A stretch of DNA of 62,304 bases from a virus: the IMG/VR virus record IMGVR_UViG_3300022745_000002, positions 1-62,304 of that record. One strand, written 5' to 3'. Shown piece by piece: positions 1 through 62,304 of this stretch. The translations under genes and the position numbers were made by a program. Below the pieces are notes generated by a model. It had not been told where the DNA came from and did no database searches. It saw only the letters and a list, made by a program, of their open reading frames with translations. How positions within the stretch are numbered: the first letter of the stretch is position 1; the number at the start of each line of letters is the position of its first letter.

Positions 1-127
1 CGGTGCTCATCACCTGCGACGGTTCGGCGAGCGGCATGCGCGTGGCCAACACGCCGGTCGCCGTCGCGGGCGGATCCAACACGCAAGTCCAGTACAACTC
101 CTCTGGCATCCTCGCGGGTACGGCGGG
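1..127. repeat. Terminal overlap, identical to 62178-62304 (circular or circularly permuted contig closure)
   Basis: Exact 127/127 match read base by base. It lies inside a tail-fibre ORF that stays in frame across the junction. Confidence 0.95.
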
Positions 128-1265
128 TTTCACCTTCGACGGCACCACGCTCAGCGTCACCGGCCTGAACATATTCGGCAACACCTATCTTGGCCTGAAC
201 AGCGGCAGCATCGTCACGCTCGCGGGCACTACCGTAAACGCGCCCAATGGCCTCAACATCAACTCGGGCGCTCTCTACCTCACGGGTTCGCAGCTCGGCG
301 TCGGCACGACGTCGGTGGGCGGCAACGCCATCACGGCCGCAGGCGTGATCCAGAGTTTGACGGGCGGCTTCAAGTTCCCCGACGGCACGACCCAGTCGAC
401 GGCGGCCGCCCCCGGCACGTCGCCCGGCGGTGCCACCGGCAACGTGCAGTTCAACAACGGCGGTGTGTTCGCCGGACAGTCGAACTTCACCTTCAACACC
501 GGCACCGGGATCCTCACGGTGCCCGCGCTCGCCCTCACGACACCGCTCGCGGTGGCCATGGGCGGCACGGGCACGACAACGTCGACCGGCACGGGCGCCG
601 TGGTGCTCGGCACCGGGCCCACGATCAGCAACCTGACCCTGACCGGCACGCCGACGGGCCCCACGGCTACCGTGGGCACCACCTCGACGCAGCTCGCCAC
701 CTGCGCCTTCGTGGCGGCCGCCGTGCAGCCTGCGATCGCGCTCGGGCGGCAGGTCTACGGCTCGGCGGGCACCTACACGTTCACGCCGACCGTCACCGGC
801 CTGCACAAGTTCACCTTGGTCGGGCCGGGCGGCAATGGCGCCACGGGCGGCGGCATCGGCATCGGCAACGGCGCAGGCGGTGGCGGCGGCGGCACGGTCA
901 TCACGTGGGCCAGCCTCACGGCCGGGACGCCCGTCACGATCGTCGTGGGCGCCCACGGCGCTGCCACGACCTATGCAGGGGCCTCGGCAGGGCCGGGCGG
1001 CGACGCGGCGAGCACCACGCCCGGCGGCGGCGGCACGGCATCTGGCGGCGACATCAACACGCCCGGTTCGCAGGGCGGGTACCCCGATCCGTCGGGCTCC
1101 CAGCTTTACGCGGGCAGCGGCGGCGGCACGGCGCAGGCACCGGGTGTGCCGGGCTCGGTGGGCGCCGCGATCGGCGGCGTTTTCCCCGGCGGCGGCGGCT
1201 CGGGCGCCGCGATCCCTTCGGGCGGCGGCGCAGGCGCGAGCGGCATGGCCTTGGTCGAATGGTGA
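3..1265 (+). CDS. Tail fibre / receptor-binding protein, 3' portion. It continues from 61829..62304, and the non-redundant part is 128..1265.
   Basis: Frame is continuous with the ATG at 61829 after removing the 127-bp overlap (1614 nt, 537 aa). [21 protein letters not shown] matches a module in the 43645..45831 fibre. The C-terminus is Gly-rich (YTFTPTVTGLHKFTLVGPGGNGATGGG...). Confidence 0.85.
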   Translation: MLITCDGSASGMRVANTPVAVAGGSNTQVQYNSSGILAGTAGFTFDGTTLSVTGLNIFGNTYLGLNSGSIVTLAGTTVNAPNGLNINSGALYLTGSQLGVGTTSVGGNAITAAGVIQSLTGGFKFPDGTTQSTAAAPGTSPGGATGNVQFNNGGVFAGQSNFTFNTGTGILTVPALALTTPLAVAMGGTGTTTSTGTGAVVLGTGPTISNLTLTGTPTGPTATVGTTSTQLATCAFVAAAVQPAIALGRQVYGSAGTYTFTPTVTGLHKFTLVGPGGNGATGGGIGIGNGAGGGGGGTVITWASLTAGTPVTIVVGAHGAATTYAGASAGPGGDAASTTPGGGGTASGGDINTPGSQGGYPDPSGSQLYAGSGGGTAQAPGVPGSVGAAIGGVFPGGGGSGAAIPSGGGAGASGMALVEW

Positions 1266-1501
1266 CCACGGCACTCACGCCGCTCTGCGCGCATTGCGGA
1301 GCGGCGTGCGAGATGCACGTGCACCACTACTACAGCGGCACGTGGCAGAAGCCGCTCAGGACATGGTCGGTGTCGGCACCGCTCTACTACCTCGCCGACA
1401 AGGGGTTCTGCAGCCCGGAGTGCGCTACGGCAGCGGCGCAACTTCCGCCGACACGTACGGCGCCATCGCAATCGCACGCCGCTGGGCCTCTTCAGCACTG
1501 A
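1259..1501 (+). CDS. Small Cys-rich zinc-ribbon-like protein (80 aa)
   Basis: The ATG overlaps the tail-fibre stop (ATGGTGA). Motifs CAHCG and GFCSPEC are present. Third-position GC is high for about 55 codons. The 3' end overlaps the convergent ORF by 77 nt. Confidence 0.45.
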   Translation: MVTTALTPLCAHCGAACEMHVHHYYSGTWQKPLRTWSVSAPLYYLADKGFCSPECATAAAQLPPTRTAPSQSHAAGPLQH

Positions 1502-1790
1502 GAAAACGTCCTTCTTGCGTTCGCGGCAAGAGGCTATCCCACTCGTCGGACCGCACGTCTTTTTCGATCGGACCTTGCCACCAGAGCGGCTGCGCGTCGT
1601 CGTGATGCTTGAAACGCGGGTTCTGGTGTACGAGCTTGATACCGTAGGCCATGGGTCTCTCCTTCGACTGGCACTCGCTGCAGAAAGGGCCGCCGCCGAT
1701 GAGCGTCGGCGGCCTCGTTCGGTAGGATGTGAACACGTACGTGCGCACGTCAATGCCGCAACGTGCGCACGTGAAATGCGTCTCGCGCAT
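1425..1790 (-). CDS. Cys-rich zinc-finger protein, last gene of the leftward operon
   Basis: Motifs CARCG and PFCSECQ. Start taken at Met27 of the 147-aa track ORF, 4 nt after the stop of 1795..2151. Confidence 0.55.
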   Translation of the reverse strand: MRETHFTCARCGIDVRTYVFTSYRTRPPTLIGGGPFCSECQSKERPMAYGIKLVHQNPRFKHHDDAQPLWWQGPIEKDVRSDEWDSLLPRTQEGRFLSAEEAQRRAIAMAPYVSAEVAPLP

Positions 1791-1794
1791 CTTG

Positions 1795-2151
1795 TCAGCG
1801 GTCACCAAAGCTTTCACGAAAGCCTCTAGCGATGGCGTCGGACAACCTGCGCAAATTGTCTTCGCCATCGAACATCTTGCCGAGCGCCTCGCTGACGACC
1901 TTGGCGAGACGTTCCTTGATCGCCGGATCCGCTGCGAACATCTCCTGCACGATGTTGGCCGACATGACGGCCGTCGCGTGCGTGAACTGCTGTTGGAGAT
2001 GACTGGGCAGCGGCTGCCCGTAGCTGTTTTTCTGCGGCTCGATCAAATTGGCTACGGCCTTTATCAAAAGGCCTTCCTTCATCTCGGTCGACATGTTGTC
2101 GAAGATTGCTTTTGCAACAATAGCCCGCATCGCTTCATCGGTGATCTGCAT
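1795..2151 (-). CDS. Hypothetical protein (118 aa)
   Basis: Balanced, non-Arg/Ala-biased composition. Tightly packed after the polymerase gene on the same strand. Confidence 0.65.
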   Translation of the reverse strand: MQITDEAMRAIVAKAIFDNMSTEMKEGLLIKAVANLIEPQKNSYGQPLPSHLQQQFTHATAVMSANIVQEMFAADPAIKERLAKVVSEALGKMFDGEDNLRRLSDAIARGFRESFGDR

Positions 2152-2165
2152 CTAACTCTCCTCAG

Positions 2166-4238
2166 TTACTTGCCGTACACGTAGCCCGAATTCACTTCGG
2201 CGCGCAGCGGCAAGCCTGCGGCCCATGCGGGCGGATGGGTCATGATGTCGTAGAGCGCCGCCTTGCACTCCTCGTCCTCGTCCTCGTCGACCTCCAGCAG
2301 CGGCTCGTCGTGCGTGTGGCCGATCAGGGGCCAGCCATTGGTATCGAGCTCGCGGTTGGCCCAGCGCAGGATCGAGGCAGCCTCGGCCTGCGTGACGTTC
2401 TCGCACTGGATCCCGCCCCACAGCTTCATGCGCGGCCAGTAGTTGCTGTCCTTCTTCGGGTGGAAGGATCCCTTGATGCAGGTGATCATGTCCTGCGGGC
2501 CGAAGCGGCCGTCGACCGTCTCGACCTTGGGGAACGGATAGGCGAGCATGCGGCCGGACGGCAACAGGCACCACAGGATCGACTGCGCGCACATGTAGGC
2601 GACGCGCCCGGCGTGGAACACCTGCTCGGGGCTGCGCACGGCGTTGTAGGCGGCAAGCTCGAGCCCGCGCCAGAAACGCTCGGCCCACGGGTTCGACTGT
2701 CGCCACTTGATCTTCTGCATGTCCGCGAATTCGTGGTCGGCCGCGACACCGTAGGCGCGCGCCATGCGCAGGTACGCCCCGGCGCCGCCGCCGAAACCGA
2801 ACGACAGCACGGGCACCTTGCCGCCTGCCTGCCGCTGCGCCGCCGTGACCTGCTCCTCGCTCTGCAGGCCGTAGGTCATGACGGCCTGACGCAGGTAGAG
2901 ATCCTTACCCGCCGCGAAATAATCGAGCAGCTCGCTGGCGCTGTTCTCCTTCGACAGCCACGGGTTGACGACGGCCTCGATCGACGACCAGTCGCCCCAG
3001 ACCAGCTTCTTGCCGTCCTCGGCGACGATCGACGGCCGCAACAGGCGCGACAGGATCGTGAGCACGTTGTAGGGCTTGTCGATCGCGCCGCCCTTCGACT
3101 TGTCGAAGACGAACGTGCCGTCAGGATTGTAGCTGGCGATGTCGATCAGCTGCTGCTTCGGCACACGGCTAAGAACGCCAGCAACGACGTTTTCGATGTT
3201 CCCCAGTCCGGCGCGGATAAAATTATGGACTTGTAGTCCGGTCGAGGAGTAGCGGCCGGTTTGACCAGCACCGTTGAAGACATAGGCCCCCCTAACGCGC
3301 CCATCGACACCCGCTCGCGCCTGCATGGCAGCGAATTTAGCGGTGCTGGCCCGGCCGCCGTCGTGCACGAGTTCAACAAACTCGCGTACGTCGCCAACCA
3401 AGATGTCCGCGTTTTCTTCGGCGAGTAGTTCTTCACGAGTAGGACCATCGAACGACACCTTTCCCGTAGTCGCGTCGGGCTCCATGTATTCCTGCAGCTC
3501 GTGCGGCAACCACTTGGTGAGCCACGCCTTGATGCGCTGGAACTGCTTCGGCGACGTCACCTCGCCCTTGGTCAGCACCGTGAGGCGCGCCTTGATGTCT
3601 TCCAGCTCGTCGCGCGCATAGTGCTGCGCGGCGATCGCCAGTTCGACGTCGACCGGGATGCCGCGATCGTTCACCTTCTCGTTCAGGTGATAATCGGCCC
3701 ATTCCTCGGGCGTGAGGTCACGGATCACGTCGCCGATACCGATCTCGGTCAGCACGTCGACATCGCAATAGTCGAGCAGGATCTCGTATTCGGCCGGGTC
3801 GTCGGCCCAGCCGCCGTTCGGCAGCGGCTTGCACCATTTCATCATGATGCTGTTGTCGGCCTTCTGCACCGGCATGCGTAGCGCCTTGGCGCAGAGCTCC
3901 AGCTTGCCCGGCAGTGCCATCGCGCGCGCCCGGGCCATGGTGCAGCGGAAACGCTCGATGGGGATCTCGCGCTTCAATCCGTGACGGCAGGCAAGGCGCT
4001 CGAAATTCGCGTTCCACCCTTCGAATAGGCACTCGGGATCGTCGAGTGCGTCGGCGAGATCCTGCGGCATCGGCTCGCCCAGCCAGACACGCCAGCGCTT
4101 GATCGGCGTCTTGCCCTTGTCGAACGTGTAGTTGACGCAGAGCAGCTCGGTATCCGGGTGTGCCCAGTAGACGTAGGCACCGACGACGGTCAGGTCGACG
4201 GTGGCCGAGCTTTCAACGTCCCAGTTACAAATGCGCAT
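2166..4238 (-). CDS. Family A DNA polymerase with 3'-5' exonuclease domain
   Basis: Exo motifs DVESSA, NANFERL and YCDVDVL. Pol motifs GDWSSIEAVV (A), RQAGKVPVLSFGFGGG (B) and GHTHDEPLLEV (C). Confidence 0.93.
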   Translation of the reverse strand: MRICNWDVESSATVDLTVVGAYVYWAHPDTELLCVNYTFDKGKTPIKRWRVWLGEPMPQDLADALDDPECLFEGWNANFERLACRHGLKREIPIERFRCTMARARAMALPGKLELCAKALRMPVQKADNSIMMKWCKPLPNGGWADDPAEYEILLDYCDVDVLTEIGIGDVIRDLTPEEWADYHLNEKVNDRGIPVDVELAIAAQHYARDELEDIKARLTVLTKGEVTSPKQFQRIKAWLTKWLPHELQEYMEPDATTGKVSFDGPTREELLAEENADILVGDVREFVELVHDGGRASTAKFAAMQARAGVDGRVRGAYVFNGAGQTGRYSSTGLQVHNFIRAGLGNIENVVAGVLSRVPKQQLIDIASYNPDGTFVFDKSKGGAIDKPYNVLTILSRLLRPSIVAEDGKKLVWGDWSSIEAVVNPWLSKENSASELLDYFAAGKDLYLRQAVMTYGLQSEEQVTAAQRQAGGKVPVLSFGFGGGAGAYLRMARAYGVAADHEFADMQKIKWRQSNPWAERFWRGLELAAYNAVRSPEQVFHAGRVAYMCAQSILWCLLPSGRMLAYPFPKVETVDGRFGPQDMITCIKGSFHPKKDSNYWPRMKLWGGIQCENVTQAEAASILRWANRELDTNGWPLIGHTHDEPLLEVDEDEDEECKAALYDIMTHPPAWAAGLPLRAEVNSGYVYGK

Positions 4239-4262
4239 GTGGTGGATGCTCTCGCAGTAGGG

Positions 4263-4297
4263 CCGCCAGCGGCCGGGGGAGAGGAGCCGCTGGCGGG
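4263..4297 (-). promoter_or_regulatory. Intergenic GC-rich hairpin between the 4342..5172 gene and the polymerase gene
   Basis: An 11-bp stem (CCGCCAGCGGC / GCCGCTGGCGG) with a 13-nt loop and no U-tract. Possibly an attenuator or RNA processing site. Confidence 0.35.
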
Positions 4298-4341
4298 TAC
4301 GCTACACACTCACGCCGACAGGGGCAGCGTGAGATCTCGGG

Positions 4342-5172
4342 TCAGGCGGCCGCGCGGCGGCGACGACGCACCGTCGGGTCGGCGGCGGCGGCCGCAGCGG
4401 GCTGCTGGGCGGCCTGCGTCGCGGGGGCAGGCTGCTCGGGCGCCACGTCGGTGACGGGCCCACGGCCACGGCCCCGGCGCGGCGCTTCGGCCGTCTCCGC
4501 AACGGGCGGCTGGGCGGGCGGTGCCGTCGCCGCAGGCTGCTCGGCGGTCTTCGTCGTTTCGGCAGCGGCAGGCGACGGCGCGTCCATCGCGATCCACGAC
4601 TTGATGTCGAAGATCGGGTTGTAGGTCAGGCCGTAGGTGGCGTGCTGGTAGCTGTCGTAGGTCAGCGCGATCACCGGCACGATGTGCTTGGGATCCGTGT
4701 CGAGCTGCCGCTGCAGCGCGGCGACGAGGTCGCTGAAGGCCTTCTTGCCGCCGTAGCTGTTGGCGGTGTACTCGACCGTGATGCCCTTGTCCTCGCCGTT
4801 GGTGCACATCATCTCGAGCGAGATGTTGTCGTCCCACTTGGCGCCGAAGTTCGGCAGATCGGCGATGTTGATCGGCGTCTGGAAGATCGACACCATCTGC
4901 TTGCCGAGCGGCGCACCGCCCTTCGGGTTCCAGCAGACGAAGCCCACCTTCAGCGAGAGCGGGTTGACGGCCCAGAGCGAGCCTTCCTCGACCTCGGTGT
5001 CCTTGGCGCCGTAGACCCACGCGCCGTCGCGCTTGTCCATGCGGAGGAAGGCATTGCCGCCCGCCACCTGAATGGTCTGCGAAGCGTTGGCCAGCGCCTT
5101 GCGGAACTGGCCAACGTCAGCTGACGGAAGCCCGGCGGTCTTGAACGCTACCACGGAATTTTCGTTCGACAT
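4342..5172 (-). CDS. Replication-module protein of unknown function, possibly ssDNA-binding or annealing
   Basis: Sits between the Cas4-like nuclease and the polymerase, where SSB-type genes usually lie. Pro/Ala-rich tail ends in RRGRGRG...RRRRR. No motif recognised. Confidence 0.7.
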   Translation of the reverse strand: MSNENSVVAFKTAGLPSADVGQFRKALANASQTIQVAGGNAFLRMDKRDGAWVYGAKDTEVEEGSLWAVNPLSLKVGFVCWNPKGGAPLGKQMVSIFQTPINIADLPNFGAKWDDNISLEMMCTNGEDKGITVEYTANSYGGKKAFSDLVAALQRQLDTDPKHIVPVIALTYDSYQHATYGLTYNPIFDIKSWIAMDAPSPAAAETTKTAEQPAATAPPAQPPVAETAEAPRRGRGRGPVTDVAPEQPAPATQAAQQPAAAAAADPTVRRRRRAAA

Positions 5173-5253
5173 TTCTATGTACCTCTTGATGATTGCTGTT
5201 ACGTCTTCGTCGTAGCTCGTGCCTGTTTCCTCTTTACCTCTTACCCTTTCCTC
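5173..5253 (-). promoter_or_regulatory. AT-richer purine-rich leader with reiterated AAGAGG words upstream of 4342..5172
   Basis: The minus strand reads gtAAGAGGaaagggtAAGAGGtaAAGAGGaaac...catcAAGAGGtacatagaaATG. Confidence 0.45.
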
Positions 5254-6375
5254 TTACGCCAGACGCTTGAGCGCCTGACCCAGTGCCGCCGGGGGCAGCA
5301 CTGCCGGTCGCTTGTCAGCGGCCGGGGCGATAGTGTTGCCCGACGAGACCGGGTTGGCAAGTTCAGCGATCTCGGCCTTCGACAGGAGCTTCTCGGCGCC
5401 TGCTGGCGAGATCAGCTTGGTGACGATGTAATCGCTCTCCTTGATCTTCTTCGCCTTGAACCGCGCGATCGCGGCGGCCTCGTCGATCCACTTGCGGATC
5501 GCGCGCTTGGCCACGAGCTTCCAGCCCGGCACGGTGACGCCGTGCTCCAGCTCATGCTGGATCCGCTCCTCGGCCTCCTCGCGCCACTTGTCCCATTCCT
5601 GCAGCTTGGCGACCATCTTGCCGAGATCCTCGAGATCGAGGATGTGGTTCGGCGCCGTGAGCGTCGACAGGCGCTGCAGCTTGGCCGGGCAGGCGAGCTT
5701 GGCGTGGCAAAACTTGCCGCACCAGTCGCCTTCGACGAAAGCAGGGTTCGGCGCATCGCCGAGCTTGATCGCCGTGTGCACGGTCTGCTCGAACCGGTCG
5801 AGTGTCATCGCCGGGTAGATGGTCTTGTCGATCGCCGGATCGTAGGCGGGCTGAATGATGTAACTCTCGAACTCCTCGACCTGTGCAAACTCGGGGATGC
5901 TCTTGCGCGCGCAGACGCCGTAGAACAGGTTCTGCTCGCCCGAACTGTCGACCTCCATCTGGCCGAACTTGAAGTCGATCATGGCACCGCGCTTGCCGTG
6001 CACGATGCCCGCGTCCATCGTGCCACCCTTCTCGTCGTCGTCGGGGCCGCGCAGGCCGACAAACTTCTCGGAGAACAGCGTCGCGTCCTCGGGAAACGTC
6101 TCGACGATGTCCATGTAGGCGTCGAGCGCGATCTGCAACGCGTTCACGTGCTCCTTCGTAATGACGACGCTGGACACCGTGGTGCCGAGGAACGACGACG
6201 GTGCGAGGTCGGGATCCTTGAGCATCATCTCCATGCAGGTGTGCTGCGCGGTGCCCTCGATCGCCGCGAGCCCTACCGGCCTGCGCGGCACCTGCCGGGC
6301 GAGTTGGATGTAGCCCGCGCAGTTGATCCAGAGATGGGCGTTGGACCCGCCGCGTTCGACATGTTTCTCGGCCAT
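5254..6375 (-). CDS. PD-(D/E)XK Cas4-like exonuclease (DUF2800-type)
   Basis: AMIDFKFGQ core and a C-terminal Cys cluster (CGKFCHAKLACP). Part of the familiar nuclease / polA / VirE-primase / VRR-NUC / SNF2 module. Confidence 0.85.
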   Translation of the reverse strand: MAEKHVERGGSNAHLWINCAGYIQLARQVPRRPVGLAAIEGTAQHTCMEMMLKDPDLAPSSFLGTTVSSVVITKEHVNALQIALDAYMDIVETFPEDATLFSEKFVGLRGPDDDEKGGTMDAGIVHGKRGAMIDFKFGQMEVDSSGEQNLFYGVCARKSIPEFAQVEEFESYIIQPAYDPAIDKTIYPAMTLDRFEQTVHTAIKLGDAPNPAFVEGDWCGKFCHAKLACPAKLQRLSTLTAPNHILDLEDLGKMVAKLQEWDKWREEAEERIQHELEHGVTVPGWKLVAKRAIRKWIDEAAAIARFKAKKIKESDYIVTKLISPAGAEKLLSKAEIAELANPVSSGNTIAPAADKRPAVLPPAALGQALKRLA

Positions 6376-6403
6376 TGGTTTCTCCTGTGGTGGTCTGGCT
6401 CAG

Positions 6404-7036
6404 CTACTGGTGAAGATCCTGCCGGGCGTCCTCGATCGCGAGATTGAGCTCGGCCATGGCGTCGGCCGAGCCACCCGGCGTATCCGGGTGGCGCTCGCGC
6501 GCCAGTTTCTTGTAGCGCGTCTCGGCAACAGCTGCCTGCGCGTCGTCGGGCAATGGCCCGTAGGCCTCGATCGGCATGTCGAGCACGACACGCCACGGCT
6601 TCTTCTGAAAGCCTGTGGTACCGCCCGGCGGCGGTAGCGCCGCAAAGCCGTCGAACGAGCGCTGCATCATGTGGCCGCCGCCGTGCCGCTCGATCGCGTG
6701 CATCGCGTCGATCGCCAGCGCCAACGAGCGCATGTTGGCGAAAGGTGCATTGTAGGCGTCCTGCGCCATGACCATCGGCTTGCCGAGAAACTGGAAATAC
6801 ACCGCAACACCGGGATCCTTGTGGCCGGTATACTTGAGATCCTCGGCGTAAGGCAGCCCGTCGGCGCGCAGCTTGCAGTTCGAGCTAACTACGATGCCGG
6901 TGGCGCGCAGCTTGCGCAGATTGTCCCAGAGCGAGCGCATCACCGTCTCGGGCGAGACCTGAAACGCGCTGTAGCCCTTGCGGCTTTTCGCGCGTGGCCA
7001 GCCATCCGGCCATTTGAGGGGGTATGCCTGCGTCAT
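6404..7036 (-). CDS. J-domain (DnaJ-like co-chaperone) protein
   Basis: C-terminal YKKLARERHPDTPGGSADAMAELNLAIEDA carries the HPD tripeptide. Start at the internal ATG, directly after the stop of 7038..7238. Confidence 0.85.
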   Translation of the reverse strand: MTQAYPLKWPDGWPRAKSRKGYSAFQVSPETVMRSLWDNLRKLRATGIVVSSNCKLRADGLPYAEDLKYTGHKDPGVAVYFQFLGKPMVMAQDAYNAPFANMRSLALAIDAMHAIERHGGGHMMQRSFDGFAALPPPGGTTGFQKKPWRVVLDMPIEAYGPLPDDAQAAVAETRYKKLARERHPDTPGGSADAMAELNLAIEDARQDLHQ

Positions 7037-7037
7037 G

Positions 7038-7238
7038 CTACTTGCTCTTCTTCTTGGCCTGCTCGGCGAGCTCGCTCTCGGCCGCCGCGAACGCCACGGT
7101 GCCGATGTAATAGGCGCGGCTGAGACCCAGCGCCTCGGCGGCACGGTCGATCACCTTCAGCTTCTTCTCCTCGACGTGGAGATGAATGCGGGTCTTGGGA
7201 TTGCGTCGCGGCTGTCGTGCAGACAAATCATCCTCCAA
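7038..7238 (-). CDS. Ribbon-helix-helix DNA-binding protein, first gene of the leftward operon
   Basis: RIHLHVEEKKLKVIDRAAEALGLSRAYYI fits a CopG/Arc-type beta-strand plus two helices. Confidence 0.75.
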   Translation of the reverse strand: MEDDLSARQPRRNPKTRIHLHVEEKKLKVIDRAAEALGLSRAYYIGTVAFAAAESELAEQAKKKSK

Positions 7239-7430
7239 AAACTATGCGGGCCGGGCTTGATACCGGCTGCCGGGTAGTCTCACGCCCCCACGTAGTTGCG
7301 TGGGATCGAACGTCGGCGCCAACTACGGCGCCTGAGTTTTAACGTCACCCGATGTCGCTACCTGCGTGTCCTTCCACGCCGCCGCAAAAGCCCTCTAGCA
7401 TCGGCCCACTAGGTGTGTCAACATCAGCGA
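7239..7430. promoter_or_regulatory. Divergent control region between the leftward and rightward operons
   Basis: Hairpins CCCACG-TAGTTG-CGTGGG and GGCGCC-AACTAC-GGCGCC. Inverted 8-mers CGTAGTTG / CAACTACG. A TAGGTGTGTCA box at 7410-7420. Minus-strand TTGACA at 7421-7416. Confidence 0.5.
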
Positions 7431-7700
7431 ATGGCTCGTGAAAACAAATTGGAAGAACGCTGCCGCCTGCTCGTCGAGAGCATGGGCGGTAAACTGTTCA
7501 AGTGGCGCAGCCCCGGCAACAAGGGCGTGCCCGATCGCATCGTGCTCCTGCCGGGGTTCGTTGCCTTTGTCGAATTCAAGATCACCGGGCGGCCGTTCCA
7601 GCCGTTGCAGGAATACTGGCAGAAATGGCTGAAAGAGCGAGGGCACAAGGCCTACGTGATCTACACCTATGAAGACTTCAAGGCGGTGCTTGGACTATGA
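7431..7700 (+). CDS. VRR-NUC domain nuclease
   Basis: GVPDRIVLLPGFVAFVEFK carries the D...E-x-K core typical of VRR-NUC. ATG at Met7 of the track ORF. Confidence 0.85.
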   Translation: MARENKLEERCRLLVESMGGKLFKWRSPGNKGVPDRIVLLPGFVAFVEFKITGRPFQPLQEYWQKWLKERGHKAYVIYTYEDFKAVLGL

Positions 7701-9016
7701 AACCGGCCAACTACCAGATCGATGCGAGCGGCTTCATGTTCGAGCGCAACGCCTCGATGATGTTCGCCCGCATGGGCACCGGCAAGACACTGACCTACCT
7801 GATGACGTTGCAGGATCTCATCGAGGCCAAAGTGATCAAGCGCGCCATGATCGTGCCGCCGCTGCGCGTCGCCAACAATGTCTGGCGGCAGGAATGCGCG
7901 AAGTGGGAGATCCCGCTCACCATGTCGCTCTGCACGGGCGAGATGACGAAGAACCGACAACGCGCCGCCGTCGAGGCCGACACCAACTGCCTCATCGCGA
8001 ACTACGACATCATGGAGAAACTCCTTGAAGACGACACCCATGGCTGCGATGCGCTCGTCTTCGACGAACTCAGCAAGCTACGAAACCCTACGGGAAAGCG
8101 ACAGAAGGCGGCGCGCCGAGGAAAGTTCATCTGGCGTTCGGGCGGCACAGGTACTCCTGCACCGAACGGGCTCGGCAGCATATACGGAATGGCTCACGCC
8201 GTTGGGCTTGGACATCTTGTCGGGAGAAATCACGACAAGTGGCTGCGACAGTACTTCTATCCGACTGACTACGAGCAGCGGAACTGGGCGCCCTTCGGCG
8301 ACACGGAAGAAAAACTCGCGGCGCTGATCAAGCCCTACACCTACGTGCTCGAGGGCGACGCCGTCGAGTTGCCGCCGATCGTGCGGCCGCCGATGGAAAT
8401 CGAGCTGCCGCGATCGCTGCGCCGGATCTACGACGAGATGCGCGCCACGAGCCTGCTCAGCGACGAGGAGCTGGTGGTCGCGGGCTCGGCCGCCGTGCTG
8501 CGCGGCAAGCTGCGCCAGATCGCGTCGGGCTTCGTCTACCGCAGCGACCACACGGCGGCGAACTTCGATCCATACCGTCTCGAGATCCTGAAGGACATCG
8601 TCGATGAGATGCAGGGCGAGCCGATCATCATCGCGTACGAATTCATCGAGCAGCTCGCCATGATGCAGCGCACGTGGCCGGGCCTGCGATACATCGGGGG
8701 AGGATCCAGAGATGATGAAAGAACTATTGATGACTGGAACGCGGGTCGAGTGCCAGTGCTCGGCCTGCATCCAGCTTCAGCAGGACATGGACTTAATCTG
8801 CAAGCTGGCGGAAACACCGTTGCGTGGTGGCAGCTTCCCGACGACTTGGAGCTCTACGATCAGCTCATTGGCCGATTGGTACGAAGAGGGCAGGCTGGTG
8901 CTGCCGTCTACTCCTACGAGCCGATTGCACTAGATACGGTCGACGTCGCCGTGCGCCGCCGGGCGCATGACAAGACCCGCGTGCAGGACGGGCTCTGGGC
9001 GGCACTTAGGCGCTAG
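7697..9016 (+). CDS. SNF2/DEAD-like helicase
   Basis: Motif I MGTGKTL, motif II VFDELSKL, and C-terminal HGLNLQAGGN...QLIGRLVRRGQ. Confidence 0.9.
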   Translation: MKPANYQIDASGFMFERNASMMFARMGTGKTLTYLMTLQDLIEAKVIKRAMIVPPLRVANNVWRQECAKWEIPLTMSLCTGEMTKNRQRAAVEADTNCLIANYDIMEKLLEDDTHGCDALVFDELSKLRNPTGKRQKAARRGKFIWRSGGTGTPAPNGLGSIYGMAHAVGLGHLVGRNHDKWLRQYFYPTDYEQRNWAPFGDTEEKLAALIKPYTYVLEGDAVELPPIVRPPMEIELPRSLRRIYDEMRATSLLSDEELVVAGSAAVLRGKLRQIASGFVYRSDHTAANFDPYRLEILKDIVDEMQGEPIIIAYEFIEQLAMMQRTWPGLRYIGGGSRDDERTIDDWNAGRVPVLGLHPASAGHGLNLQAGGNTVAWWQLPDDLELYDQLIGRLVRRGQAGAAVYSYEPIALDTVDVAVRRRAHDKTRVQDGLWAALRR

Positions 9017-9054
9017 AACGCAATAAAATTACCCGGATTTTTCCACAAGCCGGG

Positions 9055-9083
9055 TTGACTTAGGTGGGCCACTAACTCATAAA
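9055..9083 (+). promoter_or_regulatory. Early promoter cassette A (TTGACT-N17-CATAAA with a conserved spacer)
   Basis: TTGACTTAGGTGGGCCACTAACTCATAAA. Four near-identical copies exist in the window. Confidence 0.6.
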
Positions 9084-9124
9084 GCTCCTGCGACAACATC
9101 GTCGCTGATTGAAGGAGCTTCCCA

Positions 9125-9325
9125 ATGGCTATCAAGGCAAAGAAACAACCCGCCAAGTACGCGGTCGGCGACAAGGTCCGTATCCTCCACGCGGGCGGCA
9201 AGACCGTCTCGGACACCGTGTGGGAGATCACCGACCTGTTCGGCGGCTTCCGCTGCCTCATCAAGGAGGCGGGCACCGACTACGCTGAACAGGCCTTCGA
9301 CACCTCCATGATCCGGCCTGCGTAG
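9125..9325 (+). CDS. Hypothetical early leader protein (66 aa)
   Basis: Preceded by GGAGCTTCCCAATG and followed directly by the conserved hairpin element. Confidence 0.6.
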   Translation: MAIKAKKQPAKYAVGDKVRILHAGGKTVSDTVWEITDLFGGFRCLIKEAGTDYAEQAFDTSMIRPA

Positions 9326-9326
9326 C

Positions 9327-9387
9327 GGATCCTGCTGACTGGTGCCCTGTTCGCGGGGCGCCAGACACCAGCACCCGCTAGACAACC
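9327..9387 (+). repeat. Conserved intergenic hairpin element, copy 1 of 3
   Basis: GGATCCTGCTGACTGGTGCCCTGTTCGCGGGGCGCCAGACACCAGCACCCGCTAGACAACC. 9-bp GC stem, no U-tract. Near-identical to 11974.. and 13787... Confidence 0.9.
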
Positions 9388-9401
9388 TGAAGGAGTTTCC
9401 C

Positions 9402-9734
9402 ATGCCGAAGTCAAAGCCTGTCTACTCGTTCGATCGCTGCGAGCGCTACCAGAACTTCCTCCAGCAGCTGCGTGACGCGGGCGTCGTCATCGAGACCGTC
9501 TGGCAGGCTCGCAAGAACGGCGCGCCGGTCAGCGCGATGCGCGAGCAGTACCCCGACATCGAGTGCATCATGTTCCGGGGCCCGCACGTCAAGGTGCCCA
9601 TGGCGATCGTGACGCTGCACACGGGCGCCGGGGCCCCGGCCGATCCGAGGGAGATCGGCTTCAACCTGTTCTTCATCTCGCCGAACAACGCGTACGACAA
9701 CGATCTCGATACGATCGTCGGCAAGAAGCAATAA
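9402..9734 (+). CDS. Hypothetical early protein (110 aa)
   Basis: Preceded by GGAGTTTCCCATG. Internal ATG of the 9342 track ORF. Confidence 0.65.
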   Translation: MPKSKPVYSFDRCERYQNFLQQLRDAGVVIETVWQARKNGAPVSAMREQYPDIECIMFRGPHVKVPMAIVTLHTGAGAPADPREIGFNLFFISPNNAYDNDLDTIVGKKQ

Positions 9735-9753
9735 AATAATCCACAGGAAGGTG

Positions 9754-9782
9754 TTGACTTAGGTGGGACACTAACTCATAAC
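9754..9782 (+). promoter_or_regulatory. Early promoter cassette B
   Basis: TTGACTTAGGTGGGACACTAACTCATAAC, with AAAATAATCCACAG 7 nt upstream. Confidence 0.6.
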
Positions 9783-9812
9783 CGCCTTGTCAACACCTCA
9801 CAGGAGCTTCCC

Positions 9813-10289
9813 ATGCCGAACAAGTTCACCGCCATCGACCCGCAGGGTACCGTCCACAAGCGTACCAGCCAGAACCGCAGCTACGCCTTCACCGTCGTCG
9901 TCCTGTCGGGCGCCGCGATGCTGGAACGGGCTCGCCCCGACGCGGCCAAGATCAAGCAGCAGAATGACGCGAGCTGGGATCGCATCGAGAACGAGGCCAA
10001 GGGCATCTTCCCGAAGAGCGAGCAGTGGCGCGGCGAGAAGGCACTTGCGGGCTGGCAGGCCTTTTCCATCGAATGGATGCAGACGCACACGCGCGAGGGC
10101 GAGCTGGCCGAGGCGATTGCAAACGCCGAAAAGCGGTACGCTGCCCGCGTCGCGGGTGGCGCAGATCTCCGGTATCATAACGTGGGCTGGTGCTCGCGCC
10201 GCGATCTCGCCGAGAAGCTCGCCAACACCTATCGCGTCCACAACCACGAAGACGTGCGGATCCTTGAGGCCGTCAAGGTGGGAGGCTGA
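9813..10289 (+). CDS. Hypothetical early protein (158 aa)
   Basis: Preceded by GGAGCTTCCCATG. Non-biased composition. Confidence 0.7.
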   Translation: MPNKFTAIDPQGTVHKRTSQNRSYAFTVVVLSGAAMLERARPDAAKIKQQNDASWDRIENEAKGIFPKSEQWRGEKALAGWQAFSIEWMQTHTREGELAEAIANAEKRYAARVAGGADLRYHNVGWCSRRDLAEKLANTYRVHNHEDVRILEAVKVGG

Positions 10290-10290
10290 G

Positions 10291-10527
10291 ATGCCCCGCA
10301 CTGCCCCCGCCAAGGTGAACAAGGCCCTCAAGGCGGCCGGTCTCGAGGTCGAGATCGTCCGGGGCAACGGCTACTACTACTTCGTCGGCCTGCCCGGCAC
10401 GCCCTACGCGGGCGACGAGATCAGGTCTATCTACGCCAACAGCCTGCTCGGCTACTCGACCGAAGAAGTCGTTCGGCACGTCCGCGACGAGCTCGCCCGC
10501 ATCAACGCCAAGTGCTGGAATTTTTGA
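10291..10527 (+). CDS. Hypothetical early protein (78 aa)
   Basis: ATG 1 nt after the preceding stop. Tail of the 9787 track ORF. Confidence 0.6.
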   Translation: MPRTAPAKVNKALKAAGLEVEIVRGNGYYYFVGLPGTPYAGDEIRSIYANSLLGYSTEEVVRHVRDELARINAKCWNF

Positions 10528-10528
10528 C

Positions 10529-10738
10529 ATGACCGCTACCACCGATTTCGGCGTCGACATCCTTTACCCCGAACGGCGCCGCGTGCCCTGCACGGTGATC
10601 AAGAGCTGGTACGCCGACGCGATCGCCAACAAGGAGATCGTGCACGAGGATGGCGTCCCGCATACCAACTGGCTGCACATGGCGCAGGCCCTGCACGACG
10701 AAGGCCTGATCACGCTCAAGGGTGGGAGGCTCGCATGA
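10529..10738 (+). CDS. Hypothetical early protein (69 aa)
   Basis: Tightly packed in the operon. Confidence 0.55.
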   Translation: MTATTDFGVDILYPERRRVPCTVIKSWYADAIANKEIVHEDGVPHTNWLHMAQALHDEGLITLKGGRLA

Positions 10739-10926
10739 GCTACTACTTCGCCCGCCTCAACCGGAACCACGACGGCGAGATCCAGCCGGGCGTCAGGGTC
10801 ATGAAGGCTCTGGCGACCGAGATCGCGGGGCCGCCCACGCGGTACGCGGAAGAAGTGTCCCGTCACGCCGACCTCCCGGCCGCCATGACCGAGGTCCGGC
10901 GCCTCAACGAACAGGAGATGTCATGA
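10735..10926 (+). CDS. Hypothetical early protein (63 aa)
   Basis: ATGA start/stop overlap with the preceding gene. Confidence 0.5.
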   Translation: MSYYFARLNRNHDGEIQPGVRVMKALATEIAGPPTRYAEEVSRHADLPAAMTEVRRLNEQEMS

Positions 10927-11147
10927 AGATCTACCATCAGGGCGCCGCGATCCGGGGCGCCTGCCAGATCCCCTACAAGGGCTACGTGCTCAGCATCAGC
11001 AACAGCCTGCTCGACCATGGCGAGATCGCCGTGCTCGCGCCGGACGGTACCTACCCGATCGACGGGCTTCCCGGCACCGTCGAGGGGATCATGGAGGCCA
11101 AGCAGAAGATCGATCGCCTCGTGCGTCGCCGGGAGCGCGTGTCGTGA
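10923..11147 (+). CDS. Hypothetical early protein (74 aa)
   Basis: ATGA overlap. Tail of the 10722 track ORF. Confidence 0.55.
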   Translation: MKIYHQGAAIRGACQIPYKGYVLSISNSLLDHGEIAVLAPDGTYPIDGLPGTVEGIMEAKQKIDRLVRRRERVS

Positions 11148-11503
11148 GCACCGTCTTCTTCGCCATTCGCCAGATCTCAACCGGGCACTTCATGCCGAGC
11201 TACAGCTCGCGCAAGGGCCGGGGTGGCTACACGCACGACGAGCCGCAGCCGCTGGCCAAGGTGCCGCCGCGCCTGTTCACCAAGCGCCACGTCGCCCAGC
11301 GCGTGTTGAACTACTGGCTGAAGGGCAGCATCACGCAGCACTTCAGCCGCGTGCACACGCTCGAGGGGCCGGACGATCACGAGTACCTGAACGTCACAAA
11401 AATCCCGCATCGCCGGGCCGAAGACATGGAAGTCGTCGCGATCTTCTTGACCGCATGGCAGATGACGCCAAGCGGCTGCCTGTCATTCGAGGTGAAGACA
11501 TGA
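11144..11503 (+). CDS. Hypothetical early protein (119 aa)
   Basis: GTGA overlap with the preceding gene. Confidence 0.55.
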   Translation: MSTVFFAIRQISTGHFMPSYSSRKGRGGYTHDEPQPLAKVPPRLFTKRHVAQRVLNYWLKGSITQHFSRVHTLEGPDDHEYLNVTKIPHRRAEDMEVVAIFLTAWQMTPSGCLSFEVKT

Positions 11504-11667
11504 ACAAGCGTCAGCGCCGCCAACGTGAGCACTTGTCGCGGCTGTACCCGATCCCGGCGAAGTACGACATCAGGAAGCCCAGCCGCAGCAAGCGGGCCCG
11601 GGGCAAGATCCGCGCGGCCGTCCTCGGCGCCGGGCTGAACCACCGGGGCCGGAACCCCGAAAAATAA
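11500..11667 (+). CDS. Small basic hypothetical protein (55 aa)
   Basis: ATGA overlap. Ends in the AAATAA of the next promoter cassette. Arg/Lys-rich, so coding status is uncertain. Confidence 0.35.
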   Translation: MNKRQRRQREHLSRLYPIPAKYDIRKPSRSKRARGKIRAAVLGAGLNHRGRNPEK

Positions 11668-11681
11668 TCCACAGACCCTTA

Positions 11682-11710
11682 TTGACTTAGGTGGGCCGCT
11701 ACGGCAAAAC
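11682..11710 (+). promoter_or_regulatory. Early promoter cassette C
   Basis: TTGACTTAGGTGGGCCGCTACGGCAAAAC, with AAAATAATCCACAG upstream. Confidence 0.55.
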
Positions 11711-11749
11711 CCTCCTACGGCAATACCGCCGGACTTCAAGGAGCTTCCC

Positions 11750-11971
11750 ATGGCCGTCAAGTTCACCCCCGCCAACCTCCGCACCATCACCCAGCACGGC
11801 GAACTGGCCTGCCTCAAGGCGATCTACCGCAACCGGGTCATCGGCGAAGGCGGCAACACCATCGGCGGCGGCGACACCCGCCTCGGCGACAACCTCTGCA
11901 ACGCTGGCGAGAAGATCGTTGCCCGCGACGGCATCGTCCTCAAGGACCGAAAGGATCTCGACCGCTGGTAA
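11750..11971 (+). CDS. Hypothetical early leader protein (73 aa)
   Basis: Preceded by GGAGCTTCCCATG and followed by hairpin copy 2. Confidence 0.6.
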   Translation: MAVKFTPANLRTITQHGELACLKAIYRNRVIGEGGNTIGGGDTRLGDNLCNAGEKIVARDGIVLKDRKDLDRW

Positions 11972-11973
11972 GT

Positions 11974-12032
11974 GGATCCTGCTGACTGACGCCCTCACGG
12001 GGGCGCCAGACACCAGCACCCGCTGGACAACC
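11974..12032 (+). repeat. Conserved intergenic hairpin element, copy 2 of 3
   Basis: GGATCCTGCTGACTGACGCCCTCACGGGGGCGCCAGACACCAGCACCCGCTGGACAACC. Confidence 0.9.
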
Positions 12033-12050
12033 ACCACAGAGGAGTTTCCC

Positions 12051-12326
12051 ATGACCAACATCGTAGACCGTATCGGCGCCCTCAAGGCCCAGATCGCCCC
12101 GTTGGAAAAGCAGCTGAAGAAGCTGCAGGACGAGCTCAAGGCACGCGGCGCTGGCAACTACGAGGGCGTCATGTACGACGCCAACGTGTCGATCGGCACG
12201 CGCAGCCAGCTCGACATGGACGCTGTCCGTGCCAAGCTGACGCCCCAGTTCATGGTGGCACACACCACCGAAACCGAGGTCGTGACGCTTCGCATCACCG
12301 CCAAGAAGCTCGCGATCGCGGCCTGA
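12051..12326 (+). CDS. Hypothetical early protein with an N-terminal coiled coil (91 aa)
   Basis: Preceded by GGAGTTTCCCATG. Confidence 0.65.
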   Translation: MTNIVDRIGALKAQIAPLEKQLKKLQDELKARGAGNYEGVMYDANVSIGTRSQLDMDAVRAKLTPQFMVAHTTETEVVTLRITAKKLAIAA

Positions 12327-12329
12327 ACG

Positions 12330-12524
12330 ATGGAAGAGTTCAACAACAACAACAAAGTCATCCGTCTCCAGCAGTTGGAGACGGCCCTGCACGGCATGCT
12401 CAAGGGTGTTTTTGGTCGCGGTATTGAAGGCGGCCCACCCAAGACCTGCCCCGCTGATCGCGTGATCGCCAGCCTGCGGGCCGAGATCGAGCTGATCAAC
12501 TATTACTTCAACGAAATGAAGTGA
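12330..12524 (+). CDS. Hypothetical early protein (64 aa)
   Basis: Packed in the operon. Composition is not GC-artefact-like. Confidence 0.55.
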   Translation: MEEFNNNNKVIRLQQLETALHGMLKGVFGRGIEGGPPKTCPADRVIASLRAEIELINYYFNEMK

Positions 12525-12527
12525 CAC

Positions 12528-12716
12528 ATGGCCAAGAAGATCGAAATCGATCTGGCGCTGTTCTTCCAGATGCGCGACGCGCTCGTGACCGCCGACATGG
12601 TGCTGACCAAGCATCGCCTTGCGGGCACCGACCAAAACCCGCACGGCGTGCGGGATCTCGTGAGCTCGGCGGCATTTGCCGTCGAGCGCTTCAACATCGA
12701 ATGGGAGCCGACCTGA
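12528..12716 (+). CDS. Hypothetical early protein (62 aa)
   Basis: Packed in the operon. Confidence 0.55.
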   Translation: MAKKIEIDLALFFQMRDALVTADMVLTKHRLAGTDQNPHGVRDLVSSAAFAVERFNIEWEPT

Positions 12717-13225
12717 TGCGCCACCTCCTCGCCCTGATGGCCGCTACGGTTTCCGTAGCGGCCTGCGCGCCCAGCCCCGAGCGCCTCAACGAGGCACAGG
12801 GCGACCTGTTGCGCCGCGCCTATCACCTGCAGCCCGCTGCCATGACGGCCGCCTCCGACAGCGTCTACGCCGACCTGCGCGGCGGCTGGGGCGAACGCGG
12901 CGCACCTGCCCGCCCGCCGCTGCCCGGCGTCACGATCATCTACCTCGACCTCGATGCCGACACGTTCGAGATGGCCCGGACCGCGAACGCCAAGTGGATC
13001 TATGGCGGCGAACCGGTCCAGCCGAAGTCGATCACCAACGGCTTCGTGCTGAACGTCTACAACGTCTGCATCGTGTACCAAGTCCGCGTCGGCGACGTCG
13101 GCCGCAGGCATGACGGCCTGCCGCTGTTCATCGTGACGCCGCGCATCCATGCCGACGTGCGCGAGCACGAGACCCGGCACTGTCATGGCCAGAGCCACGA
13201 CGCCAACAACGTGTGGCTGCCATGA
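12716..13225 (+). CDS. Predicted lipoprotein with an HExxH motif
   Basis: MRHLLALMAATVSVAAC is a signal peptide plus lipobox (VAAC). REHETRHCHGQSHD near the C-terminus contains H-E-x-x-H. Confidence 0.7.
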   Translation: MRHLLALMAATVSVAACAPSPERLNEAQGDLLRRAYHLQPAAMTAASDSVYADLRGGWGERGAPARPPLPGVTIIYLDLDADTFEMARTANAKWIYGGEPVQPKSITNGFVLNVYNVCIVYQVRVGDVGRRHDGLPLFIVTPRIHADVREHETRHCHGQSHDANNVWLP

Positions 13226-13563
13226 AGGAAATTTTCGTCATCCACCTCGCCGTCGTGGTCAAACAGGACGGGCCGATGCACTTCGCGGAGAACGTGTCCT
13301 TCGCCTCGGAAAGCCGCGAGGAGCTCGAGGCGCTGGCAGTGCGCGTCAACGAGCTGAACGACACGTACGGCCAGCTCTTCGACGGTTTCGAGCCCATTAC
13401 CCTGCTCGGCACGCCGCTTGCGCAGAACGGCACGGTCGACGAGATGGCGATCCACCTCGAAGACATCATCAAGAACGGCGAGACGCGCTTTGCCGAGCAG
13501 ACGGGACAACAGATCCCCGACACGGCGAGCGAGCTCGAGCGCATTCGTCGGGGTGGAAAATAA
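13222..13563 (+). CDS. Hypothetical early protein (113 aa)
   Basis: ATGA overlap with the lipoprotein gene. Acidic, balanced composition. Confidence 0.65.
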   Translation: MKEIFVIHLAVVVKQDGPMHFAENVSFASESREELEALAVRVNELNDTYGQLFDGFEPITLLGTPLAQNGTVDEMAIHLEDIIKNGETRFAEQTGQQIPDTASELERIRRGGK

Positions 13564-13585
13564 TCCACAGAAACCCCTTGCGGGC

Positions 13586-13614
13586 CTGAGTTAGGTGTGT
13601 CACTAACGCCTTGC
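13586..13614 (+). promoter_or_regulatory. Variant promoter cassette D (box TTAGGTGTGTCACTAAC, weak -35)
   Basis: AAAATAATCCACAG upstream and GGAGCTTCCCATG downstream. The -35 and -10 hexamers are poor. Confidence 0.35.
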
Positions 13615-13647
13615 GGCAATCCTGCCGCGCACCACTAGGAGCTTCCC

Positions 13648-13785
13648 ATGATCGTTCTTCGCTACACCATCAACGGAGCCAAGTTTCGCCGTCGCTACCC
13701 GGCATCCGAATGGCTGCTCGCCCACACCCGCGCGGCGGTCCTGCGCGATAACGGCGTCACGGTGACGATCACCGAGACCGAGTAA
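13648..13785 (+). CDS. Hypothetical early leader protein (45 aa, not in the ORF track)
   Basis: GGAGCTTCCCATG start context. Stop lies 1 nt before hairpin copy 3. Same layout as the 9125 and 11750 leader ORFs. Confidence 0.5.
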   Translation: MIVLRYTINGAKFRRRYPASEWLLAHTRAAVLRDNGVTVTITETE

Positions 13786-13786
13786 C

Positions 13787-13845
13787 GGATCCTGCTGACT
13801 GGCGCCCTGTTCGCGGGGCGCCAGACACCAGCACCCGCTGGAACC
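13787..13845 (+). repeat. Conserved intergenic hairpin element, copy 3 of 3
   Basis: GGATCCTGCTGACTGGCGCCCTGTTCGCGGGGCGCCAGACACCAGCACCCGCTGGAACC. Confidence 0.9.
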
Positions 13846-13871
13846 TGACAACCACCACTAGGAGCTTCTCA

Positions 13872-14666
13872 ATGTCCATCCTCGATACCGTTCTCTCCGA
13901 CGACCAGATCCGCCGCCTCGCCCCGTCGGTGTTCGCCGACCATGCCAGCCCGGTCTGCAAGGAAACCTACAGCTACCTGCCGACCTACCCGATCATCGAG
14001 CACCTGCGCGATCGCGGGATGGTCGTGACGCAGGTCCGCGAGGGCAAGAAGCGCGCGGCCAGCGGCCAGCTCTACGCCATGCACGAGGTGCGCATGCGCA
14101 AGGCCGACGACGTCTACGGCCGCCAGACCGGCGACCTCGGCGGCGTCACGCCCCAGATCGTGCTGCTGAACAGCCACGACAAGTCGACCTCGGCCACGGC
14201 ACTGGCGGGCATGCTGCGCTCGCTCTGCCACAACGGCATGTACTGGGCCGACCACTCGTTCGGCTTCAAGGCCGTGCACTACAAGATGGGCATGGAGCAG
14301 GTGCTCGACGGCATCGCCGCCGTGTCTGACCGCTTCGGCGAGATGATCGACAACGTCGAGCGCTGGAGCAAGATCCAGCTCACCAACGCCCAGCGCCTGC
14401 AGTTCGCCGAGCGTGCGCTCGAGCTCCGGGGCACCGCGCTCGCGGTCGATCCCGCCAATCTGCTGGTGGCGCCGCGCGAGGCCGATGTCGGCATGGATCT
14501 CTGGAAGACCTACAACGTGGTGCAGGAGAACCTGACCCACGGCGGCATCGCTGCCCAGAACAAGATGGGCAAGTGGCGCTCGCTGCGCCCGATCAAGGCG
14601 CTGAAGGTCGACAGCGACTTCAACCGCAAGCTCTGGGGCGTCGCCAACGAGCTGGTCGTCGCCTGA
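13872..14666 (+). CDS. DUF932-family protein (phage/plasmid-associated)
   Basis: LLNSHDKSTSA...LRSLCHNGM resembles the NSHDGSSA...R.vC.NG signature of DUF932. Confidence 0.8.
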   Translation: MSILDTVLSDDQIRRLAPSVFADHASPVCKETYSYLPTYPIIEHLRDRGMVVTQVREGKKRAASGQLYAMHEVRMRKADDVYGRQTGDLGGVTPQIVLLNSHDKSTSATALAGMLRSLCHNGMYWADHSFGFKAVHYKMGMEQVLDGIAAVSDRFGEMIDNVERWSKIQLTNAQRLQFAERALELRGTALAVDPANLLVAPREADVGMDLWKTYNVVQENLTHGGIAAQNKMGKWRSLRPIKALKVDSDFNRKLWGVANELVVA

Positions 14667-14676
14667 TCGTCACCGG

Positions 14677-14711
14677 CCGGGCTGCCGCGAGGTAGCCCGG
14701 TCTTCTTCCTT
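14677..14711 (+). terminator. Intrinsic-terminator-like hairpin
   Basis: CCGGGCT-10 nt-AGCCCGG followed by TCTTCTTCCTT. Confidence 0.5.
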
Positions 14712-14728
14712 CGACTGAGGAGAATTGA

Positions 14729-15019
14729 ATGTACGTGATCGAGCAAAAACTGATCGGAACGGGCGCGCAACTTATCGCGTTGCCACTGGGCTCGACGCTG
14801 GTCGGCGCTCATGGCAATGGCCGTGACATCGTCGTGGTCTACCGGCGCCCGGCCGGTATCGCGCCGACGTACGAACATCATCGCGTGCTGGCGGTGCCTT
14901 GCGGGGAGACCTTCGACACGGCCCCCGACGAGCCGTTCAGGCTGCTCGGCATCGATCATTTCATTCGGGCCGACGGCGAGCCGGTTTACGTATTCGAGAT
15001 TGGCGCGCCGCAAGGCTGA
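14729..15019 (+). CDS. Hypothetical protein (96 aa)
   Basis: GAGGAG ribosome-binding site 7 nt upstream. Confidence 0.6.
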   Translation: MYVIEQKLIGTGAQLIALPLGSTLVGAHGNGRDIVVVYRRPAGIAPTYEHHRVLAVPCGETFDTAPDEPFRLLGIDHFIRADGEPVYVFEIGAPQG

Positions 15020-15090
15020 CGCCGAGAGACGCTGGTCGTCGGTGCCGGGAAGCTCCCGCGATCGGCGTCTCGAATTTTTGGGAAACTTAA

Positions 15091-15363
15091 ATGTCTACAC
15101 GTAATGATCCCGTCGAAATTTTGGTAGCCGCAGCACTGAGCGCGCGCGGCTTTACTTTTGATCGCGAAATAGTCGCGCCGAACGGTTGTCGCCCTGATTT
15201 CTACGTGCGTGAATTGGATCTCTTCATAGAGGTCAAACAATTCAGCACTCCGCGAACGGCAGCCCAGATACACTCACTCACTAACATAGTAGTCGTGCAG
15301 GGTATGCCCGCAGCCAGAGCTTTCGACATGCTTCTCAACGCGACTGTGCGGCGCGCCGTATGA
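15091..15363 (+). CDS. Small PD-(D/E)XK-like nuclease-fold protein in an AT-richer segment
   Basis: RPDFYVRELDLFIEVKQ gives D...(D/E)-x-K spacing. Local GC is visibly lower than the flanks. Confidence 0.55.
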   Translation: MSTRNDPVEILVAAALSARGFTFDREIVAPNGCRPDFYVRELDLFIEVKQFSTPRTAAQIHSLTNIVVVQGMPAARAFDMLLNATVRRAV

Positions 15364-15650
15364 CCGTCGTCATCGGCAACGACTGGTACGTGATGTTCAA
15401 CGACCCGCTGTTCCGGCAGGGCTGGGTCGAGCACGCGCTCGGGATCCCGCGCGATCAGGCGCTGGTCGATCGCGACCTGTTCTACTCCTACGGCCGCATG
15501 CTGGCCGCCGAGAGCAAGCTGCCGCTGCCTGCCGTGGCGACGCACCTGACCGAGGAGATGCGCCGCGTCGTGCATGCCGTGCCGTCCTTCGTCGAGCTGA
15601 TGGTCTACAGCAACTACGCCGAGAAGATCGGCCTGAAGAGGAACATGTGA
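15360..15650 (+). CDS. Hypothetical protein (96 aa)
   Basis: ATGA overlap. Confidence 0.6.
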   Translation: MTVVIGNDWYVMFNDPLFRQGWVEHALGIPRDQALVDRDLFYSYGRMLAAESKLPLPAVATHLTEEMRRVVHAVPSFVELMVYSNYAEKIGLKRNM

Positions 15651-15970
15651 TGACGACCAAGGAAGAGTATCTGGCGCTTGCGGAACGCTGCGAGCGGGAG
15701 GAGCCGGGCGCTGATTTGGATTCGGCCATTTGGAAAGCGCTATTCCCCGCCGAGCCTTCCGCCAATTGGGAAGATTACACATCCAGCCTCGACGCCGCCG
15801 TGACGCTGGTGCCAAACGGAAATGGGTACATCGCGGGCAAGAAAAGCATCGACACTGCTGACGGCGTTGTGTTCGGTTCCGAGCGCACCGTGCGCGTGAC
15901 CGCATCAACTCCCGCACTCGCTCTCTGCGCCGCCGCCCTTCGCGCCCGCGCTGCATTGGTGAAGCCATGA
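15647..15970 (+). CDS. Hypothetical protein (107 aa)
   Basis: GTGATGA overlap with the preceding gene. Confidence 0.6.
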   Translation: MMTTKEEYLALAERCEREEPGADLDSAIWKALFPAEPSANWEDYTSSLDAAVTLVPNGNGYIAGKKSIDTADGVVFGSERTVRVTASTPALALCAAALRARAALVKP

Positions 15971-16245
15971 CAGAAGCATCTGATGCAGTGGAAGCTGCGC
16001 ACAAGTTGATTCAAACAACGGAGCGCATGGCAAACGAGGCCGTCATGGATATGCATTTATGGAACGTGCATTCAAATGCGGCGCTTACCGTCGCCCGCGC
16101 CTTCCTCGCACAGCGGGAGGCGTTGGAAGAGATAGCAAGACAGGAATTGACGGCCGACATGGGCGTTGACGATCAACTAGGCGGCGATTTTGAAGGCGCT
16201 TACGACTGGATGATCGAACGTGCCCGCGCCGCCCTGCTCGCATGA
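15967..16245 (+). CDS. Hypothetical protein (92 aa)
   Basis: ATGA overlap. Confidence 0.6.
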   Translation: MTEASDAVEAAHKLIQTTERMANEAVMDMHLWNVHSNAALTVARAFLAQREALEEIARQELTADMGVDDQLGGDFEGAYDWMIERARAALLA

Positions 16246-16284
16246 TCGAGATCCAGATCGATTTCGAAAGGAAGAAGGGACAAC

Positions 16285-16584
16285 ATGCCTCGACGTAACA
16301 CACCCCAGCTCGCCGCCCGGCAGCGGGCCAGCAACCTCGAGTTCAACGTGCGGCACGCGACCACGATCGCGCACGTGCGTGGACGCCTGCTCGCGCATGC
16401 CGCGCGCTGCCGCCGGGAGAAGGGCTACAGGGCACTCGACGGCCAGAACCGTGTCGATTGCGCGATCGGCCTAGCCGGGCTCGCCAGCAAGCTCGGTGAC
16501 CGCGTGCGCCGGCGCATGTCGATCCACTTCTACCTCGACCGCGCGATCGAGATCGTCAACCTGCTCGACCGGAGGAATGCGTGA
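16285..16584 (+). CDS. Hypothetical basic protein (99 aa)
   Basis: GGAAGAAGGG ribosome-binding site upstream of the ATG. Confidence 0.5.
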   Translation: MPRRNTPQLAARQRASNLEFNVRHATTIAHVRGRLLAHAARCRREKGYRALDGQNRVDCAIGLAGLASKLGDRVRRRMSIHFYLDRAIEIVNLLDRRNA

Positions 16585-16778
16585 GCGCGACGGTCAAACA
16601 CCAACGTGGCGCAGACATTGGCGCCGAAGGTCGCACGCTTTGCGGCGTGTATTGGCGCATCTTTGATGCCGCATCAGCTGCACCACCATTTGGACTGCTG
16701 CTGGCACCAACCAAGGACGCGGTCACGTGCAAGTCGTGCCGTCGCATCATCGATCGCGTGAAGAAAGGAAAACCATGA
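16581..16778 (+). CDS. Small Cys-containing protein (65 aa)
   Basis: GTGA overlap. TCKSCRRI motif. Confidence 0.5.
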   Translation: MSATVKHQRGADIGAEGRTLCGVYWRIFDAASAAPPFGLLLAPTKDAVTCKSCRRIIDRVKKGKP

Positions 16779-17104
16779 GCACGATCATCACACGCCCGGC
16801 CTTCGAAGGGCCGCACATACTCGCGACGACGGCACCGACGCTGCTTGCGATGAACGAGGCCTGCCGCCAGATGGATCTCGCGCAGCAGGTGCTGCAGAAC
16901 TACGTCGATGCCAAGCGGCAAGGCAAGATCATCAACTGCTTCGTCTGGCGCACGGCGGTCGAGCTGACGGGCATGGGCAAGGTGTGGAAGGACAAGCGCG
17001 GGCACCGCACCTTGCATCGGGTGCGCGTGACTTATGGCGACTGGGCCGCGCTCGACGCGCTGATCGAGGAGGCGCTTGCACATTACGCGGCGCAGAAGTC
17101 ATGA
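16775..17104 (+). CDS. Hypothetical protein (109 aa)
   Basis: ATGA overlap. Tail of the 16727 track ORF. Confidence 0.6.
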   Translation: MSTIITRPAFEGPHILATTAPTLLAMNEACRQMDLAQQVLQNYVDAKRQGKIINCFVWRTAVELTGMGKVWKDKRGHRTLHRVRVTYGDWAALDALIEEALAHYAAQKS

Positions 17105-17298
17105 GCGAGTGGGTCTTAATCGTCATCCTGATCGGCGGCTACAACGGCGCGCCCTCGGTGAGCGTCGTGCGCCTGCCGACGCAGCAGGCCTGCATCGACG
17201 TCGGCGACGCGACGCGGCACCTGTGGTCGATGATCGTGTCGCGTACGCAGTACACCTGCGTCGAGATCAAGCAGACATCACCGAGGAGAACACCATGA
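17101..17298 (+). CDS. Small protein with an N-terminal hydrophobic segment (65 aa)
   Basis: ATGA overlap. Begins MSEWVLIVILIGG. Confidence 0.5.
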   Translation: MSEWVLIVILIGGYNGAPSVSVVRLPTQQACIDVGDATRHLWSMIVSRTQYTCVEIKQTSPRRTP

Positions 17299-17612
17299 AC
17301 GCCGACGACCGCCGCCCAATGAACCCGTGGATGCCGATGACATCGGCGATCGACAAAAAGCACATCGGCAAGCTGCTCGAGGAACTCGGTGAAGCCGTGG
17401 CCGCCGCCAGCCGGTGCCTGATACAGGGTATCGACGAGAAGGAACCCGTCACCGGCAAGCCGAACAAAGAGTGGCTCGAGGACGCGTTTGCCGACGTCCT
17501 CGCCAACATTGCTCTCGTGACCGAGCACTTCAGGCTCGATCAAAATCGCATGCGCATACGCTGCGACCGCAAGGTAGAGATGCTGCGCACGTGGCATGCG
17601 ATGCTGTCATGA
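17295..17612 (+). CDS. MazG-like all-alpha NTP pyrophosphohydrolase candidate
   Basis: KLLEELGEAVAA...EWLEDAFADVLANIALV resembles the EExGE...E..D metal-binding helices. Family assignment is by eye only. Confidence 0.6.
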   Translation: MNADDRRPMNPWMPMTSAIDKKHIGKLLEELGEAVAAASRCLIQGIDEKEPVTGKPNKEWLEDAFADVLANIALVTEHFRLDQNRMRIRCDRKVEMLRTWHAMLS

Positions 17613-17728
17613 GCGAGTATTTCATTCAGGTCTTCCTGTTCTGCGCGTTCTTCTGCGCGGGCTTCCTGATCGGGTTGCGCATGGGCTTCAAGGTCGCGGC
17701 ACGTGCGGTGTTGGAGAGGAGCAACTAG
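17609..17728 (+). CDS. Small membrane protein (39 aa)
   Basis: ATGA overlap. FIQVFLFCAFFCAGFLIGL is a transmembrane segment. Confidence 0.4.
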   Translation: MSEYFIQVFLFCAFFCAGFLIGLRMGFKVAARAVLERSN

Positions 17729-17730
17729 CG

Positions 17731-17928
17731 ATGTCAGCCAACGACAATATGGAACATATCGGCGTTGCCAAGACAGTCGCGATCGCGCAGCTCGTCAATA
17801 TCGTGCGCATCGAGCTGCCGTTCGCCGATAGCGCCGAGGCCAAGAAGGTTTACGACGAACTGGTCGAGCGCGCGAAGACACACGGCAAGGTGTCGCTCAC
17901 TTTTTCGTCGCCCTCGGAGGTGTCATGA
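17731..17928 (+). CDS. Hypothetical protein (65 aa)
   Basis: Packed in the operon. Confidence 0.55.
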   Translation: MSANDNMEHIGVAKTVAIAQLVNIVRIELPFADSAEAKKVYDELVERAKTHGKVSLTFSSPSEVS

Positions 17929-18182
17929 GCAAGGTAATCCACTGCGGCTGGGGTATGTCGAACGGTCGGCCGATATGTTGCTCGACGCGAGAGCCGGAAA
18001 CGACGCTGGCACCTGAGCACATCACGTGCCTTCGGTGTCTCGCGCAGCTGGCGCGCGGCGCGGAACGCGAAGCCGAGCGGTTGTTCGCGCGCGCCAACAA
18101 TGAGTTGAGCGAGGCGAATGACTGGCGCCGCCGGATGCGTCGCGTGACGGCGGCGCGCGCGGTAGTGGAAAGGCACAAGTAA
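17925..18182 (+). CDS. Cys-rich small protein (85 aa)
   Basis: ATGA overlap. Motifs HCGWG, ICCST and CLRC. Confidence 0.55.
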   Translation: MSKVIHCGWGMSNGRPICCSTREPETTLAPEHITCLRCLAQLARGAEREAERLFARANNELSEANDWRRRMRRVTAARAVVERHK

Positions 18183-18183
18183 A

Positions 18184-18486
18184 ATGCTGAACTACAACGG
18201 CATGCAAATCGTCATCGACGATAAGGTGCTCGCCAGCACCAGCGAGTTCTTGTTCCCGCCGTCACGGCATCGCAGCAGGCGGATCCACAAGAAGCTGGTG
18301 AAGCGCTTCGGCGGCGAGGTGCGCATGAAGCCTGCGTGCTGGAAGATTGGCGACAAGCTCTACATACATTCGACCATATGGTCGGAGCTGCAGAAGCATG
18401 TGCATCGATCACCGATTATTTCGTACGAATGTTTGCAAGAGATGCCGCGCGTCTATTGGAGTGCCGCGCAGGATATCACCAGATGA
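18184..18486 (+). CDS. Hypothetical protein (100 aa)
   Basis: Starts 2 nt after the previous stop. AT-richer codons. Confidence 0.55.
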   Translation: MLNYNGMQIVIDDKVLASTSEFLFPPSRHRSRRIHKKLVKRFGGEVRMKPACWKIGDKLYIHSTIWSELQKHVHRSPIISYECLQEMPRVYWSAAQDITR

Positions 18487-18755
18487 TCATTCACGAGCTC
18501 ACCGACGACGGCGTCAAGATCGGCAACGGTTACAGCGGCACGACGCGCTGCGGCGCGATCGGCACGATGGTCATGCGCGATGGGCGCCGCCACATCCAGA
18601 CGGAGAGCAAGGCGCTGTTCGCCCTGTCGCTGCTCACGCGCATGCACGAGGAGGGGCCGCTCGAGAAACGCATGATGCTCGAGCTCGAGCCGACGACGTG
18701 CAAGCACTGCGTTCAGCTCGCGCAACGCCGTCGGCGCCGATCGGTTGCGAGGTAA
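18483..18755 (+). CDS. Hypothetical protein (90 aa)
   Basis: ATGA overlap. Tail of the 18336 track ORF. Confidence 0.55.
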   Translation: MIIHELTDDGVKIGNGYSGTTRCGAIGTMVMRDGRRHIQTESKALFALSLLTRMHEEGPLEKRMMLELEPTTCKHCVQLAQRRRRRSVAR

Positions 18756-18789
18756 TTGACCGTGCGCTGGAGATGCGCCTAGATAGCAA

Positions 18790-18828
18790 AACGGCCCGCC
18801 CTCTCGCGAGTGCGGGCCGTCCTACTTC
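18790..18828 (+). terminator. Terminator-like hairpin upstream of the primase-helicase gene
   Basis: ACGGCCCGC-12 nt-GCGGGCCGT followed by CCTACTTCC. Preceded by TTGACC-N17/18-(C)TAGAT(A) at 18755-18784. Confidence 0.45.
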
Positions 18829-18843
18829 CGCCCACCACAGGCA

Positions 18844-21246
18844 GTGGCCCAACCCGCAGTCGGAGACTACAAATTGAAAGCCGCAGATTTCCTAGCGCAC
18901 ATCTTCGCCGATTGCAACGGCGTCCCCGTCACGGCGACCAAGGCCGACGGCTATAACTCGCGGCGCTGGTCGCCCGGCATCGACCCGCCCGAGGGCGTGA
19001 CCTACTTCTGCATCTCGACGGTGCGCGACGTGAAGCGCTCGCGCGTGCTCGGCCGCCAGACCGAGGATCTCGTGCTCACCTACGTGATCGTGCTCGACGA
19101 TGTGGGCACCAAGGTTCCACGGGAAACAATCCGGTTAAAACCCTCTTATATCCTCGAAAGCTCGGCCGGGAATTTCCAGTACGGCTACGTGCTCGCCGAC
19201 GGCATCGACCCGGCGCGCGCGGCGGCGGTGATCGAGGCGCTGGCGGCGGCGGGCTACACCGACAAGGGGTCGAAGCGGGCCGATCGCATCATGCGCGTGC
19301 CGGGCTCCCTGAACGACAAGTACGACCCGCCCTTCGTGTCGCGGATCGTCGAGTGGAGCCCCGGGGTCGACTACACCCTGTCGGAGCTCTGCGTCGGCTT
19401 CGACGTCGTGCCGACCGATACGGCGGCGCAGGGTGCGCTTCAGCCGCTGGCCGAGGGCGAGGTCGACCCGGTCTTCGAATGGCTGCAGGCGCACGGTCAC
19501 GTGCTGGGCGGCCCCAACGCCCGGGGCTGGTACCCGGTGCGCTGCCCACAGGAGGCCCAGCACAGCGGCGAGGTCGACCACGGCACGGACTACATGCCGG
19601 GCAACCCGGGCGCCTTTGTCTGTCTCCATGGCCACTGCCAGACCTACCGCACCGCCCAGCTGCGGTCGTGGATCCTGCAGCAGGATCCGGCGGCCGAGGT
19701 CGGCGTCATCGACCGGCAGCAGGTGGCACTGGTCGGGCAGAGACTGGGGGCGGCCCTCGGATTGGATCTATCGGCCGCCCCGTCGCAAGATCGCCTTCGG
19801 CCAACCGAAGGGTCCGGCGACAGCGGCAGCCTAGCTGCCCTTTACGCGGCCCTGCAAGCGGCGGCGGGCCCCGGTACCATCTTCCACCGCCCGGCACCGC
19901 CCGAGGCCACCCAAAGCCTCTCCCAGCGCCTTGCAGCGGCCATCGGCGCGATCTTCCTCGACCCGTCCCTCCTCCCCGACCCCGACACCCTGCCGAACGG
20001 CAACGCGGCCCGCCATCAGGCGGTAACTGCACCGCGAGTGCATCATGTCATGAGCCTGATCGGCATGACGGCCCGGCAGAACGTGCTCACGAACGCGATC
20101 GAGTGCAAATTCTCGTCGTTCGAGGGGTATGATTTCAGTACCGATGCATCGGAAGGGGCTGTCGACGTGCTCGTCCACGCCTGTGTTCGATGCGGCATGC
20201 GTGGTGCGGAGGCGGTTCGGCAGGCCCTTGCAAATTATGCATCGGAACGGCGCTACAGCCCTGTCGCGGAATGGATCCTGTCTGCACCGTGGGATGGTGT
20301 CAGCCGTCTTCCGGCGCTGTACGACACGATCAAAATGCGCGATCCGTCGATGGATGGGTGGAAACAGGTCGCCATCCGACGCTGGTGCATCCAAACCATT
20401 GCTGCGATTAGAAACTGGGAGCCGGGCTTTGCGCCCGAGAGCGTCGGCCATGTGCTGGTGCTGCAGGGCGAGCAGGGTGCAGGCAAGTCGTTCTGGGCCG
20501 GGTCGCTGATGCCCGCCCAGTGGCGCACGCTGGGCATGTCGCTGAAGCTCGACCACGGCGAGCGCGACGCGGTGAAGCGGGCCACCTCCACGCCGATCAC
20601 CGAGCTGGCCGAGGTCGACGGGTCGTTCCGGCGATCGGACACGGCGTCGCTCAAGAACTTCCTCACGGCGCCGGTCGACATCTACCGGCCGCCGTATGGC
20701 CGTATCGAGCTCTCCAAGCCGCGTGGGACGTCGTTCATCGCCTCGGTGAACCCGGAAGGGTTCCTGCTCGACCAGACTGGCGAGCGGCGCTTCTGGCCGC
20801 TGGCGGTGGAGAGCTGCAACTACGAGCACGGCATCGACATGCAGCAGTTCTGGGCCGAGGTCTGGACCCTGTACGAGGCGGGCGAGATCTTCTGGCTCGA
20901 GAAGGGCCGGGAGCAGCACCTGCATGCGCTGGCGTCGGCGGCGCACCATGCCGACACCGACGTCACTTTCATCGTCGAGGATCTGGCCGTGCGGCGACAG
21001 GCCTTTTGCGACCAGAAGTTGTGGGTGCACGCCAACGCCAGAGAGCTCGCCCGGCACTACGGCGTGAAGGGTCTGCCGAGCGTTTATCAGGATCTTGCGG
21101 AGGCCCTGAGACGCGAAAAGTACCGGGGTGCAGTGGTGAAGGGAAAAAGGGGGTTTTTCCTGCCGCCGTTCGAACAATCGCTGTCGGCCGCGCAGATCGC
21201 TGGGTTCAAGGTCATTAGCGGGGGTGCACTGGACGAAAATAAATAG
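18844..21246 (+). CDS. Primase-helicase (VirE/D5-like, with a zinc-binding primase region and a P-loop NTPase)
   Basis: CPQEAQHSGEVDHGTDYMPGNPGAFVCLHGHC zinc motif. Walker A LQGEQGAGKS. 800 aa. Confidence 0.9.
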   Translation: MAQPAVGDYKLKAADFLAHIFADCNGVPVTATKADGYNSRRWSPGIDPPEGVTYFCISTVRDVKRSRVLGRQTEDLVLTYVIVLDDVGTKVPRETIRLKPSYILESSAGNFQYGYVLADGIDPARAAAVIEALAAAGYTDKGSKRADRIMRVPGSLNDKYDPPFVSRIVEWSPGVDYTLSELCVGFDVVPTDTAAQGALQPLAEGEVDPVFEWLQAHGHVLGGPNARGWYPVRCPQEAQHSGEVDHGTDYMPGNPGAFVCLHGHCQTYRTAQLRSWILQQDPAAEVGVIDRQQVALVGQRLGAALGLDLSAAPSQDRLRPTEGSGDSGSLAALYAALQAAAGPGTIFHRPAPPEATQSLSQRLAAAIGAIFLDPSLLPDPDTLPNGNAARHQAVTAPRVHHVMSLIGMTARQNVLTNAIECKFSSFEGYDFSTDASEGAVDVLVHACVRCGMRGAEAVRQALANYASERRYSPVAEWILSAPWDGVSRLPALYDTIKMRDPSMDGWKQVAIRRWCIQTIAAIRNWEPGFAPESVGHVLVLQGEQGAGKSFWAGSLMPAQWRTLGMSLKLDHGERDAVKRATSTPITELAEVDGSFRRSDTASLKNFLTAPVDIYRPPYGRIELSKPRGTSFIASVNPEGFLLDQTGERRFWPLAVESCNYEHGIDMQQFWAEVWTLYEAGEIFWLEKGREQHLHALASAAHHADTDVTFIVEDLAVRRQAFCDQKLWVHANARELARHYGVKGLPSVYQDLAEALRREKYRGAVVKGKRGFFLPPFEQSLSAAQIAGFKVISGGALDENK

Positions 21247-21249
21247 GCG

Positions 21250-21510
21250 GCGGGACAAGGTGTTAGGGCCACTAGGGTGATGTGAGGATGCAGCGGAAGG
21301 TTTCCACTGCACCCTCTGAAAAATGTTTGATAATCAACGTACTAGGTTCAATAGGGTGTAAGGGTGCAGTGGAATTGTATTGTGAGGGGATAATACATAG
21401 AGATAGTTATCATATATGTACTAATATAACAGTCAGGGGAATATATAGGATTTCGGTGCACCCTCTGCACCCGCGATAGCCGGGCGGATATAACGCTTCA
21501 GGTCGAAATG
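21250..21510. other. Putative replication origin: AT-rich core flanked by short GC-rich repeats
   Basis: The most AT-rich stretch I noticed in the window (21385-21450). Exact inverted 12-mer CCACTGCACCCT (21304-21315) / AGGGTGCAGTGG (21361-21372). GTGCACCCTCTGCACCC at 21456-21472. AGGGGA-AATA-ATAG occurs twice. Lies directly downstream of the primase-helicase. Confidence 0.45.
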
Positions 21511-21514
21511 GCAG

Positions 21515-21543
21515 TTGACATAGGTGGGCCACTAGCCGATAAC
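21515..21543 (+). promoter_or_regulatory. Promoter cassette E
   Basis: TTGACATAGGTGGGCCACTAGCCGATAAC, followed by GGAGCTTCCCATG at 21577-21590. Confidence 0.6.
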
Positions 21544-21587
21544 GCTCACGCGACCAATCGGGCGCAACCACCACCACGGAGCTTCCC

Positions 21588-22499
21588 ATGACGATCGACA
21601 CTTGCAACCTCAACGACGATATCTCGGACCTGTTCGGTGGCACGCCGACGGGTGAGCGCCGCCAGCTGCCGATGGACGAGGCCAGCGTGCGCATCCGGGC
21701 CACGGTGCCGGTGTTCGCCGAGACCTGCCCGAAGTGCAAGGGCTCGGGCCGGTTCACGAGTTACAGCGGCCGCACACTCGGCCAGTGCTTCACCTGCAAG
21801 GGCGCGGGCAAGCGCACGTTCAAGACGGCGCCCGAGGTTCGCGAGCGTGCCCGCGATCGGGCGGCCGAGCAGCGGGCGACTGTCGTGGCCGACCACAAGG
21901 CCGAGATCCAGTGGCTGATTACGAAGCTGCAATCGCCTCGTCTGCCCGAGGGCTACGCCGCCATGCTGCGTGACTTCCTCGACAAGCTCAGCAACGGCCG
22001 CTCGCTTACCGACGGGCAGCTTGCCGTCGTCACCAAGGGCATGGCTCGCGATGCCGAGTATGCCGCCCAGCGTGCGCAGCAGGCCGAGCAGCGCATGCAG
22101 GCTGCTCCGCTCGTGGATGTCAGCAAGCTGGTGGCAGCGTTCGAGTTCCGTGCGAAGGCTGCCAAGAAGGCAATCCTTCGCTTCAATGGCGTGACGCTCT
22201 CGTTGAAGAACGATGGTGTCACGATTTACGTGAAGTCGACCGATCGCAAGGTCGAGGGCCAGTATGGTCTGCAGGGCGAGTATCTCGGCAAGATCGTCGA
22301 AGGTCGCTTCGTCGCCACGCGGGCTTGCACGCCTGCGGATATCGAGGCGCTCAAGGTTGCGGCTGCGGATCCTCTGGTCGCCGCTGTCGCCTACGGTCGC
22401 ACGACGTCGAGCTGCAGCTGCTGTGGCCTGACGCTCACCAATGCCCTGTCGATCGAGCTGGGCATCGGCCCGATCTGCCGTTCGAAGTGGGGGTTCTGA
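21588..22499 (+). CDS. Zinc-finger protein with two DnaJ-type CxxCxGxG repeats and a C-terminal CxxCG...GIGPxC ribbon
   Basis: CPKCKGSGR, CFTCKGAGK and CSCCGLTLTNALSIELGIGPIC. The last resembles a DUF6011-type motif from memory. Confidence 0.8.
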   Translation: MTIDTCNLNDDISDLFGGTPTGERRQLPMDEASVRIRATVPVFAETCPKCKGSGRFTSYSGRTLGQCFTCKGAGKRTFKTAPEVRERARDRAAEQRATVVADHKAEIQWLITKLQSPRLPEGYAAMLRDFLDKLSNGRSLTDGQLAVVTKGMARDAEYAAQRAQQAEQRMQAAPLVDVSKLVAAFEFRAKAAKKAILRFNGVTLSLKNDGVTIYVKSTDRKVEGQYGLQGEYLGKIVEGRFVATRACTPADIEALKVAAADPLVAAVAYGRTTSSCSCCGLTLTNALSIELGIGPICRSKWGF

Positions 22500-22603
22500 T
22501 GGAATACGATGTTGCTGAAATCGACGCGATGATCGACTACTGTCTCGTGTCAGAGGATGCAATGTATCCCGACGATCCGATGTACGAAGAGGAGGATCGA
22601 TGA
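22499..22603 (+). CDS. Small acidic protein (34 aa)
   Basis: TGATG overlap with the preceding gene. Below the track threshold. Confidence 0.35.
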   Translation: MEYDVAEIDAMIDYCLVSEDAMYPDDPMYEEEDR

Positions 22604-22866
22604 TCGAAGTCACGCCCGCCTATCTCGACAAGCAGCTCACGCAGCTGGACATGCAGAATGTCGAGCTCGCGCGCATCGCCGACGTGGCGCCGACCAGCGT
22701 GCAGCGATGGTTGAACGGTTCGAGCCCGGTGCCGAGGTCGATCGTCGTGATGCTCGAGCTGATGATCCACATCAAGAAGGGCTACGAGCTCACGCAGCCC
22801 GGCAAGATCTCGATGATCTGGGCAGAGCCGCCAGCGTTGCAGAACCTCGCCGGGAGGAAACGGTGA
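22600..22866 (+). CDS. Cro/XRE-like helix-turn-helix DNA-binding protein
   Basis: NVELARIADVAPTSVQRWLNGSSPVP fits a helix-turn-helix. Confidence 0.7.
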   Translation: MIEVTPAYLDKQLTQLDMQNVELARIADVAPTSVQRWLNGSSPVPRSIVVMLELMIHIKKGYELTQPGKISMIWAEPPALQNLAGRKR

Positions 22867-23042
22867 GGAAGCACTACCAGCGTCAGGGCTACAACGATAT
22901 CATGCGCATGCGCGCCAAGCAGCAGGTGCCGAAGAAGACCTCGTCGGAGGTCTGGGCGATGCTCAGGGATCTGCTGTTCAGCTGCTGCATGCTCTTCCTT
23001 GCGGCGTTCTTGATCGTGATCTTGGCCTCGATCAAATGGTGA
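22863..23042 (+). CDS. Small C-terminally anchored membrane protein (59 aa, GTG start)
   Basis: LLFSCCMLFLAAFLIVILASI is a transmembrane segment. GTGA overlap. Confidence 0.4.
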   Translation: MRKHYQRQGYNDIMRMRAKQQVPKKTSSEVWAMLRDLLFSCCMLFLAAFLIVILASIKW

Positions 23043-23611
23043 TGCTACAAAATATTCAAGAAGCGCGGGCAACGATTTGTGCGCGGCACTACACCCGATC
23101 GTGGCCATCGGGAAAGTCGTTGGTATACACGTATGAAGACGCGATTGTGGTGATGTCTATTCCGGCTAATTACAACACGGCGCGTTGGCTTGGCTGCGAA
23201 GCTAATCGAGTATGGGAATTGACGCGATTGTGGGCTCCAGATGGGCACCGTAAAAATTTACTGACCGAAGCGATCGCATATGCGTGCGCTGAATTTCATC
23301 GTGAAGATCTGGCTGACGCTTTGGTGTCGTATGCCGATCCTAATGCCGGGCACGGTGGAGGTGTCTACAAAGCGGCATCATGGACATTCCTTGGACAGTC
23401 CGAAGAAGCACGTGCGTATCGAACGGCTGATGGTCAAATTATTTCGCGTCGCAAGTTTCATTCAGGGTCCAAATCGATGAAGAAAGCTGAGATACTTGCT
23501 CTCGGTTACAATGAGCTTCGGCTTCCCGGGAAGCTTCGTTTTGCGCGCGGTTTAAACCGCCGAGGCAAGAAAGCTGTACGCCTAAAAATGCAGATGCTAC
23601 AAAATGCGTAG
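23036..23611 (+). CDS. mom: Mom-family (GNAT-like) DNA adenine modification enzyme candidate
   Basis: ARHYTRSWPSG..., WELTRLW and LVSYADPNAGHGGGVYKAASWTFLG match my recollection of the Mu Mom family signature. The gene is clearly AT-richer than its flanks. Confidence 0.7.
   Translation: MVMLQNIQEARATICARHYTRSWPSGKSLVYTYEDAIVVMSIPANYNTARWLGCEANRVWELTRLWAPDGHRKNLLTEAIAYACAEFHREDLADALVSYADPNAGHGGGVYKAASWTFLGQSEEARAYRTADGQIISRRKFHSGSKSMKKAEILALGYNELRLPGKLRFARGLNRRGKKAVRLKMQMLQNA
23041..23053 (+). repeat. 13-bp direct repeat GATGCTACAAAAT, left boundary of the Mom cassette
   Basis: Exact copy at 23593-23605. Confidence 0.9.
23593..23605 (+). repeat. 13-bp direct repeat GATGCTACAAAAT, right boundary of the Mom cassette
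   Basis: Exact copy of 23041-23053. Confidence 0.9.
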
Positions 23612-23622
23612 CGAGGTGTTAC

Positions 23623-24264
23623 GTGGCAAAGAAGGGTAAGTTCACGGATCAGCAGGAACTGTTCATCGCTGCCTACGTGAAGCGACCGAACGCTACGCGT
23701 GCTGCGCTGGCTGCTGGCTACAGCGAAGAGAGCGCCCATACGCAGGGTTGGCGTCTGTTGAAGAATGCAGATATCGACCGCGAGATCACACGCAGATTGC
23801 GTGGTATCGCCGGGCGCTACGAGGTTTCGGCCGAGCGCATCACGGCCGAGCTGGCGAAGATCGCGTTCGCGAATGCGGCCGACTATGTGAGCGTGCAGGA
23901 CGATGGTCAGGTCGTCGTCGACTTCACGGGCGTCGACCGCGATCAGATGGCTGCGATCGACAGCGTCGAGAGCGAGATGCTCGTCGGCACCGATCGGCCG
24001 GTCGTCATGAAAACGCGCTTCAAGATGCGCGACAAGCAGAAGGCGCTAATGGATCTCGCGCGGTTGCACAATATCGGCGCCGCGAACCGCACCGAGCTGA
24101 CCGGGCCCAACGGCGAGCCTGTCGCGATCGCGCAACACCACACGATCGACATCAAGCAGCTGCCTGCCGAGGATCGCGAACAGCTGAAGACCGTGCTGCT
24201 CGGCATCAAGGCTCGAGGCAACGGTCAGGTCACCGACGTCGAGCCGCTTGACGAGCAGGAATAG
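23623..24264 (+). CDS. terS: Terminase small subunit
   Basis: QQELFIAAYVKRPNATRAALAAGYSEESAHTQGWRLLKNADI is the classic Terminase_2 N-terminal HTH. GTG start. Confidence 0.85.
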   Translation: MAKKGKFTDQQELFIAAYVKRPNATRAALAAGYSEESAHTQGWRLLKNADIDREITRRLRGIAGRYEVSAERITAELAKIAFANAADYVSVQDDGQVVVDFTGVDRDQMAAIDSVESEMLVGTDRPVVMKTRFKMRDKQKALMDLARLHNIGAANRTELTGPNGEPVAIAQHHTIDIKQLPAEDREQLKTVLLGIKARGNGQVTDVEPLDEQE

Positions 24265-24282
24265 GTGGGTCATAGGTGTGCC

Positions 24283-24525
24283 ATGCTTGAAGCCGTCGGG
24301 CCAATTCCAAATCCGCAATACGTCGGTGTCGACGTCGACAAGACCGGCGCCGCGACCATGGTCATGTGCGAGGAGCGGCCGGACGGCGCGATATACGTGC
24401 TCGACTTTGCCGAGATCAGGCCGATCGACTGGCGCAAGGCGAAGAAGATCCGTCGCAAGTGGCGCGAGGCGCAGCGCGAGATCGTGCGCACGTGGCAACG
24501 TGCCGTGAAGGCACTTGACAGTTGA
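24283..24525 (+). CDS. Hypothetical protein (80 aa)
   Basis: The ATG is directly preceded by tandem TAGGTGGGTCA / TAGGTGTGCCA boxes. The track ORF starts at GTG 24265. Confidence 0.5.
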   Translation: MLEAVGPIPNPQYVGVDVDKTGAATMVMCEERPDGAIYVLDFAEIRPIDWRKAKKIRRKWREAQREIVRTWQRAVKALDS

Positions 24526-24551
24526 TGCCCACCTACTGTTAGGTGTGCCCA

Positions 24552-24570
24552 CGCGCGGTGGAGCAGCCCG
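24552..24570 (+). pseudogene. tRNA 5'-half-like fragment (acceptor strand plus D-arm, initiator-tRNA-like)
   Basis: CGCGCGGTGGAGCAGCCCG resembles the 5' end of bacterial tRNA-fMet (CGCGGGGTGGAGCAGCC...). GAGCAGCCCG recurs in the intact tRNA 30 nt downstream. Confidence 0.35.
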
Positions 24571-24581
24571 CTAACAGTTGA

Positions 24582-24659
24582 TGCGAAGTAGAGCAGCCCG
24601 GTCAGCTCGGCAGTTTCATACACTGCAGGTCGTGGGTTCAAATCCCACCTTCGCTCCCA
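24582..24659 (+). tRNA. tRNA-Met-type (anticodon CAU) with encoded CCA
   Basis: Hand-folded cloverleaf. Acceptor tGCGAAG / CTTCGCt. D stem GAGC / GCTC. Anticodon stem GCAGT / ACTGC with loop TTCATAC. T stem GTGGG / CCCAC with loop TTCAAAT. Then C-CCA. Position 1:72 is a T:T mismatch. Confidence 0.75.
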
Positions 24660-24694
24660 ATTGACAGTTATGGGCCTGCGAGCTACCGTCGCGC

Positions 24695-25099
24695 ATGTTC
24701 AAGATCCTGAGTACCTGCAAAGGTGGAGGGTATCGCTACTGTCGCACGGATCCGCCGCATCCTCGGCGCAACGCCAAAGGTCTGTACCCATTGCATCGCG
24801 TGCTGCTGGAGAACAAGCTCGGGCGCCTACTGCGAAAGGGTGAGATCGCGCACCACATCAACGAGGACAAGACCGATGATCGCCCGCGCAACATCGTGTT
24901 GCTCACGAACAGTAACCACACTGGGTTACATCATCCGGCAAAGAAGTTGAAGAAATTCAAATGCGTGATGTGCAAGAAATCTTTCCAGTTAAAGCCTCAC
25001 GTGGCACGGCTGCGCATGTCGCGTAACAGCACCAAGAAACTCGCGTGCTCCCCCACGTGTGGCGTTGCTTACGGTAACCGCTTGCGAGGAGCGCGATGA
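24695..25099 (+). CDS. HNH endonuclease (intact core plus C-terminal Cys4 finger)
   Basis: GEIAHHINEDKTDDRPRNIVLLTNSNHTGLHH, and CVMCKK...CSPTCG. AT-richer than the flanks. Confidence 0.9.
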   Translation: MFKILSTCKGGGYRYCRTDPPHPRRNAKGLYPLHRVLLENKLGRLLRKGEIAHHINEDKTDDRPRNIVLLTNSNHTGLHHPAKKLKKFKCVMCKKSFQLKPHVARLRMSRNSTKKLACSPTCGVAYGNRLRGAR

Positions 25100-25344
25100 A
25101 GGACTTTCGTCACACCGGCCGGACCGTATCGCCAGTCAAGGCGTTCGAGCCGCCGAAGAAGAAAGAGATCCGTTACGACACGGACATCATGGGCCAGCAG
25201 ACGCTGCCCGAGGCGCGCATCGAAGCGGCCAAGACCCCCACGACCAAGGCACGCATCGTTCGCGCGCTGCATCCGTTTTTCGTTGTCGCCGACGGGCAGA
25301 AGTGTCCGTGCTGCAAGGCCATCGCCGAGCTGGAGTTCGAATGA
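25096..25344 (+). CDS. Hypothetical protein (82 aa)
   Basis: ATGA overlap. CPCC motif. Confidence 0.55.
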   Translation: MKDFRHTGRTVSPVKAFEPPKKKEIRYDTDIMGQQTLPEARIEAAKTPTTKARIVRALHPFFVVADGQKCPCCKAIAELEFE

Positions 25345-26117
25345 CCCTCAAGTATTTCTTCTATCGCCTGCAGCTCGCCAACGTGCAGACGCTGCTCGAC
25401 CTCGCCGGGCGGCTCGGCCGCTGGGCGTTGATTCGCAAGCTCGACCTGATGGGCTACCCGCAGCGCGATCGCGTCGCGGCGCTTGTCGACCGGGAGATCG
25501 CAGCACTGGGCCCGAGTGTCGAGGCCTACCTCACGCACCAGAAGACCGAGATCGATATCTTGAGCGCGCGCCTGTCGCGCCGTTACGATCCCGGCGCCGC
25601 GTTGAACGAGGTGACCGAGCGGGCGAGCAAGGCAAAGAAGACGGCCATGCAGGCGCACGCGCCGAAAGGTGTCGTGCTATCCGAACTTCTTGGCCGGGTG
25701 AACGAGCGTGTGGCCGAGGGCGCAGCGGCTGACGGGCCGCGCGATTTTACGACCGACAAGATGCGGATCGTCAGCAAGACGCCGAACATGGATGACCTGA
25801 CGCGGCGCCTGAGCTCGCGCAAGCCGGGCGAGATGGTGCAGGTGTCGAAGGAAGAGCTGGACTGGCTCAGGGAGTACGTCGTTATGGTGCCGGTCGAGCC
25901 CGTAGCGGGGCACGCGTCGACCAAGGGCGTGCTGCTCAGCGAGCGCCACGACGATGCGCCCAAGCCGGGCGAGCCTGACTTTTGGGAGAAGGAGGCCGCA
26001 CGCCAGCGTGCCGCGTGTGAGGAGAACCCCGAGCCGATGCTGGCGCTCACGCCGATGCAGGAGAAGGCGCTGGAAGACCAGAAGCAGCGCGTCAAGAAAC
26101 TGATCGGCAACGCATGA
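25341..26117 (+). CDS. Hypothetical protein (258 aa)
   Basis: ATGA overlap. Internal ATG of the 25059 track ORF. Confidence 0.65.
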   Translation: MTLKYFFYRLQLANVQTLLDLAGRLGRWALIRKLDLMGYPQRDRVAALVDREIAALGPSVEAYLTHQKTEIDILSARLSRRYDPGAALNEVTERASKAKKTAMQAHAPKGVVLSELLGRVNERVAEGAAADGPRDFTTDKMRIVSKTPNMDDLTRRLSSRKPGEMVQVSKEELDWLREYVVMVPVEPVAGHASTKGVLLSERHDDAPKPGEPDFWEKEAARQRAACEENPEPMLALTPMQEKALEDQKQRVKKLIGNA

Positions 26118-26365
26118 GCAAGCTCGTCCTCCCCGAAGGCGTCGCCGCCCAGCTCGCCATGCCACCGGTCGGCGAGCTCACGCTCGAGGATCCGCAGGGC
26201 CGCGCGATCTACATGCCACAGGAAGACATCACGCCGTACGAGCTCGCGCTGATCGTGCGCCTGTTCTTCCGCCTGACCTTGGGCGGCCCGCTCGGCATGA
26301 CGCCGGACTGGCGCAAGTTCCTCGACGAGCATAAGCTCGACCGCCATTTTCAACCGGCCACATAG
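26114..26365 (+). CDS. Hypothetical protein (83 aa)
   Basis: ATGA overlap. Confidence 0.6.
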   Translation: MSKLVLPEGVAAQLAMPPVGELTLEDPQGRAIYMPQEDITPYELALIVRLFFRLTLGGPLGMTPDWRKFLDEHKLDRHFQPAT

Positions 26366-26375
26366 GAGCCAAGTC

Positions 26376-26858
26376 ATGGACATCGTCACCAACATCGAAG
26401 GCGCGTTCGAGCGTGTCGAGGCCTACGTCAAAAACCTGCTCGACAACGGCGCGCCGCACCAGCAGCAGCACGCGACCGACGTGAAGATGGTTCTCGACAC
26501 GGCACGCACGCAGGCGCTGCCCGACACGCAGACGCCGCAGATCGCGCAGCTGCAGGACGATCTCAACGACGCCAACGCCAAGATCACCAACCTGCAAGGC
26601 AGCATCGACAGTCTGATGGATGTGCGCGACAGCCTGCAGACGCAGCTCGATGCGGCCAATGCCAAGGTGAAGGCGCTCGAGGAGACCGACAACGCCACGA
26701 TCGCGGAGCTGCGCATGCAGCTGGCAGCGTTGCCCACGAACGCGCCTGCGGGCGCGCTGTCGGCGGCGGCCGAACCGGTCGGCGGGCGCATCGCCAGCGA
26801 CCCGAGCCTGAACCCCGACGTGGTGCCGCCGGGCGTCACTGTCGAAGCCAAGCTGTAA
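26376..26858 (+). CDS. Coiled-coil protein (160 aa)
   Basis: GGAG ribosome-binding site. Heptad-like QLQDDLNDANAKITNLQGSIDSLMDVRDSLQTQLDAANAKVKALEE. Confidence 0.65.
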   Translation: MDIVTNIEGAFERVEAYVKNLLDNGAPHQQQHATDVKMVLDTARTQALPDTQTPQIAQLQDDLNDANAKITNLQGSIDSLMDVRDSLQTQLDAANAKVKALEETDNATIAELRMQLAALPTNAPAGALSAAAEPVGGRIASDPSLNPDVVPPGVTVEAKL

Positions 26859-26859
26859 C

Positions 26860-27075
26860 GTGGCCGAGCACACTCTGGGGGATGCGGACGTCATCAAGAC
26901 GTTCCGTGTCCTCCTCGCCGCATGCGTGAAGAAGCAGGGCGTGCTGAACAAGCTCGTCCTGTCTCGGGCCGACCTCGAGCGCGCGGGCGAAGGCAAGCTC
27001 AAGGTCGAGCAGCGGCCGGACGGCTCGATCAAGCTGTCGATCGAGAAAGAGCCGCCCAAGCTTCTGGTGAACTGA
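26860..27075 (+). CDS. Hypothetical protein (71 aa, GTG start)
   Basis: Starts 1 nt after the previous stop. Confidence 0.5.
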   Translation: MAEHTLGDADVIKTFRVLLAACVKKQGVLNKLVLSRADLERAGEGKLKVEQRPDGSIKLSIEKEPPKLLVN

Positions 27076-27255
27076 GGAACAGGATGCCGCACGATCGCGA
27101 CGTACGGCATGGGTGGGGACAACAGCGCGTAGCGGCGCGGGTGCGGCCAGTGAAGCAGCATCGTACTCAAGCCGTCGGTAACGGCGGTGGATTGCTCCTT
27201 AGCGTTGTCGGTGCTACGCCCCTGCAAAACCGTCGCTTTTTCTTGTGCGAGCTGC

Positions 27256-27348
27256 ATGCCCCAAGTCATTGAGTGGAACGGCCACAAGGTCGATGTCGAT
27301 CGCGCCCTCATGGAGATCACCCGTGAGGAGTGCGACGCATGCCGCTAG
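27256..27348 (+). pseudogene. Stranded resident 5' end of terL (30 codons, then a stop)
   Basis: MPQVIEWNGHKVDVDRALMEITREECDACR* versus TerL MTQIIEWRGHKIDVDRALMEITREECE.... By hand count, 22/27 aa and 59/81 nt are identical. Confidence 0.8.
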
Positions 27349-27790
27349 CACGTCCTATTCTCGCACGACTGTTGGATTTGCTCGACATCCAAGGGCCGGA
27401 TGACTGCTGGCTGTGGAAAGGTCGCGTTCACAAGAGCGGGTATGCGTATATCTCGAAAGGCGGCAAGGGCGGCGCAATGCTTCTCATGCATCGTGTCTCG
27501 TGGTGCGAACACAACAATTGTCCGGTGCCGGAAGGTGATGCAGGCAACAGCAAATTGACTGAGGATCTCGTTCGTCTTATTCGCGCGGATGAGCGTTCTC
27601 AACGCACGATTGCGGCCGAGCTTGGTGTCGACCAGACATTGATCAGCATGATAAAACTGCGCAAAGTTTGGGCGCACGTAACATGACGCAGATCATCGAA
27701 TGGCGCGGGCATAAGATCGATGTAGATCGCGCATTGATGGAGATCACGAGAGAAGAATGTGAAAGTTCGCTTTACACCTTCCTCATGCAT
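27337..27790 (+). mobile_element. Free-standing homing-endonuclease cassette plus donor-type terL 5' tract (boundaries approximate)
   Basis: An AT-richer block bounded on the left by the break in terL homology and on the right by the return to GC-rich codons. Confidence 0.6.
27339..27686 (+). CDS. Degenerate HNH_3-type endonuclease with the catalytic core deleted and the HTH tail retained
   Basis: GPDDCWLWKG...SGYAYI...LMHRVSW...PVPEG runs straight into NSKLTEDLVRLIR...SQRTIAAELGVDQTLISMIKLRKVWAHV. The usual H-x-C-D-N-x-x-C-x-N-P-x-H-L segment is absent. Confidence 0.7.
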   Translation: MPLARPILARLLDLLDIQGPDDCWLWKGRVHKSGYAYISKGGKGGAMLLMHRVSWCEHNNCPVPEGDAGNSKLTEDLVRLIRADERSQRTIAAELGVDQTLISMIKLRKVWAHVT

Positions 27791-29341
27791 GCGTGGCGCT
27801 TCATCGACCCGGCGCCGTTCAAGCCGGGCTGGGTGATCGATGCGCTCGCCGAGCATCTCGAGGCCGTGGTCGACGGTGAGATCCGCCGTCTGCTGATCAA
27901 CATCCCGCCGCGCTGTTCCAAGTCATCGATCTGCTCGGTCGCCTTCCCGGCATGGGTGTGGGCACAGAGTTTCAAGAGTGCGACCAGCGGGCCGGGCGTG
28001 GCGCTGCTGCACGCGTCCTACGCGCACTCACTGGCCCTGCGCGACAGCGTGAAGTGCCGCCGCCTGCTGAAGAGCACGTGGTACCAGCGCATGTGGGGCG
28101 ATCGCTTCAAGATCACGCCCGATCAGGACATGAAGATCCGCTTCCAGAACGACAAGGGAGGCGAGCGCCTGATCACCTCGGTCGACGCTGGCGTTACCGG
28201 TGAAGGCGGCAACATCATCATCGTCGACGATCCGAACAACGCGAAGGAAGTCCTGTCCGAGGCCGTGATCCAGTCGACCAACGAAGACTGGTGGGACGGC
28301 ACGATGAGCACGCGTCTCAACGATCCGAAGACCGGCGCCTTCATCGTCGTGCAGCAGCGTCTGGGCGAGAACGACCTGACCGGCCACATCCTCGCGAAGG
28401 AAGCGGCCGACTGGACGCACCTGATGCTGCCGATGGAGTACGAGCCCGATCGCAGCTTCACCACGGTCATCGGGTGGGAAGATCCGCGCACCGAAGAAGG
28501 CGAGCTGCTCTGGCCCGAGCGCTTCGGCCATGAGGAAGTGGCAAAGCTCAAGAGCAACCTAGGTTCGTGGAAGAGCGCCGGTCAGCTGCAGCAGCGCCCG
28601 GAGCCGAAGGGTGGCGGCATCATCAAGCGAGACTGGTGGAAGCTCTGGCCGCCCGAGGGCGAGGAGTTCAACAAGCGTGGTGAGCCGCTGCGGCCGCTGC
28701 AGAACCCGCCGTGCAGCTTCATCATCGCCAGCCTCGACACGGCCTACACCGAAAAGACGATCAACGACCCGAGCGCTCTCACGATCTGGGGCGTGTTCGC
28801 GGGCGACCCGGTGGCGCAGGAAGTGCGTGCCAGCGACGAGCACAGCGTGCGCGTCTACACCGAGACGTCGACACGCGTGATCTTGCTGCACGCATGGACG
28901 AAGCACCTCGAGATCCACCCGCTCGTCAACGAGGTGGCCAAGAGCTGCAAGCAGTTCAACGTCGACAAGCTCCTGATCGAGGACAAGGCGGCAGGACACA
29001 GCGTGGCGCAGGAGCTGCGACGCCTGTTCTCGAACGAGAACTGGGCCGTGCAGCTGATCAACCCGAAGAACCTCGACAAGCTCGCGCGCCTCTACTCCGT
29101 GCAGCATCTTTGGGAAGAGGGCATGATCTACGCCCCCGAGCGCACGTGGGCCGAGGCCGTCATCGCCCAGTGCGGCACCTTCCCCAACGCCGCGCACGAC
29201 GATCTCGTCGACACGACCAGCATGGCGTTGCGGCACATGCGCGACATCGGCCTGCTCCAGCGCGGCACCGAGATCACGGCTGACGTGACCGAGGCCGTGC
29301 GACATACTGGCCGCCCACCGCAGAGGTTGTACCCATCATGA
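27683..29341 (+). CDS. terL: Terminase large subunit
   Basis: P-loop-like INIPPRCSKSS. Walker B IIIVDDPN. C-terminal nuclease region with LLIEDKAAG. Start at ATG 27683 (the track ORF begins at 27668). Confidence 0.92.
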   Translation: MTQIIEWRGHKIDVDRALMEITREECESSLYTFLMHAWRFIDPAPFKPGWVIDALAEHLEAVVDGEIRRLLINIPPRCSKSSICSVAFPAWVWAQSFKSATSGPGVALLHASYAHSLALRDSVKCRRLLKSTWYQRMWGDRFKITPDQDMKIRFQNDKGGERLITSVDAGVTGEGGNIIIVDDPNNAKEVLSEAVIQSTNEDWWDGTMSTRLNDPKTGAFIVVQQRLGENDLTGHILAKEAADWTHLMLPMEYEPDRSFTTVIGWEDPRTEEGELLWPERFGHEEVAKLKSNLGSWKSAGQLQQRPEPKGGGIIKRDWWKLWPPEGEEFNKRGEPLRPLQNPPCSFIIASLDTAYTEKTINDPSALTIWGVFAGDPVAQEVRASDEHSVRVYTETSTRVILLHAWTKHLEIHPLVNEVAKSCKQFNVDKLLIEDKAAGHSVAQELRRLFSNENWAVQLINPKNLDKLARLYSVQHLWEEGMIYAPERTWAEAVIAQCGTFPNAAHDDLVDTTSMALRHMRDIGLLQRGTEITADVTEAVRHTGRPPQRLYPS

Positions 29342-29343
29342 GA

Positions 29344-29371
29344 AACGCCGTAGCCTTGCGACTACGGCGTT
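29344..29371 (+). terminator. Hairpin immediately after terL
   Basis: 10-bp stem AACGCCGTAG / CTACGGCGTT with an 8-nt loop. No clear U-tract. Confidence 0.4.
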
Positions 29372-29498
29372 CTAGATAGAGGGGCCGGACGCGAGGTGAA
29401 CAGCGCGCCCGACCAACGCCCCTTTCCTATTAGCCCGACCGAAGGTCGGACAAGGTGTGAATGCGTTTCATGGCAACCTCCTAGGTTTTGAGCGAACA

Positions 29499-29741
29499 AT
29501 GAAGCCTACCAAAACAAAACACTTTGTCACGCCCGCGCAGGCCACGGTCAAGCTGCTGGGCAAGGAGATCGGTGGCGGCGGCGGCTGGTTCGAGGTCACA
29601 GTCAGGACGGCGCCGGGCTGGCCCGACCCGAAAAGCCGGGTCTATACGATCCGGGCGATTTCGGATAATGTCGCAGCCCTTGACGGTTTGCATCGGTTCG
29701 AGGAGGAGCTGAGAGAGCCTAAACCCTCTGTGGTGCACTGA
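29499..29741 (+). CDS. Hypothetical protein (80 aa)
   Basis: Internal ATG of the 29457 track ORF. Immediately precedes the portal gene. Confidence 0.5.
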   Translation: MKPTKTKHFVTPAQATVKLLGKEIGGGGGWFEVTVRTAPGWPDPKSRVYTIRAISDNVAALDGLHRFEEELREPKPSVVH

Positions 29742-29744
29742 CAC

Positions 29745-32135
29745 ATGGCTGGCCTCGTACCCGGGCATAACATCCGCCTCGACGACCATAGCGATCGCGC
29801 GCCGGGCGAACCGTCGCCGGTCGATGTCATCGTGCAGGAAGACCCGGAAGATCCCGCGCAGGACCGCGAAATACGCGACAACAAGGGCCAGCTCCTGCGC
29901 ATCGAGCACCCCGACGGCTCGATCACGATCTCGACCAGCGGCGGCCCGATCCAAGACGAGAACGAAGAAGACGACCCGAACCCCAAGAACTGGTTCGCCA
30001 ACCTCGCGGGCAAGATCCCCGAGATGCAGGCTGGCGCGATCGTCGAAAAGCTCATGCGCGGCATCCAAGAGGACATCACCAGCCGCAGCGACTGGATCAG
30101 CCAGCGCACCGAGGCCATGAAGATGCTCGGCCTCAAGATCGAGACACCGGACACGGGCGACAGCGCCGACGGTGCGGCCGTCGAAGGCATGAGCCGCGTG
30201 CGCCATCCGTTGATGCTCGAGGCCGTGCTGCGCTTTCAGGCGAACGCCATGGCCGAGCTCATGCCGGTCGACGGTCCGGTGAAGATCCGCGACGACAACG
30301 TCAACAGCACCAACGCCGAGGACGACCTCGCCGACGCCCTGCAGAAGGATTTCAATCACTTCCTCACGGTGACGGACAAGAGCTACTACCCCGACACCGA
30401 CCGCATGTTGCTGCGCTTCGGCTTCGGCGGGCTGGCCTACAAGAAGGTCTACTTCTCGCCGATCCACAACCGGCCGACCAGCGAGTATGTCGATGCCGAC
30501 GCACTGGTCGTGAACAGCAACGCCGTCGACCTGTCGAGCGCCAAGCGCGTCACGCACATCATCATGATGCCGCCGTCGCTGGTGCGGCGCATGCAGATCC
30601 TCGGTGTCTATCGCGACGTATCGCTCACGACGCCGAACGCACCCTCGGCCGACCCGATGAAGGCGGCGGTCAAGGAGCAGGAAGGCATCTCGCCCGACAC
30701 CACGCAGCCCGACGACCGCGATCGCGAGATCTACGAATGCTACTGCGAGCTCGACCTGCCCGGGTTCGAGCACCAGTGGCGCGGCAAGCCCTCGGGGCTC
30801 GAGGTGCCGTACCGCGTCACGATCGACGTCTCCTCGCGCCAGCTCCTGTCTCTGGTACGCGACTATGATCGCGACACCGCCGACCTGCCCGTGCGCCGCG
30901 AGACCTTCGTCGAGTACGTCTTCGTGCCGGGCTTCGGCTACTACCCGATCGGCCTTGCGCAGATCCTCGGCAACACCACGAACGCCGTCACGGCCGCATG
31001 GCGCATCATGCTCGACAACGGCATGTTCGCGAATTTCCCGGGTGGCCTGATCTCCAAGGCGGCCGGGCGGCAGAACACCAATATCCAGCGCGTGCCACCG
31101 GGCAGCTTCGTGCCGGTCGAGACCAACGGCATGCCGATCGGCGATGCCGTGCACCCGCTGCCGTACAACTCGCAGGGCATGCCCGCGATGATGTCGCTGA
31201 CCGACAACATGGTCGCGCAGGGCCAACGCGTCGGCGCCACGAGCGAGCAGCCGGTCGGCGAAGGGCGACAGGACGCACCGGTCGGCACGACGCTGGCGCT
31301 GATCGAGCAGGCGCAGAAGGTGCTCAACTCGGTGCACAAGCGCATGCACAGCGCGCAGGCGCGCGAGCTGCAGCTGCTGGCCAAGTGTTTCAAGGAGCAC
31401 CCGGAGAGCTTCTGGCAGCAGAACCGCACGCCTGCGCATCAATGGGACGAACAGACCTTCCTCAAGGCGCTCAGCAATTCCAACCTCGTGCCGCAGTCCG
31501 ACCCGAACACCGCGAGCCAAGTGCAGCGCCTGATGAAGCTCGGCGCGCTAATCATGCTCGCTGAGAAGAACCCGTCGCTCTACGACCCGATTGCCATTGC
31601 GCGCGCCGCCGTCAAGGCGCTGGGCTACAGCAACGCCGAGCAGTTCCTCGCGCCGCCCGCGAGCCAAGGCAAGCCGACGCCCGAACAGCAGAAGGATCAG
31701 GCCGACACCGCCATCAAGAAGGCGCTCGCCGACGCGCAGACGCTGCGCGCGCAGAACGAGGCGAAGAAGACCGATGCCGAGATCGGCAAGATGCAGCAGG
31801 ACATGGGCCTCGCAGGTGCGCGCCTCAAGCTCGACACCGAAAGCACGCAGACCAAGGACAAGGTCGCGGTGGCCACGGCGCACCTCAACGCCGCGCTCAA
31901 GAACAAGGAGCTCGATCAGGATACCAGCAAGGAGCTGGTGGCTGAGAGCGTGCAGCTGATCGACGTCGCGCAGAACCTCGCCGTGCATCCCGAGAGCGCG
32001 CACATGGTCGGCCCGCTGATCCAGCCCGCCCTCGAGGACGTGCTTCGCCGTCGCAAGGAGCAGGACCAGAAACAGAAAGGTGGCGGCGATCTCGGCGCTG
32101 CCGCGATACCGATCCCCGAGGAGCCCGCGCAATGA
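29745..32135 (+). CDS. Portal protein (by size and position)
   Basis: 796 aa, first large gene after terL. Acidic N- and C-terminal extensions. No motif verified. Confidence 0.7.
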   Translation: MAGLVPGHNIRLDDHSDRAPGEPSPVDVIVQEDPEDPAQDREIRDNKGQLLRIEHPDGSITISTSGGPIQDENEEDDPNPKNWFANLAGKIPEMQAGAIVEKLMRGIQEDITSRSDWISQRTEAMKMLGLKIETPDTGDSADGAAVEGMSRVRHPLMLEAVLRFQANAMAELMPVDGPVKIRDDNVNSTNAEDDLADALQKDFNHFLTVTDKSYYPDTDRMLLRFGFGGLAYKKVYFSPIHNRPTSEYVDADALVVNSNAVDLSSAKRVTHIIMMPPSLVRRMQILGVYRDVSLTTPNAPSADPMKAAVKEQEGISPDTTQPDDRDREIYECYCELDLPGFEHQWRGKPSGLEVPYRVTIDVSSRQLLSLVRDYDRDTADLPVRRETFVEYVFVPGFGYYPIGLAQILGNTTNAVTAAWRIMLDNGMFANFPGGLISKAAGRQNTNIQRVPPGSFVPVETNGMPIGDAVHPLPYNSQGMPAMMSLTDNMVAQGQRVGATSEQPVGEGRQDAPVGTTLALIEQAQKVLNSVHKRMHSAQARELQLLAKCFKEHPESFWQQNRTPAHQWDEQTFLKALSNSNLVPQSDPNTASQVQRLMKLGALIMLAEKNPSLYDPIAIARAAVKALGYSNAEQFLAPPASQGKPTPEQQKDQADTAIKKALADAQTLRAQNEAKKTDAEIGKMQQDMGLAGARLKLDTESTQTKDKVAVATAHLNAALKNKELDQDTSKELVAESVQLIDVAQNLAVHPESAHMVGPLIQPALEDVLRRRKEQDQKQKGGGDLGAAAIPIPEEPAQ

Positions 32136-33409
32136 CCTCGTCAGCCTTGAAGAGCGCGTTGCGCACGGCGTCCACGATCCGTCCGGTCAAGTTGGCGACA
32201 GGCGGCACTGCCGGGGAGCTGCAGAACCTGCGCCAGACCGACACGGGCGAGACGTCAGTGTCCAGTCTAGCCGACGCTTTCTCCCGCGCGATCGCGCACC
32301 ACACGTCGCTGCCGCAAAACGAGCGCATCGCCAACAGCAAGATGGCCGCACAGAAGGTCGGCCAGCACGCGGGCTTCTACACGAACAAGGGCGTGCCGAC
32401 CAACAAGCCCTTCTCGCTGCTCGGCAAGAACCAGAAGCTGACCAAGACCGAGGAAGGTTACGAGGGCGGTAAGCCGGTCACGTTGCCAAACGGCCAGCCG
32501 ATCGCAGCGGCGGGCGTATCGTTGTCCCCCGCGCAGCAATTCGGCAAGTTCAATACCTGCCCGAATAGCGCGATCTGCAAGGACGACTGCCTCGGCAAGA
32601 CAGCGGGCGGCAACTTCCTCTACGGCGGCGCGCACGATCTCACGGCCATGAAGGGCCCGCGACTGGTCGGCTACAACAAGACCAAGGCGCTCGTGCACGA
32701 GCCCGAGGCTTTTGCCACGCGTCTCTATGACGAAATCGAGGCACGCAAGCGGCTGGCGGCCAAGGAAGGCAAGCATCTCGGCGTGCGCCTGAACGTCGTC
32801 TCGGATCTGCACCCGCGCATCACGCAGGCGGTGATCAAGGCGCACCCCGACGTCACCTTCTACGACTACACCAAGCTCAACGCCGACCCCGTGGCGCCGA
32901 ACCACCACCTCACCTACTCGTCGACCGGCGTCACCCAGTACAAGGGTGAGAACGGGCTCGAGCATGACGTCATGAACCCGCACAGCAACTGGCGTTCGAT
33001 GCGCAAGCGGCTCGACACGGGCAGCAACGTCGCGATGGCGTTCACGCACGGTGCGCACCTGCCCGAGGTCGTGCACGACAAGGAGACCGGCAAGACCTAT
33101 CAGGTGGTGAACGGCGACACGCATGACTTCCGGCCGCTCGACAAGCAGGAACCGGGCAAGCCGGGCGTCGTGATCGGCCTGAAGAACAAGAACATGATGA
33201 CCAAGTCGGCGGCGGCGCACGGTACGGCGGCGAAGAACAGCAACGGCTTCTTCGTGCACTACGATCCGCAGCTCAAGGTGCTGGCCAAGGGCCAGAAGGC
33301 CGTGCCGACCAACAAGTCCGTGACGATCGCGACGCAACCGGGCCGCAGCGTGACGCGCGGCGACGAGATGATGGGCCACAACGGTGGCCCGTTGCTGGGT
33401 AAGGAGTAG
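32132..33409 (+). CDS. Cys-cluster protein resembling the phage GP88 family
   Basis: FNTCPNSAICKDDCLGKTAGGNF, VRLNVVSD, FYDYTKL and NGDTHDFRPLD. Family assignment is from memory and needs HMM confirmation. Confidence 0.75.
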   Translation: MTSSALKSALRTASTIRPVKLATGGTAGELQNLRQTDTGETSVSSLADAFSRAIAHHTSLPQNERIANSKMAAQKVGQHAGFYTNKGVPTNKPFSLLGKNQKLTKTEEGYEGGKPVTLPNGQPIAAAGVSLSPAQQFGKFNTCPNSAICKDDCLGKTAGGNFLYGGAHDLTAMKGPRLVGYNKTKALVHEPEAFATRLYDEIEARKRLAAKEGKHLGVRLNVVSDLHPRITQAVIKAHPDVTFYDYTKLNADPVAPNHHLTYSSTGVTQYKGENGLEHDVMNPHSNWRSMRKRLDTGSNVAMAFTHGAHLPEVVHDKETGKTYQVVNGDTHDFRPLDKQEPGKPGVVIGLKNKNMMTKSAAAHGTAAKNSNGFFVHYDPQLKVLAKGQKAVPTNKSVTIATQPGRSVTRGDEMMGHNGGPLLGKE

Positions 33410-33412
33410 GCG

Positions 33413-33610
33413 ATGACGACGCACAAGCTCGGTCGCGAGGCATTCGAGGCGCAGTTCCCGAACCACGACCACTACGTCGACAGCGACGACGTCGCGCACG
33501 CGGATCCCGAGTGGTACGAGATCCCGAAACCGGCGCCGATGCTGCGCGCCGCTGGCGGCCCGGTCGTCGACAAGGCGCTCGCGCTCGTGCGGGGCAAGCG
33601 CAGCGGCTGA
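33413..33610 (+). CDS. Small acidic protein (65 aa)
   Basis: Packed between two larger genes. Confidence 0.5.
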   Translation: MTTHKLGREAFEAQFPNHDHYVDSDDVAHADPEWYEIPKPAPMLRAAGGPVVDKALALVRGKRSG

Positions 33611-35724
33611 TGGGCGACCTCTACAAGCCCATGACGCCCGGCTACATCAAGCCGCTGGCGGCGCCCGACTACAGCAAGCCGGACGATCTCGGCCTGTACA
33701 GTCATGGCGCCGTGGTCGCGAGCAAGATGCCGATCGCCAAGGGCACGCCGCAACAGATCAAAGGCTACCTCACCAAGCAGGGCGTGAAGCCCGACGAGTT
33801 CAAGTGGTCGGGCTACGACGAGAAGCTCGGCGGCAAGAAGATGGTGACGCGCGAGGAAGTGGCGAAGCATTTCCACGAGAACAAGCCCGCGATCACGGAA
33901 GAAGTGCTGGGCGACGATCCCGGCGCACGCGAGTGGCAGACTGACGGGCCGACAAAGTACAGCTCGTACGTGCTACCCGGCGACAGGAACTATCGCGAGC
34001 ACGTGCTGACGCTGCCTAACACAGCTTTCGAGAAAGAACATGCCGCGATTGAAAACCGTTTTGCCCGCGCGCGTCGCGAGGCAGCTGAACGGCTATCCGC
34101 GCTGAAGAAATTGGCGGAAGAACACGGCAACGAGCATCCTGTTACGTCAGAGGCGTTCAGAAAATACGCCGAAGCGGCCAAGGCTGAAAGTGATCTATCA
34201 GCTGCGCTGGAAGCAAGTCATCGCAAAGGAGCTTCCTCGCTGTACCAGTCAACGCATTGGGAGCAGCCCAATGTGCTCGCGCATCTGCGGCTCAGCGATC
34301 GCCCATATTCAATGGAAAAAGGCGAACGCGACGAAACAGGACATCGGCGCACCAACTTGAAGGCACTGCATCTCGAGGAGTTGCAGAGCGACTGGGCGCA
34401 AAAAGGGCGGGAACACGGTTTTAAGTCCGCGCCGCTCAATGAGACAGAACGTCTCGAATTGTCGCGCATGACCGACCCGCTAGCCCACGGGTTGCCTGAA
34501 AATCATCCGATAGATTGGACGCGTCGCGATGAACTGGAAGCGCGCGCAAACGAAGCGTCGCACGATAAAAAACCGCCACACGCGCCCTATGTCGACAGCA
34601 CTTCCAAGTGGGTCGACCTCGGCCTGAAGCGCGCGCTCTACGAAGCGGCGAAGGGCGGCTACCACAAGCTCGTGATCACGCCGGGCGAGGAGCAGGCGAA
34701 GCGCTACGACCTGTCGAAGCACATCAGCAAGATTCACTACGACAAGGACACGAAGAATCTTGTCGCTTACGATCATAGTGGCCAACCAACTTTGGATAGC
34801 ACTGCGACGCCGGAAGAACTGCACAAGCACATTGGCAAGGAAGCAGCAGAAAAATTGTTGCAGGCACCTGCTGGCGGCGGCTTCCAACACGAGCTTTCAG
34901 GCGTTGACCTCAAGGTCGGCGGCGAAGGCATGAAGGCCTTCTACGATCGCATGCTGCCGCAGGCGCTGCAGAAACTGGCGCAGCGGCACGACCCGGCAGC
35001 CGAGGTGAAGCTGCACGGGCACGATCTCACTGCGTCCAAGCATCCTAAATGGGCTCCTGCAGCCTTGCATGAAAATTCAGTTGAGCATGGCCACGGCCGC
35101 TCGGTGCCGCTGCATTCGCTCGACATCACGCCGAAGATGCGCGCGAGCATCCTGAAGGGTCACGCGCATTTCGAAACCGGTGGCGCGGTCGAGGGCTATG
35201 CGCGCGGCGGCGCGGTCAATCACAATCCGACCGAGGCGCAGAAGGCGGCTGGCAACTACGCCAAGAAGCACATCAGCTTCCAAGGCCTGCAGATCGCGAT
35301 CGAGAACGAGAAGGGCTCGATCCGCAAAGGCAAGAGCGCGAACGGCCACCAGTGGCGCTGCGTGCTGCCCGCCGACTACGGCTACCTCAAGGGCACGGTC
35401 GGCGCCGACAAGGATCACGTCGACTGCTACGTCGGCCCCGACAAGGACAGCCACATCGTCTTCGTCGTGAACCAGCACGTGCCCGGCAAGGGCTTCGACG
35501 AGCACAAGGTCATGCTCGGCTTCAAGACCGAGGAAGACGCGCTATGTTGCTACGTGGCCGCGTTTTCCGACGGGTTTGGCGCCAAGCGCATCGGCTCCGT
35601 CGAGACCATGTCCCTTGACGGCTTCAAGAAGTGGTTGCATCGTGGCCGCACTACAAAACCTGTAGCGCCGGGGTCGGTCGTCGACCATGCGATGCGGCTG
35701 GTGGCTAAAGGAGCAAGCGCATGA
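33610..35724 (+). CDS. Multi-domain polyvalent-type virion cargo protein with a C-terminal inorganic-pyrophosphatase-like domain
   Basis: LPADYGYLKGTVGADKDHVDCYVGPD...VFVVNQ...FDEHKVMLGF resembles the family I PPase core (Y..NYG.IP.T..GDGDPLD.LV). TGATG overlap start. An internal AT-richer segment spans roughly 34000-34900. Confidence 0.8.
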   Translation: MGDLYKPMTPGYIKPLAAPDYSKPDDLGLYSHGAVVASKMPIAKGTPQQIKGYLTKQGVKPDEFKWSGYDEKLGGKKMVTREEVAKHFHENKPAITEEVLGDDPGAREWQTDGPTKYSSYVLPGDRNYREHVLTLPNTAFEKEHAAIENRFARARREAAERLSALKKLAEEHGNEHPVTSEAFRKYAEAAKAESDLSAALEASHRKGASSLYQSTHWEQPNVLAHLRLSDRPYSMEKGERDETGHRRTNLKALHLEELQSDWAQKGREHGFKSAPLNETERLELSRMTDPLAHGLPENHPIDWTRRDELEARANEASHDKKPPHAPYVDSTSKWVDLGLKRALYEAAKGGYHKLVITPGEEQAKRYDLSKHISKIHYDKDTKNLVAYDHSGQPTLDSTATPEELHKHIGKEAAEKLLQAPAGGGFQHELSGVDLKVGGEGMKAFYDRMLPQALQKLAQRHDPAAEVKLHGHDLTASKHPKWAPAALHENSVEHGHGRSVPLHSLDITPKMRASILKGHAHFETGGAVEGYARGGAVNHNPTEAQKAAGNYAKKHISFQGLQIAIENEKGSIRKGKSANGHQWRCVLPADYGYLKGTVGADKDHVDCYVGPDKDSHIVFVVNQHVPGKGFDEHKVMLGFKTEEDALCCYVAAFSDGFGAKRIGSVETMSLDGFKKWLHRGRTTKPVAPGSVVDHAMRLVAKGASA

Positions 35725-36872
35725 GTGAGATGTCCCGTAAGGCCCGCGCCGCCATGCGCGCGAAGGCCAATCGTATGGGCGGCGGCGGCACTGGCCGGGA
35801 TCCGAGCCACAAGGTCGACGCGTCCGGCTGGACGCCGCCCGAGCCGCTCAACACCACGGCCAAGACCGGCGCCCGGCCGGTTCGAGCTCGCATCTACAAG
35901 GCGGGCGGCAAGGTTCAAGGCGATCGCGGCCCGCGTCGCAGCGATCGCAAGGCGCGCAAGAGCGGGGGCGCCGTGGTCGACGACTACATCAATCGCGACG
36001 GCGTCGCGGCCAACGCCAAGCTCGGCAAGCCGCACGAGGGCGCTTTCAAGAAGGGCGGCGCAGCCAAGAGTGGCACCTACTACGGCGGCACGCGCCCGAC
36101 CGGTGGGCGCATGCCGCACGCGCGCGGCGGTAGCACCTACGCCTCGCACGACGACAAGCCGAACTTGCGGCTCGTGAAGACGCATACGGGCGAGAACGGG
36201 CACGTCACCAAGGTCTATAAGGACAAGGATTGGGGCGAGTACCGGGTCAAGCACTTCGTGAACGGCGAGCACCAGTCGAAGGCCGACTACCACACCGACG
36301 ACGTGTCTGATGCGCACAGCACGGCGCAGGCGATGATGCGGCGCGCCACGGGGGCCAAGGACCCCAACCGCAAGCCGGGCGACAGCGTCGTTCGCTTCAG
36401 CAACAAGACCGACCAGTACAAGCGCGGCGGTGCCGCCGCGAAGAAAGAATACTGTCCGCACTGCGATGTGGCCTATCCCGACGAAGATGCGCTGAAGTGC
36501 AGTTCTTGCGGTAAAAGCCGCAATGAAGAGCGTAGTGGTCGTGCCATGGGTGGCCGTGCCAAGAAGGGCAAGACCAACATCAACATCCACATCAACACGC
36601 CCCAGCAGGGCGCTGGTGCGATGCCGGTGCCGCCGATGGGCATGCCGATGAAGCCGCCGCAGACGCCGCCGCCCCCGATGCCGCAGGGCGGCCCGGGCGG
36701 CGCGCCGCCGATGGGCCTTGCGGGCGGCATGCCGCCCGGCGCCCCGCCGATGCCGCCGGGCATGCCGCGCAAGCGCGGCGGGCGCGCGGGCTTCCCGCAC
36801 ATGACAGCCGGTGCCGCTTCCGGTCTCGGCCGTCTGGAGAAGACCAAAATTCAGGAAAACTCGCGTCGGTAG
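35721..36872 (+). CDS. Basic Gly/Pro-rich virion-module protein with reiterated basic-x-GG motifs and a Cys4 finger
   Basis: YKAGGKV, RKSGGAV, FKKGGAA, HARGGST, YKRGGAA, AMGGRAK and RKRGGRAG. CPHC...CSSC. PPMGMPMKPPQTPPPPMP tract. Confidence 0.75.
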   Translation: MSEMSRKARAAMRAKANRMGGGGTGRDPSHKVDASGWTPPEPLNTTAKTGARPVRARIYKAGGKVQGDRGPRRSDRKARKSGGAVVDDYINRDGVAANAKLGKPHEGAFKKGGAAKSGTYYGGTRPTGGRMPHARGGSTYASHDDKPNLRLVKTHTGENGHVTKVYKDKDWGEYRVKHFVNGEHQSKADYHTDDVSDAHSTAQAMMRRATGAKDPNRKPGDSVVRFSNKTDQYKRGGAAAKKEYCPHCDVAYPDEDALKCSSCGKSRNEERSGRAMGGRAKKGKTNINIHINTPQQGAGAMPVPPMGMPMKPPQTPPPPMPQGGPGGAPPMGLAGGMPPGAPPMPPGMPRKRGGRAGFPHMTAGAASGLGRLEKTKIQENSRR

Positions 36873-36965
36873 TCTGGCTTGGCCACTGGCGAGAGCGGGG
36901 CGGCGCGGTTCGGCTCCTCCCTTACTGCGCCGCTCCAACCAACTAACGCCGAGGAGGGCGTGAAG

Positions 36966-37169
36966 GTGACACAACAGACTTTCAACATGCGTCTCGAGGA
37001 CGTTGCGCAGAAACGTCTCGACGCGGGCATCCAGTCCATCAAGGACACGATGGGCGCTGGCATGATCAAGGATCATGCCGAATACAAGTATCAGGCTGGC
37101 CTTCTTGCCGGTCTCGATCGAGCGAAGCTGATCCTTCGCGACGCACTGGCCGAATGCCAGAAACACTGA
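36966..37169 (+). CDS. Hypothetical protein (67 aa, GTG start 8 nt after AGGAGG)
   Basis: The track ORF begins at 36879. Start chosen on ribosome-binding-site spacing. Confidence 0.5.
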   Translation: MTQQTFNMRLEDVAQKRLDAGIQSIKDTMGAGMIKDHAEYKYQAGLLAGLDRAKLILRDALAECQKH

Positions 37170-37183
37170 GGAGAGTGAACTAG

Positions 37184-37570
37184 ATGACTGCGGCTATCCG
37201 AATGCAGCACGACAAGGATCCCGCGACGGCGATCCACGAGCAGCTGGGTGACATCGACGATGTCGACGTCTTCAACGATCGCATCCTGCTCGCGATCTAC
37301 GAGCGGCCCGAGCAGACCAAGGGCGGCGTGATCCTGACCCAGACCTCGCGTGCCGAAGACCAGTTTCAGGGCAAGGCGGCCATGATCGTGAAGATGGGTC
37401 CGGTCGCCGTGCTCAAGGCCGAGGATCGCGGCGGTGCGCTCAACGTCGGCGACTGGGTGGCGATCCGCCCGAGCGACGGGTGGCCCGTGCGCATCAACAA
37501 GCAGATGTGCAGGCTGGTGTCCGAGAAGGACGTCCACCTGCGCATCGCAAGCCCGGATATGGCGTGGTAG
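37184..37570 (+). CDS. GroES/Cpn10-like co-chaperonin fold protein
   Basis: DRILLAIYERPEQTKGGVILTQTS...GKAAMIVKMGP...VGDWVAIRPSDG aligns by eye with GroES [24 protein letters not shown]...GEVLAVGNG...VGDIVIFNDGYG. Confidence 0.75.
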   Translation: MTAAIRMQHDKDPATAIHEQLGDIDDVDVFNDRILLAIYERPEQTKGGVILTQTSRAEDQFQGKAAMIVKMGPVAVLKAEDRGGALNVGDWVAIRPSDGWPVRINKQMCRLVSEKDVHLRIASPDMAW

Positions 37571-37580
37571 AGGAGCCAAC

Positions 37581-38456
37581 ATGACCCCAGCAGATGGCGA
37601 CGACAACGTGGATGACACCACGACGCAGGAACTGACGTCCGACGAGGGCGTCGAGCAGCTCAAGGCAAAGCTCGCCGAGGCCGACCGGCTTCGTCTCGCG
37701 GCCGAGGCACGTGCCGCGAGTGCGGAAGCGCGCGTCGAGCAGGCGCAGGACACCGTCGCGAGCAGCGAGCTCTCGATCATCGAGGGCGGCATCCAGCAGC
37801 TCACGACGAACAAGGAGATCCTGAAGGCGAACTACGCCACGGCGATGTCCGAGGGCAACTTCGCGCTGGCCTCCGAGATCAACGCCGAGATGGCGAAGAA
37901 CGCGGCCCAGCTGCTCAACCTCGAGAACGGCAAGATCGCGATCGAGACGCGGCCCAAGCGCGAGGAACGCCGGGCGGCCGTGCAGAGCAACGACCCGGTC
38001 GAGGTGCTGGCGAGCCGGCTGGCGCCGCAGTCGGCGGCATGGATCCGGGCGCATCCCGAGTATGCGCGCGACCCGAAGAAGAACGCCAAGATGATGGGCG
38101 CGCACTACAAGGCGCTCGCCGAGGAACTGGCGCCGAACAGCCCCGAATACTTCGCCTTCGTCGAGAAGGATCTCGGCATCGGGCACAGCGACCAGCGGCG
38201 CTCGTCGCAGGACGACGACAACGACGACCTGCCGACCAGCCGAACGATCTCGCGTGCGGCCGAGGGGCAGTCCCGTCGGCAGAACGACGAGCCGCCCCCG
38301 GCGGCGTCCGGCCGCAACGGCAGCAACGGCGGCACCAAGACCGTGCGGCTGACGCCTGCGCAGGCCGAGGCCGCCAAGATCTCGGGCCTGACGCCCGAGG
38401 AGTATCACGCGTCGCTTCAGAAAGTGAAAAGCGACCCGCGTAACAAGCCCAACTGA
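37581..38456 (+). CDS. Scaffolding protein candidate
   Basis: Acidic, Ala/Glu-rich coiled coil (LKAKLAEADRLRLAAEARAASAEARVEQAQ) upstream of the capsid genes. GAGGAG ribosome-binding site. Confidence 0.6.
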   Translation: MTPADGDDNVDDTTTQELTSDEGVEQLKAKLAEADRLRLAAEARAASAEARVEQAQDTVASSELSIIEGGIQQLTTNKEILKANYATAMSEGNFALASEINAEMAKNAAQLLNLENGKIAIETRPKREERRAAVQSNDPVEVLASRLAPQSAAWIRAHPEYARDPKKNAKMMGAHYKALAEELAPNSPEYFAFVEKDLGIGHSDQRRSSQDDDNDDLPTSRTISRAAEGQSRRQNDEPPPAASGRNGSNGGTKTVRLTPAQAEAAKISGLTPEEYHASLQKVKSDPRNKPN

Positions 38457-38467
38457 GGAGCAAGCCC

Positions 38468-39103
38468 TTGAACGACACGAGCCCCCGTCGCCGCCGTCAG
38501 CGGCGCCCGCTGCAGGAAGAGCAGCCCCAGACCGAGCAGCCTGCGCTGCAGACGGTTTCCAACGCGCCGCCCGAGGCACCTGCACCTATGGTCGCCGCAT
38601 CTGCGTCGCAGGCAGCGCCTGTCGAGCGCGAGATGAGTTCGATCGAGCGCGCGCGCCTGCGCTCGGCCGAGCTCATGGAGCATGGCACCGACACGCTCGA
38701 CGATGCGATCGACGAGTTCGCGCTGCCGCCGGGCATCGAGCCGGACGGCTGGATCTACCAGTGGCGCCGCCACACCGTGCACGGGCAGGAAGATCCTTCC
38801 TATGCGGTGCAGCTCGACATGAAGGGCTGGCAGCCGGTTCCGGTTTCGCGCCATCCCGAGCTCATGCCGAAGGACTATTCGGGCTCGACGATCATCCGCA
38901 AGGGCCAGCTCCTGATGGAGCGCCCGAAGGAGATCGACGACCGCGCGCGCATGCTCGAGAAACGCAAGGCGCTCGATCAGGTCCGCATCAAGGAAGACCA
39001 GCTGCGTTCCGCGCCACCGGGTACCTTCGAACGCGAACAGCAGACCGGCAGCCTCGCGCGCATCGGTCGCAAGTACGAACCGATCCTCGTCCCCAAGGAC
39101 TGA
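38468..39103 (+). CDS. Head-module protein of unknown function (211 aa, TTG start)
   Basis: GAGGAG 7 nt upstream. Followed by a strong terminator. Confidence 0.6.
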   Translation: MNDTSPRRRRQRRPLQEEQPQTEQPALQTVSNAPPEAPAPMVAASASQAAPVEREMSSIERARLRSAELMEHGTDTLDDAIDEFALPPGIEPDGWIYQWRRHTVHGQEDPSYAVQLDMKGWQPVPVSRHPELMPKDYSGSTIIRKGQLLMERPKEIDDRARMLEKRKALDQVRIKEDQLRSAPPGTFEREQQTGSLARIGRKYEPILVPKD

Positions 39104-39124
39104 AGATCCGCTTCAACGAACGAG

Positions 39125-39154
39125 AAAGGCCCGGGAAACCGGGCCTTTTTCTTT
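39125..39154 (+). terminator. Rho-independent terminator
   Basis: GGCCCGG-GAAA-CCGGGCC followed by TTTTTCTTT. Confidence 0.85.
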
Positions 39155-39297
39155 GCGCGTAAAAAGTGCTTTACAAGCCCTGCAACCTGAGCGTAGCGTT
39201 GCCGTTGCAAGCACCCTCCCGGCGAGGGTCATCGATTTCCTTGCGACGTTGACGCTCCTCGGGGCGCGGTCACGGCGCTCCTTCAGAGGAGTAGGCT

Positions 39298-39927
39298 GTG
39301 ACCAATTCCAACAGCCCCTTCGGTTTCCAGCAGTATCAGGGCGGTGCAGGCGGTGCGCCGACCTTCGCCATGTCGCTGCGCCGTATCGCGTCCGGCAACG
39401 CCACCGCGATCTTTCAGGGCGACCCGGTCAACCCGGTGATCGGCTCGGCTACCGGCTACATCACGCAGGGTGCCGCTGGCACGACCCGCATCGACGGCAT
39501 CTTCTGGGGCTGCCGCTACGTGTCGGTCGCGCAGAAGCGCACCGTGTGGTCGAACTACTGGCCCGGCTCCGACGCCAACGGCGACGTCGATGCCTACGTG
39601 GTCGACGACCCGAACTCCCGTTTCAAGGTCATGGGCAATTCCACGACCTTCAACATCACCGGCACGCTGTCGACCTACACCAGCTCGCCGGTCGGCCAGT
39701 ACGCGCAGTACGCGATCGGCTCGGGCAGCACGTCCACCGGCATCTCGGGTGCCTACCTGAACACGCTGGGCACCACGGTGACCTACCCGTTCATCGTCAC
39801 CGACCTGATCACCTTCCCGCCCGGCGCGCCGGGCGCGGATCCGACGACCGCCTACAACTGGGTCGTGGTCGGCTTCAACAACGAGTGGATGCGCACCAAC
39901 GGTGCGGGCCCCACCGGTATCTCGTAA
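39298..39927 (+). CDS. Capsid decoration / cement-type protein candidate
   Basis: Immediately precedes the major capsid gene. Ser/Thr/Gly-rich, beta-type composition. GTG start after GAGGAG. Confidence 0.6.
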   Translation: MTNSNSPFGFQQYQGGAGGAPTFAMSLRRIASGNATAIFQGDPVNPVIGSATGYITQGAAGTTRIDGIFWGCRYVSVAQKRTVWSNYWPGSDANGDVDAYVVDDPNSRFKVMGNSTTFNITGTLSTYTSSPVGQYAQYAIGSGSTSTGISGAYLNTLGTTVTYPFIVTDLITFPPGAPGADPTTAYNWVVVGFNNEWMRTNGAGPTGIS

Positions 39928-39939
39928 GGAGCGCGAGCC

Positions 39940-40854
39940 ATGACCGTCAATCTTGCATCGATCAAGGATCTGCTGCTCCCGGGCCTGCGCGGCGTCGAGG
40001 GCAAATACGAGCAGATCCCGTCGCAGTACGACAAGATCTTCACGAAGCACAACTCGGAGATGGCGCTCGAGCGCACGGCCGAGATGCGCTACCTCGGCCT
40101 CGCCCAGCTGAAGACCGAGGGCGGCCAGACGGCCTTCGACAGCGGTGCTGGCGAGCGCTACGTCTACAATCAGGAGCATGTCGAGATCGCTCTCGGGTAC
40201 GCGATGACCCGCAAGGCGATCGACGACAACCTGTACAAGTCGCAGTTCCACCCGTCGAACCTCGGCCTGATGGAGAGCTTCCACCAGACCAAGGAGATCT
40301 ACGGCGCCAACATCCTGAACACGGCGACCACCTACAACGCCGCGATCGGCGGCGACGGCGTGGCGCTCTGCTCGACGGCGCATCCCATCGACGGCGGCAC
40401 GATCGCCAACCGTCCGACGACCGACGTCGACCTCAACGAGGCCACGCTGCTCAACGGCATGATCTCGGTCCGCACGAACTTCAAGGACATCGCGGGCCTC
40501 AAGATCTTCGCCCGCGCGCGCAAGCTCATCGTGCCGCCCCAGCTCGAGCCGGTGGCGATCCGCCTGCTCAAGACCGAGCTGCGCCCCGGCACCTCCGACA
40601 ACGACGTCAACGCCATCTTCACGACGGCGGGAGGCCTCCCCGAGGCCTACATGACGAACGACTACCTGACCTCGCAGTACGCGTGGTTCCTGCTCACGAA
40701 CATCGACGGCCTCTCCTACATGGAGCGCGTCAAGTTCGAGACGGACATGCAGGTGGACTTCATCACCGACAACCTGCTGGTCAAGGGCTACGAGCGCTAC
40801 TCGTTCGGCTACTACAACTGGCGCTCGATCTGGGGCTCTTTCCCGACCTCGTAA
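39940..40854 (+). CDS. Major capsid protein (HK97-fold type, by position and composition)
   Basis: 304 aa, follows the scaffold and decoration genes after the strongest terminator/leader pair. AAGGAG ribosome-binding site. Confidence 0.75.
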   Translation: MTVNLASIKDLLLPGLRGVEGKYEQIPSQYDKIFTKHNSEMALERTAEMRYLGLAQLKTEGGQTAFDSGAGERYVYNQEHVEIALGYAMTRKAIDDNLYKSQFHPSNLGLMESFHQTKEIYGANILNTATTYNAAIGGDGVALCSTAHPIDGGTIANRPTTDVDLNEATLLNGMISVRTNFKDIAGLKIFARARKLIVPPQLEPVAIRLLKTELRPGTSDNDVNAIFTTAGGLPEAYMTNDYLTSQYAWFLLTNIDGLSYMERVKFETDMQVDFITDNLLVKGYERYSFGYYNWRSIWGSFPTS

Positions 40855-40866
40855 GGAGCACGCCTC

Positions 40867-41334
40867 ATGACCGTATCGCATTGGTCCGGCCCGCTGATGG
40901 CCGGGCCGAACAAGGATCCCGGCGATCCCAACGCGCCCTACAATCAGGGCACGACGCAGCTCGCCCAGTACGTCAACATCCCGGTCAACACGGGTGGCCT
41001 GAAGTCGGAAGTCGAGATCTGGCTGCCGCCGGGCGCGCGCATCAGCGCGTTCGACATCGACGTGCTCACTGCCTTCGACAGCGCGACCTCGGCCACCTTC
41101 TCGGCCGGTATCACGTCAGGCGGCACCGATTACGTGTCCGGCGTCAACGTGAAGGCGGCCACCGGCCGCATCGCGCCGACCTATACGGCGGCTCAGCTGG
41201 CGGCCATGTCCGACCAGTCGGTGCTCGGCGTCGCTGCCCCGATCCCGGGGCAGTTGTTCCTGACGATTACGTCCGTCGGCCAGCCCGCCAACGGCTTCGT
41301 GACCGTCACCGTCAAGTACATGCAGAACCCGTAA
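40867..41334 (+). CDS. Structural protein, unknown role (155 aa)
   Basis: AAGGAG ribosome-binding site. Packed after the capsid gene. Confidence 0.65.
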   Translation: MTVSHWSGPLMAGPNKDPGDPNAPYNQGTTQLAQYVNIPVNTGGLKSEVEIWLPPGARISAFDIDVLTAFDSATSATFSAGITSGGTDYVSGVNVKAATGRIAPTYTAAQLAAMSDQSVLGVAAPIPGQLFLTITSVGQPANGFVTVTVKYMQNP

Positions 41335-41344
41335 GGAGCCCGCC

Positions 41345-41713
41345 ATGAAGGGACGTCATAAGAAGGCCAGTGGCGGCGAAGCCGATTTCGGCAAGCCCGA
41401 AGCCGATTGGAAGGAAGACGAGAAGTCCAAACCGATGGACTACACCGGCAAGAACAAGGTGTCCGGCGAGGCCGAAGAGCACAAGCGCGGCGGGCGAGCC
41501 AAGCGCAAGCATGGCGGCAAGGTCAAGCATCACGAGAAGGGCGCGCACATGAAGCACGCCAAGCACGTGGGCATGGTCGAGGGCAAGCGCGACGTCCATG
41601 CCGGGCGTGCCCCGCGCAAGTCGGGCGGCCGGGCCGGATCCAACCGCAACCCGTTCTCGTCGGCGCACGCGGGCACCCCGCCCCGTGGCCACAAGACCAC
41701 GGACATCGACTAA
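41345..41713 (+). CDS. Highly basic small virion-module protein with basic-x-GG motifs
   Basis: HKRGGRAKRKHGGKVKHH and PRKSGGRAGSN, compared with PRKRGGRAGFP in the 35721 gene. Confidence 0.6.
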   Translation: MKGRHKKASGGEADFGKPEADWKEDEKSKPMDYTGKNKVSGEAEEHKRGGRAKRKHGGKVKHHEKGAHMKHAKHVGMVEGKRDVHAGRAPRKSGGRAGSNRNPFSSAHAGTPPRGHKTTDID

Positions 41714-41779
41714 ACGCGCTTCTGCGCCATAGAGGGGCGTGCCCTGACACAGTGATCCGGCGCGCTGGGAGATAACTAG

Positions 41780-42427
41780 ATGCGCCCGATTACTGTCTCT
41801 GTAGGCCCCCTAGCCGCCGCCAGCGCGAATAACATCGCGCTGTCCCAGACCCCGGGCGCGGCGGGCAACCTCACGCTCAACGGCTCTACCGTCGTCGGCG
41901 GTGTCGCGATCCTCGACACGCCTCGCCGCGTCCTGTTCACGACGACGGCCGACGAGACGGCCAAGACCTTTGTGGTCACCGGCACGACCTTTGGCGGCCA
42001 GACGGTCTCCGAGACGGTCAAGGGCGTCAACAACAGCACTGTGGCCACCGTGCTCGACTACGCGACGATCACGTCGATCGCGGTCAGCGCCGCGCTCGCG
42101 GGCGCCATCACGGTCGGCACGAACGGCGTCGCGGGATCGCCGTGGGTGCGCCTCGACGACTGGGCGCTCCCCAACCTGAACATTCAGGCGATCGTGGTCG
42201 GCACGATCAACTACACGATCCAGCAGACCTACGACGACCCGAACTCGCCGACCAACCCGGTGAGCCCGGCAAACGTCACGTGGTCGCAGCTCGTCGCGGC
42301 GGCATCGGCGTCGGCCATAGCCAATGTCGCGTACCAGCCTGTCTTCGTGCGCGTGCTGGTGAACTCGAACACCAACCCGGCGACCGTCACGGCAACCTTC
42401 CTGCAGACCGGCGTCACACCCAAGTAG
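41780..42427 (+). CDS. Structural protein, unknown role (215 aa)
   Basis: Thr/Val/Ala-rich, beta-type composition. Confidence 0.65.
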   Translation: MRPITVSVGPLAAASANNIALSQTPGAAGNLTLNGSTVVGGVAILDTPRRVLFTTTADETAKTFVVTGTTFGGQTVSETVKGVNNSTVATVLDYATITSIAVSAALAGAITVGTNGVAGSPWVRLDDWALPNLNIQAIVVGTINYTIQQTYDDPNSPTNPVSPANVTWSQLVAAASASAIANVAYQPVFVRVLVNSNTNPATVTATFLQTGVTPK

Positions 42428-42436
42428 GAGCTCGCG

Positions 42437-43132
42437 GTGACCACCAGCGGCACCTACGCCTACAATCCCAGCCTCGGCGAGATTGTCCTCTACAGCTTCA
42501 ACCTGATCGGCGTGCGCAACACGTCGCTCACGGAGGAGCACATGCTTGGCGCGCGCACGGCCGCCAACATGCTGCTGGCCGACTGGTCGAACGAGACGCC
42601 GAACTTGTGGAAGGTCGATCAGGTCGTGGTGCCGCTCGTCGCCGGGCAGGCGACCTACGCGGTCGACGCCAAGACGGTGATGATCCTCGACGCGTACATG
42701 ACGATCAACAACGGCCTGTCGCCCGCGATCGACCGTATCATCCTGCCGATCAGCCGCTCGGAGTACGCGACCTATCCGAACAAGACGCAGCAGGGCTTCA
42801 CGACCGTCTTCTGGTTCGATCGCCTGATCTCGCCGACGGTCACCCTGTGGCCGGTACCGGACGGCACCAGTGCGCAGTTCCTGACGTACTACCGCGTCAC
42901 CCAGATACAGGACGCGGATTTCACGTCCGGCCAGACCGTCGACATCCCCTATCGCTGGCTGAAAGCCTTCGCGGACGGGTTGGCGGTCGAGCTCGGCCGC
43001 TCGTGGGCGCCCGCGACGGTGGCGCTCAACGCGCCCTTCGCCGACAAGAGCTACCAGCGCGCGTATGCGCAAGACACCGAGAACACTCCGCTCTATATCT
43101 CGCCGATGATCGGCGGGTACTACAGGAACTGA
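42437..43132 (+). CDS. Head-tail adaptor-like protein (GTG start)
   Basis: Size, position and general pattern of podovirus adaptor proteins. AGGAG ribosome-binding site. Confidence 0.55.
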   Translation: MTTSGTYAYNPSLGEIVLYSFNLIGVRNTSLTEEHMLGARTAANMLLADWSNETPNLWKVDQVVVPLVAGQATYAVDAKTVMILDAYMTINNGLSPAIDRIILPISRSEYATYPNKTQQGFTTVFWFDRLISPTVTLWPVPDGTSAQFLTYYRVTQIQDADFTSGQTVDIPYRWLKAFADGLAVELGRSWAPATVALNAPFADKSYQRAYAQDTENTPLYISPMIGGYYRN

Positions 43133-43133
43133 C

Positions 43134-43409
43134 ATGGGCTACGCATCTCGAGCGGGCCGGGCCCACACTAGCATCTCGCGGCCGAGCGCCTTCGCGGTCT
43201 GCGATCGCTGCGGCCTGTGGTACAACCACAAGGATCTCGTGTGGCAGTTCGACTGGGCGGGCTCGTCGCTGGTCAACAAGCGCATCCTCGTCTGCACGCG
43301 CACGTGCCGTGACAAGCCGCAGAACCAGTTGCGCGCGGTCATCATCCCGGCGGATCCGGTGCCTATCCAGAACCCGCGCACGGAACCCTTTACCGAGGAT
43401 GAAAGCTGA
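43134..43409 (+). CDS. Small Cys-containing structural-module protein (91 aa)
   Basis: CDRCG...CTRTC. Starts 1 nt after the previous stop. Confidence 0.6.
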   Translation: MGYASRAGRAHTSISRPSAFAVCDRCGLWYNHKDLVWQFDWAGSSLVNKRILVCTRTCRDKPQNQLRAVIIPADPVPIQNPRTEPFTEDES

Positions 43410-43645
43410 TGCGCCTCACCAGCGGCCAAAACACGGTCGACCCGCTCACCGGTATCCCGGTGGTCTTGGGACAGGTGCGCACGACGCAGGACGGGCGCGT
43501 GCGTGTCACGCAGCAGACCGGTGAAGCGCCCTATGGCACCAATCAGACGCCGGGCGTCGTCCTCGTGAACCCTTCGGCGCCGGGTAATGCCGATCCCGGC
43601 GTGCCGCGTGGCTTCACTGAAGTGCCCAAGACAGGCTCGCTCTGA
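43409..43645 (+). CDS. Hypothetical protein (78 aa)
   Basis: TGATG overlaps at both ends. Confidence 0.55.
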
Positions 43646-45831
43646 TGTCCGCATTTGTTCAAATCCCCAATCTCCCCCAAGGCATCGCGCTCAACGGCAC
43701 CGAGGCGTTCGAGGCGGTGCAATCGGGCGTGTCGGTCCAGCTCAGCGCCGCCCAAATCGCTGCCTACGTCTCGGCGAACTTCACGGGCGTGAACACGTTT
43801 TCGGCCGGGAGCACGGGGCTCACGCCAGCGTCGCCGACCCATGGCAACGTGGTGCTCGCGGGTACGCTCAACGCGAGCTCGGGCGGCACGGGGCTGGCCA
43901 GCTACACGGCGGGCGACTTGCTCTATGCCAGCGGCGCCTCCACGCTTGCGCGACTTCCTGTCGGTGCCAACGGGCAGATCCTGTCGCTGGTTGGCGGCCT
44001 GCCCGCGTGGGTGAATGACAGCTCGGTCAGCGTGTCGTCCTTCAGCGGTGGCACCACGGGCCTGACGCCAAGCACGCCGTCGACCGGCGCGATCGTGCTT
44101 GCGGGCACTCTTGTCGCGGCAAACGGCGGCACGGGGCAGTCGACCTACACGGTCGGCGACCTGCTCTACGCCAGCGGCACCACGGCGTTGTCGAAGCTCG
44201 CCGATGTCGCGACCGGCAACGCGCTGATCTCGGGCGGTGTCGGCGTCGCGCCCTCGTGGGGCAAGATCGGCCTCACGACGCACGTGTCCGGCGTGCTGCC
44301 CGCCGCGAACGGTGGCACTGGCGTGGCCAATTCCTCGACGATCACGCTCGGCGGCAACTTCGCCATGTCCGGCGCCTTCACGTTCGCTGGAACGCTGACC
44401 GGTAATACCTCGATCACTTTTCCGACCAGCGGCACCCTTGCCACGACGGCTACTGCCAATGTCGCAACGGTTTCGAATTCCGACGGCACGCTGACGATCA
44501 GTCCGACATCAGGCGCTGTCGTCGCTTCGATCGCGCTCGGACACCCCAATACGTGGTCGGGACAACAGACTTTCGTCGCGCCTATCCTCGGCACGCCCGC
44601 CTCCGTGACACTGACCAACGCAACGGGTCTGCCGTTGTCGACCGGCGTCACCGGCACGTTGCCCGTGCTCAACGGCGGCACGGGCACCACGACCTCCACT
44701 GGCACCGGCAGCGTCGTGCTCTCGAGCTCGCCGACACTCGTCACGCCCGCACTCGGCACACCTTCGGCATTGGTACTGACCAACGCAACGGGCCTGCCGC
44801 TGTCGACTGGTGTCACTGGCAACCTGCCAGTCGGCAATCTCAACAGCGGCACGAGTGCAAGCTCGACGACCTTCTGGCGCGGCGACGGCACGTGGGCGAC
44901 GGTCTCCGGTGCGGGTGTTTCGCTGACCGTTGGCACGACGCCGGTCACGGGCGGCACGAGCGGCCGCGTGCTATACGACAATGGCGGCGTGCTCGGCGAA
45001 ATGACGAACACCGGCACGGGCACGGTGAACGTCCTGCAGAACTCCCCGACGCTGACCACGCCCGTGCTCGGTGTTGCAACTGGCACGTCGCTCGCGCTCG
45101 GTGGCGCAACCATCGGCACCGACGCTCTGGGCGTCACCGGCACTTCGACCTTTAGCAGCACGATCAACGCTAACGGAAATGTACTGCTGGCCAGCGCGTC
45201 TCTGCTCGAGTGGAACGCAGACGTCATTCTATCACGTAAAGGTGCGGCTAATCTCCAGCATGGCGGCGCCGACGCCGCGTCGCCGGTCGCGCAGACGATC
45301 AGCTTCCAGAGCGTCGTGGCGGGCACCACGAATACTGCGGGCGCGGACGCCACGATCAGGGGTTCGGCGGGCACAGGAACGGGCGCACCCGGCCAGATCA
45401 AATTCCAGATCGCTCCTGCGGGTTCGACCGGTTCTACGCAGAACGGTTTTCAAAATATCGCCATCCTCGGTGGCAGCGGACTTGTTCTCGGGACCGGTGC
45501 GGGCGGCCGCGCGCTGTCGTTCACTGCGGGCTACGCCGACAGCAGCCTCGTCGCGAACATCACTTCGTCCGGCAACAACATCGTCTGGCAGAACCGGAAC
45601 ACCGGCAACGCCAATATGACGTGGTACTACAATGGCGATGTGGGCATCGGGCCCGGTACAGCGCTTGCGGTCGGTGCGACAGCGGGTTTCCTGCAATTGC
45701 CGACGTGTGCCGGTACGCCGACAGGCGTGCCCGCTGACACTGGCGCGGGCAAGGCCAACGTCGTCTACGACACCTCGGCCAACAAGATCTGGGTCTACAA
45801 CGGTTCGTGGCGCGGTGTGGCGGTGACCTGA
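43645..45831 (+). CDS. Tail fibre with internally repeated modules
   Basis: N-terminal [22 protein letters not shown]. Duplicated GGTG...GDLLYASG...L units. Duplicated [15 protein letters not shown] units. Confidence 0.85.
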
Positions 45832-45870
45832 TGAGCTGGTACGATTTTATAAAGCACAATCTCGACACAC

Positions 45871-46200
45871 TTGGCGTGGCACTCGTCTTCGCAGGCTTCG
45901 GGCACCCCGGGTGGCGCGGGCACGTACAACCTCAGCAACAGCCAGACGCTTGCCAGCAACTACATGACGGCGGCAGCGCCGGTTAACTACCTGACGATGT
46001 ACGGAGCCAATCATGGTGCCTCTGCGGGCCGCTTCGGCATCGGCACGCAGACGCCTGCCGCTCTGCTGGACGTGAACGGAACCTTCCACGTTTCGGGTAG
46101 TGTATCTTTCGGAACTTACACGGCTGGTGCGCTAGCACCTGCCGGGTATATAACCATCACTGACGCCGGGGGCACTACCCGGCGGCTCCTCGTAGGCTGA
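45871..46200 (+). CDS. Tail-fibre-tip-like protein, start uncertain (TTG, or a frameshift from ATG 45831)
   Basis: FGIGTQTPAALLDVNGTFHVSG and GYITITDAGGTTRRLLVG are fibre-type motifs. An ATG at 45831 in another frame overlaps the fibre stop. Confidence 0.45.
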   Translation: MAWHSSSQASGTPGGAGTYNLSNSQTLASNYMTAAAPVNYLTMYGANHGASAGRFGIGTQTPAALLDVNGTFHVSGSVSFGTYTAGALAPAGYITITDAGGTTRRLLVG

Positions 46201-46219
46201 AGGTCGAAAGGAAGACAAT

Positions 46220-46468
46220 ATGACGGTGTTGCTGGTCGCTTTATTGTCCCTGCTCGGCGGGATCTATGTCACGCCGGGCGCGTTACCGGTGGCGGCATCG
46301 ACGCTGGTTTTCGTGTCGCGTGTCGCGGTCGGGTTCGGGTTCATCGTTTCGGCGGTCGCAGTCGGGGTCGGGTTGCCCGCGCTGCTCGAGATCGCGCTGG
46401 GCATCTTCGGGCTGGCCCATGCGATCGCGGCATGGGCGATCTTTCGGCAGCCCTGCAAGAGCGAATAG
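46220..46468 (+). CDS. Membrane protein, holin candidate (about 3 transmembrane segments)
   Basis: Almost entirely hydrophobic, 82 aa. First gene of the lysis cluster. Confidence 0.6.
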   Translation: MTVLLVALLSLLGGIYVTPGALPVAASTLVFVSRVAVGFGFIVSAVAVGVGLPALLEIALGIFGLAHAIAAWAIFRQPCKSE

Positions 46469-46471
46469 ACC

Positions 46472-46681
46472 ATGGACAGCGTGCAAGCCATTCTCGATCT
46501 TGCGAAAGGCTTTGGCGCTGCGGGCCCTGTGGTTGGATTGCTGGTATGGCTTTACTGGAACGAGCGCAAAGAGCGCGTGGACCTTTCGGGGAAAGTCTTT
46601 ACCCTCGCGACACAAGGTATCGAGGCGTCAAAAGACATGACTCGCGCACTCGACATGTTGTCTTCGAAGGTGACCAAATGA
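46472..46681 (+). CDS. Small single-pass membrane protein (holin or antiholin candidate)
   Basis: GFGAAGPVVGLLVWLYW transmembrane segment followed by a charged tail. Confidence 0.55.
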   Translation: MDSVQAILDLAKGFGAAGPVVGLLVWLYWNERKERVDLSGKVFTLATQGIEASKDMTRALDMLSSKVTK

Positions 46682-46884
46682 ATTGGTTGCACCAATGGTT
46701 TCGGCGCAAGCCCAGCAAGGAGCTGGAGGCGGTCCAGCGTATCACCGAGCAGGCCGAGACAGCCTTTGCCGAGCGCAAGAGCGCGCTAGGAAAGTTGATG
46801 GCGGCGCTTGACGCCATACCGCTCGATCAGGCAATCGCCACCCTTGGCTCCGATTTGACGAAGGTGACGCGCAATGGACACTAA
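46678..46884 (+). CDS. Hypothetical lysis-cluster protein (68 aa)
   Basis: ATGA overlap. Confidence 0.5.
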   Translation: MNWLHQWFRRKPSKELEAVQRITEQAETAFAERKSALGKLMAALDAIPLDQAIATLGSDLTKVTRNGH

Positions 46885-47257
46885 CGCGGCAGCATCGATC
46901 ACGACGCATCTCTCGGCCGTGCTGGCGATCCTTGCCGCGCAGGCTACTGTGGTGGCGGCGTTTCGCATCCTGCAGATGTGGCAACACGAAGAGCCGGGCG
47001 GCATGCCGCGCATCCTCAACCTCGTGGCGCTGCTGGTGTTCATGCTGGGCTCCTGCGGCCGCGAGGCGGTGGTGGCGTTTGCCGGTGCCGTTTCGTGGGG
47101 CCCCGAGGCGATCCTGTGGTCCGGGGCCGCGCGCTTCGTGCAGATCGCAGGCGCGGTGCTCTTCATCTGGAACATCACGCGGGCGGTCTGCGGGCAATGG
47201 CTGTGGAGCCTTAGCCTCGCGGTGGCGATCGCGGTATCCTTGGTGGCGCTGCGATGA
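46874..47257 (+). CDS. Four-pass membrane protein (holin candidate)
   Basis: Four hydrophobic stretches. Directly precedes the endolysin gene. Confidence 0.65.
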   Translation: MDTNAAASITTHLSAVLAILAAQATVVAAFRILQMWQHEEPGGMPRILNLVALLVFMLGSCGREAVVAFAGAVSWGPEAILWSGAARFVQIAGAVLFIWNITRAVCGQWLWSLSLAVAIAVSLVALR

Positions 47258-47718
47258 CGCAAACGCTAAGCGCTCAAGGTTTCGACCTTCTCGGCCAGCG
47301 CGAGGACAAGCGCAACCGGGCCTATCGGGACAGCGTAGGGATCTGGACGATCGGCATCGGGCACACGGGCCCCGAAGTCCATGAAGGGCTCGTATGGACC
47401 GACGCACAAGTCATGGACGCCTTCGCCAAGGACGCCGCATGGGTGTCGGCGGCGATCGTCGAGAGCGTCAAGGTACCGCTTGAGCAGTACCAGTACGACG
47501 CGCTGTTCAGCTTCACTTTCAACGTCGGCGCCAACGGCGAAGAGCACTCGCATGTCGTGAGCTTCATCAACGCAGGCGACATGGCCGGTGCCGCCACGGC
47601 CTTCGACATGTGGCACATCCCGGCGTCGATCACCACGCGGCGCAACGGCGAGAAGTTCCAGTTCATGGGCATTGTCTTCGCCGCGCGCTGCGACGCCAAC
47701 GGGAACCCCGTCCCATGA
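47254..47718 (+). CDS. Endolysin, GH24 (T4/lambda-type) lysozyme
   Basis: GQREDKRNRAYRDSVGIWTIGIGHT gives the E-x8-D-x5-T catalytic triad spacing. Confidence 0.9.
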   Translation: MTQTLSAQGFDLLGQREDKRNRAYRDSVGIWTIGIGHTGPEVHEGLVWTDAQVMDAFAKDAAWVSAAIVESVKVPLEQYQYDALFSFTFNVGANGEEHSHVVSFINAGDMAGAATAFDMWHIPASITTRRNGEKFQFMGIVFAARCDANGNPVP

Positions 47719-48116
47719 TCGGCTTCCTGCTCGCCAACTGGAAAACGCTTCTCACCGTTCTCTTGATCGGTGGTCTCGTCATCGACGATGGGCTTCTGCG
47801 CATCGACTACGCCGAGCAGAAAGCCACGATTGCCCAGAAGGACACCGCGCTCAAGGCGATGCAGGAAAAGCAGGCCGAGAACATCGCGGCCGCCGAGAAG
47901 AAGGCTCGTGACGCCATGCAGCGCGACATCGACGCGGGCAAGGAGATAAACGCCAGTCTGCAGGCGCAGGCGGCCAAACTTCAGGGAGACCTAGATGCTG
48001 CGCTCGCTGCCCAGAATTCCGCGCCGGACACGCCGACGTGCGATGCTACTCCTTCCGCTCAGTCTTTCGATCGCAGCCTTCAGCTGCTCATCGGAGGCAC
48101 CGCAGCTTCGCACTGA
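47715..48116 (+). CDS. i-spanin (Rz-like)
   Basis: N-terminal transmembrane segment (LLANWKTLLTVLLIGGLVI) followed by a coiled coil. Confidence 0.75.
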   Translation: MIGFLLANWKTLLTVLLIGGLVIDDGLLRIDYAEQKATIAQKDTALKAMQEKQAENIAAAEKKARDAMQRDIDAGKEINASLQAQAAKLQGDLDAALAAQNSAPDTPTCDATPSAQSFDRSLQLLIGGTAASH

Positions 48117-48309
48117 AGTGCCGGTGATCGTGCCGCGCGTACCGCCTGCCGAGGCGATCAAGCCGTGCGATCCCCTGCCCCCGGGCGGGCCGCCCTTCAA
48201 GACCGAGAACGCCCGCTACGCGTGGCTGCTGCGCATCGTCGCCCCGAGCATCGAGTGTCGCGAGCGCCACGAGCAGCTGCGTGAATTCGTGCTCAACGCG
48301 CCAAATTGA
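48043..48309 (+). CDS. o-spanin (Rz1-like) lipoprotein, overlapped architecture
   Basis: MLLLPLSLSIAAFSC is a lipobox-like signal. Pro-rich mature part. Starts inside the i-spanin gene in another frame. Confidence 0.65.
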   Translation: MLLLPLSLSIAAFSCSSEAPQLRTEVPVIVPRVPPAEAIKPCDPLPPGGPPFKTENARYAWLLRIVAPSIECRERHEQLREFVLNAPN

Positions 48310-48334
48310 CCGTTGTGGCCCACTTAGGCTACCG
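48306..48334 (+). promoter_or_regulatory. TTGACC promoter-like site carrying the inverted GTGGCCCAC box in its spacer
   Basis: TTGACCGTTGTGGCCCACTTAGGCTACCG. The -10 hexamer is weak. Confidence 0.35.
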
Positions 48335-48336
48335 TC

Positions 48337-48651
48337 TTGCCGCCCATCCCGGGCCTGATCGAGGAGATACTTTTGACCGACCAAGCCACCCCGCCGCAGC
48401 AGCCGCCCGTGCAGGAAGACCCCCTGAACAACGTGCCGATCAAGCTCGAGCTGCCTGTCATCGCCGTGAACATGATCCTGACGATGCTTTCGCAGCTGCC
48501 TTACGCGCAGTCGGCGAACGTCATCACGGCGATCCGCCAGCAGGGCGACCCGCAGGTGGCGGCGGCTCGCGAGGTCTTGGCAGCGGCGGCGGCGCCCCCG
48601 ATGCCCGCGAACCGCAAGTCGCGCCGCGCGGCGGCCGCGAAGACGCGATGA
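48337..48651 (+). CDS. Hypothetical protein (104 aa, TTG start uncertain)
   Basis: The only long ORF in this gap with a non-artefact middle section. Confidence 0.45.
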   Translation: MPPIPGLIEEILLTDQATPPQQPPVQEDPLNNVPIKLELPVIAVNMILTMLSQLPYAQSANVITAIRQQGDPQVAAAREVLAAAAAPPMPANRKSRRAAAAKTR

Positions 48652-48698
48652 TCGGGGCGGCTGTCCTGCCACGCGCTTTTGTGGCAGGATAGCCCGCC

Positions 48699-49412
48699 AT
48701 GGTTGCCGGATACACCTACTCGTCATACGTCGATGCGCTGTCGCGCCTGCTCGTCGTCGACAGCACCAACGACAACTTTCAGGCGCTGCTGCCGTCGATC
48801 ATCGACTACGCCGAGCTGCGGCTCTGTCAGGACATCGACTTCCTGTCGACCGTCACGTCCTACATCGGCACGGTATCGCCCGGCTCGCGGCAACTTACCT
48901 TTCCGATCGCGACCTTCATCACGCTGCAGAACGTCAATTTCCTGACGCCAGCGGGTACGGCCGACCCCAACATCGCGTCGCGCAATCCCTGCCTGCCCGT
49001 CACCAAGGAATACCTGAATTTCGAATGGCCGAGCTCGCAAGGCGCCGGGCTGCCCAAGAAGTTCGCCATGGTCAACCAGAACACCTTGGCGCTGGGCCCG
49101 TGGCCGGATCTCGCCTACTCGGTCGAGCTCGTGGGCACCTACCGCCCGCCGTCGTTGTCGGCGACCAATACGACGACGTTCATCAGCACGTACCTGCCGT
49201 CGCATTTCATGATGGCGTCCATGGTCTACGGATCCGGGTACCAGCGTAATTTCGGCGCGCAATCCGGCGACCCGGCAATGGCCGTGAGCTACGAGAGCCA
49301 GTATCAGGCACTTCTCAAGTCCGCGCAGCTCGAGGAGGCGCGCAAGAAATTTACCTCGTCTGGTTGGACATCTATGTCGCCAACTGTAGCAGCTACTCCG
49401 TCGCGTGGCTGA
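48699..49412 (+). CDS. Tail tubular A / adaptor-like protein whose last ~13 codons are of foreign (AT-richer) type
   Basis: 237 aa, directly upstream (ancestrally) of the 733-aa tail gene. 3' end MSPTVAATPSRG* is duplicated at 49985-50023. Confidence 0.7.
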   Translation: MVAGYTYSSYVDALSRLLVVDSTNDNFQALLPSIIDYAELRLCQDIDFLSTVTSYIGTVSPGSRQLTFPIATFITLQNVNFLTPAGTADPNIASRNPCLPVTKEYLNFEWPSSQGAGLPKKFAMVNQNTLALGPWPDLAYSVELVGTYRPPSLSATNTTTFISTYLPSHFMMASMVYGSGYQRNFGAQSGDPAMAVSYESQYQALLKSAQLEEARKKFTSSGWTSMSPTVAATPSRG

Positions 49413-49984
49413 ACATGAAAACATGCAGCACTTGTCGTGTAAGCAAGCCGGTTGAAGCTTTCGATATAAATCGCGCCAAAAAAGATGGCCGACATAATGC
49501 GTGTCGTGCTTGCGACAGCGCACGCAAAAAGAAAATGCGTAAAGACAATACGGATGTTTTCAAAGCTAAAGATCGCGCGCGCTACATCGCAAACAAAACT
49601 GAAGAGCTAGAAAAACGTAGAAAATATTATGTCAATAATCGTGCTACCGTAATGGCGCGCGTGACCGCGTACCAACGTCAGAACAGGCCGAAATATCGAG
49701 AATTCATTCGCCGCTGGTATGCGGCGCATCCTGAGAAAGCAGCCTATTACACTGCGAAACGAAGGACAGCTAAAATGCGCGCGCAACCCAACTGGCTGTC
49801 AGCAATACAGCTTGCACAAATTCAAGAATTCTATGACGTCGCGCATGCGAGAACGGTACAGACTGGCGAAATTCATCACGTCGACCACATCGAGCCGCTG
49901 CAGGGGAAGACCTCGCGAGGTTTGCACGTGCCGTGGAACCTGCAGGTGCTGACGGCGGCCGACAATTGGTCGAAAGGTAACGCT
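49290..49984 (+). mobile_element. Free-standing HNH cassette plus donor-type 3' tract of the upstream gene (boundaries approximate)
   Basis: An AT-richer block ending where the GC-rich resident remnant begins. Confidence 0.6.
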
Positions 49985-50023
49985 ATGTCGCCCGCTCCAG
50001 CTGCGTCACCATCGCGGGGCTAG
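49415..50023 (+). CDS. HNH endonuclease, reading through into the resident remnant of the upstream gene
   Basis: N-terminal CSTC...CRAC finger. Core GEIHHVDHIEPLQGKTSRGLHVPWNLQVLTAADNWSKGN. C-terminal MSPAPAASPSRG*. Confidence 0.9.
   Translation: MKTCSTCRVSKPVEAFDINRAKKDGRHNACRACDSARKKKMRKDNTDVFKAKDRARYIANKTEELEKRRKYYVNNRATVMARVTAYQRQNRPKYREFIRRWYAAHPEKAAYYTAKRRTAKMRAQPNWLSAIQLAQIQEFYDVAHARTVQTGEIHHVDHIEPLQGKTSRGLHVPWNLQVLTAADNWSKGNAMSPAPAASPSRG
49985..50023 (+). pseudogene. Stranded resident 3' end of gene 48699..49412 (13 codons including the stop)
   Basis: ATGTCGCCCGCTCCAGCTGCGTCACCATCGCGGGGCTAG versus 49374-49412. By hand count, 27/39 nt and 9/12 aa are identical. Its stop lies 3 nt before the next gene's ATG. 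Confidence 0.75.
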
Positions 50024-50026
50024 GCG

Positions 50027-52228
50027 ATGCCCCATCAGACACTCAAGCTCATTCCGGGCGTCGACCTCAACACGACCGAGGCCCTGAACCAAGCGGGCAT
50101 AACCGCCAGCCAGCTCATCCGCTTCCGGCGCGACCTGACGAGTGGCGTGGCGCTCGTGCAGAAGCTCGGCGGATGGCTGCGCATCTTCCCGAGCGCGTTC
50201 CCCGCGATCGTGCGCGCGCTCTGGGCATGGCAGGACACCAACAAGAACAAGTATCTCGCCGTGGGTTGCGAGCCTTCGGCGACGCCGGGCGTGAATTCGC
50301 CGCTGCTTGTGCTGCCGTACCGCAACGGCACGAGCGCGGGCTCCCTGATCGACATCACGCCGCACGTGCTCGAGGACAATGTCGCCGTCGCGGTCTCCAC
50401 ACTCACGACGACGAACCTCGTCACGATCAAGGATGTCGGCAGCAACATCACCGTCTATGACTCCGTCTTCATCCCCGCGCATATCAGCGTGGGCGGCGTC
50501 ATCCTGTTCGGTTTCTATCCCGCGATCGCGGCAAGCCCCGACACGTATCAGATCCTGCTGGTCGACCAGTTCGGCAATCCGATCTTTCCGACGGCGGCCG
50601 TGACCAACGGCGGTGCCGTGGCGCAGTTCACGACAACCAGCGGCCTGCAGTCGGTGACCGTCACGCTCAACGACCATGGCTACGAAGTCGGCGACACGTA
50701 CCCTATCCTGATCAGCACAGCCGTCGGCGGCGTCGTGCTCGCGGGCAACACGCTCGTGCAGGCGGTGACCGACGCGAACCATTTCGTGATCTACGCGCCG
50801 AACGTGGCCTCGAGCACCGCTACGGTCTCGATCAACGGCGGCGAGGCGCGCTACGACTACTATATCGGCTTCGGTCCGTTGCCGACCGGTACGGGCTTCG
50901 GCATCGGGGGCTTCGGTCGCGGTGGCTTCGGTACGGGCATTCCGCCAGTGGCGCAGCCCGGCGCCAACATCGCGACACTGGATTGGGTACTCGACAACTG
51001 GGGCGAGATCCTGATCGCGCTGCCGACCGATACGCTTTTCGGGTCGATCGATGGCACGACGTATAACGGCGCGCCGCTGTTCTACTGGTCGCCCGAAGCC
51101 AACACCGCGTCGGCCATCGCCATCGCCAACGGCCCCGTCGCGAGCGCATCCTTCTTCGTCGCGATGCCCCAGCGGCAGATCGTGGCGCTCGGTACGACGA
51201 CCAACGGCGTGCAGGATCCTCTTCTCGTGCGCTGGTGTGACGTCAACGATTTCTTGAGCAAGACGGCGTGGGTAGCGTTGCCGACCAATCAGGCGGGCCA
51301 GTACCGCCTGACGCGCGGCTCGCTCATCGTCGGCGGTTTGCAGGCCAACCAGCAGGGTCTGATCTGGACCGATGTCGGCCTCTGGGCGATGCAGTACATC
51401 GGCACGGGCGATGCCAATGCGTCCGTCTACAGCTTCAACGAGATCGGCAAGGGCTGCGGGCTCATCGCGAAGAAGGCCATGGGCACGCTGGGCGGCGTCA
51501 CCTACTGGATGGGCGGCACCGAGACGACGGCGCCGACAGGTTCCGTCGCGAGCCTCACCAATACCGGTCAGTTCTTCAAGCTTGCGGGCAACGGCGTCGA
51601 GATCATGGAGTGCTCGGTCTGGGATGCCGTCTTCCAGAATATCGATCGCAACAACCTCTACAAGATCCGCTGCGCAGTGAACTCGAGCTTCAACGAGGTC
51701 GTCTGGTACTACCCGAGCGCGAACGGCGGCGGCGAAGTCGACAGCTACGTGAAGTACACGGTCAACATGAACGTCTGGGACTATGGTTCGCTCGGGCGCA
51801 CGGCATGGGTCGACCAATCCGTGCTCGGCCAGCCGATCGGCGCGGATCCGAACCGGCTCGTGCAGCAGCATGAAGTGTCCTACGACGCCGACGGCCAGCC
51901 CTTGGTCGCGAGTTTCCAGACGGGCTACTTCACGTTGAACGACGGCGAATTCCTGACGTTCGTCGACCAGTTCTGGCCCGACATGAAGTGGGGTCCGTAC
52001 GGCAGCACGCCGAATGCACAACTCCTGCTCACCTTCTTCGTCACCGAGTATCCCGGGCAGACGCCGCGTCAGTACGGACCTTTCACGCTCTCGCAGGCGA
52101 CGACCTACGTGACGCCGCGCTTCCGGGGGCGGCTCGTGTCTATCCTCTTCCAGTCGGTCGATGTCGGCACCTTCTGGCGCGTCGGCGCGAACCGGTATCG
52201 CTTCAACCCCGACGGAAAGTTCCTCTGA
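50027..52228 (+). CDS. Tail tubular B / nozzle-like protein
   Basis: 733 aa, following the adaptor-like gene as in T7-type gp11-gp12 order. No motif verified. Confidence 0.7.
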   Translation: MPHQTLKLIPGVDLNTTEALNQAGITASQLIRFRRDLTSGVALVQKLGGWLRIFPSAFPAIVRALWAWQDTNKNKYLAVGCEPSATPGVNSPLLVLPYRNGTSAGSLIDITPHVLEDNVAVAVSTLTTTNLVTIKDVGSNITVYDSVFIPAHISVGGVILFGFYPAIAASPDTYQILLVDQFGNPIFPTAAVTNGGAVAQFTTTSGLQSVTVTLNDHGYEVGDTYPILISTAVGGVVLAGNTLVQAVTDANHFVIYAPNVASSTATVSINGGEARYDYYIGFGPLPTGTGFGIGGFGRGGFGTGIPPVAQPGANIATLDWVLDNWGEILIALPTDTLFGSIDGTTYNGAPLFYWSPEANTASAIAIANGPVASASFFVAMPQRQIVALGTTTNGVQDPLLVRWCDVNDFLSKTAWVALPTNQAGQYRLTRGSLIVGGLQANQQGLIWTDVGLWAMQYIGTGDANASVYSFNEIGKGCGLIAKKAMGTLGGVTYWMGGTETTAPTGSVASLTNTGQFFKLAGNGVEIMECSVWDAVFQNIDRNNLYKIRCAVNSSFNEVVWYYPSANGGGEVDSYVKYTVNMNVWDYGSLGRTAWVDQSVLGQPIGADPNRLVQQHEVSYDADGQPLVASFQTGYFTLNDGEFLTFVDQFWPDMKWGPYGSTPNAQLLLTFFVTEYPGQTPRQYGPFTLSQATTYVTPRFRGRLVSILFQSVDVGTFWRVGANRYRFNPDGKFL

Positions 52229-52578
52229 TGGCCAGTCTCGACGACATCCTGACGTCGCTCAAGAACGTGGTCACGGCCGCCAATGGCGTGGCGCAGGGGC
52301 TGCAACGGCAGGTGCCGACCACGACCAGCGGCCAACTCAGCGCTAACACGCTCGTGCAGACAGGCTTCGTGCGTGTGACGGGTATTGCCGTGGTGACGGC
52401 AGGCGCGATCGGCGGCCTTTACGACGCCGCCACGATCGCGGGGGCCGGATCCGGGCAGGAGGTCTACGCGGTTGCGGCCGCCGTGGGCTACACAGCCGTC
52501 AATATGGTCTTTGAGAATGGGCTGGTGTATAAACCGGGCGCCGGTCAGGTCGCCACGATCTTCTATTCGAGGGTTTGA
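52228..52578 (+). CDS. Ejection-module protein (116 aa)
   Basis: TGATG overlap. Ala/Gly/Val-rich. Confidence 0.6.
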   Translation: MASLDDILTSLKNVVTAANGVAQGLQRQVPTTTSGQLSANTLVQTGFVRVTGIAVVTAGAIGGLYDAATIAGAGSGQEVYAVAAAVGYTAVNMVFENGLVYKPGAGQVATIFYSRV

Positions 52579-53372
52579 TGCCACTCGCGCAAGGCAAATC
52601 GAGGAAGGTCATCGGGCACAACATCGCCGAGATGGAAGCCGCCGGACATCCGCGCGATCAGGCGATCGCCGCCGCGCTGCGCACGGCGCGCGAAGCGCGT
52701 GCCGACGGCGGCCGTGCCAAGCCAGTATACGAGATCGTGCACCGCCCGACCGGAAAGGTCGTTGGCACGGCCGTCTCGCGCAACTCGGCCCGGCGCATGA
52801 TTGATCGGCACGACAACAACTACGGCAGCTACGCGCACTTCCGGCGCACGATCCCCGGCATGGAGGACGTAGCCAATCAGCAGCTCGACGACGCGGTGGC
52901 CGGACGTCAGACACGCGCCGAGGGTGGCGCCGTCGAGCACATCAAGATGCACACCGGCCCGATCCACAGCGCCGTTGCCGGGCGCACCGATCACCTGCCC
53001 ATGCACGTGCCGAGTGGTGCCTACGTTCTGCCCGCCGATATCGTGAGCGCCCTTGGTGAGGGCAACACGATGGCAGGCTTCAAGATTGCCAAGAACATGT
53101 TCAGCCAGCCGAACCGCACCGAGGGTACGCCCTACGGCGAGAGCGGCCTGCCTTACGGCGTGCCGTCGCCGCACAAGGCGCGCGGTGGGGCGACCGAGGG
53201 CGTGCCGATTGTGGCCGCTGGCGGCGAGCACGTGATCCATCCCGACGACGTGCGCTGGATTGGCAAGGGCTCGCTCGACGATGGGCACAGGATCCTCGAC
53301 GAGTTCGTGAAACAGTTTCGTCTCAGCACCGTGAAGACCCTCAAGAGCCTGCCCGGGCCGAAGAAGGATTGA
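52578..53372 (+). CDS. Ejection-module protein with basic-x-GG motifs
   Basis: N-terminal GKSRKVIGHNIAEMEAAGHPRDQAIAAAL. RADGGRAK, RAEGGAV and KARGGAT. TGATG overlap. Confidence 0.7.
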   Translation: MPLAQGKSRKVIGHNIAEMEAAGHPRDQAIAAALRTAREARADGGRAKPVYEIVHRPTGKVVGTAVSRNSARRMIDRHDNNYGSYAHFRRTIPGMEDVANQQLDDAVAGRQTRAEGGAVEHIKMHTGPIHSAVAGRTDHLPMHVPSGAYVLPADIVSALGEGNTMAGFKIAKNMFSQPNRTEGTPYGESGLPYGVPSPHKARGGATEGVPIVAAGGEHVIHPDDVRWIGKGSLDDGHRILDEFVKQFRLSTVKTLKSLPGPKKD

Positions 53373-53893
53373 TGCCAGACCAGAACATCCCTGCCCACCC
53401 GCCGGTCGTCGTGCGCACGGGCACCGTGGCCGACGTGGACGGGGTCATGCAGCTGGCCCTGATGGGCTCGGCCGAGAACGGTTTCACCACGCCAAGCCCG
53501 CAGAAGATGCTGCGGGACGTTTATGAGGCTCTCAGCCTCGACCATGGCATCATGGGCGTCATCGGCCCCCCGGGCGGCGAGCTCGAGGGGGCCGTCCTGC
53601 TGCGTATCAGCTGGCCTTGGTACACCGAAGAACGGACCCTTGAGGAAAGGGGCATTTTCGTTCATCCTGACCACCGCGACGCCAAGGGTGGCCGGTTCGC
53701 GCGTCTCGTCGAATTCAGCAAGATGACGGCGCTGCAGCTCGATCTACCCCTGAGCATCGGCGTACTGAGCAATCACCGGACCGAAGCCAAGGTCCGCACC
53801 TACAGAAGGCTACTCGGCGAGCCAGCCGGGGCTTTCTTCCTCTTCAATGCCCGAACCGGTGGAGCGGTAGAGGGGGATAAAACGGACGGCTAA
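53372..53893 (+). CDS. GNAT-type acetyltransferase-like protein
   Basis: GIFVHPDHRDAKGGRFARLVEFS fits the acetyl-CoA-binding beta4-alpha3 region (Q/R-x-x-G-x-G/A). Confidence 0.65.
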   Translation: MPDQNIPAHPPVVVRTGTVADVDGVMQLALMGSAENGFTTPSPQKMLRDVYEALSLDHGIMGVIGPPGGELEGAVLLRISWPWYTEERTLEERGIFVHPDHRDAKGGRFARLVEFSKMTALQLDLPLSIGVLSNHRTEAKVRTYRRLLGEPAGAFFLFNARTGGAVEGDKTDG

Positions 53894-56800
53894 GTGGGCG
53901 GCTCCAAAGGCGGCGGCACAACTACCCAGTCATCGACCACGACGATACCTCCCGAGGTACTCGCGCGGTACAATGCCGTCAACGCGCGCGCCGAAGCGGC
54001 TGCGTCGCAGCCCTTCACGCCCTACACGGGCGAGTTCGTCGCGCCGGTCAACCAGACCCAGCAGGGCGGCATCGACACCATCTCGGGTGCAGCTGGTTCG
54101 TACCAGCCCTATTTCAACGCCGCCACGTACAACCTCAACAACGGTCTGGCGGCCGCACAGCCCTACTATGGCCTCGCGGGCACGCAGGTAGCTTCCGGCT
54201 ACGCGGGCGGCACGGCGGGCAACAGTGCCGCCACCAGCGCGCTGACCGGCGGCCTCGGTGCCGCGCAGATCGGCAACATGATGGCCGAGGAGAACTTCAA
54301 GACGGCCTATAACGGCGCGCAGCCCTACAATGCGGGCGCTACCGGGCTTGCGCTGGCGGGCACACAGGCGGTGGATCCCGGCGCGCTGAACATCGGCCAG
54401 TACATGTCGCCGTACACCCAGTCGGTGATCAACTCGACGCTGGCCCTGAACGACCAGAAGCAGGCGCAGGAGCGCAACGCGCTGACCTCGAACGCGATCC
54501 TGACCGGCTCATACGGCGGCGATCGCGGGGGTGTCGCAAAAGGCGTCCTCACCGGGCAGCAGGATCTCGCGCGCTCGAACCTCGTCTCGGGTCTCTACAA
54601 CCAGAACTACACGCAGGCGCTCGGCGCCGCGCAGCAGCAGCAGGGCGTCGGCCTCGGCGCTGCGCAGGCCAACCGCGCCGCGCTCCAGTCCGGTGCCTCG
54701 AACCTGCTCGGCATCGGCGGCCAGTACTTCAATCAGGGCATGGGTTTCGGCTCGGCCAATCAAGGCCTTGCCGGGCAGTATTTCAATCAGGGTCTGGGCG
54801 CGTCGCAGCAGTTCGGCAACATCGGCAACACGTTCTACACGCAGGGCCTTGGTGCCGCCAACGCCAACCTCGGCATCGGTGGCCAGCTCTTCAATCAGGG
54901 CAACACGCTTGCCGGTACCAACATGGCGCTCGGCACGGGTCTGCTCGGCGCGCAGCTTCAGCAGGGTCAGGCGCAGCTCGGTGCAGGTACCGTCGCCCAG
55001 CAGACTGCGCAGGCGCAGGACACGGCCGTCTACAACCAGTTCCTGCAGCAGCAAGGCTACCCGTTTCAGGTCGCGCAGTTCCTCGCGAACATCGCCGAGG
55101 GCACGGGTGCGCTGTCTGGCTCGAGCACGACGGGCGTCACCAACGCGCCGCAGCCGTTCTTCTCCGACGAGCGGCTCAAGGAAAACATCAAGACGATCGG
55201 CCACACCAAGGACGGTCTCAAGATCATCCGCTTCAACTACAAGGGTTCGCCGCACACGCAGATCGGCCTGTCCGCACAGGACGTCGAGAAGAAGCGCCCC
55301 GAGGCCGTCGGCCTTGCGGGCGGTTTCAAGACCGTCGATTACGATCGCGCGACACGCGCGCTGGGCGGTGCTGTCGCCAACGACAACGCGGGTATGGGCT
55401 ACGCCAGCGGCGGCATGACCTACGACCCGCAGACGCTGTCGGCGCTGCTCGCCGCGCACGGGGCGATGTACCCGGGCGCGGGTGGGTCGCGCGCCATGAC
55501 CGGCACGCCGGGTGCCAACGGCGTCGTGCCGAGCTCGGGCGGCTCGAGCCCGCGCTCGCTGCAGGCGCCTGCGCTCATGAAGATGCCTGCGTCGCAGCCG
55601 TCCGGGCTGAAGCAGACCGTGAACGACGTGAACGGCGTTGCCGACCTCTACAAGACCGGCAAGTCGGTGTACGGCGCTGGCAAGGACGCGGTAGGTTGGG
55701 CGAGCGACCAGTACGACAAGCTCGCGCATGGCTCGATCGATGACCAGATCGCAGAGTGGTCGAAGACGCCCGCGAGCAGCGCCGTGCCTGCGGACATCGC
55801 GGCACCCGCCCCGGCCGACAACACGCTGGTCGACGACGCGATCGGCGTCGTGAACCGCTACCGTGGTGGCCGCGCGAAGCGCGCTGCTGGCGGCTCGATG
55901 CCGTACGGCGCCTACGACGAGATCGGCATCCCCGACGATGTCATGGATCCACAGGAGTTGCGCGCCAAGCAGGCGGGCCTCGCGGGCGGTGCGCCCGGCC
56001 GGGACAGCCACGTCGGTGGCGGGGGTGGCAGCGGCATCTTGGGTGACGTCGGCGGCCTCTATATGCTCGGCAAAGGCGCCTCTGCAGGCATTGGCGCGTT
56101 GAGCGACGCCGCGATCGGCGCCGAGGCGGCGGGCGCGGGCGCAGCAGCGGCAACCACGGCGGGCATGCCGGTCGCCGAGGCGCTCGCTGGGGGCCTGATC
56201 GCGCTGAAGCGCGGCGGCCGCGTGGGCTACGATGAAGGCGGTGTTGTCGATGATCTGCCGCCGTTCGAGGACGTCGTACCCGACAACATCATTCCGTTTA
56301 AGCCAAAGAACGAAGGCCTTGGCGCCGCGAAATTCGATGTCGTACCCGAGAGCCATGCGCCGTTCGACGAACGCAAGATCGCTCCCGTGCTCGACAACGA
56401 TGCCAAGCACGCGCTCGCCGAAGAACATCGCGCGCGCGAAGGACTGGCCGCTGCGCCCGCCGTAGCGACCGACCACGACGTGACTGCAGCGCGTACTGGC
56501 GCGCTCGACACCGCTGTGCCCGAGCGCGCTGCCGCGACACCGGCTGCCGAGACCGGTCTCGTGCCGCCGCTTCCGGCACCCAAACCGATCACGTCGGACG
56601 CCTATCACACGCCCGAGAAGATCGAGGACCGGCACTGGACGCAGGAAAGCGGTCAGCGCCAGTTCCGCCCTGATGGCAGGCCGGTCACGTCGTCGACCGG
56701 TGCCGTGGGCTGGGGCCAGCTGCAGGGTGCGGGGCCGGATGCCGCGAAGCTCGTAGGCGTGCCGTGGGATCCGCAGCGCGCCGCGACCGATGAGGGCTAC

Positions 56801-58630
56801 AACAAGCTGCTCAGCAAGACGTGGTTCGCGCATCTCAAGGAGATGTACGGCGGCGACGCCTACAAGGCCTCGGCCGCGTACAACGCGGGCTCGGACGCGG
56901 TCAACAAGGCGTTGCAGACGGCGCAGGCGCGCGGCGGCAATTACTGGGACTATCTCCCGGCCGAAACGCAGAACCATCTCTACGCGATCTCGGGCGGCCA
57001 GTACGGCAAGCAGTCACCGCGCCCGGGCGGCGGCACCATGACCGCCCTGAACGTGCCTGCGGCCACGTCCCCGGACGTTGCCGCTGCGGCGCCGTCCCCG
57101 GCTGGGCTCGCAGCGGCCGACATCACGCTGCCGCCCAAGGATCTCAAGAAGGGTGACTGGCTGGATCGCAACGAGCGTCCGATCGTCACCGGCCTCACCT
57201 TCCTCGGCAACATGCTCGGGTCGAAGAGCCACCAGTTGCTCGGCTCGATCGGCGAGGGCCTCGCGGCCGCCGCCCCGGCCTACGCCGCCATGGGCTTCAA
57301 GCAGCAGGAAGCTGGCCTGCAGCAGCAGGGCCAGAACATCCAGAGCCGCAGCCTCGATATCCAGCAGCGCGCCCAGTACATGACGCTGCTGACGCAGCTG
57401 CGCACCATGCAGAACGCCCGCACGGCACGCGGCGAGGCGCCCGACCCGCAGTTGGCCGCCCAGATCGCCCACCTCGCCCAGCTCGTCTCGGCGCCCAGCA
57501 ACGGCCCGAACGGCGGCCCGGTGCCCGCAGGGGCTCTCCCACCCGGCCCGCTGTCGGGTAACCCCGCAGCGCCTGCCGCCGCTGGAACGCCTCCCGCAGC
57601 CCTTCCGGCGGCCACTGGAGCGCCGTCCCCGGCCGCTGCGCCCTCGGGTGCCCCGGCGGCCGCGAACGCACCTGCAGCGCCGCAAATCGACCCGGGGCTG
57701 GCCTCCAAGCATCCGGTCTTGGCCGAATTGCCGTCACAGGTCGCCCAACCGGCGTTCCTGTCCAAGATCGCGGACGAAGAAAATCCGTTCGAGCTTTATC
57801 GTCGCGCCGATCGCATGGTCGATGACGGCGACCCCAACGGCGCCTACGCTAAAACGGTCGCTCGCGCCGATGCTGCTGCGCGCAACCTGAAGGAGCTGGG
57901 TTACGCGATCGATAAGAACGGCTCGCCGGTCATGGTACCCGGCTGGTCCGAGACGGCGCGTGCCAAGCAGATGATCGATGCCAACAATGGCTGGACCCAG
58001 AAAGAGGCCGCCGCGTCGACAGACCGCCAGCGCGCACGCCAGAGCCTCGACCTGATCAAGGAAGCGCTGGGCGCGTACCAGTCGAACGCCTTTGGCGAAA
58101 TGACGGCCGACGCCCAACGCTACATGAAGGCTCTCAATCTGCCGGTGCCCGAAGGCGGCAAGTGGAATGCCGATGCCGTGCAGGAGATCCTGAAGCAGAC
58201 GGCGGGCATGGCGTCGCGTGGCGACACCGATATGGCCCGCGCGCTGTCGCGCACGGCCAGCATCGACCCGACCAAGGAGCCCGAGGCCAACAAGAAGATC
58301 CTTGCGCAGGCCTATGCCGACCTCAACGCGAGCGACGCCAAGTTCAAGTACCTGCAGCCGCGCATCTCGGCGGTGCCGCAGCTCGACACGCCACAGGAAA
58401 TCCAGAAGTGGAACGAGGTCAACCCGATCGAGAAGTTCTACGGCGACGCCTACAAGGATCTCGCGATCCGTGGCGCGACGCCGCCTGCGGCTGCAATGAA
58501 GCCGGATCACACGTACATCATCGAACCGGGTGACGAAGCAAAATACAACATTCAAGGCCGCCTGCCGGGGCCGACCAAGTACAAGGTCGTGCAACGCGAC
58601 GGAGCTTATCGACTGGTCCCGGTGCAGTAA
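53894..58630 (+). CDS. Giant ejection protein: Gln/Gly-rich N-terminus, internal S74-type autoproteolytic chaperone domain, lytic transglycosylase domain
   Basis: FFSDERLKENIKTIGHTKDGLKIIRFNYK... with Ser424 at 55163. SLT-type HWTQESGQ...GAVGWGQLQ...ASAAYNAGSDAV around 56632-56920. Confidence 0.9.
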   Translation: MGGSKGGGTTTQSSTTTIPPEVLARYNAVNARAEAAASQPFTPYTGEFVAPVNQTQQGGIDTISGAAGSYQPYFNAATYNLNNGLAAAQPYYGLAGTQVASGYAGGTAGNSAATSALTGGLGAAQIGNMMAEENFKTAYNGAQPYNAGATGLALAGTQAVDPGALNIGQYMSPYTQSVINSTLALNDQKQAQERNALTSNAILTGSYGGDRGGVAKGVLTGQQDLARSNLVSGLYNQNYTQALGAAQQQQGVGLGAAQANRAALQSGASNLLGIGGQYFNQGMGFGSANQGLAGQYFNQGLGASQQFGNIGNTFYTQGLGAANANLGIGGQLFNQGNTLAGTNMALGTGLLGAQLQQGQAQLGAGTVAQQTAQAQDTAVYNQFLQQQGYPFQVAQFLANIAEGTGALSGSSTTGVTNAPQPFFSDERLKENIKTIGHTKDGLKIIRFNYKGSPHTQIGLSAQDVEKKRPEAVGLAGGFKTVDYDRATRALGGAVANDNAGMGYASGGMTYDPQTLSALLAAHGAMYPGAGGSRAMTGTPGANGVVPSSGGSSPRSLQAPALMKMPASQPSGLKQTVNDVNGVADLYKTGKSVYGAGKDAVGWASDQYDKLAHGSIDDQIAEWSKTPASSAVPADIAAPAPADNTLVDDAIGVVNRYRGGRAKRAAGGSMPYGAYDEIGIPDDVMDPQELRAKQAGLAGGAPGRDSHVGGGGGSGILGDVGGLYMLGKGASAGIGALSDAAIGAEAAGAGAAAATTAGMPVAEALAGGLIALKRGGRVGYDEGGVVDDLPPFEDVVPDNIIPFKPKNEGLGAAKFDVVPESHAPFDERKIAPVLDNDAKHALAEEHRAREGLAAAPAVATDHDVTAARTGALDTAVPERAAATPAAETGLVPPLPAPKPITSDAYHTPEKIEDRHWTQESGQRQFRPDGRPVTSSTGAVGWGQLQGAGPDAAKLVGVPWDPQRAATDEGYNKLLSKTWFAHLKEMYGGDAYKASAAYNAGSDAVNKALQTAQARGGNYWDYLPAETQNHLYAISGGQYGKQSPRPGGGTMTALNVPAATSPDVAAAAPSPAGLAAADITLPPKDLKKGDWLDRNERPIVTGLTFLGNMLGSKSHQLLGSIGEGLAAAAPAYAAMGFKQQEAGLQQQGQNIQSRSLDIQQRAQYMTLLTQLRTMQNARTARGEAPDPQLAAQIAHLAQLVSAPSNGPNGGPVPAGALPPGPLSGNPAAPAAAGTPPAALPAATGAPSPAAAPSGAPAAANAPAAPQIDPGLASKHPVLAELPSQVAQPAFLSKIADEENPFELYRRADRMVDDGDPNGAYAKTVARADAAARNLKELGYAIDKNGSPVMVPGWSETARAKQMIDANNGWTQKEAAASTDRQRARQSLDLIKEALGAYQSNAFGEMTADAQRYMKALNLPVPEGGKWNADAVQEILKQTAGMASRGDTDMARALSRTASIDPTKEPEANKKILAQAYADLNASDAKFKYLQPRISAVPQLDTPQEIQKWNEVNPIEKFYGDAYKDLAIRGATPPAAAMKPDHTYIIEPGDEAKYNIQGRLPGPTKYKVVQRDGAYRLVPVQ

Positions 58631-61600
58631 TGGCCGATCTTCCCGAAAGCGGCCCGCTGCCGATCGGCACGAACGCGCAGACCGAAGAACTGCCGATGTC
58701 CGGGCCACTGCCGATCGGCGAAAGCCCTGCACGGCCCGCGCCGCACCGTGGCACGAAGCTGCTCGACAATTCGAGCGATGACGACCCCGGCTATCTCTAC
58801 AAGAACCCGCTGACGGGTCTCGCCAAGGCGCCGACGCATATTCCCGGCTTTGCCGGTGACGCGCGCGAGCTCGGGCATTTCCTGAGCTCGAACGTGCTGT
58901 CGATACTGCCCGACGAGCGTCGCACGGCAGCGCAGATCCGCGAGGATCTCAACAAGAATACCGCGCTCGAGGCCGACCTCCTCAAGTCGACGCACGGTCC
59001 GACGGCGGGCGGGCGCCAGCTTGTCGGTCGCGCGCTGCAAATCGCGAACGAAGCGCCGACCGGTGAAGAGCTCTACAAGAAGCACGTCGCGCCTGTGATC
59101 GGCGAATATGAACCGACGACACTCCCCGGGCGCATGCTGCAGGCAGGCGCCGAAAGCGTGATTGGCCCGGGCGGCAAGCCCAAGCTCGTCACCATGGCGG
59201 CCAAGGAAGCGCCGCGCCTGCTGCCGCGTGTGCTTGGTGGCGCGCGCGAAGCCGCTACGTCGGCGCCCGCCGTCAACGCCACGATGGGCGCGACGGCGCA
59301 AGGTGTCGGCGAGCTGACTGGCAGCCCCGGCGCGGGCATCGTGACGTCTTTCGCCGTGCCGAAGATCCTGCACAAGACTTTCGGCCCGCGCGCCACGGCC
59401 GCCGATACCGCCGCCGACAAGCTGTATGGAAGTGCGCACGACCCTGATGAGGCGCTGAACCGGCTGCGCGAGCTTTCCAAGAAAGGCTATCGCGGCGAAG
59501 CAGGTTCGCCGCTGGATCTTCCCGAGGCGACCGGAGACCCGGTGCTGGCCAAGGTGTCGAAGGGACAGGCGGTCGCGAGCGACGACTTCAACGCGCGCGT
59601 CAACGACCTGCGCAACGAGCAGGCCCAGAACCGTGGCCGGGTGCTCGGCACACTGAGCAACGGCGACAGCGGTACCGTGAGCGCCACGGCGCGCCAGCTG
59701 CGCGACGAGATCCACGCCAAGGCCGACAACGACACGCAGCTGCAGCAGAATATCGTCGACACGCTGCACCCGCCCGAAGCCGCCGACAAGGCGACCACGG
59801 GCAAGAAGGCTTTCGACATCGCCAAGGCGAACGACAAGCGCGCGCAGGAAGCCGTGTCGCGGCTCTATGACAGCATCGACCCGGATGGAAAGATCCATGT
59901 CGATGCTTCGCCGCTTGGCGAAAAGGCGACCGAGCTGCTCAACAGCCAAGACCCGCAGGTGGTCATTCCCTTCCCGGCGGCCAACAAGGTGCTCGAGATG
60001 GCGCAAGCCATGCCGCCCACCATGAAGCTGGCCGACCTCACCAAGTTCGATCGCACGATCGGCGAGGCGCGCTGGGAAGCCCGGCAGGCCGGGAAGCACG
60101 ACGCCGCCGAGCTGCTGAAGAAGCTGCAGGATCATCTGGCCGATATTCGCGACGGTTCGATCGACCGGCACGCGGCATGGGAGGAAGGGGCCGTTCAGCG
60201 TGGAGAGCTCAAGCCGGAACAGACCATCAAGGCTGCCCTCGAACGACAACGAGACGAATGGCTTGCCAGTCGCAACGCCGCTACAGGCACTGCGGGAGGC
60301 GCTGCAGGAGCTGGGCCCGGGCGACCGGGCAGCGTTTCTCCTGCATCTGGAGCACCGGCCGGACCAGCGGGCGGACATCCTGCGGGCGGTGAAGGAGTAC
60401 CGGGAAACACACTCGATCCGAACGAATTGGCCGAAGCTGCCGAGCGGCTGAAGCTCGCCAAGCAAGGTCATAGCGACCGCAAGTCGCTGTTCGCCGAAGG
60501 CCCCGTCGGCAGCGTGCTCGAGGCCGACAACCCCCTGATGGGCAACGTGCCCGGCTCGGCGTTCCCCGCCGGGCCCGCTGGCGGCGAAAAGGCGCGCGCG
60601 TGGCTGAAGGCCGGTGTCGACAATCCGGCCATGCTCGACACGCTCAAGGAAATGGCGATCAACGAGCTGCACGAGATGACCGCCAAGGACGGCGTCGTCA
60701 CGCCGCGCGCGCTGCAGGCGTGGAAGAGCAAGTTCGGTTCGGCTCTCGGCGCGATCGACGAACGCGACCCGGGTTTCTCGTCGCGCTTCGACAGTCACGC
60801 GGCCGAACAGCAGAAGCTGCTCGACGTCGCGGCGCAGGGTGCGCAGGCCAAGGAGGAATTCAGCAAGTCGGCGGCAGCCAAGCTCCTGAATTTCGAGCAC
60901 CCGCAGGAAGTCGACGCGCACGTGGCCGGGCTGATGGGTAACGCCCAGCAGGGCCCGCAGAAGCTGCGCGCGTTGATGGAACAGTTCGCGGATCATCCCG
61001 AGGCGCAGGAAGGCATCCGCAACGCGGCAGTGCAGTGGCTGACCAAGAAGGCGCAATCGCGCGAGCTGCTCGCCGACGGCAAGGCTTCGGCACCGGGCAA
61101 CTATCTCGACGCAATCGAACGCTCGCAGCCACAGCTCGAGGCCGTGTTCGGCGTAGACGGCTATCAGGCCGCCCAGCAGGTCGCCGAAGAGATGGCGCGC
61201 ACCAAGCGCATGATCGACGCGCGCATCACGCGCGGCGGCTCGGACAGCGCCAACAACCTCATCAACTGGCTGAACGAAGCACCTGCGCGCAGCAGCGGCC
61301 ACGGGCTCAGCACAGCGGAAGGTATCGCCACGTGGGAGATGGTGTCGGAAGGCCTGCGCGGTGTTGCGCACATGGATCCGACGGCTCTCGCCAAAGCAGG
61401 CGCCATCTTCGCGGGCAAGTTTGGGCTGCATAAATGGTCCGAGATGCGCGCCCGCGCCAAGGGGCGCGGCGTGCAGGAAGCCGCTGACGCGATCCGCGAC
61501 GCGCTGATGGATCCCGAATACGGTCACGCGCTGCTGCAGCACGGCGCCGATCGGGCCGCTGCGCGCGCGCCGCGCACGTGGACCGAGCAACTCGGACGCG

Positions 61601-61836
61601 TCGCGATGGGCGCGGCGCAGAAGGGCGCAATCGCGGCCGAGGAGATCGACCGCCAGCCGCACGCCGCTGGCGGCGCGGTGAAGCTCGACCACGCAGGCAT
61701 CGCTGCCGGGCTGGTGCGTTCGGTGCCGAAGGTGCGCAGGCAGATCTCCGCGCAGACCGCACCGATGCTCAAGTTGTCCGACAACGTCATCACCAAGGCG
61801 CTCGCGATCGCCAATGAAGGCCTGAACCATGGTTAG
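58630..61836 (+). CDS. Large ejection / internal virion protein (1068 aa)
   Basis: TAATG overlap with the preceding gene. Position equivalent to T7-type internal core proteins. Confidence 0.8.
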   Translation: MADLPESGPLPIGTNAQTEELPMSGPLPIGESPARPAPHRGTKLLDNSSDDDPGYLYKNPLTGLAKAPTHIPGFAGDARELGHFLSSNVLSILPDERRTAAQIREDLNKNTALEADLLKSTHGPTAGGRQLVGRALQIANEAPTGEELYKKHVAPVIGEYEPTTLPGRMLQAGAESVIGPGGKPKLVTMAAKEAPRLLPRVLGGAREAATSAPAVNATMGATAQGVGELTGSPGAGIVTSFAVPKILHKTFGPRATAADTAADKLYGSAHDPDEALNRLRELSKKGYRGEAGSPLDLPEATGDPVLAKVSKGQAVASDDFNARVNDLRNEQAQNRGRVLGTLSNGDSGTVSATARQLRDEIHAKADNDTQLQQNIVDTLHPPEAADKATTGKKAFDIAKANDKRAQEAVSRLYDSIDPDGKIHVDASPLGEKATELLNSQDPQVVIPFPAANKVLEMAQAMPPTMKLADLTKFDRTIGEARWEARQAGKHDAAELLKKLQDHLADIRDGSIDRHAAWEEGAVQRGELKPEQTIKAALERQRDEWLASRNAATGTAGGAAGAGPGRPGSVSPASGAPAGPAGGHPAGGEGVPGNTLDPNELAEAAERLKLAKQGHSDRKSLFAEGPVGSVLEADNPLMGNVPGSAFPAGPAGGEKARAWLKAGVDNPAMLDTLKEMAINELHEMTAKDGVVTPRALQAWKSKFGSALGAIDERDPGFSSRFDSHAAEQQKLLDVAAQGAQAKEEFSKSAAAKLLNFEHPQEVDAHVAGLMGNAQQGPQKLRALMEQFADHPEAQEGIRNAAVQWLTKKAQSRELLADGKASAPGNYLDAIERSQPQLEAVFGVDGYQAAQQVAEEMARTKRMIDARITRGGSDSANNLINWLNEAPARSSGHGLSTAEGIATWEMVSEGLRGVAHMDPTALAKAGAIFAGKFGLHKWSEMRARAKGRGVQEAADAIRDALMDPEYGHALLQHGADRAAARAPRTWTEQLGRVAMGAAQKGAIAAEEIDRQPHAAGGAVKLDHAGIAAGLVRSVPKVRRQISAQTAPMLKLSDNVITKALAIANEGLNHG

Positions 61837-62304
61837 TACGTTCACTCCCAATAAGGGCCTCGAGCAGCCCGCGAACAACGACGACGTCGATACGTGGGAC
61901 GTCCCCGTCAACGCCAACATGACCGACGTCGACATCGCGCTTGGCGGCTCGACCCTGCTCAACGCCACTGCCCTTGCAGGCAATGTCGCGCTCACGCTCA
62001 CGCAGTACCGGCCGTTCGCGCTGCTGATCTCGGGCGCGCCGTCGGCGGCGGTCAACTATCAGGTACCGGCCGGTGTCGGCGGTTTCTGGTCCGTCTACAA
62101 CGGCACGACCGGCGGCAAGCAGATCTCCGTCGGATCCGCCGCAGGCGGTAGCGCGATCAACATCCCGGTCAATACGTCGGTGCTCATCACCTGCGACGGT
62201 TCGGCGAGCGGCATGCGCGTGGCCAACACGCCGGTCGCCGTCGCGGGCGGATCCAACACGCAAGTCCAGTACAACTCCTCTGGCATCCTCGCGGGTACGG
62301 CGGG
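61829..62304 (+). CDS. Tail fibre, 5' portion (continues at 128..1265 after removing the terminal overlap)
   Basis: ATG overlaps the stop of the 58630 gene. Begins MVSTFTPNKGLEQPANNDDVDTWDVPVNANMTDVD. No stop before the window end. In frame with 3..1265. Confidence 0.85.
   Translation, partial: MVSTFTPNKGLEQPANNDDVDTWDVPVNANMTDVDIALGGSTLLNATALAGNVALTLTQYRPFALLISGAPSAAVNYQVPAGVGGFWSVYNGTTGGKQISVGSAAGGSAINIPVNTSVLITCDGSASGMRVANTPVAVAGGSNTQVQYNSSGILAGTA
62178..62304. repeat. Terminal overlap, identical to 1-127
   Basis: Exact 127/127 match. Confidence 0.95.

Follow-up and report, generated by a model that had tools for sequence, protein, structure and literature searches.

An uncatalogued structured RNA repeated between early genes of an uncultivated GC-rich phage, a possible RNase III-type processing site

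The RNase III sites of phage T7 contain asymmetric internal loops and are found after nearly every early gene. The nut site of lambda combines a boxA consensus with a boxB hairpin, the conserved loop of which serves an N-type protein, and intercistronic stabilisers, such as those of the Rhodobacter puf operon and the REP sequence in malEFG, can make the upstream segment of the transcript longer-lived. The idealised substrate of E. coli RNase III is 22 bp in length, and internal irregularities lead to single-strand cuts that leave stabilising 3' hairpins, with the hairpin staying on the upstream mRNA as a stabiliser (PMC3867540). The put RNA of HK022 is ~70 nt long and forms two long bulged stem-loops in a V shape with a triplex in stem I, it suppresses termination via the beta-prime zinc-binding domain of RNA polymerase, and putR lies ~270 nt from the PR start (PMC9378689). 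In T4-like phages the PeSL motifs, each a terminator-like stem-loop fused to an early promoter, are a documented precedent and appear to mediate the insertion and replacement of ORFs (PMC4122927), and promoter-proximal partial terminators with two modes of read-through are common in Pseudomonas phages (PMC10914365).

The stretch of DNA analysed here, hereafter the window, is 62,304 nucleotides long and is the complete 62.3-kb genome of a phage with 64% GC and no cultured relative, in which positions 1-127 recur at 62178-62304. It encodes a DNA polymerase, an exonuclease, a SNF2 helicase, a primase-helicase, a terminase and a portal protein, no phage RNA polymerase was found among the window proteins scanned, and megablast gave no match between the window and GenBank phages, in which the best match of its large terminase is at 44% and that of its helicase at 36%. 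From 7.7 kb onward the genes are oriented on the + strand, and from 9 to 21 kb there is a row of small ORFs interspersed with a recurring cassette, TTGACTTAGGTGGGCCACTAAC..CATAA(A/C), which we infer acts as a promoter; a translation-start module, (CCACCAC)-AGGAGCTTCCC-ATG, also recurs. Approximately 12 genes (15091-18755) lack such a cassette, and for the primase gene there is a separate site resembling a promoter near 18759. The features of the early region that concern us are as follows.

9054-9094, + strand: promoter-like cassette, a repeat family with further copies at 9753, 11681, 13586 (variant) and 21514
9125-9325, + strand: leader ORF 1, 66 aa, first gene after the promoter cassette at 9054
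9323-9381, + strand: element copy 1 (rod 9323-9380; minimum free energy -36.8 kcal/mol, z -3.6; 76.3 bits)
9382-9404, + strand: CA-rich spacer, AGGAGTTTCCC Shine-Dalgarno module and downstream ATG (equivalents at 12027-12053 and 13842-13874)
11750-11971, + strand: leader ORF 2, 73 aa, first gene after the promoter cassette at 11681
11970-12026, + strand: element copy 2 (-26.2 kcal/mol, z -1.5; 67.4 bits)
13648-13785, + strand: leader ORF 3, 45 aa, first gene after the promoter-like cassette at 13586
13783-13841, + strand: element copy 3 (-32.6 kcal/mol, z -3.7; 75.4 bits)
14675-14712, + strand: terminator-like hairpin, 12-bp GC stem with a UUCUUCCUUC (CU) tail, directly 3' of the DUF932 gene
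15026-15079, + strand: strong intrinsic-terminator-like hairpin with a U5 tract, within the operon

Three copies of the element are present at the places given in the preliminary description of this DNA, and the repetition exceeds chance: the 15-nt 5' half, GGATCCTGCTGACTG, has exactly three occurrences in the window and the 21-nt 3' half has three at no more than one mismatch, where shuffles expect 0.00. The three copies score 67-76 bits on the + strand against 26-34 bits on the - strand with the covariance model, and a search with the model of the whole family found no fourth copy in the window. The leader ORFs have the lengths that had been reported and BLASTP agrees that they are unrelated to one another. 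The spacing reported, 1-2 nt from the leader stop to the element and 14-26 nt from the element to the next start, also matches, the gaps from stop to GGATCC being 1, 2 and 1 nt for copies 1-3 and the downstream ATGs lying at 9402, 12051 and 13872. The copies were said to lack a U tract, and they do, when the hairpin at 15026-15079 of the same genome clearly has one. Both terminator-like sites are downstream of all three copies, and the region around the second (15009-15078) is 89% identical to positions 15401-15469 of L008, a metagenomic phage whose helicase is 86% identical to that of the window.

The element was found in seven or eight related metagenomic phages (L008, L010, L011/L346, L013, L014, L097/L399 and L332), with two copies each in L014 and in L097/L399, and with covariance model scores across the family of 49-76 bits. 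These relatives were reached via homologues of the helicase that adjoins the first cassette, which form a graded series from 47% to 89% identity, and those that bear the element have helicases 58-86% identical to that of the window; in the locus search by helicase alignment relatives at 30-35% identity dominate among the matches listed. The preliminary description had made the absence of homologues from every relative part of what would refute its reading; searched with a covariance model, as it had proposed, the relatives do contain homologues. The L010 copy is interrupted by the end of its contig, and L346 is the same contig as L011.

Outside these phages the element is hard to find. With the covariance model, 59 pattern-matched IMG/VR loci gave no match except L346, and 63 loci selected by a neighbouring gene none except L399. 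Exact and degenerate DNA patterns run on IMG/VR and metagenome contigs gave no true copy, a second IMG/VR pattern returned L097 again and L346 only, and contigs L392 and L393 added nothing. The pattern GATCCTG..CCAGCACCYGCTRG matched 35 stretches in IMG/VR, L097 being the sole real one, and 120 stretches of genome contigs, all of which are in coding regions and were rejected; a pattern match in L001 lies inside the terminase gene and is attributed to chance. In GenBank phages both the element and the down2 protein, encoded at the down2 locus, are absent. A cmscan of positions 8900-14100 against Rfam with E up to 10 matched no family and gave four noise matches of 13.6-21.2 bits, the sole one that overlaps a copy covering just 24 nt of P4, the apical helix described below. 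More distant relatives (L330, L012, L010 and L332b) have unrelated rods of 21-25 layers at the equivalent junctions.

Placement is consistent across the family. All copies lie 170-950 nt after a promoter-like cassette and behind the first or second ORF, those of the window being 170-255 nt from the putative transcription starts, and the cassettes themselves stand apart from the element, with no stem-loop in front of them. The stop codon falls 0-10 nt ahead of the AUC loop in 9 of 11 cases, and in copy 1 and in one of the L014 copies (L014a) it forms part of the basal helix, P1. Between the rod and the Shine-Dalgarno sequence there are 5-18 nt of CA-rich sequence, and the same layout of hairpin, CA-rich sequence and Shine-Dalgarno is also found in the primary 5' UTRs of these phages.

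An alignment of ten distinct copies from these seven or eight phages, the same sequences from which the structure was derived, gives as consensus a rod that is symmetric and has 23-27 stacked layers (P1 3-6, loop 3, P2 3, mismatch 1 and P3-P4 13-14, counted upward from the base) and a functional unit of ~58-62 nt. P1 has a 3-bp core that can be extended to 6 bp and abuts or includes the stop codon, and above it there is a 3x3 loop with AUC opposite CAC. There then follow P2 (CUG/CAG), a 1x1 mismatch with N opposite C, P3 with its 2-3 bp, an internal loop that is again symmetric, whether A x A, UU x UU or UGA x GAU, and P4, which consists of 7-11 GC-rich pairs that are free to vary in sequence and is capped mostly by tetraloops (UUCG, CACG, CGCG, UCCG or GCAA), otherwise by loops of 6-10 nt. 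Every internal loop is symmetric, being 1x1, 2x2 or 3x3, and the arm from P2 to the apical loop has a constant length of 17-18 layers despite differing P4 sequences. In copy 3, and for P1 in copy 1, the parts are positioned as follows.

Within 9323-9380, + strand: P1 of copy 1, UAGCGG/CCGCUA, containing the UAG stop of the leader ORF
13783-13788 and 13835-13840, + strand: P1 of copy 3, 5' and 3' strands in the consensus fold
13789-13791 and 13832-13834, + strand: AUC and CAC sides of the loop in the consensus fold
13792-13794 and 13829-13831, + strand: P2, 5' and 3' strands in the consensus fold
13796-13798 and 13826-13827, + strand: P3, 5' and 3' strands in the consensus fold
13799-13809 and 13814-13824, + strand: P4, 5' and 3' strands in the consensus fold, with the UUCG loop at 13810-13813
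13828-13841, + strand: hairpin II, CCAGC-ACCC-GCUGG, which excludes P2 (equivalent position in copies 1 and 2)

This fold departs from the one first proposed. A 9-bp stem with an 8-nt loop had been described, and for copies 1 and 3 folding gives instead an 11-bp apical stem with UUCG as its loop; the G.U pair of copy 1 is seen on folding, as are the single mismatch (A x C) and different loop (CACG) that had been noted in copy 2, the apical stem of which has 10 layers. Below this the preliminary description had drawn a loop of A versus ACAC and a GCUG/CAGC stem; two alignment pairs, 14-50 (U-A or C-G) and 16-48 (A x A, G-C or A-U), rule out that register by their covariation and fix a symmetric one. 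The lower part that is supported runs through A x A, UG/CA, C x C, CUG/CAG and the 3x3 loop to P1 and the stop codon. Compared with the limits that had been stated, the start of the unit lies 3-4 nt earlier, at the stop codon or within it, and its end ~6 nt earlier.

Support for the rod comes from several comparisons. The proportion of paired cells is 83%, against 67% in column shuffles, none of 500 of which reach the observed value, and sliding the partners lowers it to 35-60%. At ten pairs both sides change, and RNAalifold, to which the structure was not supplied, recovers P1-P4 as well and finds 8 of 16 pairs to be compensatory. Most information comes from P1, with CGG/CCG, UAG/CUG, AAG/CUU, GUG/CAU and GUG/CAC as variants and with five and three pair types at pairs 4-60 and 5-59, where there are 0-1 unpaired cells, and in P4 pairs flip from G-C to C-G. 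The covariation of P1 shows that the full-length rod beyond the apical GC hairpin is under selection. There are 11 G.U pairs on the + strand against 6 A.C positions, which would be G.U on the other strand, and this bias together with the higher + strand model scores indicates that the element acts as + strand RNA; a non-coding role is favoured as the differences in loop length are not multiples of three. At least 15 nucleotides, GAUCCUG and CCAGCACC, are invariant across phages, and the AUC/CAC loop with its flanking pairs is invariant in 8 of 10 copies, the second copy of L097 (L097b) having a 1x1 loop in place of the 3x3 loop. The hairpin has ACACCAGC or GAUCC as its tail, the copies are missing from the output of the terminator scan, and 9 of the 10 are without a U tract, the L008 copy having UUU after P4.

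A second fold competes with P2. The sequence CCAGC contains the 3' strand of P2, and by pairing with GCUGG just 3' of the rod it can form hairpin II, which has 5 bp, lies directly against P3-P4 and encloses the 3' strand of P1 in its loop of 4-13 nt. GCUGG is present in all copies except window copy 1, where GCUAG weakens hairpin II, and it is kept even when it lies outside P1, as in L011, L013, L014b, L332a and L097b; the hairpin II position is occupied by CCAAC/GUUGG in a weak variant from L332 that scores 22.9 bits. Under constrained folding the rod and the two-hairpin state are within 0.6 kcal/mol of each other in 6 of 10 copies (rod minus hairpin II is -0.2 kcal/mol in copy 3), with the rod favoured by 2-6 kcal/mol in the remainder. 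As P2 and hairpin II do not vary among members of the family, covariation supports neither of them, and what support there is comes from the weak L332 variant. The frozen CCUG, CCAGC and GCUGG, which make up much of the sequence invariance, would follow from this double pairing duty of CCAGC.

The genes around the element change far more than it does. For most window ORFs in the 9-18 kb stretch there is no homologue even in L008, in which the element persists, and judged on these comparisons the early region is hyperplastic and the element outlasts almost every ORF there. In L008 the element is at 14349-14406, between a small ORF and the DUF932 gene, and the order of element, DUF932, hairpin and terminator matches that of the window; at this locus the two phages have the promoter, the element and DUF932 in common with leader ORFs that are unrelated, and the homology, at 87%, begins exactly at the element. 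The gene after copy 2 (12051-12326) lies directly behind the promoter in L008 and in many distant IMG/VR relatives, so leader ORF 2 and its element look like an insertion, and the cassette is bounded by a 14-nt repeat, AGGAG(C/T)TTCCCATG. In such alignments a leader ORF plus element behaves as an inserted cassette. Leader ORF 2 has a homologue in none of the relatives examined, and a homologue of leader ORF 1 (53% identical) directly precedes a copy of the element in L097/L399. No phage protein was found whose presence and absence match those of the element across the relatives, which points to host machinery.

The element is thus a cis-acting structured RNA in early polycistronic transcripts, and the RNA family to which it belongs is real and previously uncatalogued, with no match in Rfam and no member in GenBank phages. 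The reading that we favour, tentatively and with a probability of roughly 0.37, is that it is an RNase III-type processing and stability site. A double-strand-specific host endonuclease of the RNase III type would cut near the centre of the rod, where the conserved 1x1 mismatch and P3 lie, a point separated from the base by 9-12 layers and from the loop by 13-14. Cutting of the 3' strand would give a leader mRNA that ends in P3-P4, a very stable hairpin that would hinder 3' exonucleases, and the freed 3' strand could refold into the CCAGC/GCUGG hairpin as the new 5' end of the downstream mRNA, which would recreate the hairpin, CA-rich spacer and Shine-Dalgarno layout of the primary 5' UTRs. 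The outcome would be to uncouple the stability and expression of the cassette ORF from those of the genes behind it; what we infer here is that the RNA is cut, by which enzyme and where, and which way the effect goes.

The preliminary description had likened the element to RNase III sites, and the likeness holds as regards a long interrupted helix, an intercistronic position and the lack of a U tract, but not as regards internal loops, which are symmetric. The length of the rod, 23-27 layers or about two helical turns, meets or exceeds that of the 22-bp idealised substrate. An RNase III-type substrate is favoured by the selected full-length rod, as neither a terminator nor a simple exonuclease barrier needs one, and the unrelated 21-25-layer rods at equivalent positions in distant relatives would fit a reader of shape rather than of sequence. 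Counting against it are the confinement of the element to promoter-proximal junctions and the at least 15 invariant nucleotides, which exceed the usual sequence constraint of E. coli RNase III; some of that invariance could be due to CCAGC having to pair in two folds. On balance the RNase III-type reading fits best, given selection on the whole rod, the symmetric arm, the central mismatch, the 3' hairpin and the dependence on the host.

The main alternative, which we regard as unlikely yet worth serious attention, is that the element brings about processive antitermination in the manner of put or nut. The nascent RNA would bind host RNA polymerase, possibly in the two-hairpin form of P3-P4 plus CCAGC/GCUGG, and so allow read-through of the early terminators. 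Each copy would be well placed for this, 170-255 nt behind a promoter-like cassette and just past the first ORF. Transcription from every early promoter passes at least one copy before reaching 14675-14712 and 15026-15079, beyond which lie the ~12 genes (15091-18755) without their own cassette, and L008 keeps the order of element, DUF932, hairpin and terminator, the region of the terminator being 89% identical. The conserved nucleotides at the base and junction beneath an upper stem that varies freely, and the lack of a phage protein partner, also suit it. However, put has two long bulged stems and a triplex where the element has one rod and a 5-bp hairpin, the covariation of P1 favours the closed rod, one copy would suffice where the window has three, and it would be odd for an RNA fitted to polymerase that distant relatives have unrelated rods in its place. 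The variable apical loops leave no boxB-like protein site and no boxA-like GCUCUUUA was seen at the element, which together exclude a lambda-type nut site. Equally speculative is a bistable RNA device acting on host machinery and undescribed in phages, either a put-like, protein-independent antiterminator of a new structural class or a switch set by the ribosome; in the latter version the RNA would possibly be a rod when untranslated and P3-P4 plus CCAGC/GCUGG when a ribosome terminates on the stop embedded in P1, which would couple translation of the leader ORF either to read-through or to what becomes of the early genes downstream. It is rather less probable that the element is a passive intercistronic stabiliser or insulator without specific cleavage, that blocks 3'-to-5' decay of the leader cistron, shields the folded gap from Rho and RNase E and keeps upstream sequence off the next start. 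P4 is very stable and mostly capped by tetraloops, a GC hairpin, CA-rich spacer and Shine-Dalgarno is a general design for translation starts here, the 5' UTRs included, and relatives have unrelated hairpins at equivalent sites, but for such a role P4 alone would be enough, leaving the selection on P1-P3, the constant arm, the invariant lower stem and GCUGG unexplained.

We doubt that the primary role of the element is as a recombination linker or cassette boundary, possibly at the DNA level, that along with the repeated promoter and translation-start modules supplies shared homology for the insertion, swap and loss of small early ORFs, much like a PeSL motif or the 3' end of a moron. The apparent insertion of leader ORF 2 and its element relative to L008 and distant relatives, the DUF932 locus with its shared promoter, element and DUF932 and unrelated leader ORFs, the 14-nt flanking repeat and the lack of homologues of most early ORFs even in L008 would all be expected of a linker, but homology alone requires neither a hairpin nor compensatory changes, and the + strand G.U bias and model scores point to RNA. 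A linker role is better supported as an evolutionary layer that is compatible with any molecular function. More doubtful still is an operator for a host or phage RNA-binding protein that controls translation or decay of the neighbouring genes: the AUC/CAC loop and flanking pairs are invariant in 8 of 10 copies, a symmetric rod would suit a dimer and there is GGA in GCUGGA and in the Shine-Dalgarno, but no phage gene co-varies in presence with the element, the Shine-Dalgarno and start codon lie outside it, L097b has a 1x1 loop and the tail of copy 1 has no GGA. Least probable of all is a leaky terminator, pause site or attenuator giving an abundant leader transcript and partial read-through. 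A GC-rich hairpin directly after a promoter-proximal ORF would be in the right place and the UUU after P4 in L008 is suggestive; against this, 9 of 10 copies have no U tract, in contrast to 15026-15079, and the selected P1-P3 pairing reaches ~20 nt past P4. A terminator is therefore unlikely, as there is no U tract and the functional RNA extends beyond any point of termination at P4.

A number of other ideas were considered and dropped. Stop-codon read-through or ribosome bypassing would not join the frames (79 nt from stop to ATG), and the downstream genes have a Shine-Dalgarno and ATG of their own. An H-type pseudoknot between P1 and the loop of hairpin II would have a connecting loop of 0 nt in most copies, and a tRNA-like minihelix or RNase P substrate, which the RCCA after P3 had suggested, is disfavoured by the pairing of the CCA in both folds; ARAGORN finds a single true tRNA in the window, a tRNA-Met, away from the element. 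The CUGAUGA of some relatives recalls a hammerhead but there is no GAAA core and no Rfam match. An anti-Shine-Dalgarno action of the 5' UCCU would involve just 4-5 bp and fails with the GGAG-type Shine-Dalgarno sequences of relatives, no significance is attached to GATC or the BamHI site as GATC is frequent genome-wide (589 sites), and the integron attC analogy was dropped as there are no GTTRRRY/RYYYAAC cores and no integrase among the proteins scanned.

In a clade of uncultivated 60-kb phages with near-complete turnover of early genes the element offers a rare stable handle on early expression. It marks the exchange boundaries of small early ORFs, which makes it useful for the annotation of cassettes and for insulated multi-gene constructs. 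If it is an RNase III-type site then the T7 paradigm extends to a distant GC-rich lineage, with a single cut that would cap one mRNA at its 3' end and the following one at its 5' end. Were it to be an RNA-only antiterminator or a translation-sensing switch its interest would rise substantially, as this would to our knowledge be just the second kind of such element in phages.

Amongst known systems the T7 sites R0.3, R0.5, R1, R1.1 and R1.3 provide a close likeness, being multi-copy, related and interrupted hairpins of about two helical turns. As with the element they lie between cistrons of early transcripts made by the host polymerase and have no U tract, and they use a host enzyme where the element likewise has no phage protein partner. 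There is no sequence similarity between the two, however, and the loops of the element are symmetric whereas that of T7 R1.1 is asymmetric at the scissile site; the element is at promoter-proximal junctions only, it has a competing 3' hairpin, and its cleavage is a prediction. The putL and putR sites of HK022 are likewise ~60-70-nt cis-acting RNAs, one per early unit, near the promoter or first gene and upstream of terminators, they need no dedicated protein, and two stem-loops are also possible in the element; it differs from them in having no V shape or triplex and no sequence relation, and its read-through is again a prediction. Stabilisers of the puf and REP type need a stable stem only, whereas the element has an extended lower helix, an invariant loop and an alternative fold. 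Finally, the PeSL motifs and lambdoid morons resemble it as short repeated modules that flank ORFs of fast turnover, inserted or replaced between close relatives; unlike PeSL, the element is fused to the Shine-Dalgarno and ATG module, apart from the promoter cassette, and its covariation at the RNA level extends beyond a terminator stem.

The window represents the whole genome of a phage. An identical 127-bp direct repeat is found at both of its ends (1-127 and 62178-62304); this repeat is either a terminal repeat or the overlap of a circular assembly.

When window positions 9000-18800 are set against the contigs of related metagenomic phages L008, L014, L332 and L011, most of the small ORFs lack a counterpart, even in L008, whose helicase is 86% identical. 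Recurrence is limited to the genes for the helicase, DUF932 and the primase, the gene at 12051 with its 91-aa product, and a few more. Judged by this comparison the early region counts as hyperplastic. The translation-start module (CCACCAC)-AGGAGCTTCCC-ATG recurs at at least eight genes of the window, and the ORFs that begin at 9813 and 11750 have ~25 nt of their first codons in common, which suggests recombination junctions within the N-termini. Positions of the module include:

9802-9840, translation-start module
11739-11777, translation-start module
12040-12078, translation-start module

Promoter-like cassettes, preceded in the window by AAAATAATCCACAG, lie at the following positions:

9054-9094, promoter-like cassette
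9753-9793, promoter-like cassette
11681-11721, promoter-like cassette
13586-13607, promoter-like cassette
21514-21554, promoter-like cassette

The cassette spacer holds an imperfect palindrome, TTAGGTGGGCCACTAA, and other palindromes occupy the equivalent spot in relatives (GATAGTTGTGCCGTTATGGCATAACTATC in L332 and GGGGCCGTAACGGCCCC in L012). The palindrome looks like an operator that co-evolves with a phage repressor.

Inside the early operon a strong U-tract terminator is predicted at 15026-15079, in a stretch with 89% identity to L008 15401-15469, and a hairpin with a CU-rich tail (14675-14712) lies directly 3' of the DUF932 gene; some 12 genes beyond these sites are without a promoter cassette of their own. 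In the related contig L331, whose helicase shows 58% identity, a gene for a NusG-like protein (13942-14478) lies directly upstream of the packaging genes, which hints that processive antitermination may be of importance in the wider phage group.

Adjoining the 3' end of the primase-helicase gene is a region (21200-21590) with an AT-rich core flanked by at least five copies of GGGTGCA(C/G)TGGA in both orientations, which looks like a replication origin with iterons. Further downstream, 21588-22499 matches DUF6011 and, weakly, a zinc finger, and a gene of the Mom family, a DNA-modification family, adjoins that of the small terminase subunit (23036-23611 and 23623-24264). A tRNA gene separates the small terminase region from the late genes:

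24582-24659, tRNA-Met (CAT) gene

A late-gene ORF of 728 aa contains diverged tandem-like repeats (43807-44181 and 44568-44852), which are 120-132 nt long and share 70-71% identity.

Finally, more distant relatives contain GC-rich rods (hairpins) of 21-25 layers, that is stacked base pairs or mismatches, which are unrelated to the covarying hairpin element of the window:

L330 14547-14625, unrelated rod
L012 18085-18157, unrelated rod
L010 11733-11818, unrelated rod
L332 13742-13797, unrelated rod

The L330 and L012 rods are alike and may constitute a second rod family, and the layout around all four is that of the window element, with a stop codon followed by the rod, a CA-rich stretch and a Shine-Dalgarno sequence.

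Follow-up and report, generated by a model that had tools for sequence, protein, structure and literature searches.

A Mom-family gene between two copies of a 13-bp repeat upstream of terS in an environmental podophage, and its probable gain by insertion

The mom locus and its neighbours

The window analyzed here, that is, the whole stretch of 62,304 nucleotides, is the complete 62-kb genome of an environmental phage that belongs to an SU10-like podophage lineage of lytic type. A DNA search of GenBank phages found no close relative, and the matches were limited to a tRNA-Met and short fragments. The JGI metagenome_contigs collection, from which the window's own contig is absent too, gave no match when scanned with the alignment of the helix-turn-helix (HTH) protein described below. 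An Rfam scan of the window detected tRNA only. The features of the locus are as follows.

22600..22866, + strand: gene for an HTH protein of 88 aa with a weak HTH_3 match; the upstream neighbour, conserved and native to the phage lineage
22863..23042, + strand: small hydrophobic ORF of 59 aa, native, as judged from its sequence and translation
23036..23611, + strand: Mom-family ORF, 191 aa from ATG 23036 or 189 aa from ATG 23042
23041..23053, + strand: repeat copy 1 of GATGCTACAAAAT (extended copy 23034-23053), in which the small ORF stops and mom starts
23054..23592, + strand: putative foreign insert proper, 539 bp, GC 0.516, with no counterpart in the relatives of the phage
23593..23605, + strand: repeat copy 2 of GATGCTACAAAAT (extended copy 23586-23605), which encodes the final MLQN of mom
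23596..23612, + strand: complete copy of a palindrome, which contains the mom stop TAG (23609-11) and whose loop is the presumed insertion point
23613..24264, + strand: terS, the first packaging gene, with its own Shine-Dalgarno sequence GAGGTG (23613-18) and a GTG start at 23623

The HTH protein shares 78-88% amino acid identity with its homologues of the mom-less loci L005, L007, L011 and L014, and its gene shares 87% nucleotide identity with L005/L006. The small ORF starts with a GTG that overlaps the stop of the HTH gene (GTGA), and its own stop, TGA at 23040-42, overlaps the mom ATG at 23042 (TGATG). Its C-terminus reads ...LASIKW* here and ...LASINW* in the L011 homologue; a Pfam search with this ORF gave no match. 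On the other side, the gene at 23623..24264 encodes a product that matched Terminase_2 (2.4e-27) and PHROG 51. The location upstream of terS given in the earlier note was therefore correct, and the terS leader is unbroken by the insertion.

The Mom-family ORF (23036..23611) contains exactly the protein motifs that had been quoted for it. Its in-frame alternative starts are GTG 23039 and ATG 23042, and the public copy of the protein (P0001) has 189 aa, corresponding to the start at ATG 23042. The exact 13-bp repeat GATGCTACAAAAT was found where the earlier note had placed it, in exactly two copies (23041-23053 and 23593-23605), and the window holds no third copy even when 1 mismatch is allowed. 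Upstream, the repeat lengthens to 18 matches over 20 positions (AAATGgtGATGCTACAAAAT vs AAATGcaGATGCTACAAAAT). The spacing of the copies is 552 bp (3 x 184), so that the ORF begins with M-V-MLQN and finishes with MLQNA*, as had been described. The window contains 66 repeated 13-mer pairs less than 1 kb apart, which we read as about 30 distinct repeats, and the mean in Markov-1 simulations was 4.2. The 13-bp repeat by itself is weak evidence, and it is the comparison with relatives that gives it meaning.

The base composition of the insert is deviant. Its GC content is 0.516 vs 0.643 window-wide, which falls in the lowest 0.8% among 539-bp windows, and the GC3 of the ORF is 0.47 vs 0.79-0.90 in the primase, the DUF6011 gene, the HTH gene and terS. 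These values agree with the claim that the gene is AT-richer than its flanks.

A scan for promoters and terminators detected no sigma-70-like promoter upstream of the mom ORF and no terminator at its 3' end. One weak terminator-like hairpin lies within the ORF (23520-35, + strand), and the overall count of sites does not depart from that expected of shuffled sequence. No purine-rich Shine-Dalgarno sequence is present in 23020-23035. Judging from the sequence, we think that translation of mom is probably coupled to that of the small ORF, and that mom probably closes the replication/early block, just ahead of packaging.

The earlier note had seen neither a Com-like activator nor a cluster of Dam sites. 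The former statement was borne out: a BLASTP comparison of Com with the small ORF gave no alignment, and tblastn of Com against the whole window gave a best E of 0.44. The latter needs correction, because three GATC sites (23012, 23018 and 23030) are located just upstream of the mom start. However, these sites lie within the native coding sequence of the small ORF, GATC is kept at two of the three positions in mom-less relatives (L011, L074), and GATC is 2.9-fold over-represented genome-wide (589 vs 203 expected). Thus, we do not take the trio as evidence of Mu-type control.

Assignment to the Mom family and predicted activity

The translated ORF matched the Pfam family Mom (PF25680) with an E value of 4.3e-19 and a score of 69.4 bits, the cut-off being 27.1 bits; the match extended over residues 8-186, corresponding to profile positions 10-198 of 202. 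It also matched PHROG 1384, 'Mom-like DNA modification protein' (5e-24), and the sole match in the PDB sequence search was 8bv8, which is Mu Mom (E 1.2e-7). The AF2 model of the protein had a pLDDT of 92 and a pTM of 0.81. In the Foldseek search of this model, 8bv8_B and 8bv8_A came out on top (E 2e-9 to 4e-9, TM 0.63-0.65), and the next GNAT had a value of 7e-4. We regard it as supported, by these profile matches and by the model, that the ORF encodes a Mom-family, GNAT-fold enzyme, as the earlier note had proposed.

We examined the residues in detail using Mu numbering for the family. All of the family-wide invariants are kept, namely H58, Y59, E108, L109, R111, A148, D149, G156, Y159, A161 and G168, where invariance was judged across Mu, the window's clade, and the Mom-like proteins of Arthrobacter, Listeria and Enterococcus phages. 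The residues H18/Y19, R64, T77, D101, N103 and Y111 of the protein correspond to H58/Y59, R111, S124, D149, R151 and Y159 of Mu Mom, respectively. Among the catalytic residues R111, S124 and D149, which are essential in Mu, the counterparts R64 and D101 are identical, and S124 is replaced by T77. As the alignment indicates, the latter replacement is conservative, with the hydroxyl kept, and Thr is near-invariant in the window's clade. The active-site equivalents H18, Y19 and Y111 are invariant in every alignment. The HTH-like insertion in the GNAT fold is needed for Mu Mom activity. This insertion (Mu 175-209) was aligned with residues ~127-160 of the Mom-like protein, where the AF2 model places a pair of short helices (H138-142 and H150-155) with strands on either side.

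The protein is 23-26% identical to Mu Mom in protein alignments and 21% in the structural alignment. Alanine mutants of Mu Mom at R151, W48 and W181 have their activity abolished or crippled (PMC13219725). We looked for the essential R151 in the window protein and found Asn (N103) at this position, both here and in the whole clade. Among the lineages aligned, Mu alone has Arg at this position and the others have Val, Gly or Asp; Arg at 151 is thus a feature of Mu and not of the family. Neither W48, which mediates dimerization in Mu, nor the basic tail at the N-terminus (Mu 11-19) is present, since W48 is replaced by Q8 and the protein starts ~40 residues later, and W48 and the tail are not conserved across the family either. 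Mu W181 lies in an alignment gap for the Mom-like protein, and R154 of Mu is replaced by His.

The homologue search found 643 proteins, and among the matches listed (120), all had the Mom domain and were 55-78% identical to the query. From these at least 120 homologues, the clade appears to be under purifying selection. The window's clade is separate, large and environmental; among the matches listed, it consisted of metagenomic contigs and MAG bins only. The tblastn search against GenBank phages gave Mom matches that were 25-30% identical only. The scan of genome_contigs with the Mom alignment found only MAG contigs, and since these were binned to many unrelated phyla, no host inference is drawn from them.

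Mu Mom makes N6-carbamoylmethyl-adenine (ncm6A) in double-stranded DNA in a Gly-tRNAGly-dependent manner, using glycyl-tRNAGly and not acetyl-CoA, and the modification gives protection against restriction (Silva et al. 2026, PMC13219725). By analogy, the Mom-like enzyme would take an aminoacyl group from a charged tRNA (in Mu, glycine from Gly-tRNAGly) and would transfer it to the N6 position of adenine in phage DNA that is double-stranded. The group transferred by Mu Mom rearranges to N6-carbamoylmethyl-adenine, and the DNA thereby becomes a poor substrate for host restriction enzymes. A tRNA-dependent adenine modification with an anti-restriction role is the most likely function of the Mom-like protein on this analogy, whose adduct, tRNA co-substrate and target motif are extrapolated from the distant Mu protein.

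It may be that a Mom-like fold makes a different adduct here, by using another aminoacyl-tRNA or by acting on another base or in another sequence context. The changes at S124, R151 and R154, the unconserved W48 and W181, and the missing first ~40 residues are compatible with this idea, the more so as the positions that diverge from Mu are common to the whole 55-78% identical clade. The study of Mu Mom also states that the co-substrate and the substrate of Mom-like proteins could not be predicted from structure (PMC13219725). On the other hand, the equivalents of R111, D149, H58, Y59, Y159 and of the HTH-like insertion are retained, R151 is unconserved in every other Mom-like lineage too, and metagenomic Mom homologues that were picked randomly showed activity in the assay used for Mu Mom (PMC13219725). 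We consider a different adduct unlikely.

We give far less credence to the idea that the ORF takes no part in DNA modification and is either a conventional GNAT acetyltransferase or a remnant without activity. The fold is that of GNAT proteins, the weaker Foldseek matches were RimI, GCN5 and aminoglycoside acetyltransferases, and some GenBank records label the homologues merely 'acetyltransferase'. However, Mom was the only significant match in both the Pfam and the PDB sequence searches, and the fold match to Mom was about five orders of magnitude ahead of other GNATs. As to a remnant, the ORF is full length on the profile, and the clade-invariant residues are all intact. Such an explanation thus seems very improbable indeed.

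Empty sites and the mode of insertion

The earlier note had predicted that deletion of one repeat together with the intervening DNA would fuse the upstream stop neatly with the terS leader, and had suggested a search for an empty site. Exactly that junction was found in 13 loci of relatives, which belong to five sub-lineages (L005/6, L007-10, L011-13, L014-16 and L074). All of them read small ORF stop-TGCTACAAAWTGTGTAGC-SD-terS, with a single copy of the motif inside the conserved palindrome. The blastn alignment of L005/L006 with the window breaks off at 22860 and restarts exactly at 23593. These empty sites support the view that mom was gained on the branch of the window phage by insertion, and with it the earlier description of the gene as recently acquired.

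The empty-site loci alone give no polarity. That is, mom may have been ancestral and lost in the relatives via recombination between the 13-bp repeats with one copy left, since short direct repeats often recombine and delete what lies between them, which results in an identical empty-site sequence; Pope et al. met the same ambiguity for LRRHood (PMC3029335). The position of the window phage speaks against such losses. The terS identity between the window and L007/L011 is 77%, and the three lie inside a group with L005 and L014 (65-66%). The window, L007 and L011 are thus nested among lineages with empty sites, L005, L014 and L074, so that one gain explains the distribution, whereas at least two losses would be needed otherwise, or at least 2-3 independent and identical deletions. 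In addition, the GC3 of 0.47 against ~0.8 marks the gene as foreign and not ameliorated, and the closest Mom homologues lie in unrelated gene neighbourhoods and phage backbones. An ancestral mom is therefore highly improbable. No near-identical donor DNA was found, the best homologue having 77-78% amino acid identity.

A palindrome, TGCTACA-AAWTG-TGTAGC, is conserved in the lineage between the small ORF and terS. In the window it reads GCTAC-AAAATGC-GTAGC, with one T>C change compared with GCTACA-AAATG-TGTAGC of the relatives. We consider that a 539-bp AT-richer segment, which carried the ORF alone, entered the loop of this palindrome, and that the 13 bp (18/20) left of the insertion point became duplicated. 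The upstream copy would then preserve the TGA of the small ORF and supply the ATG of mom through the TGATG overlap, and the downstream copy would restore the palindrome and the terS leader while supplying the last five codons and the stop of mom. The native ends of the donor ORF are predicted to lie near ATG-AAT-ATT-CAA (5') and ...AAAATGCAGATG (3'). As we infer it, the segment most likely came from another phage through template switching or through illegitimate recombination guided by microhomology, after which selection would retain only those events that spare both neighbours.

Several roles of the palindrome were considered and rejected. As an RNA hairpin signal, it does not stand out in folding energy (z -0.4 to -1.1); the stability is ordinary, and the signal lies in the conservation. 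It has no T-run that an intrinsic terminator would possess. A repeated, PeSL-like cassette boundary does not fit either, since there is one full copy and the 1-mismatch match at 35650 has a different loop. An origin of the duplication by fill-in of cos ends was also considered, as the site adjoins terS, and was set aside because the duplications of the other Mom-clade loci L021, L024 and L066 are not near terS.

These other duplications, 12 bp at L021, 15 bp at L024 and 31/32 bp at L066, bear on the possibility that an active mobile element, either transposon-like or a site-specific cassette, produced the 13-bp repeat by duplicating its target site, as against a scar left by illegitimate recombination. 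The exact duplication of target DNA on both sides and the insertion in a hairpin loop are in line with such an element, and a bracketing duplication was present in 4/47 mom ORFs vs 5/255 control ORFs (Fisher p = 0.036). However, 43/47 mom loci have no duplication, and non-mom ORFs of the same loci are also bracketed by duplications. The duplications vary from 12 to 32 bp, that is, they have no fixed length, and their sequences are mutually unrelated. Moreover, the transposable-element test found that the insert consists of one ORF only, without transposase or integrase, and that its ends are not joined by a terminal inverted repeat. The comparable 29-bp duplication in a mycobacteriophage was ascribed to recombination (PMC3029335). 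We therefore judge an active element to be very improbable.

A somewhat less improbable idea, though still a long shot, is that ORF-only accessory genes like the present mom spread among unrelated phages by a specific duplicating route (12-32 bp), for which the conserved palindrome is a preferred landing site. The route might be template switching at stalled hairpins or gene junctions, and through the duplication the incoming ORF would acquire start and stop signals that belong to the recipient. There are four independent mom insertions with a junction duplication, and their enrichment over control ORFs is weak. For the insertion at L021, the search for an empty site found a single relative, L078, which is 54% identical and lacks mom, and whose intergenic region is different, so that the junction is not comparable.

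Taken comprehensively, it seems likely to us that a foreign Mom-family gene was inserted with duplication of its target and is expressed by coupling to the small ORF.

Significance and comparison with known systems

The locus is a base-pair-level record of the entry of a putative anti-restriction gene into a tightly packed phage genome, with both neighbours unharmed. It offers a nearly isogenic natural comparison between one lineage with a fresh mom and several close lineages with an intact empty site. Thus, it is a starting point for asking whether the large environmental Mom clade, with T124, N151 and a short N-terminus, makes the tRNA-dependent adenine adduct of Mu, how much restriction protection is bought by a single captured ORF, and how a gene that arrives without expression signals is expressed. 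Both the gene and the event are of known types, of which the locus is a clean example. Since the wide distribution of Mom homologues is established and phage insertions between repeats are on record, current understanding is unchanged.

The nearest characterized system is Mu Mom (8bv8; PMC13219725; Karambelkar et al. 2020, PMC7261163). The window protein resembles it in the PF25680 domain, the GNAT fold, the equivalent of the HTH-like insertion and the conserved H58, Y59, R111, D149 and Y159, and both are single-gene systems beside the late/packaging boundary of the genome. In contrast, the window protein is 21-26% identical to Mu Mom, lacks the dimer contact at W48 as well as the first ~40 residues, has Thr for S124 and Asn for R151, and has no W181. 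The window also has no Com and no recognisable promoter, and thus has none of the Dam/OxyR/C/Com control of the Mu mom operon. Furthermore, the window is a lytic-type SU10-like podophage, whereas Mu is a transposable phage.

The proteins of PHROG 1384 in Arthrobacter Marthavirus, Listeria Pecentumvirus and Enterococcus phiEf11 share the family invariants and a similar length, and they too are encoded by stand-alone accessory genes in otherwise unrelated phages. They differ from the window protein in that their identity to it is 25-30% and Ser is retained at Mu position 124.

The classical moron, a concept of Hendrix and Juhala, carries its own promoter and terminator. The T4-type cassettes are reportedly flanked by PeSL, a stem-loop at the cassette boundary (Arbiol et al. 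2010). The mom gene of the window resembles both, because it is an accessory gene of deviant base composition between genes that are adjacent in relatives. Unlike a classical moron, it has no promoter or terminator of its own, and unlike the PeSL of such cassettes, the palindrome here is native to the recipient and occurs as a single element, not as a repeated mobile regulatory cassette.

As to the event itself, a close parallel is found in mycobacteriophage LRRHood, in which genes 43-46 are flanked by 29-bp repeats (Pope et al. 2011, PMC3029335). In both cases, extra DNA lies between short direct repeats that are single-copy in all close relatives, and the cargo is an accessory gene of the counter-defence or immunity type. 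The window differs in that its duplication is shorter (13 bp) and falls within the loop of a conserved palindrome, and in that the duplicated target gives the incoming ORF both its start and its stop codon.

Family membership and expected chemistry of the mom product

The gene under study was located in the window as follows.

23036-23611, + strand, mom open reading frame (191 aa)

Its translation contains the motifs, among them ARHYTRSWPSG and WELTRLW, from which the earlier note had recognized a Mom protein. The in-frame candidate starts are ATG 23036, GTG 23039 and ATG 23042, and the database copy of the product (P0001) is the 189-aa form.

Pfam gave a single match for the product, Mom (PF25680; E 4.3e-19, 69.4 bits vs a gathering score of 27.1), covering essentially the full profile, and PHROGs matched family 1384, 'Mom-like DNA modification protein'. 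The sole PDB sequence match was 8bv8, the S124A form of phage Mu Mom. The same entry was the nearest structural neighbour (E 2e-9, TM 0.63-0.65) of an AlphaFold2 model built on 35 homologues (pLDDT 92), and ordinary GNATs reached E 7e-4 or worse. The product belongs to a large environmental clade of 643 matches, whose only sources are metagenomic phage contigs and MAG bins; the 120 matches listed are 55-78% identical and all have the Mom domain.

We then compared the product with Mu Mom at the positions that had been functionally tested in the Mu enzyme (PMC13219725).

Table. Functionally tested residues of Mu Mom and their counterparts in the window protein.
Mu H58/Y59; window H18/Y19; conserved
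Mu R111; window R64; conserved
Mu D149; window D101; conserved
Mu Y159; window Y111; conserved
Mu S124; window T77; conservative change
Mu R151; window N103; not conserved
Mu W48; window Q8; not conserved
Mu W181; window gap; not conserved

In an alignment with Mom-like proteins of Arthrobacter, Listeria and Enterococcus phages, all family-wide invariants were present in the window protein, and R151 was peculiar to Mu. Since Pfam, PHROGs, PDB, the model, the conserved residues and the clade agree, membership of the Mom family is secure.

Mu Mom uses Gly-tRNAGly as the source of a glycine that it attaches to adenine N6 in double-stranded DNA; once on the base, the glycyl group rearranges to the carbamoylmethyl adduct, which protects DNA against many restriction enzymes (PMC13219725). 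The earlier note had described Mom as a GNAT-like maker of N6-carbamoylmethyl-adenine (ncm6A). The GNAT-like fold held good, with 8bv8 as the best match, but the family chemistry has to be corrected to a tRNA-dependent one (PMC13219725). Because the catalytic core and the segment equivalent to the HTH-like insertion of Mu Mom are kept, homology makes the same type of reaction the best-supported expectation. However, the first approximately 40 residues of Mu Mom have no counterpart in the window protein, its clade departs from Mu Mom at positions 124, 151 and 154 (Mu numbering) as well as in the N-terminal region, and the authors of the Mu study stated that substrates are not readable from the structure (PMC13219725). 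We are therefore cautious: the product probably modifies phage DNA, and the chances that the adduct is exactly ncm6A seem even.

Another clade member, P0022 (284 aa; 5574-6428 of the phage contig L002), has a Mom domain with an N-terminal extension of approximately 95 residues and a C-terminal tail, and its contig also has GIY-YIG and Endonuclease VII genes.

The host genome and the empty sites in relatives

The first 127 bp of the window recur at 62178-62304, so the contig closes into a circle and represents a complete genome of about 62.18 kb (~62,177 bp). It has genes for a family A DNA polymerase, an exonuclease, a helicase, a primase-helicase, TerS, TerL, a portal and an SU10-type adaptor. 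It is therefore the full genome of an SU10-like podophage, with a GC content of about 64%. A DNA search found no close relative among GenBank phages. The 737-aa virion-type protein at 33511-35721 matches, in its C-terminal ~150 residues, many PHROGs, including 'DarB-like antirestriction', minor head protein and endolysin families; the protein is probably ejected, with a shared enzymatic domain in this region.

The exact 13-bp repeat GATGCTACAAAAT that the earlier note placed around mom was confirmed by an exact search: it occurs exactly twice in the 62 kb, at 23041-23053 and 23593-23605. The match extends upstream over 18 of 20 bases, and with a spacing of 552 bp the two copies are both in frame with mom. 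Its length alone is unremarkable, since 66 pairs of 13-mers (about 30 distinct repeats by our reading of the list) recur within 1 kb in the window, vs a mean of 4.2 in Markov simulations. Another exact 13-mer, GACGCGATTGTGG, recurs inside mom (23138-23150 and 23221-23233); we attribute this to chance and see in it an example of how frequently 13-mers recur in this genome. It is the empty sites in relatives that make the bracketing repeat meaningful.

Relatives were found via terS and via a cluster member. The empty site that the earlier note proposed to look for is present in 13 loci of five sub-lineages (L005/6, L007-10, L011-13, L014-16 and L074), in the order HTH gene, small hydrophobic ORF, spacer of roughly 28 bp and terS. 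The spacer reads stop-TGCTACAAA(A/T)TGTGTAGC-Shine-Dalgarno-start in all 13 loci, so the 13-mer is a native sequence that relatives have in single copy. In blastn, the alignment of L005/L006 with the window stops within the HTH gene (3' end at 22866) and resumes exactly at 23593, that is, at the downstream repeat.

The TerS identities were 77% between the window and L007/L011, 83% between L007 and L011, and 65-69% in the set also holding L005 and L014. Since the window and L007/L011 thus nest inside the empty-site set, one gain on the branch of the window explains the distribution of mom, whereas loss would take several identical deletions. The composition and the homologues point in the same direction. 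The note's statement that the gene is AT-richer than its flanks holds strongly: GC of the 539-bp insert is 0.516 vs 0.643 for the genome (lowest 0.8% of equal-sized windows), and GC3 of mom is 0.47 vs 0.79-0.90 in the primase, DUF6011, HTH and terS genes. The closest Mom homologues sit in quite different gene neighbourhoods. Taken together, the empty sites, the TerS grouping, the foreign GC3 and these neighbourhoods support the proposal that mom is a recent horizontal acquisition.

Low-GC islands (539-bp windows) also lie at 49101-50060 (minimum 0.48; end of the SU10-adaptor gene and the next ORF) and 21001-21660 (minimum 0.52; 3' end of the primase gene and the primase-to-DUF6011 intergenic region). 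A second variable spot adjoins terS: a tRNA-Met gene (24582-24659) and an HNH endonuclease gene (24695-25099, GC 0.556) lie between terS and the remaining packaging block. An HNH gene is directly 3' of terS in L010, and none was called in L007.

Junctions, expression and the palindrome before terS

The upstream repeat copy keeps the TGA of the small ORF (23040-23042) and supplies the mom ATG (TGATG). At this end of mom, just the first codons stem from the recipient. Other Mom genes become homologous from about the tenth codon onward, and one of the homologues begins M-N-I-Q, corresponding to N6-I7-Q8 of the window protein. The downstream copy encodes the last mom residues and TAG (23609-23611), and the GAGGTG and GTG start of terS are untouched.

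The 13-mer forms the 5' arm and loop of a palindrome (GCTACA/TGTAGC) that the downstream copy restores with one T>C change. This palindrome, TGCTACA-AAWTG-TGTAGC(A/G), lies in the small ORF-terS gap (window 23596-23612; L005 2861-2877; just 5' of terS in L007, L011, L014 and L074). It is invariant except at W in the five sub-lineages while their TerS proteins are 65-83% identical. Because it lacks a T-run it is not a terminator, and as RNA it folds with unremarkable energy. Possible roles are those of an operator, a packaging signal or, for terS, a translational element.

The insert holds no other ORF of note, transposase, integrase or terminal inverted repeats. A sequence scan found no promoter-like site 5' of the insert, no terminator at its end and no Shine-Dalgarno sequence before the mom start, and a genome-wide search confirmed the absence of a homologue of Com, the Mu translational activator of mom. 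For these reasons, we suggest that translation of mom is coupled to that of the small ORF; mom closes the replication block, and the packaging genes follow directly. The earlier note saw no Dam-site cluster; three GATC sites do lie just 5' of mom (23012-23033). We regard them as uninformative and not as evidence for Dam control, because they are in native coding sequence, two of the three are kept in mom-less relatives, and GATC is 2.9-fold over-represented throughout the genome (589 vs 203 expected from base composition).

Elsewhere, the 29-bp motif GTTGACTTAGGTGGG(C/A)CACTAACTCATAA occurs at 9054-9082 and 9753-9781, 699 bp apart, and looks like a promoter pair (TTGACT, 17-nt spacer, CATAAA or CATAAC).

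Mode of insertion and comparison with known systems

Exact repeats lying no more than 60 nt from the ORF start and stop were sought in 47 non-redundant loci of the Mom clade. Repeats of at least 12 bp bracketed mom in four.

Table. Mom-clade loci with bracketing repeats.
Window; 13 bp
L021; mom 2962-3535; 12 bp, DNA polymerase stop and primase start; mom and primase both begin MASK
L024; mom 1240-1916; 15 bp
L066; mom 2948-3616; 31/32 bp, duplicated coupled gene junction; mom and next gene both begin M-T

In L021, L024 and L066 the duplication gives mom the start codon of the downstream gene, and in L021 and L024 also the stop of the upstream reading frame. The chance expectation is about 0.001-0.002 per locus. 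Other ORFs of the same loci had bracketing repeats in 5 of 255 cases (Fisher p = 0.036 vs mom), far above the approximately 0.5 expected at 64% GC (0.2 with uniform composition). Such matches are inflated by Shine-Dalgarno and start/stop constraints. Exact direct repeats flank small non-mom ORFs in L001 (1964-2278, 25-mer), L025 (3857-4354, 19-mer) and L003 (779-1255, 15-mer).

A mobility system specific to Mom is not favoured, since the signature also occurs at these other ORFs and the duplicated sequences are mutually unrelated and range from 12 to 32 bp. We read the duplications as a general result of illegitimate recombination, assisted by microhomology, or of template switching when phages co-infect. 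The insertion of mom may have arisen in this way, and selection would then favour events that spared both neighbours and lent the newcomer a start signal.

A comparable case is mycobacteriophage LRRHood, in which a 1.35-kb insert lies between 29-bp repeats and relatives have just one copy of the repeat (PMC3029335). The mom gene of the window is thus an additional member of a known family, gained by a known kind of event that is here unusually cleanly documented.

Follow-up and report, generated by a model that had tools for sequence, protein, structure and literature searches.

In the viral genome analyzed here (IMG/VR record IMGVR_UViG_3300022745_000002, 62,304 nucleotides, referred to as the window), the gene for the terminase large subunit, terL, very probably harbors a homing-endonuclease cassette whose nuclease has been lost. 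The element spans positions 27336-27769 and consists of an HNH_3-type endonuclease gene followed by a recoded version of terL nt 1-87; alignments with related loci indicate that the two form one discrete cassette, whose point of insertion in resident terL is nt 80/88. With a new start and the first 29 codons provided by the carried copy, full-length TerL can be made with neither RNA nor protein splicing. terL is therefore a hybrid gene, with codons 1-29 foreign and the remainder resident, and the downstream copy is its present working start. The initial annotation had proposed that an endonuclease gene and a donor terL 5' flank were copied in, stranding the resident end, and every testable element of this proposal was supported. 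The features involved are collected in Table 1.

Table 1. Features of the terL cassette and its surroundings in the window
Feature	Positions	Strand	Description or basis
Conserved 71-aa gene	26860-27075	+	Left neighbor of terL in empty-site relatives
Unique 180-nt spacer	27076-27255	+	Hypervariable slot upstream of the original terL start
Upstream copy (copy A, stub)	27256-27348	+	Resident terL nt 1-80, stranded by insertion
GAGGAG, Shine-Dalgarno-like	27322-27327	+	Copy A codons 24-25, 11 nt before the endonuclease ATG
Left junction	27336-27338	+	CGC before the endonuclease ATG; alignment with L133, L130 and L001
Endonuclease gene remnant	27339-27686	+	115 aa; PHROG HNH matches, alignment with P0002 and seven HNH_3 homologues
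Deletion scar	27535-27536	+	In-frame, 126 nt (42 codons); best split of the alignment with L081 3789-4262
terL	27683-29341	+	552 aa; PHROG 38 terminase large subunit, E = 4.5e-88; Pfam Terminase_6C
Downstream copy (copy B)	27683-27769	+	Foreign replacement of terL nt 1-87 (codons 1-29), cassette-borne

Two copies of the terL 5' end

The phage genes of the window include the terminase and an SU10-type portal. A blastn search of 26300-28800 against 50,697 phage records gave no match, and TerL proteins of cultured phages are at most 44% identical, in alignments that begin at residue 17 or later. A TerL scan of genome contigs returned one match, on a 1.9-kb Verrucomicrobia MAG contig (57% identity), and no host is inferred from this single short contig.

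Alignment of 27256-27336 with 27683-27763 exactly reproduces the hand count of the initial annotation, with 59 of 81 nucleotides and 22 of 27 residues identical, and an independent repeat search recovered an 81-nt direct repeat (27255-27335 and 27682-27762, 74% identity, 427 nt apart). This similarity is not due to chance: the binomial tail for at least 59 matches in 81 is 1.4e-17, or ~3e-8 when corrected for all position pairs in the window. When the 27-aa peptide was used in tblastn, only these two copies were matched (E 1e-16 and 7e-14). Most of the differences are synonymous, as had been claimed (18 of the first 27 codons differ, 13 of them synonymously), and the synonymous sites are saturated, 14 of 15 differing between the copies. 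The stop of the upstream copy had also been placed correctly, a TAG at 27346-27348 closing what is now a 30-codon mini-ORF, MPQVIEWNGHKVDVDRALMEITREECDACR; its resident-type stretch is 27256-27335.

The two copies resemble the relatives to different degrees. The stub is identical to the empty-site terL of loci L133 and L130 at 73-74 of 80 nucleotides (71-74 of 80 across four empty alleles), as compared to 58-62 of 80 for copy B, and the closest TerL proteins (95% amino acid identity) carry an N-terminus of the upstream type; both comparisons uphold the upstream copy as the resident 5' end. The TerL clusters P0011-13 and P0015 (93-95% amino acid identity) likewise have a stub-type N-terminus, terL directly following the upstream genes. 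The foreign nature of the downstream copy is evident from its low GC3 and from 15 diagnostic positions that are present in the window and in the only other filled genome, L081, but absent from the four empty alleles. No copy-B-type N-terminus occurs beyond these two filled alleles among 120 TerL homologues.

Base composition divides the region in the same manner. GC3 is 0.81 in the upstream copy and 0.59 in the downstream copy (first 27 codons, nt 1-81), 0.58 in the ORF between them and 0.88 in the remainder of terL, which agrees with the original description of a GC-rich upstream copy and an AT-richer downstream copy and ORF. Codons ending in A or T are enriched among the first 36 of terL (14/36 versus 60/516, Fisher P = 6e-5). 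The AT-rich foreign tract at the start of terL is thus real, but rather than fading over ~100 nt, as had been suggested, it is a discrete block that ends at terL nt 87; similarly, foreign import was sustained, but the lower-GC relative named as its donor was not found.

Although the stub is indeed a stranded resident 5' end, the decay attributed to the cassette is not visible in it, its ORF being intact in both filled genomes and the differences between them nearly all synonymous. This is attributed mainly to recent descent from functional terL alleles, since nt 17-80 of the L081 stub are identical to L133 terL at 63 of 64 positions and variation in the stub can therefore derive from functional alleles shortly before insertion or recombination.

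The endonuclease gene and its missing core

The ORF between the two copies retains the flanking regions typical of HNH_3 enzymes, namely an N-terminal CWxW/zinc region and a C-terminal tail with NSKLTE (SKLT) and a helix-turn-helix, and is devoid of the H-N-H core. No Pfam family matches it at E <= 1; PHROG HNH-endonuclease families cover it in two pieces, their N-terminal part at residues 5-66 and their C-terminal part at residues 71-115. The residues invariant in nine homologues are C23, W24, W26, R52, V53, S71, K72, L73, T74, R82, and W111. The predicted internal loss of the catalytic core was confirmed by an intact homologue, P0002 (157 aa), which has 94% identity across the retained residues and 42 additional amino acids: exactly 42 residues, KDILHDCDVPLCGNPRHLDPGTHLQNMQQKVARGRQARNRGT, are missing from the window protein, and the P0002 core LHDCDVPLCGNPRHLDPGTHLQN (motif LHxCDxPxCxNPxHL...N with a Cys-rich zinc loop) is wholly absent. 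There is no obvious microhomology at the junction of the 126-nt deletion, which renders the element in the window immobile by itself.

With regard to the family, the original comparison with HNH_3 models was right about the absent core, but the match of P0002 itself is weak (residues 50-94, 16.9 bits, E = 0.005) and falls below the cut-off of 24.8 bits. The I-HmuI-like homing or nicking enzymes of HNH_3 (PF13392) have the same domain order of CWxW/zinc region, H-N-H core, and NSKLTE with helix-turn-helix, and distant homologues score 48-50 bits (P0004, 48.5; a gene of locus L083, 49.6); in contrast, the window protein is coreless and does not reach the gathering score. Since it matches no Pfam family and P0002 is sub-threshold, the window ORF is classified as a truncated derivative of a divergent HNH_3 member, and not as a member itself. 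An endonuclease profile searched against the PDB yielded only marginal helix-turn-helix matches and I-HmuI (1u3e) at E = 0.77. A weak tblastn match of P0003 at 16934-17077 does not have the appearance of an HNH gene and was dismissed.

Several overlaps link the reading frames of the region. Among the starts examined, the endonuclease ATG has the strongest anti-Shine-Dalgarno (SD) pairing (-8.8 kcal/mol, ending at -8); it is formed by the GAGGAG within copy A, which is conserved in L081 and presumably acts as the SD for the endonuclease gene. The stub stop overlaps the endonuclease ATG, the endonuclease stop overlaps the terL ATG (ATGA), where SD pairing is weak, and in both filled genomes an upstream ORF ends 17 nt inside the stub; in the window this is a possible 62-aa ORF (27084-27272) within the spacer, whose ATG at 27084 is preceded by an SD-like GAGGA. 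There is no SD before the stub ATG. A promoter and terminator scan detected no promoter-like or terminator-like sites in or near the cassette, the single terminator-like site, within terL on the minus strand (28158-28179), being at chance level, with shuffled sequences yielding more. The three ORFs probably stay open because, the terL SD being weak, translation would pass from stub to endonuclease ORF to terL as a relay of termination and reinitiation; weak SD sequences precede many genes of this phage, so that such a relay is weakly grounded.

Filled and empty sites, and how the cassette may have arisen

The cassette has the same boundaries in both filled genomes. Homology to resident terL stops after ...GAGGAGTGCGA at 27335, the left-junction sequence GACGCATGCCG is identical in L081, and the right end lies at 27769; the 15 diagnostic positions that distinguish filled from empty alleles fall between nt 10 and 87, the next one being at nt 270. 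Since the foreign block ends at nt 87 in both genomes, near the end of stub homology at nt 80, these data point to a defined insertion into codons 27-29. This site lies within a CEESL motif in which E27 and L30 are invariant in 40 homologues, Ser28 (E28S) being unique among them to the filled alleles. TerL relatives begin at the same Met, and in an AlphaFold model residues 1-28 form a beta-hairpin and a helix that ends at the junction. To the left, the 71-aa gene is 84% identical in nucleotides to that of L001 and L002, where it stops 5 nt before the terL ATG, and it is also called in L081, L130, and L133. The slot between this gene and terL holds from 5 nt up to two genes in relatives; the 180-nt spacer of the window and its putative ORF have no similarity to any of the loci compared.

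L081 shows the same architecture with an intact enzyme of 157 aa, P0002 (stub 3706-3795, endonuclease 3789-4262, terL 4259-5917). The empty sites foreseen by the initial annotation were found in more than 50 terL relatives, which have a single N-terminus and lack the endonuclease gene, and they include the near-isogenic L133. Among the other IMG/VR terL loci, all those that reach the N-terminal region (about 45 of 80) have just one N-terminus, and an endonuclease homologue is lacking in all 80. The terL genes of L133 (empty) and L081 (filled) are 98% identical outside the cassette; 26 mismatches in nt 1-87 give way to none at all in nt 88-221, and the other 1,438 nt contain 32. This step from 26 to 0 mismatches at nt 87/88, together with a stub of the empty-site type, identifies the inserted unit as a discrete cassette. 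Upstream of terL nt 16 the two loci differ strongly, and the pair is therefore isogenic only rightward from there. As is expected of a homing gene, the element is polymorphic for presence and absence at one site, with clean empty sites, and it is inserted in conserved sequence of an essential gene, the site being altered in the filled allele. A gain in L081, rather than a loss in L133, can be argued, short of proof; formation of the L133 allele by deletion through recombination between the copies was rejected, as L133 nt 66-87 are of the resident type. A recent transfer between the window and L081 is excluded by the endonuclease genes being more diverged (17% of nucleotides, dS about 1.5, dN 0.041) than the terL backbones (12%, dS 0.44).

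The cassette could have originated when a donor endonuclease gene situated just upstream of terL caused a break at codons 27-29 of a related terL: homologous repair from the donor would have mended the right side, and the left end would have been joined illegitimately just before the endonuclease ATG, in a ‘one-sided’ repair for which there is precedent in T4 (PMC2988022). This origin is pure inference, as no donor with a free endonuclease gene upstream of a copy-B-type terL was present in any collection searched; a protein-database search with P0002 for further cassette copies gave P0001 and P0002 as the only close matches, and the best identity to the intact enzyme in metagenome and viral contigs was 41%. 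Subsequent spread would employ the stub as the left homology arm and terL from nt 88 onward as the right arm, allowing the cassette to home into any terL of the clade, whatever the hypervariable upstream region, and neither the recoded copy with E28S nor the split stub would still be open to cleavage. The cassette in the window would represent the degeneration phase of a homing cycle; its site is probably still immune to the active enzyme of relatives, and it can probably still be mobilized in trans.

The stub could instead be a maintained, translated mini-gene, whose peptide, a copy of the beta-hairpin and helix with which TerL begins, might associate with a partner of TerL (e.g., the small terminase subunit) or hamper the terminase of co-infecting cassette-free phages. 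Between the window and L081, its 30 codons show 8 synonymous differences and 1 non-synonymous (dS 0.69, dN 0.014), a bias of P ~1.7e-5 for at least 8 of 9 under neutrality; its ORF is intact in both genomes, the overlap of its stop with the endonuclease ATG and the upstream ORF ending inside it suggest that it is translated, and the hairpin-plus-helix is a discrete unit in the model. However, inheritance from functional alleles, to which the L081 stub remains almost identical, yields a synonymous bias on its own, only two sequences are compared, and the stub ATG has no SD, which together make a mini-gene unlikely, if worth keeping in mind. Functions outside the cassette model could nevertheless lie behind the very low dN/dS values, 0.02 for the stub and 0.03 for the truncated endonuclease.

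Explanations that assign another role to the ORF or to the repeat fare worse. Terminase-adjacent HNH genes with packaging roles are well documented (PMC10055350, PMC12724721), and an accessory nuclease of the HK97 gp74 or GVE2 type, part of the packaging module and only incidentally flanked by a duplication, would accord with the ATGA coupling to terL and with the strong conservation of the retained residues (dN 0.04). But all save two related loci lack the ORF, even one with 98% terL identity to L081, so that its presence is not conserved; moreover, the catalytic core is deleted in the window, the homologues are HNH_3 enzymes with a C-terminal helix-turn-helix (the I-HmuI match being marginal), and the duplicated, recoded terL 5' end is left unexplained, making this role very improbable. 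Just as improbable is an in-situ tandem duplication of the terL 5' end, with the endonuclease gene landing between copies that later diverged: slippage or illegitimate recombination can make direct repeats flanking an insert, and no donor of the downstream copy was found, yet the copies are saturated at synonymous sites although the remainder of terL is only 2% different between L081 and L133, the GC3 of the downstream copy is low like that of the endonuclease gene and unlike that of the genome, and recombination between the copies could not turn the L081 allele into that of L133. Least credible of all is that terL is split by a group I or II intron or another spliced or bypassed element, with the stub as exon 1. 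A short, unannotated N-terminal terL exon does lie beside an endonuclease gene in ICP1 (PMC10055350), and joining stub codon 27 to terL codons 28-30 in frame would give a normal TerL; however, Rfam yields nothing at E <= 1 for the two strands of 26800-28000, the endonuclease ORF takes up all 334 nt from stub stop to terL ATG (460 nt in L081), so that a ribozyme core would have no space, and the downstream gene, with its own ATG at the usual start of the family, is complete, the stub ending in a stop.

Relation to known elements and significance

The closest precedent for such a cassette is provided by fungal mitochondria, where endonuclease mORF gene hybrids have been described in Allomyces macrogynus atp6, in Glomus atp6, atp9, cox2 and nad3, in Rhizopus atp9, and in Mortierella cox2 (PMC3630166). 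In both systems a free-standing endonuclease ORF lies near the end of an essential gene and carries a divergent, in-frame replacement of that end; in terL, the ORF is flanked by two copies of one gene end, the downstream one being in frame. In both, the native end is left as a duplicate across the ORF and groups with close relatives, and the inserted, working copy is divergent, by mostly synonymous or conservative changes. The mORF hybrids, however, are organellar, encode LAGLIDADG or GIY-YIG enzymes, and affect 3' (C-terminal) ends, whereas the terL cassette is carried by a phage, HNH_3-type, and located at a 5' end; it functions in the manner of the mORF class without belonging to the elements described so far. 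Because a 5' end is replaced, the cassette also has to bring a start codon and a means of translation initiation, and the stub is turned into an upstream mini-ORF. An endonuclease gene with duplicated gene ends in a phage, or at a 5' end, was not encountered in the literature searched, most subscription journals lying outside that search.

Known phage systems share parts of this arrangement. In intronless homing, as performed by the free-standing T4 endonucleases SegB, SegF, SegG, and MobE, the endonuclease-less allele is cut in a neighboring gene and break repair co-converts the flanks, and defunct endonuclease genes can be mobilized in trans (PMC2988022; PMC2330249; PMC2790892). A free-standing endonuclease gene adjoins an essential gene here as well, but the classical T4 cases are intergenic, with variable co-conversion tracts and no duplicated gene fragment, whereas the terL cassette lies inside coding sequence and has fixed boundaries, identical in two genomes. 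Genes-in-pieces, such as those caused by mobE in nrdA of Aeromonas phage Aeh1 and mobA in T4 gene 39/60 (PMC2988022), similarly have an endonuclease gene inside an essential phage coding region, in the absence of an intron or intein; there, two polypeptides reassemble, whereas terL is made whole by the carried duplicate of its displaced end. In phage ICP1, an intron separates a short N-terminal exon from the rest of terL, a T5orf172 endonuclease gene lies next to it, and collaborative homing has been described (PMC10055350). The terL 5' region is targeted by homing elements in both cases and a short N-terminal coding piece stands apart, but ICP1 restores terL by RNA splicing, whereas the window has no detectable intron and its downstream gene is self-complete.

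An independent, mirror-image arrangement was observed in loci L083 and L084, where an HNH_3 gene (37% identical) lies between two copies of the 3'-terminal codons of a primase-like gene, and which represents the 3'-end version with an HNH_3 gene; no relatives of the L083 primase-like gene that could represent an empty site were found. It may be proposed, with somewhat less than even confidence, that HNH_3 cassettes with a recoded, cleavage-immune gene end constitute a third route into essential genes, besides introns and inteins, in which the 5' end is replaced in terL and the 3' end in the primase-like gene, and the stub serves both as homology arm and as an SD-bearing relay leader. If this holds, the stranded end would not be junk and would free homing from the hypervariable flank; expression of an essential gene would now rely on the relay, and the stub and the dead endonuclease ORF would stay open and conserved.

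The first 29 codons of terL have a separate history and should therefore be masked in terL phylogenies and recombination analyses, and short ‘orphan’ ORFs upstream of terL or of other core genes may be stranded gene ends. Alleles of the L133 and L081 types constitute a ready target and enzyme pair for studying an uncharacterized HNH_3 specificity. Naturally occurring filled, empty, and degenerate alleles illustrate a splicing-independent way for a selfish nuclease to settle inside an essential phage gene, by means of a substitute gene end, which extends a mechanism of fungal mitochondria to phages and to 5' ends, where translation initiation must be rebuilt.

The duplicated terL 5' end and the ORF between its copies

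The gene for the large terminase subunit (terL) is preceded by a second version of its own 5' end, the stub, which is separated from the working start (the carried copy) by a 115-codon ORF. The counts of the initial annotation were reproduced: 27256-27336 and 27683-27763 are identical at 59/81 nucleotides and 22/27 residues, and an independent repeat search returned a direct repeat of 81 nt (27255-27335 / 27682-27762, 74% identical). Chance does not explain this repeat, the binomial tail being 1.4e-17, or ~3e-8 when corrected for all position pairs; no third match to the peptide occurs in the window. As had also been described, most differences are synonymous (13 of the 18 codons that differ among the first 27), and the upstream copy reads MPQVIEWNGHKVDVDRALMEITREECDACR up to a TAG at 27346-27348. 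This stop overlaps the ATG of the ORF, whose own stop overlaps the terL ATG as ATGA. The reported contrast between a GC-rich upstream copy and an AT-richer ORF and downstream copy agrees with the measured GC3, and codons ending in A or T are over-represented in terL codons 1-36 (P = 6e-5).

Coordinates and third-position GC of the features compared
Feature	Coordinates	GC3	Remarks
Window stub	27256-27348	0.81	upstream copy
Window intervening ORF	27339-27686	0.58	truncated endonuclease
Window carried copy	27683-27769	0.59	downstream copy; GC3 over its first 27 codons
Window terL	27683-29341 (+)	0.88	GC3 of rest of gene
L081 stub	3706-3795		reads MPQVIKWNGHKVDVDRALMEITREECDACR, then stop
L081 endonuclease gene	3789-4262		intact
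L081 terL	from 4259
Slot before original terL ATG	window 27076-27255; L001 1123-1127; L133 2280-2364; L130 4663-5001; L081 3097-3705
Possible 62-aa ORF, window	27084-27272 (+)	about 0.6	GC3 low, by hand count
Mirror-image arrangement	L083 1401-2039; L084 51-689		HNH_3 gene intact, L083 1466-1966

A Pfam search assigned the ORF to no family; PHROG HNH-endonuclease families match its residues 5-66 and, as a separate match, 71-115. A homologue search through 5.8 billion proteins yielded a single close relative of 157 aa, P0002, which is encoded on the related contig L081 and is 94% identical across the residues in common. The 42 residues that P0002 has in addition, KDILHDCDVPLCGNPRHLDPGTHLQNMQQKVARGRQARNRGT, fall precisely between residues 66 and 67 of the window protein, and they align with the core LHxCDxPxCxNPxHL...N found in seven homologues positive for HNH_3 (Pfam PF13392), a family that P0002 itself matches weakly (16.9 bits, cut-off 24.8) and its homologues at 48-50 bits. 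The window gene has therefore lost its catalytic core, as initially claimed, through an in-frame deletion of 126 nt with its scar at 27535/27536. Despite the truncation the protein is strongly conserved (dN 0.041 against L081, dS ~1.5, the latter exceeding the terL value of 0.44), which would fit either a recent deletion or a DNA-binding remainder that is still useful.

Filled and empty sites

L081 has the same architecture as the window, and the left junction, GACGCATGCCG, is identical in the two. A search of relatives for sites without the insertion, proposed in the initial annotation, found such empty sites, that of L133 among them, so the cassette is polymorphic for presence and absence. 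An endonuclease homologue occurs in none of 80 terL loci from IMG/VR, and every locus that reaches the N-terminal region (~45 of the 80) has a single N-terminus. MSQVIEWNGHKVDVDRALMEITREECEESLY, which is of the upstream-copy type, is the N-terminal sequence of all the closest TerL proteins (P0011-13 and P0015, 93-95% identical), and on their contigs terL directly follows the upstream genes.

At the sequence level, the decisive comparison is between empty L133 and filled L081: terL mismatches number 26 in nt 1-87, none in nt 88-221 and 32 in the remaining 1,438 nt, and nt 17-80 of the L081 stub match L133 terL at 63/64 positions. Sites common to both filled alleles but unlike four empty alleles begin at nt 10 and continue to nt 87, after which the first is at nt 270. 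The mismatch pattern and the end of the diagnostic sites at nt 87 indicate a discrete element, comprising the endonuclease gene and foreign terL nt 1-87 (window 27336-27769), with the same boundaries in both genomes. Resident terL is interrupted after nt 80 and resumes at nt 88, the seven resident bases in between (GGAGAGC in L133) being missing from the filled alleles.

That the upstream copy is resident and the downstream one foreign, as had been proposed, is borne out by identity to the empty alleles (stub 71-74/80, carried copy 58-62/80) and by the low GC3 that the carried copy shares with the endonuclease gene. Ser28 of the carried copy is unique among 40 homologues, in which Glu is usual, within a CEESL motif whose E27 and L30 are invariant. 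Beyond the two filled genomes no terL with a carried-copy-type N-terminus was found, and the carried variant may have arisen inside the cassette as a form of the target that cannot be cleaved. An AlphaFold model (mean pLDDT 82) has a hairpin at residues 1-13 and a helix at 14-28, with a chain break at residue 29, the junction, which makes the exchanged N-terminal piece a predicted discrete structural unit.

To the right of terL nt 16, L081 and L133 are ~98% identical, against five mismatches in nt 1-16 (L081 3706-3721, L133 2365-2380) and 73% identity upstream; the drop left of nt 17 indicates a recombination breakpoint in the first terL codons, separate from the cassette junction. Seven further mismatches, packed into 49 nt (L133 2586-2634, L081 4480-4528; terL nt 222-270) of a gene otherwise 98-99% identical, probably mark another small mosaic patch.

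Alternative explanations

Splicing of the stub onto terL as part of an intron, the alternative raised in the initial annotation, is opposed by the lack of any Rfam match at E <= 1, by the ORF that fills the gap between the copies, and by the complete N-terminus that terL has at the family's usual start. The ORF could instead be taken for a packaging HNH protein, a reading at odds with its absence from nearly all relatives and with the deletion of its catalytic core in the window. Duplication of the terL 5' end in situ would have to reconcile copies saturated at synonymous sites (14/15) with L081 and L133, which yet differ by 2% elsewhere; nor can L133 be derived by recombination between the copies, since its nt 66-87 are of resident type. 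A functional stub peptide would account for a striking pattern, in that the window and L081 stubs differ at eight synonymous sites and one non-synonymous site (dN/dS 0.02, P ~2e-5). However, a functional terL allele in circulation is nearly identical to the L081 stub, so that this bias can be inherited from functional genes, and a function of the peptide seems rather improbable. The interpretation initially advanced, an endonuclease cassette with a foreign terL 5' end, is supported and sharpened.

Homing, expression and related systems

The sequences establish the architecture, the boundaries, the polymorphism and the core deletion. Beyond these, by analogy with known homing biology (PMC2988022), codons 27-29 of an empty terL, or their immediate vicinity, would be where the enzyme cuts, and the first insertion would proceed via one-sided repair, the right end being copied from a donor with the endonuclease gene just upstream of terL and the left end joined illegitimately just before the endonuclease ATG. 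Thereafter the homology arms would be the 80-nt stub on one side and terL from nt 88 on the other. This arrangement suits the element, given the hypervariable region upstream of terL, which in close relatives ranges from 5 nt up to two genes. A scan of 26300-28300 detected no promoter-like site, and the cassette and its surroundings contain no terminator-like one. GAGGAG in the stub, 11 nt 5' of the endonuclease ATG, gives the strongest SD-like pairing examined (it ends 8 nt short of the ATG), and pairing at the overlapping terL ATG is weak; TerL would thus probably be synthesized via a relay of coupled ORFs, which would make the endonuclease gene more likely to decay in frame than by frameshift.

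Among close relatives, the slot that separates a conserved 71-aa gene from the original terL ATG varies widely, holding 5, 6, 85 or 180 nt (the last in the window, unique sequence), a 112-aa gene, or a 116-aa gene together with a 92-aa gene whose start resembles a Tat signal. This slot has the look of a second insertion or exchange hot spot, placed right at the terL boundary. The possible 62-aa ORF starts 8 nt past the stop of the 71-aa gene, behind GAGGA, begins ATGCCGCA, like the L081 stub, and ends 17 nt into the stub at an out-of-frame stop (CATTGA/CATTAA) that also ends the L081 upstream ORF; no homologues of it were found. On the other side of terL, relatives carry a conserved 77-aa gene before an SU10-type portal gene, and window 29341-29745 has a 94-aa ORF (29457-29741) at that position.

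The same logic is seen in the mORF hybrids of fungal mitochondria, whose order is inserted C-terminal copy, endonuclease ORF and stranded native C-terminus (PMC3630166). Related phage arrangements in the literature include intronless homing, genes-in-pieces, a terL intron with a short N-terminal exon, and packaging HNH proteins; a literature search of incomplete coverage turned up no account in phages of a gene end that is duplicated and replaced. A mirror-image case occurs in contigs L083 and L084, where the final 20 codons of a primase-like gene are present twice, once on either side of an HNH_3 gene (37% identical). In L083 the primase-like gene ends ...DDFVLAEPEVAVPLIKSWME, then stop, and directly after the HNH_3 stop follows the second copy, NDWVLAKPEEALPTIKRWLSDAGN, then stop; the GC content of the in-frame 3' copy is 0.43, lower than the 0.56 of the gene body, and no empty-site relative was found. 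Two tandem HNH_3-type genes with similar N-termini (MTKKDIARFWAKVNV / MTKKDVIRFWNKVDI) are present in L090 (81-125 and 1005-1049). Other terL genes of the clade (L040-L045; P0026, P0041, P0044, P0050, P0112) are ~1 kb longer, with intein and LAGLIDADG/Hom_end Pfam domains; inteins therefore invade this terL family elsewhere in the gene.

The terL lineages of the window, L130 and L081/L133 are roughly equidistant (12-13.5%), and the two endonuclease genes differ by 17%. Set against these terL distances, such divergence and the high endonuclease dS indicate that the cassette is old and that neither filled genome received it recently from the other. The L081/L133 pair, which is 2% apart, has undergone a recent gain or loss; gain by homing in L081 is favoured by the intact enzyme and the clean flanks there, replacement through recombination with an empty allele being a possible alternative. 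On the homing reading, the window represents the degenerate stage of the cycle.
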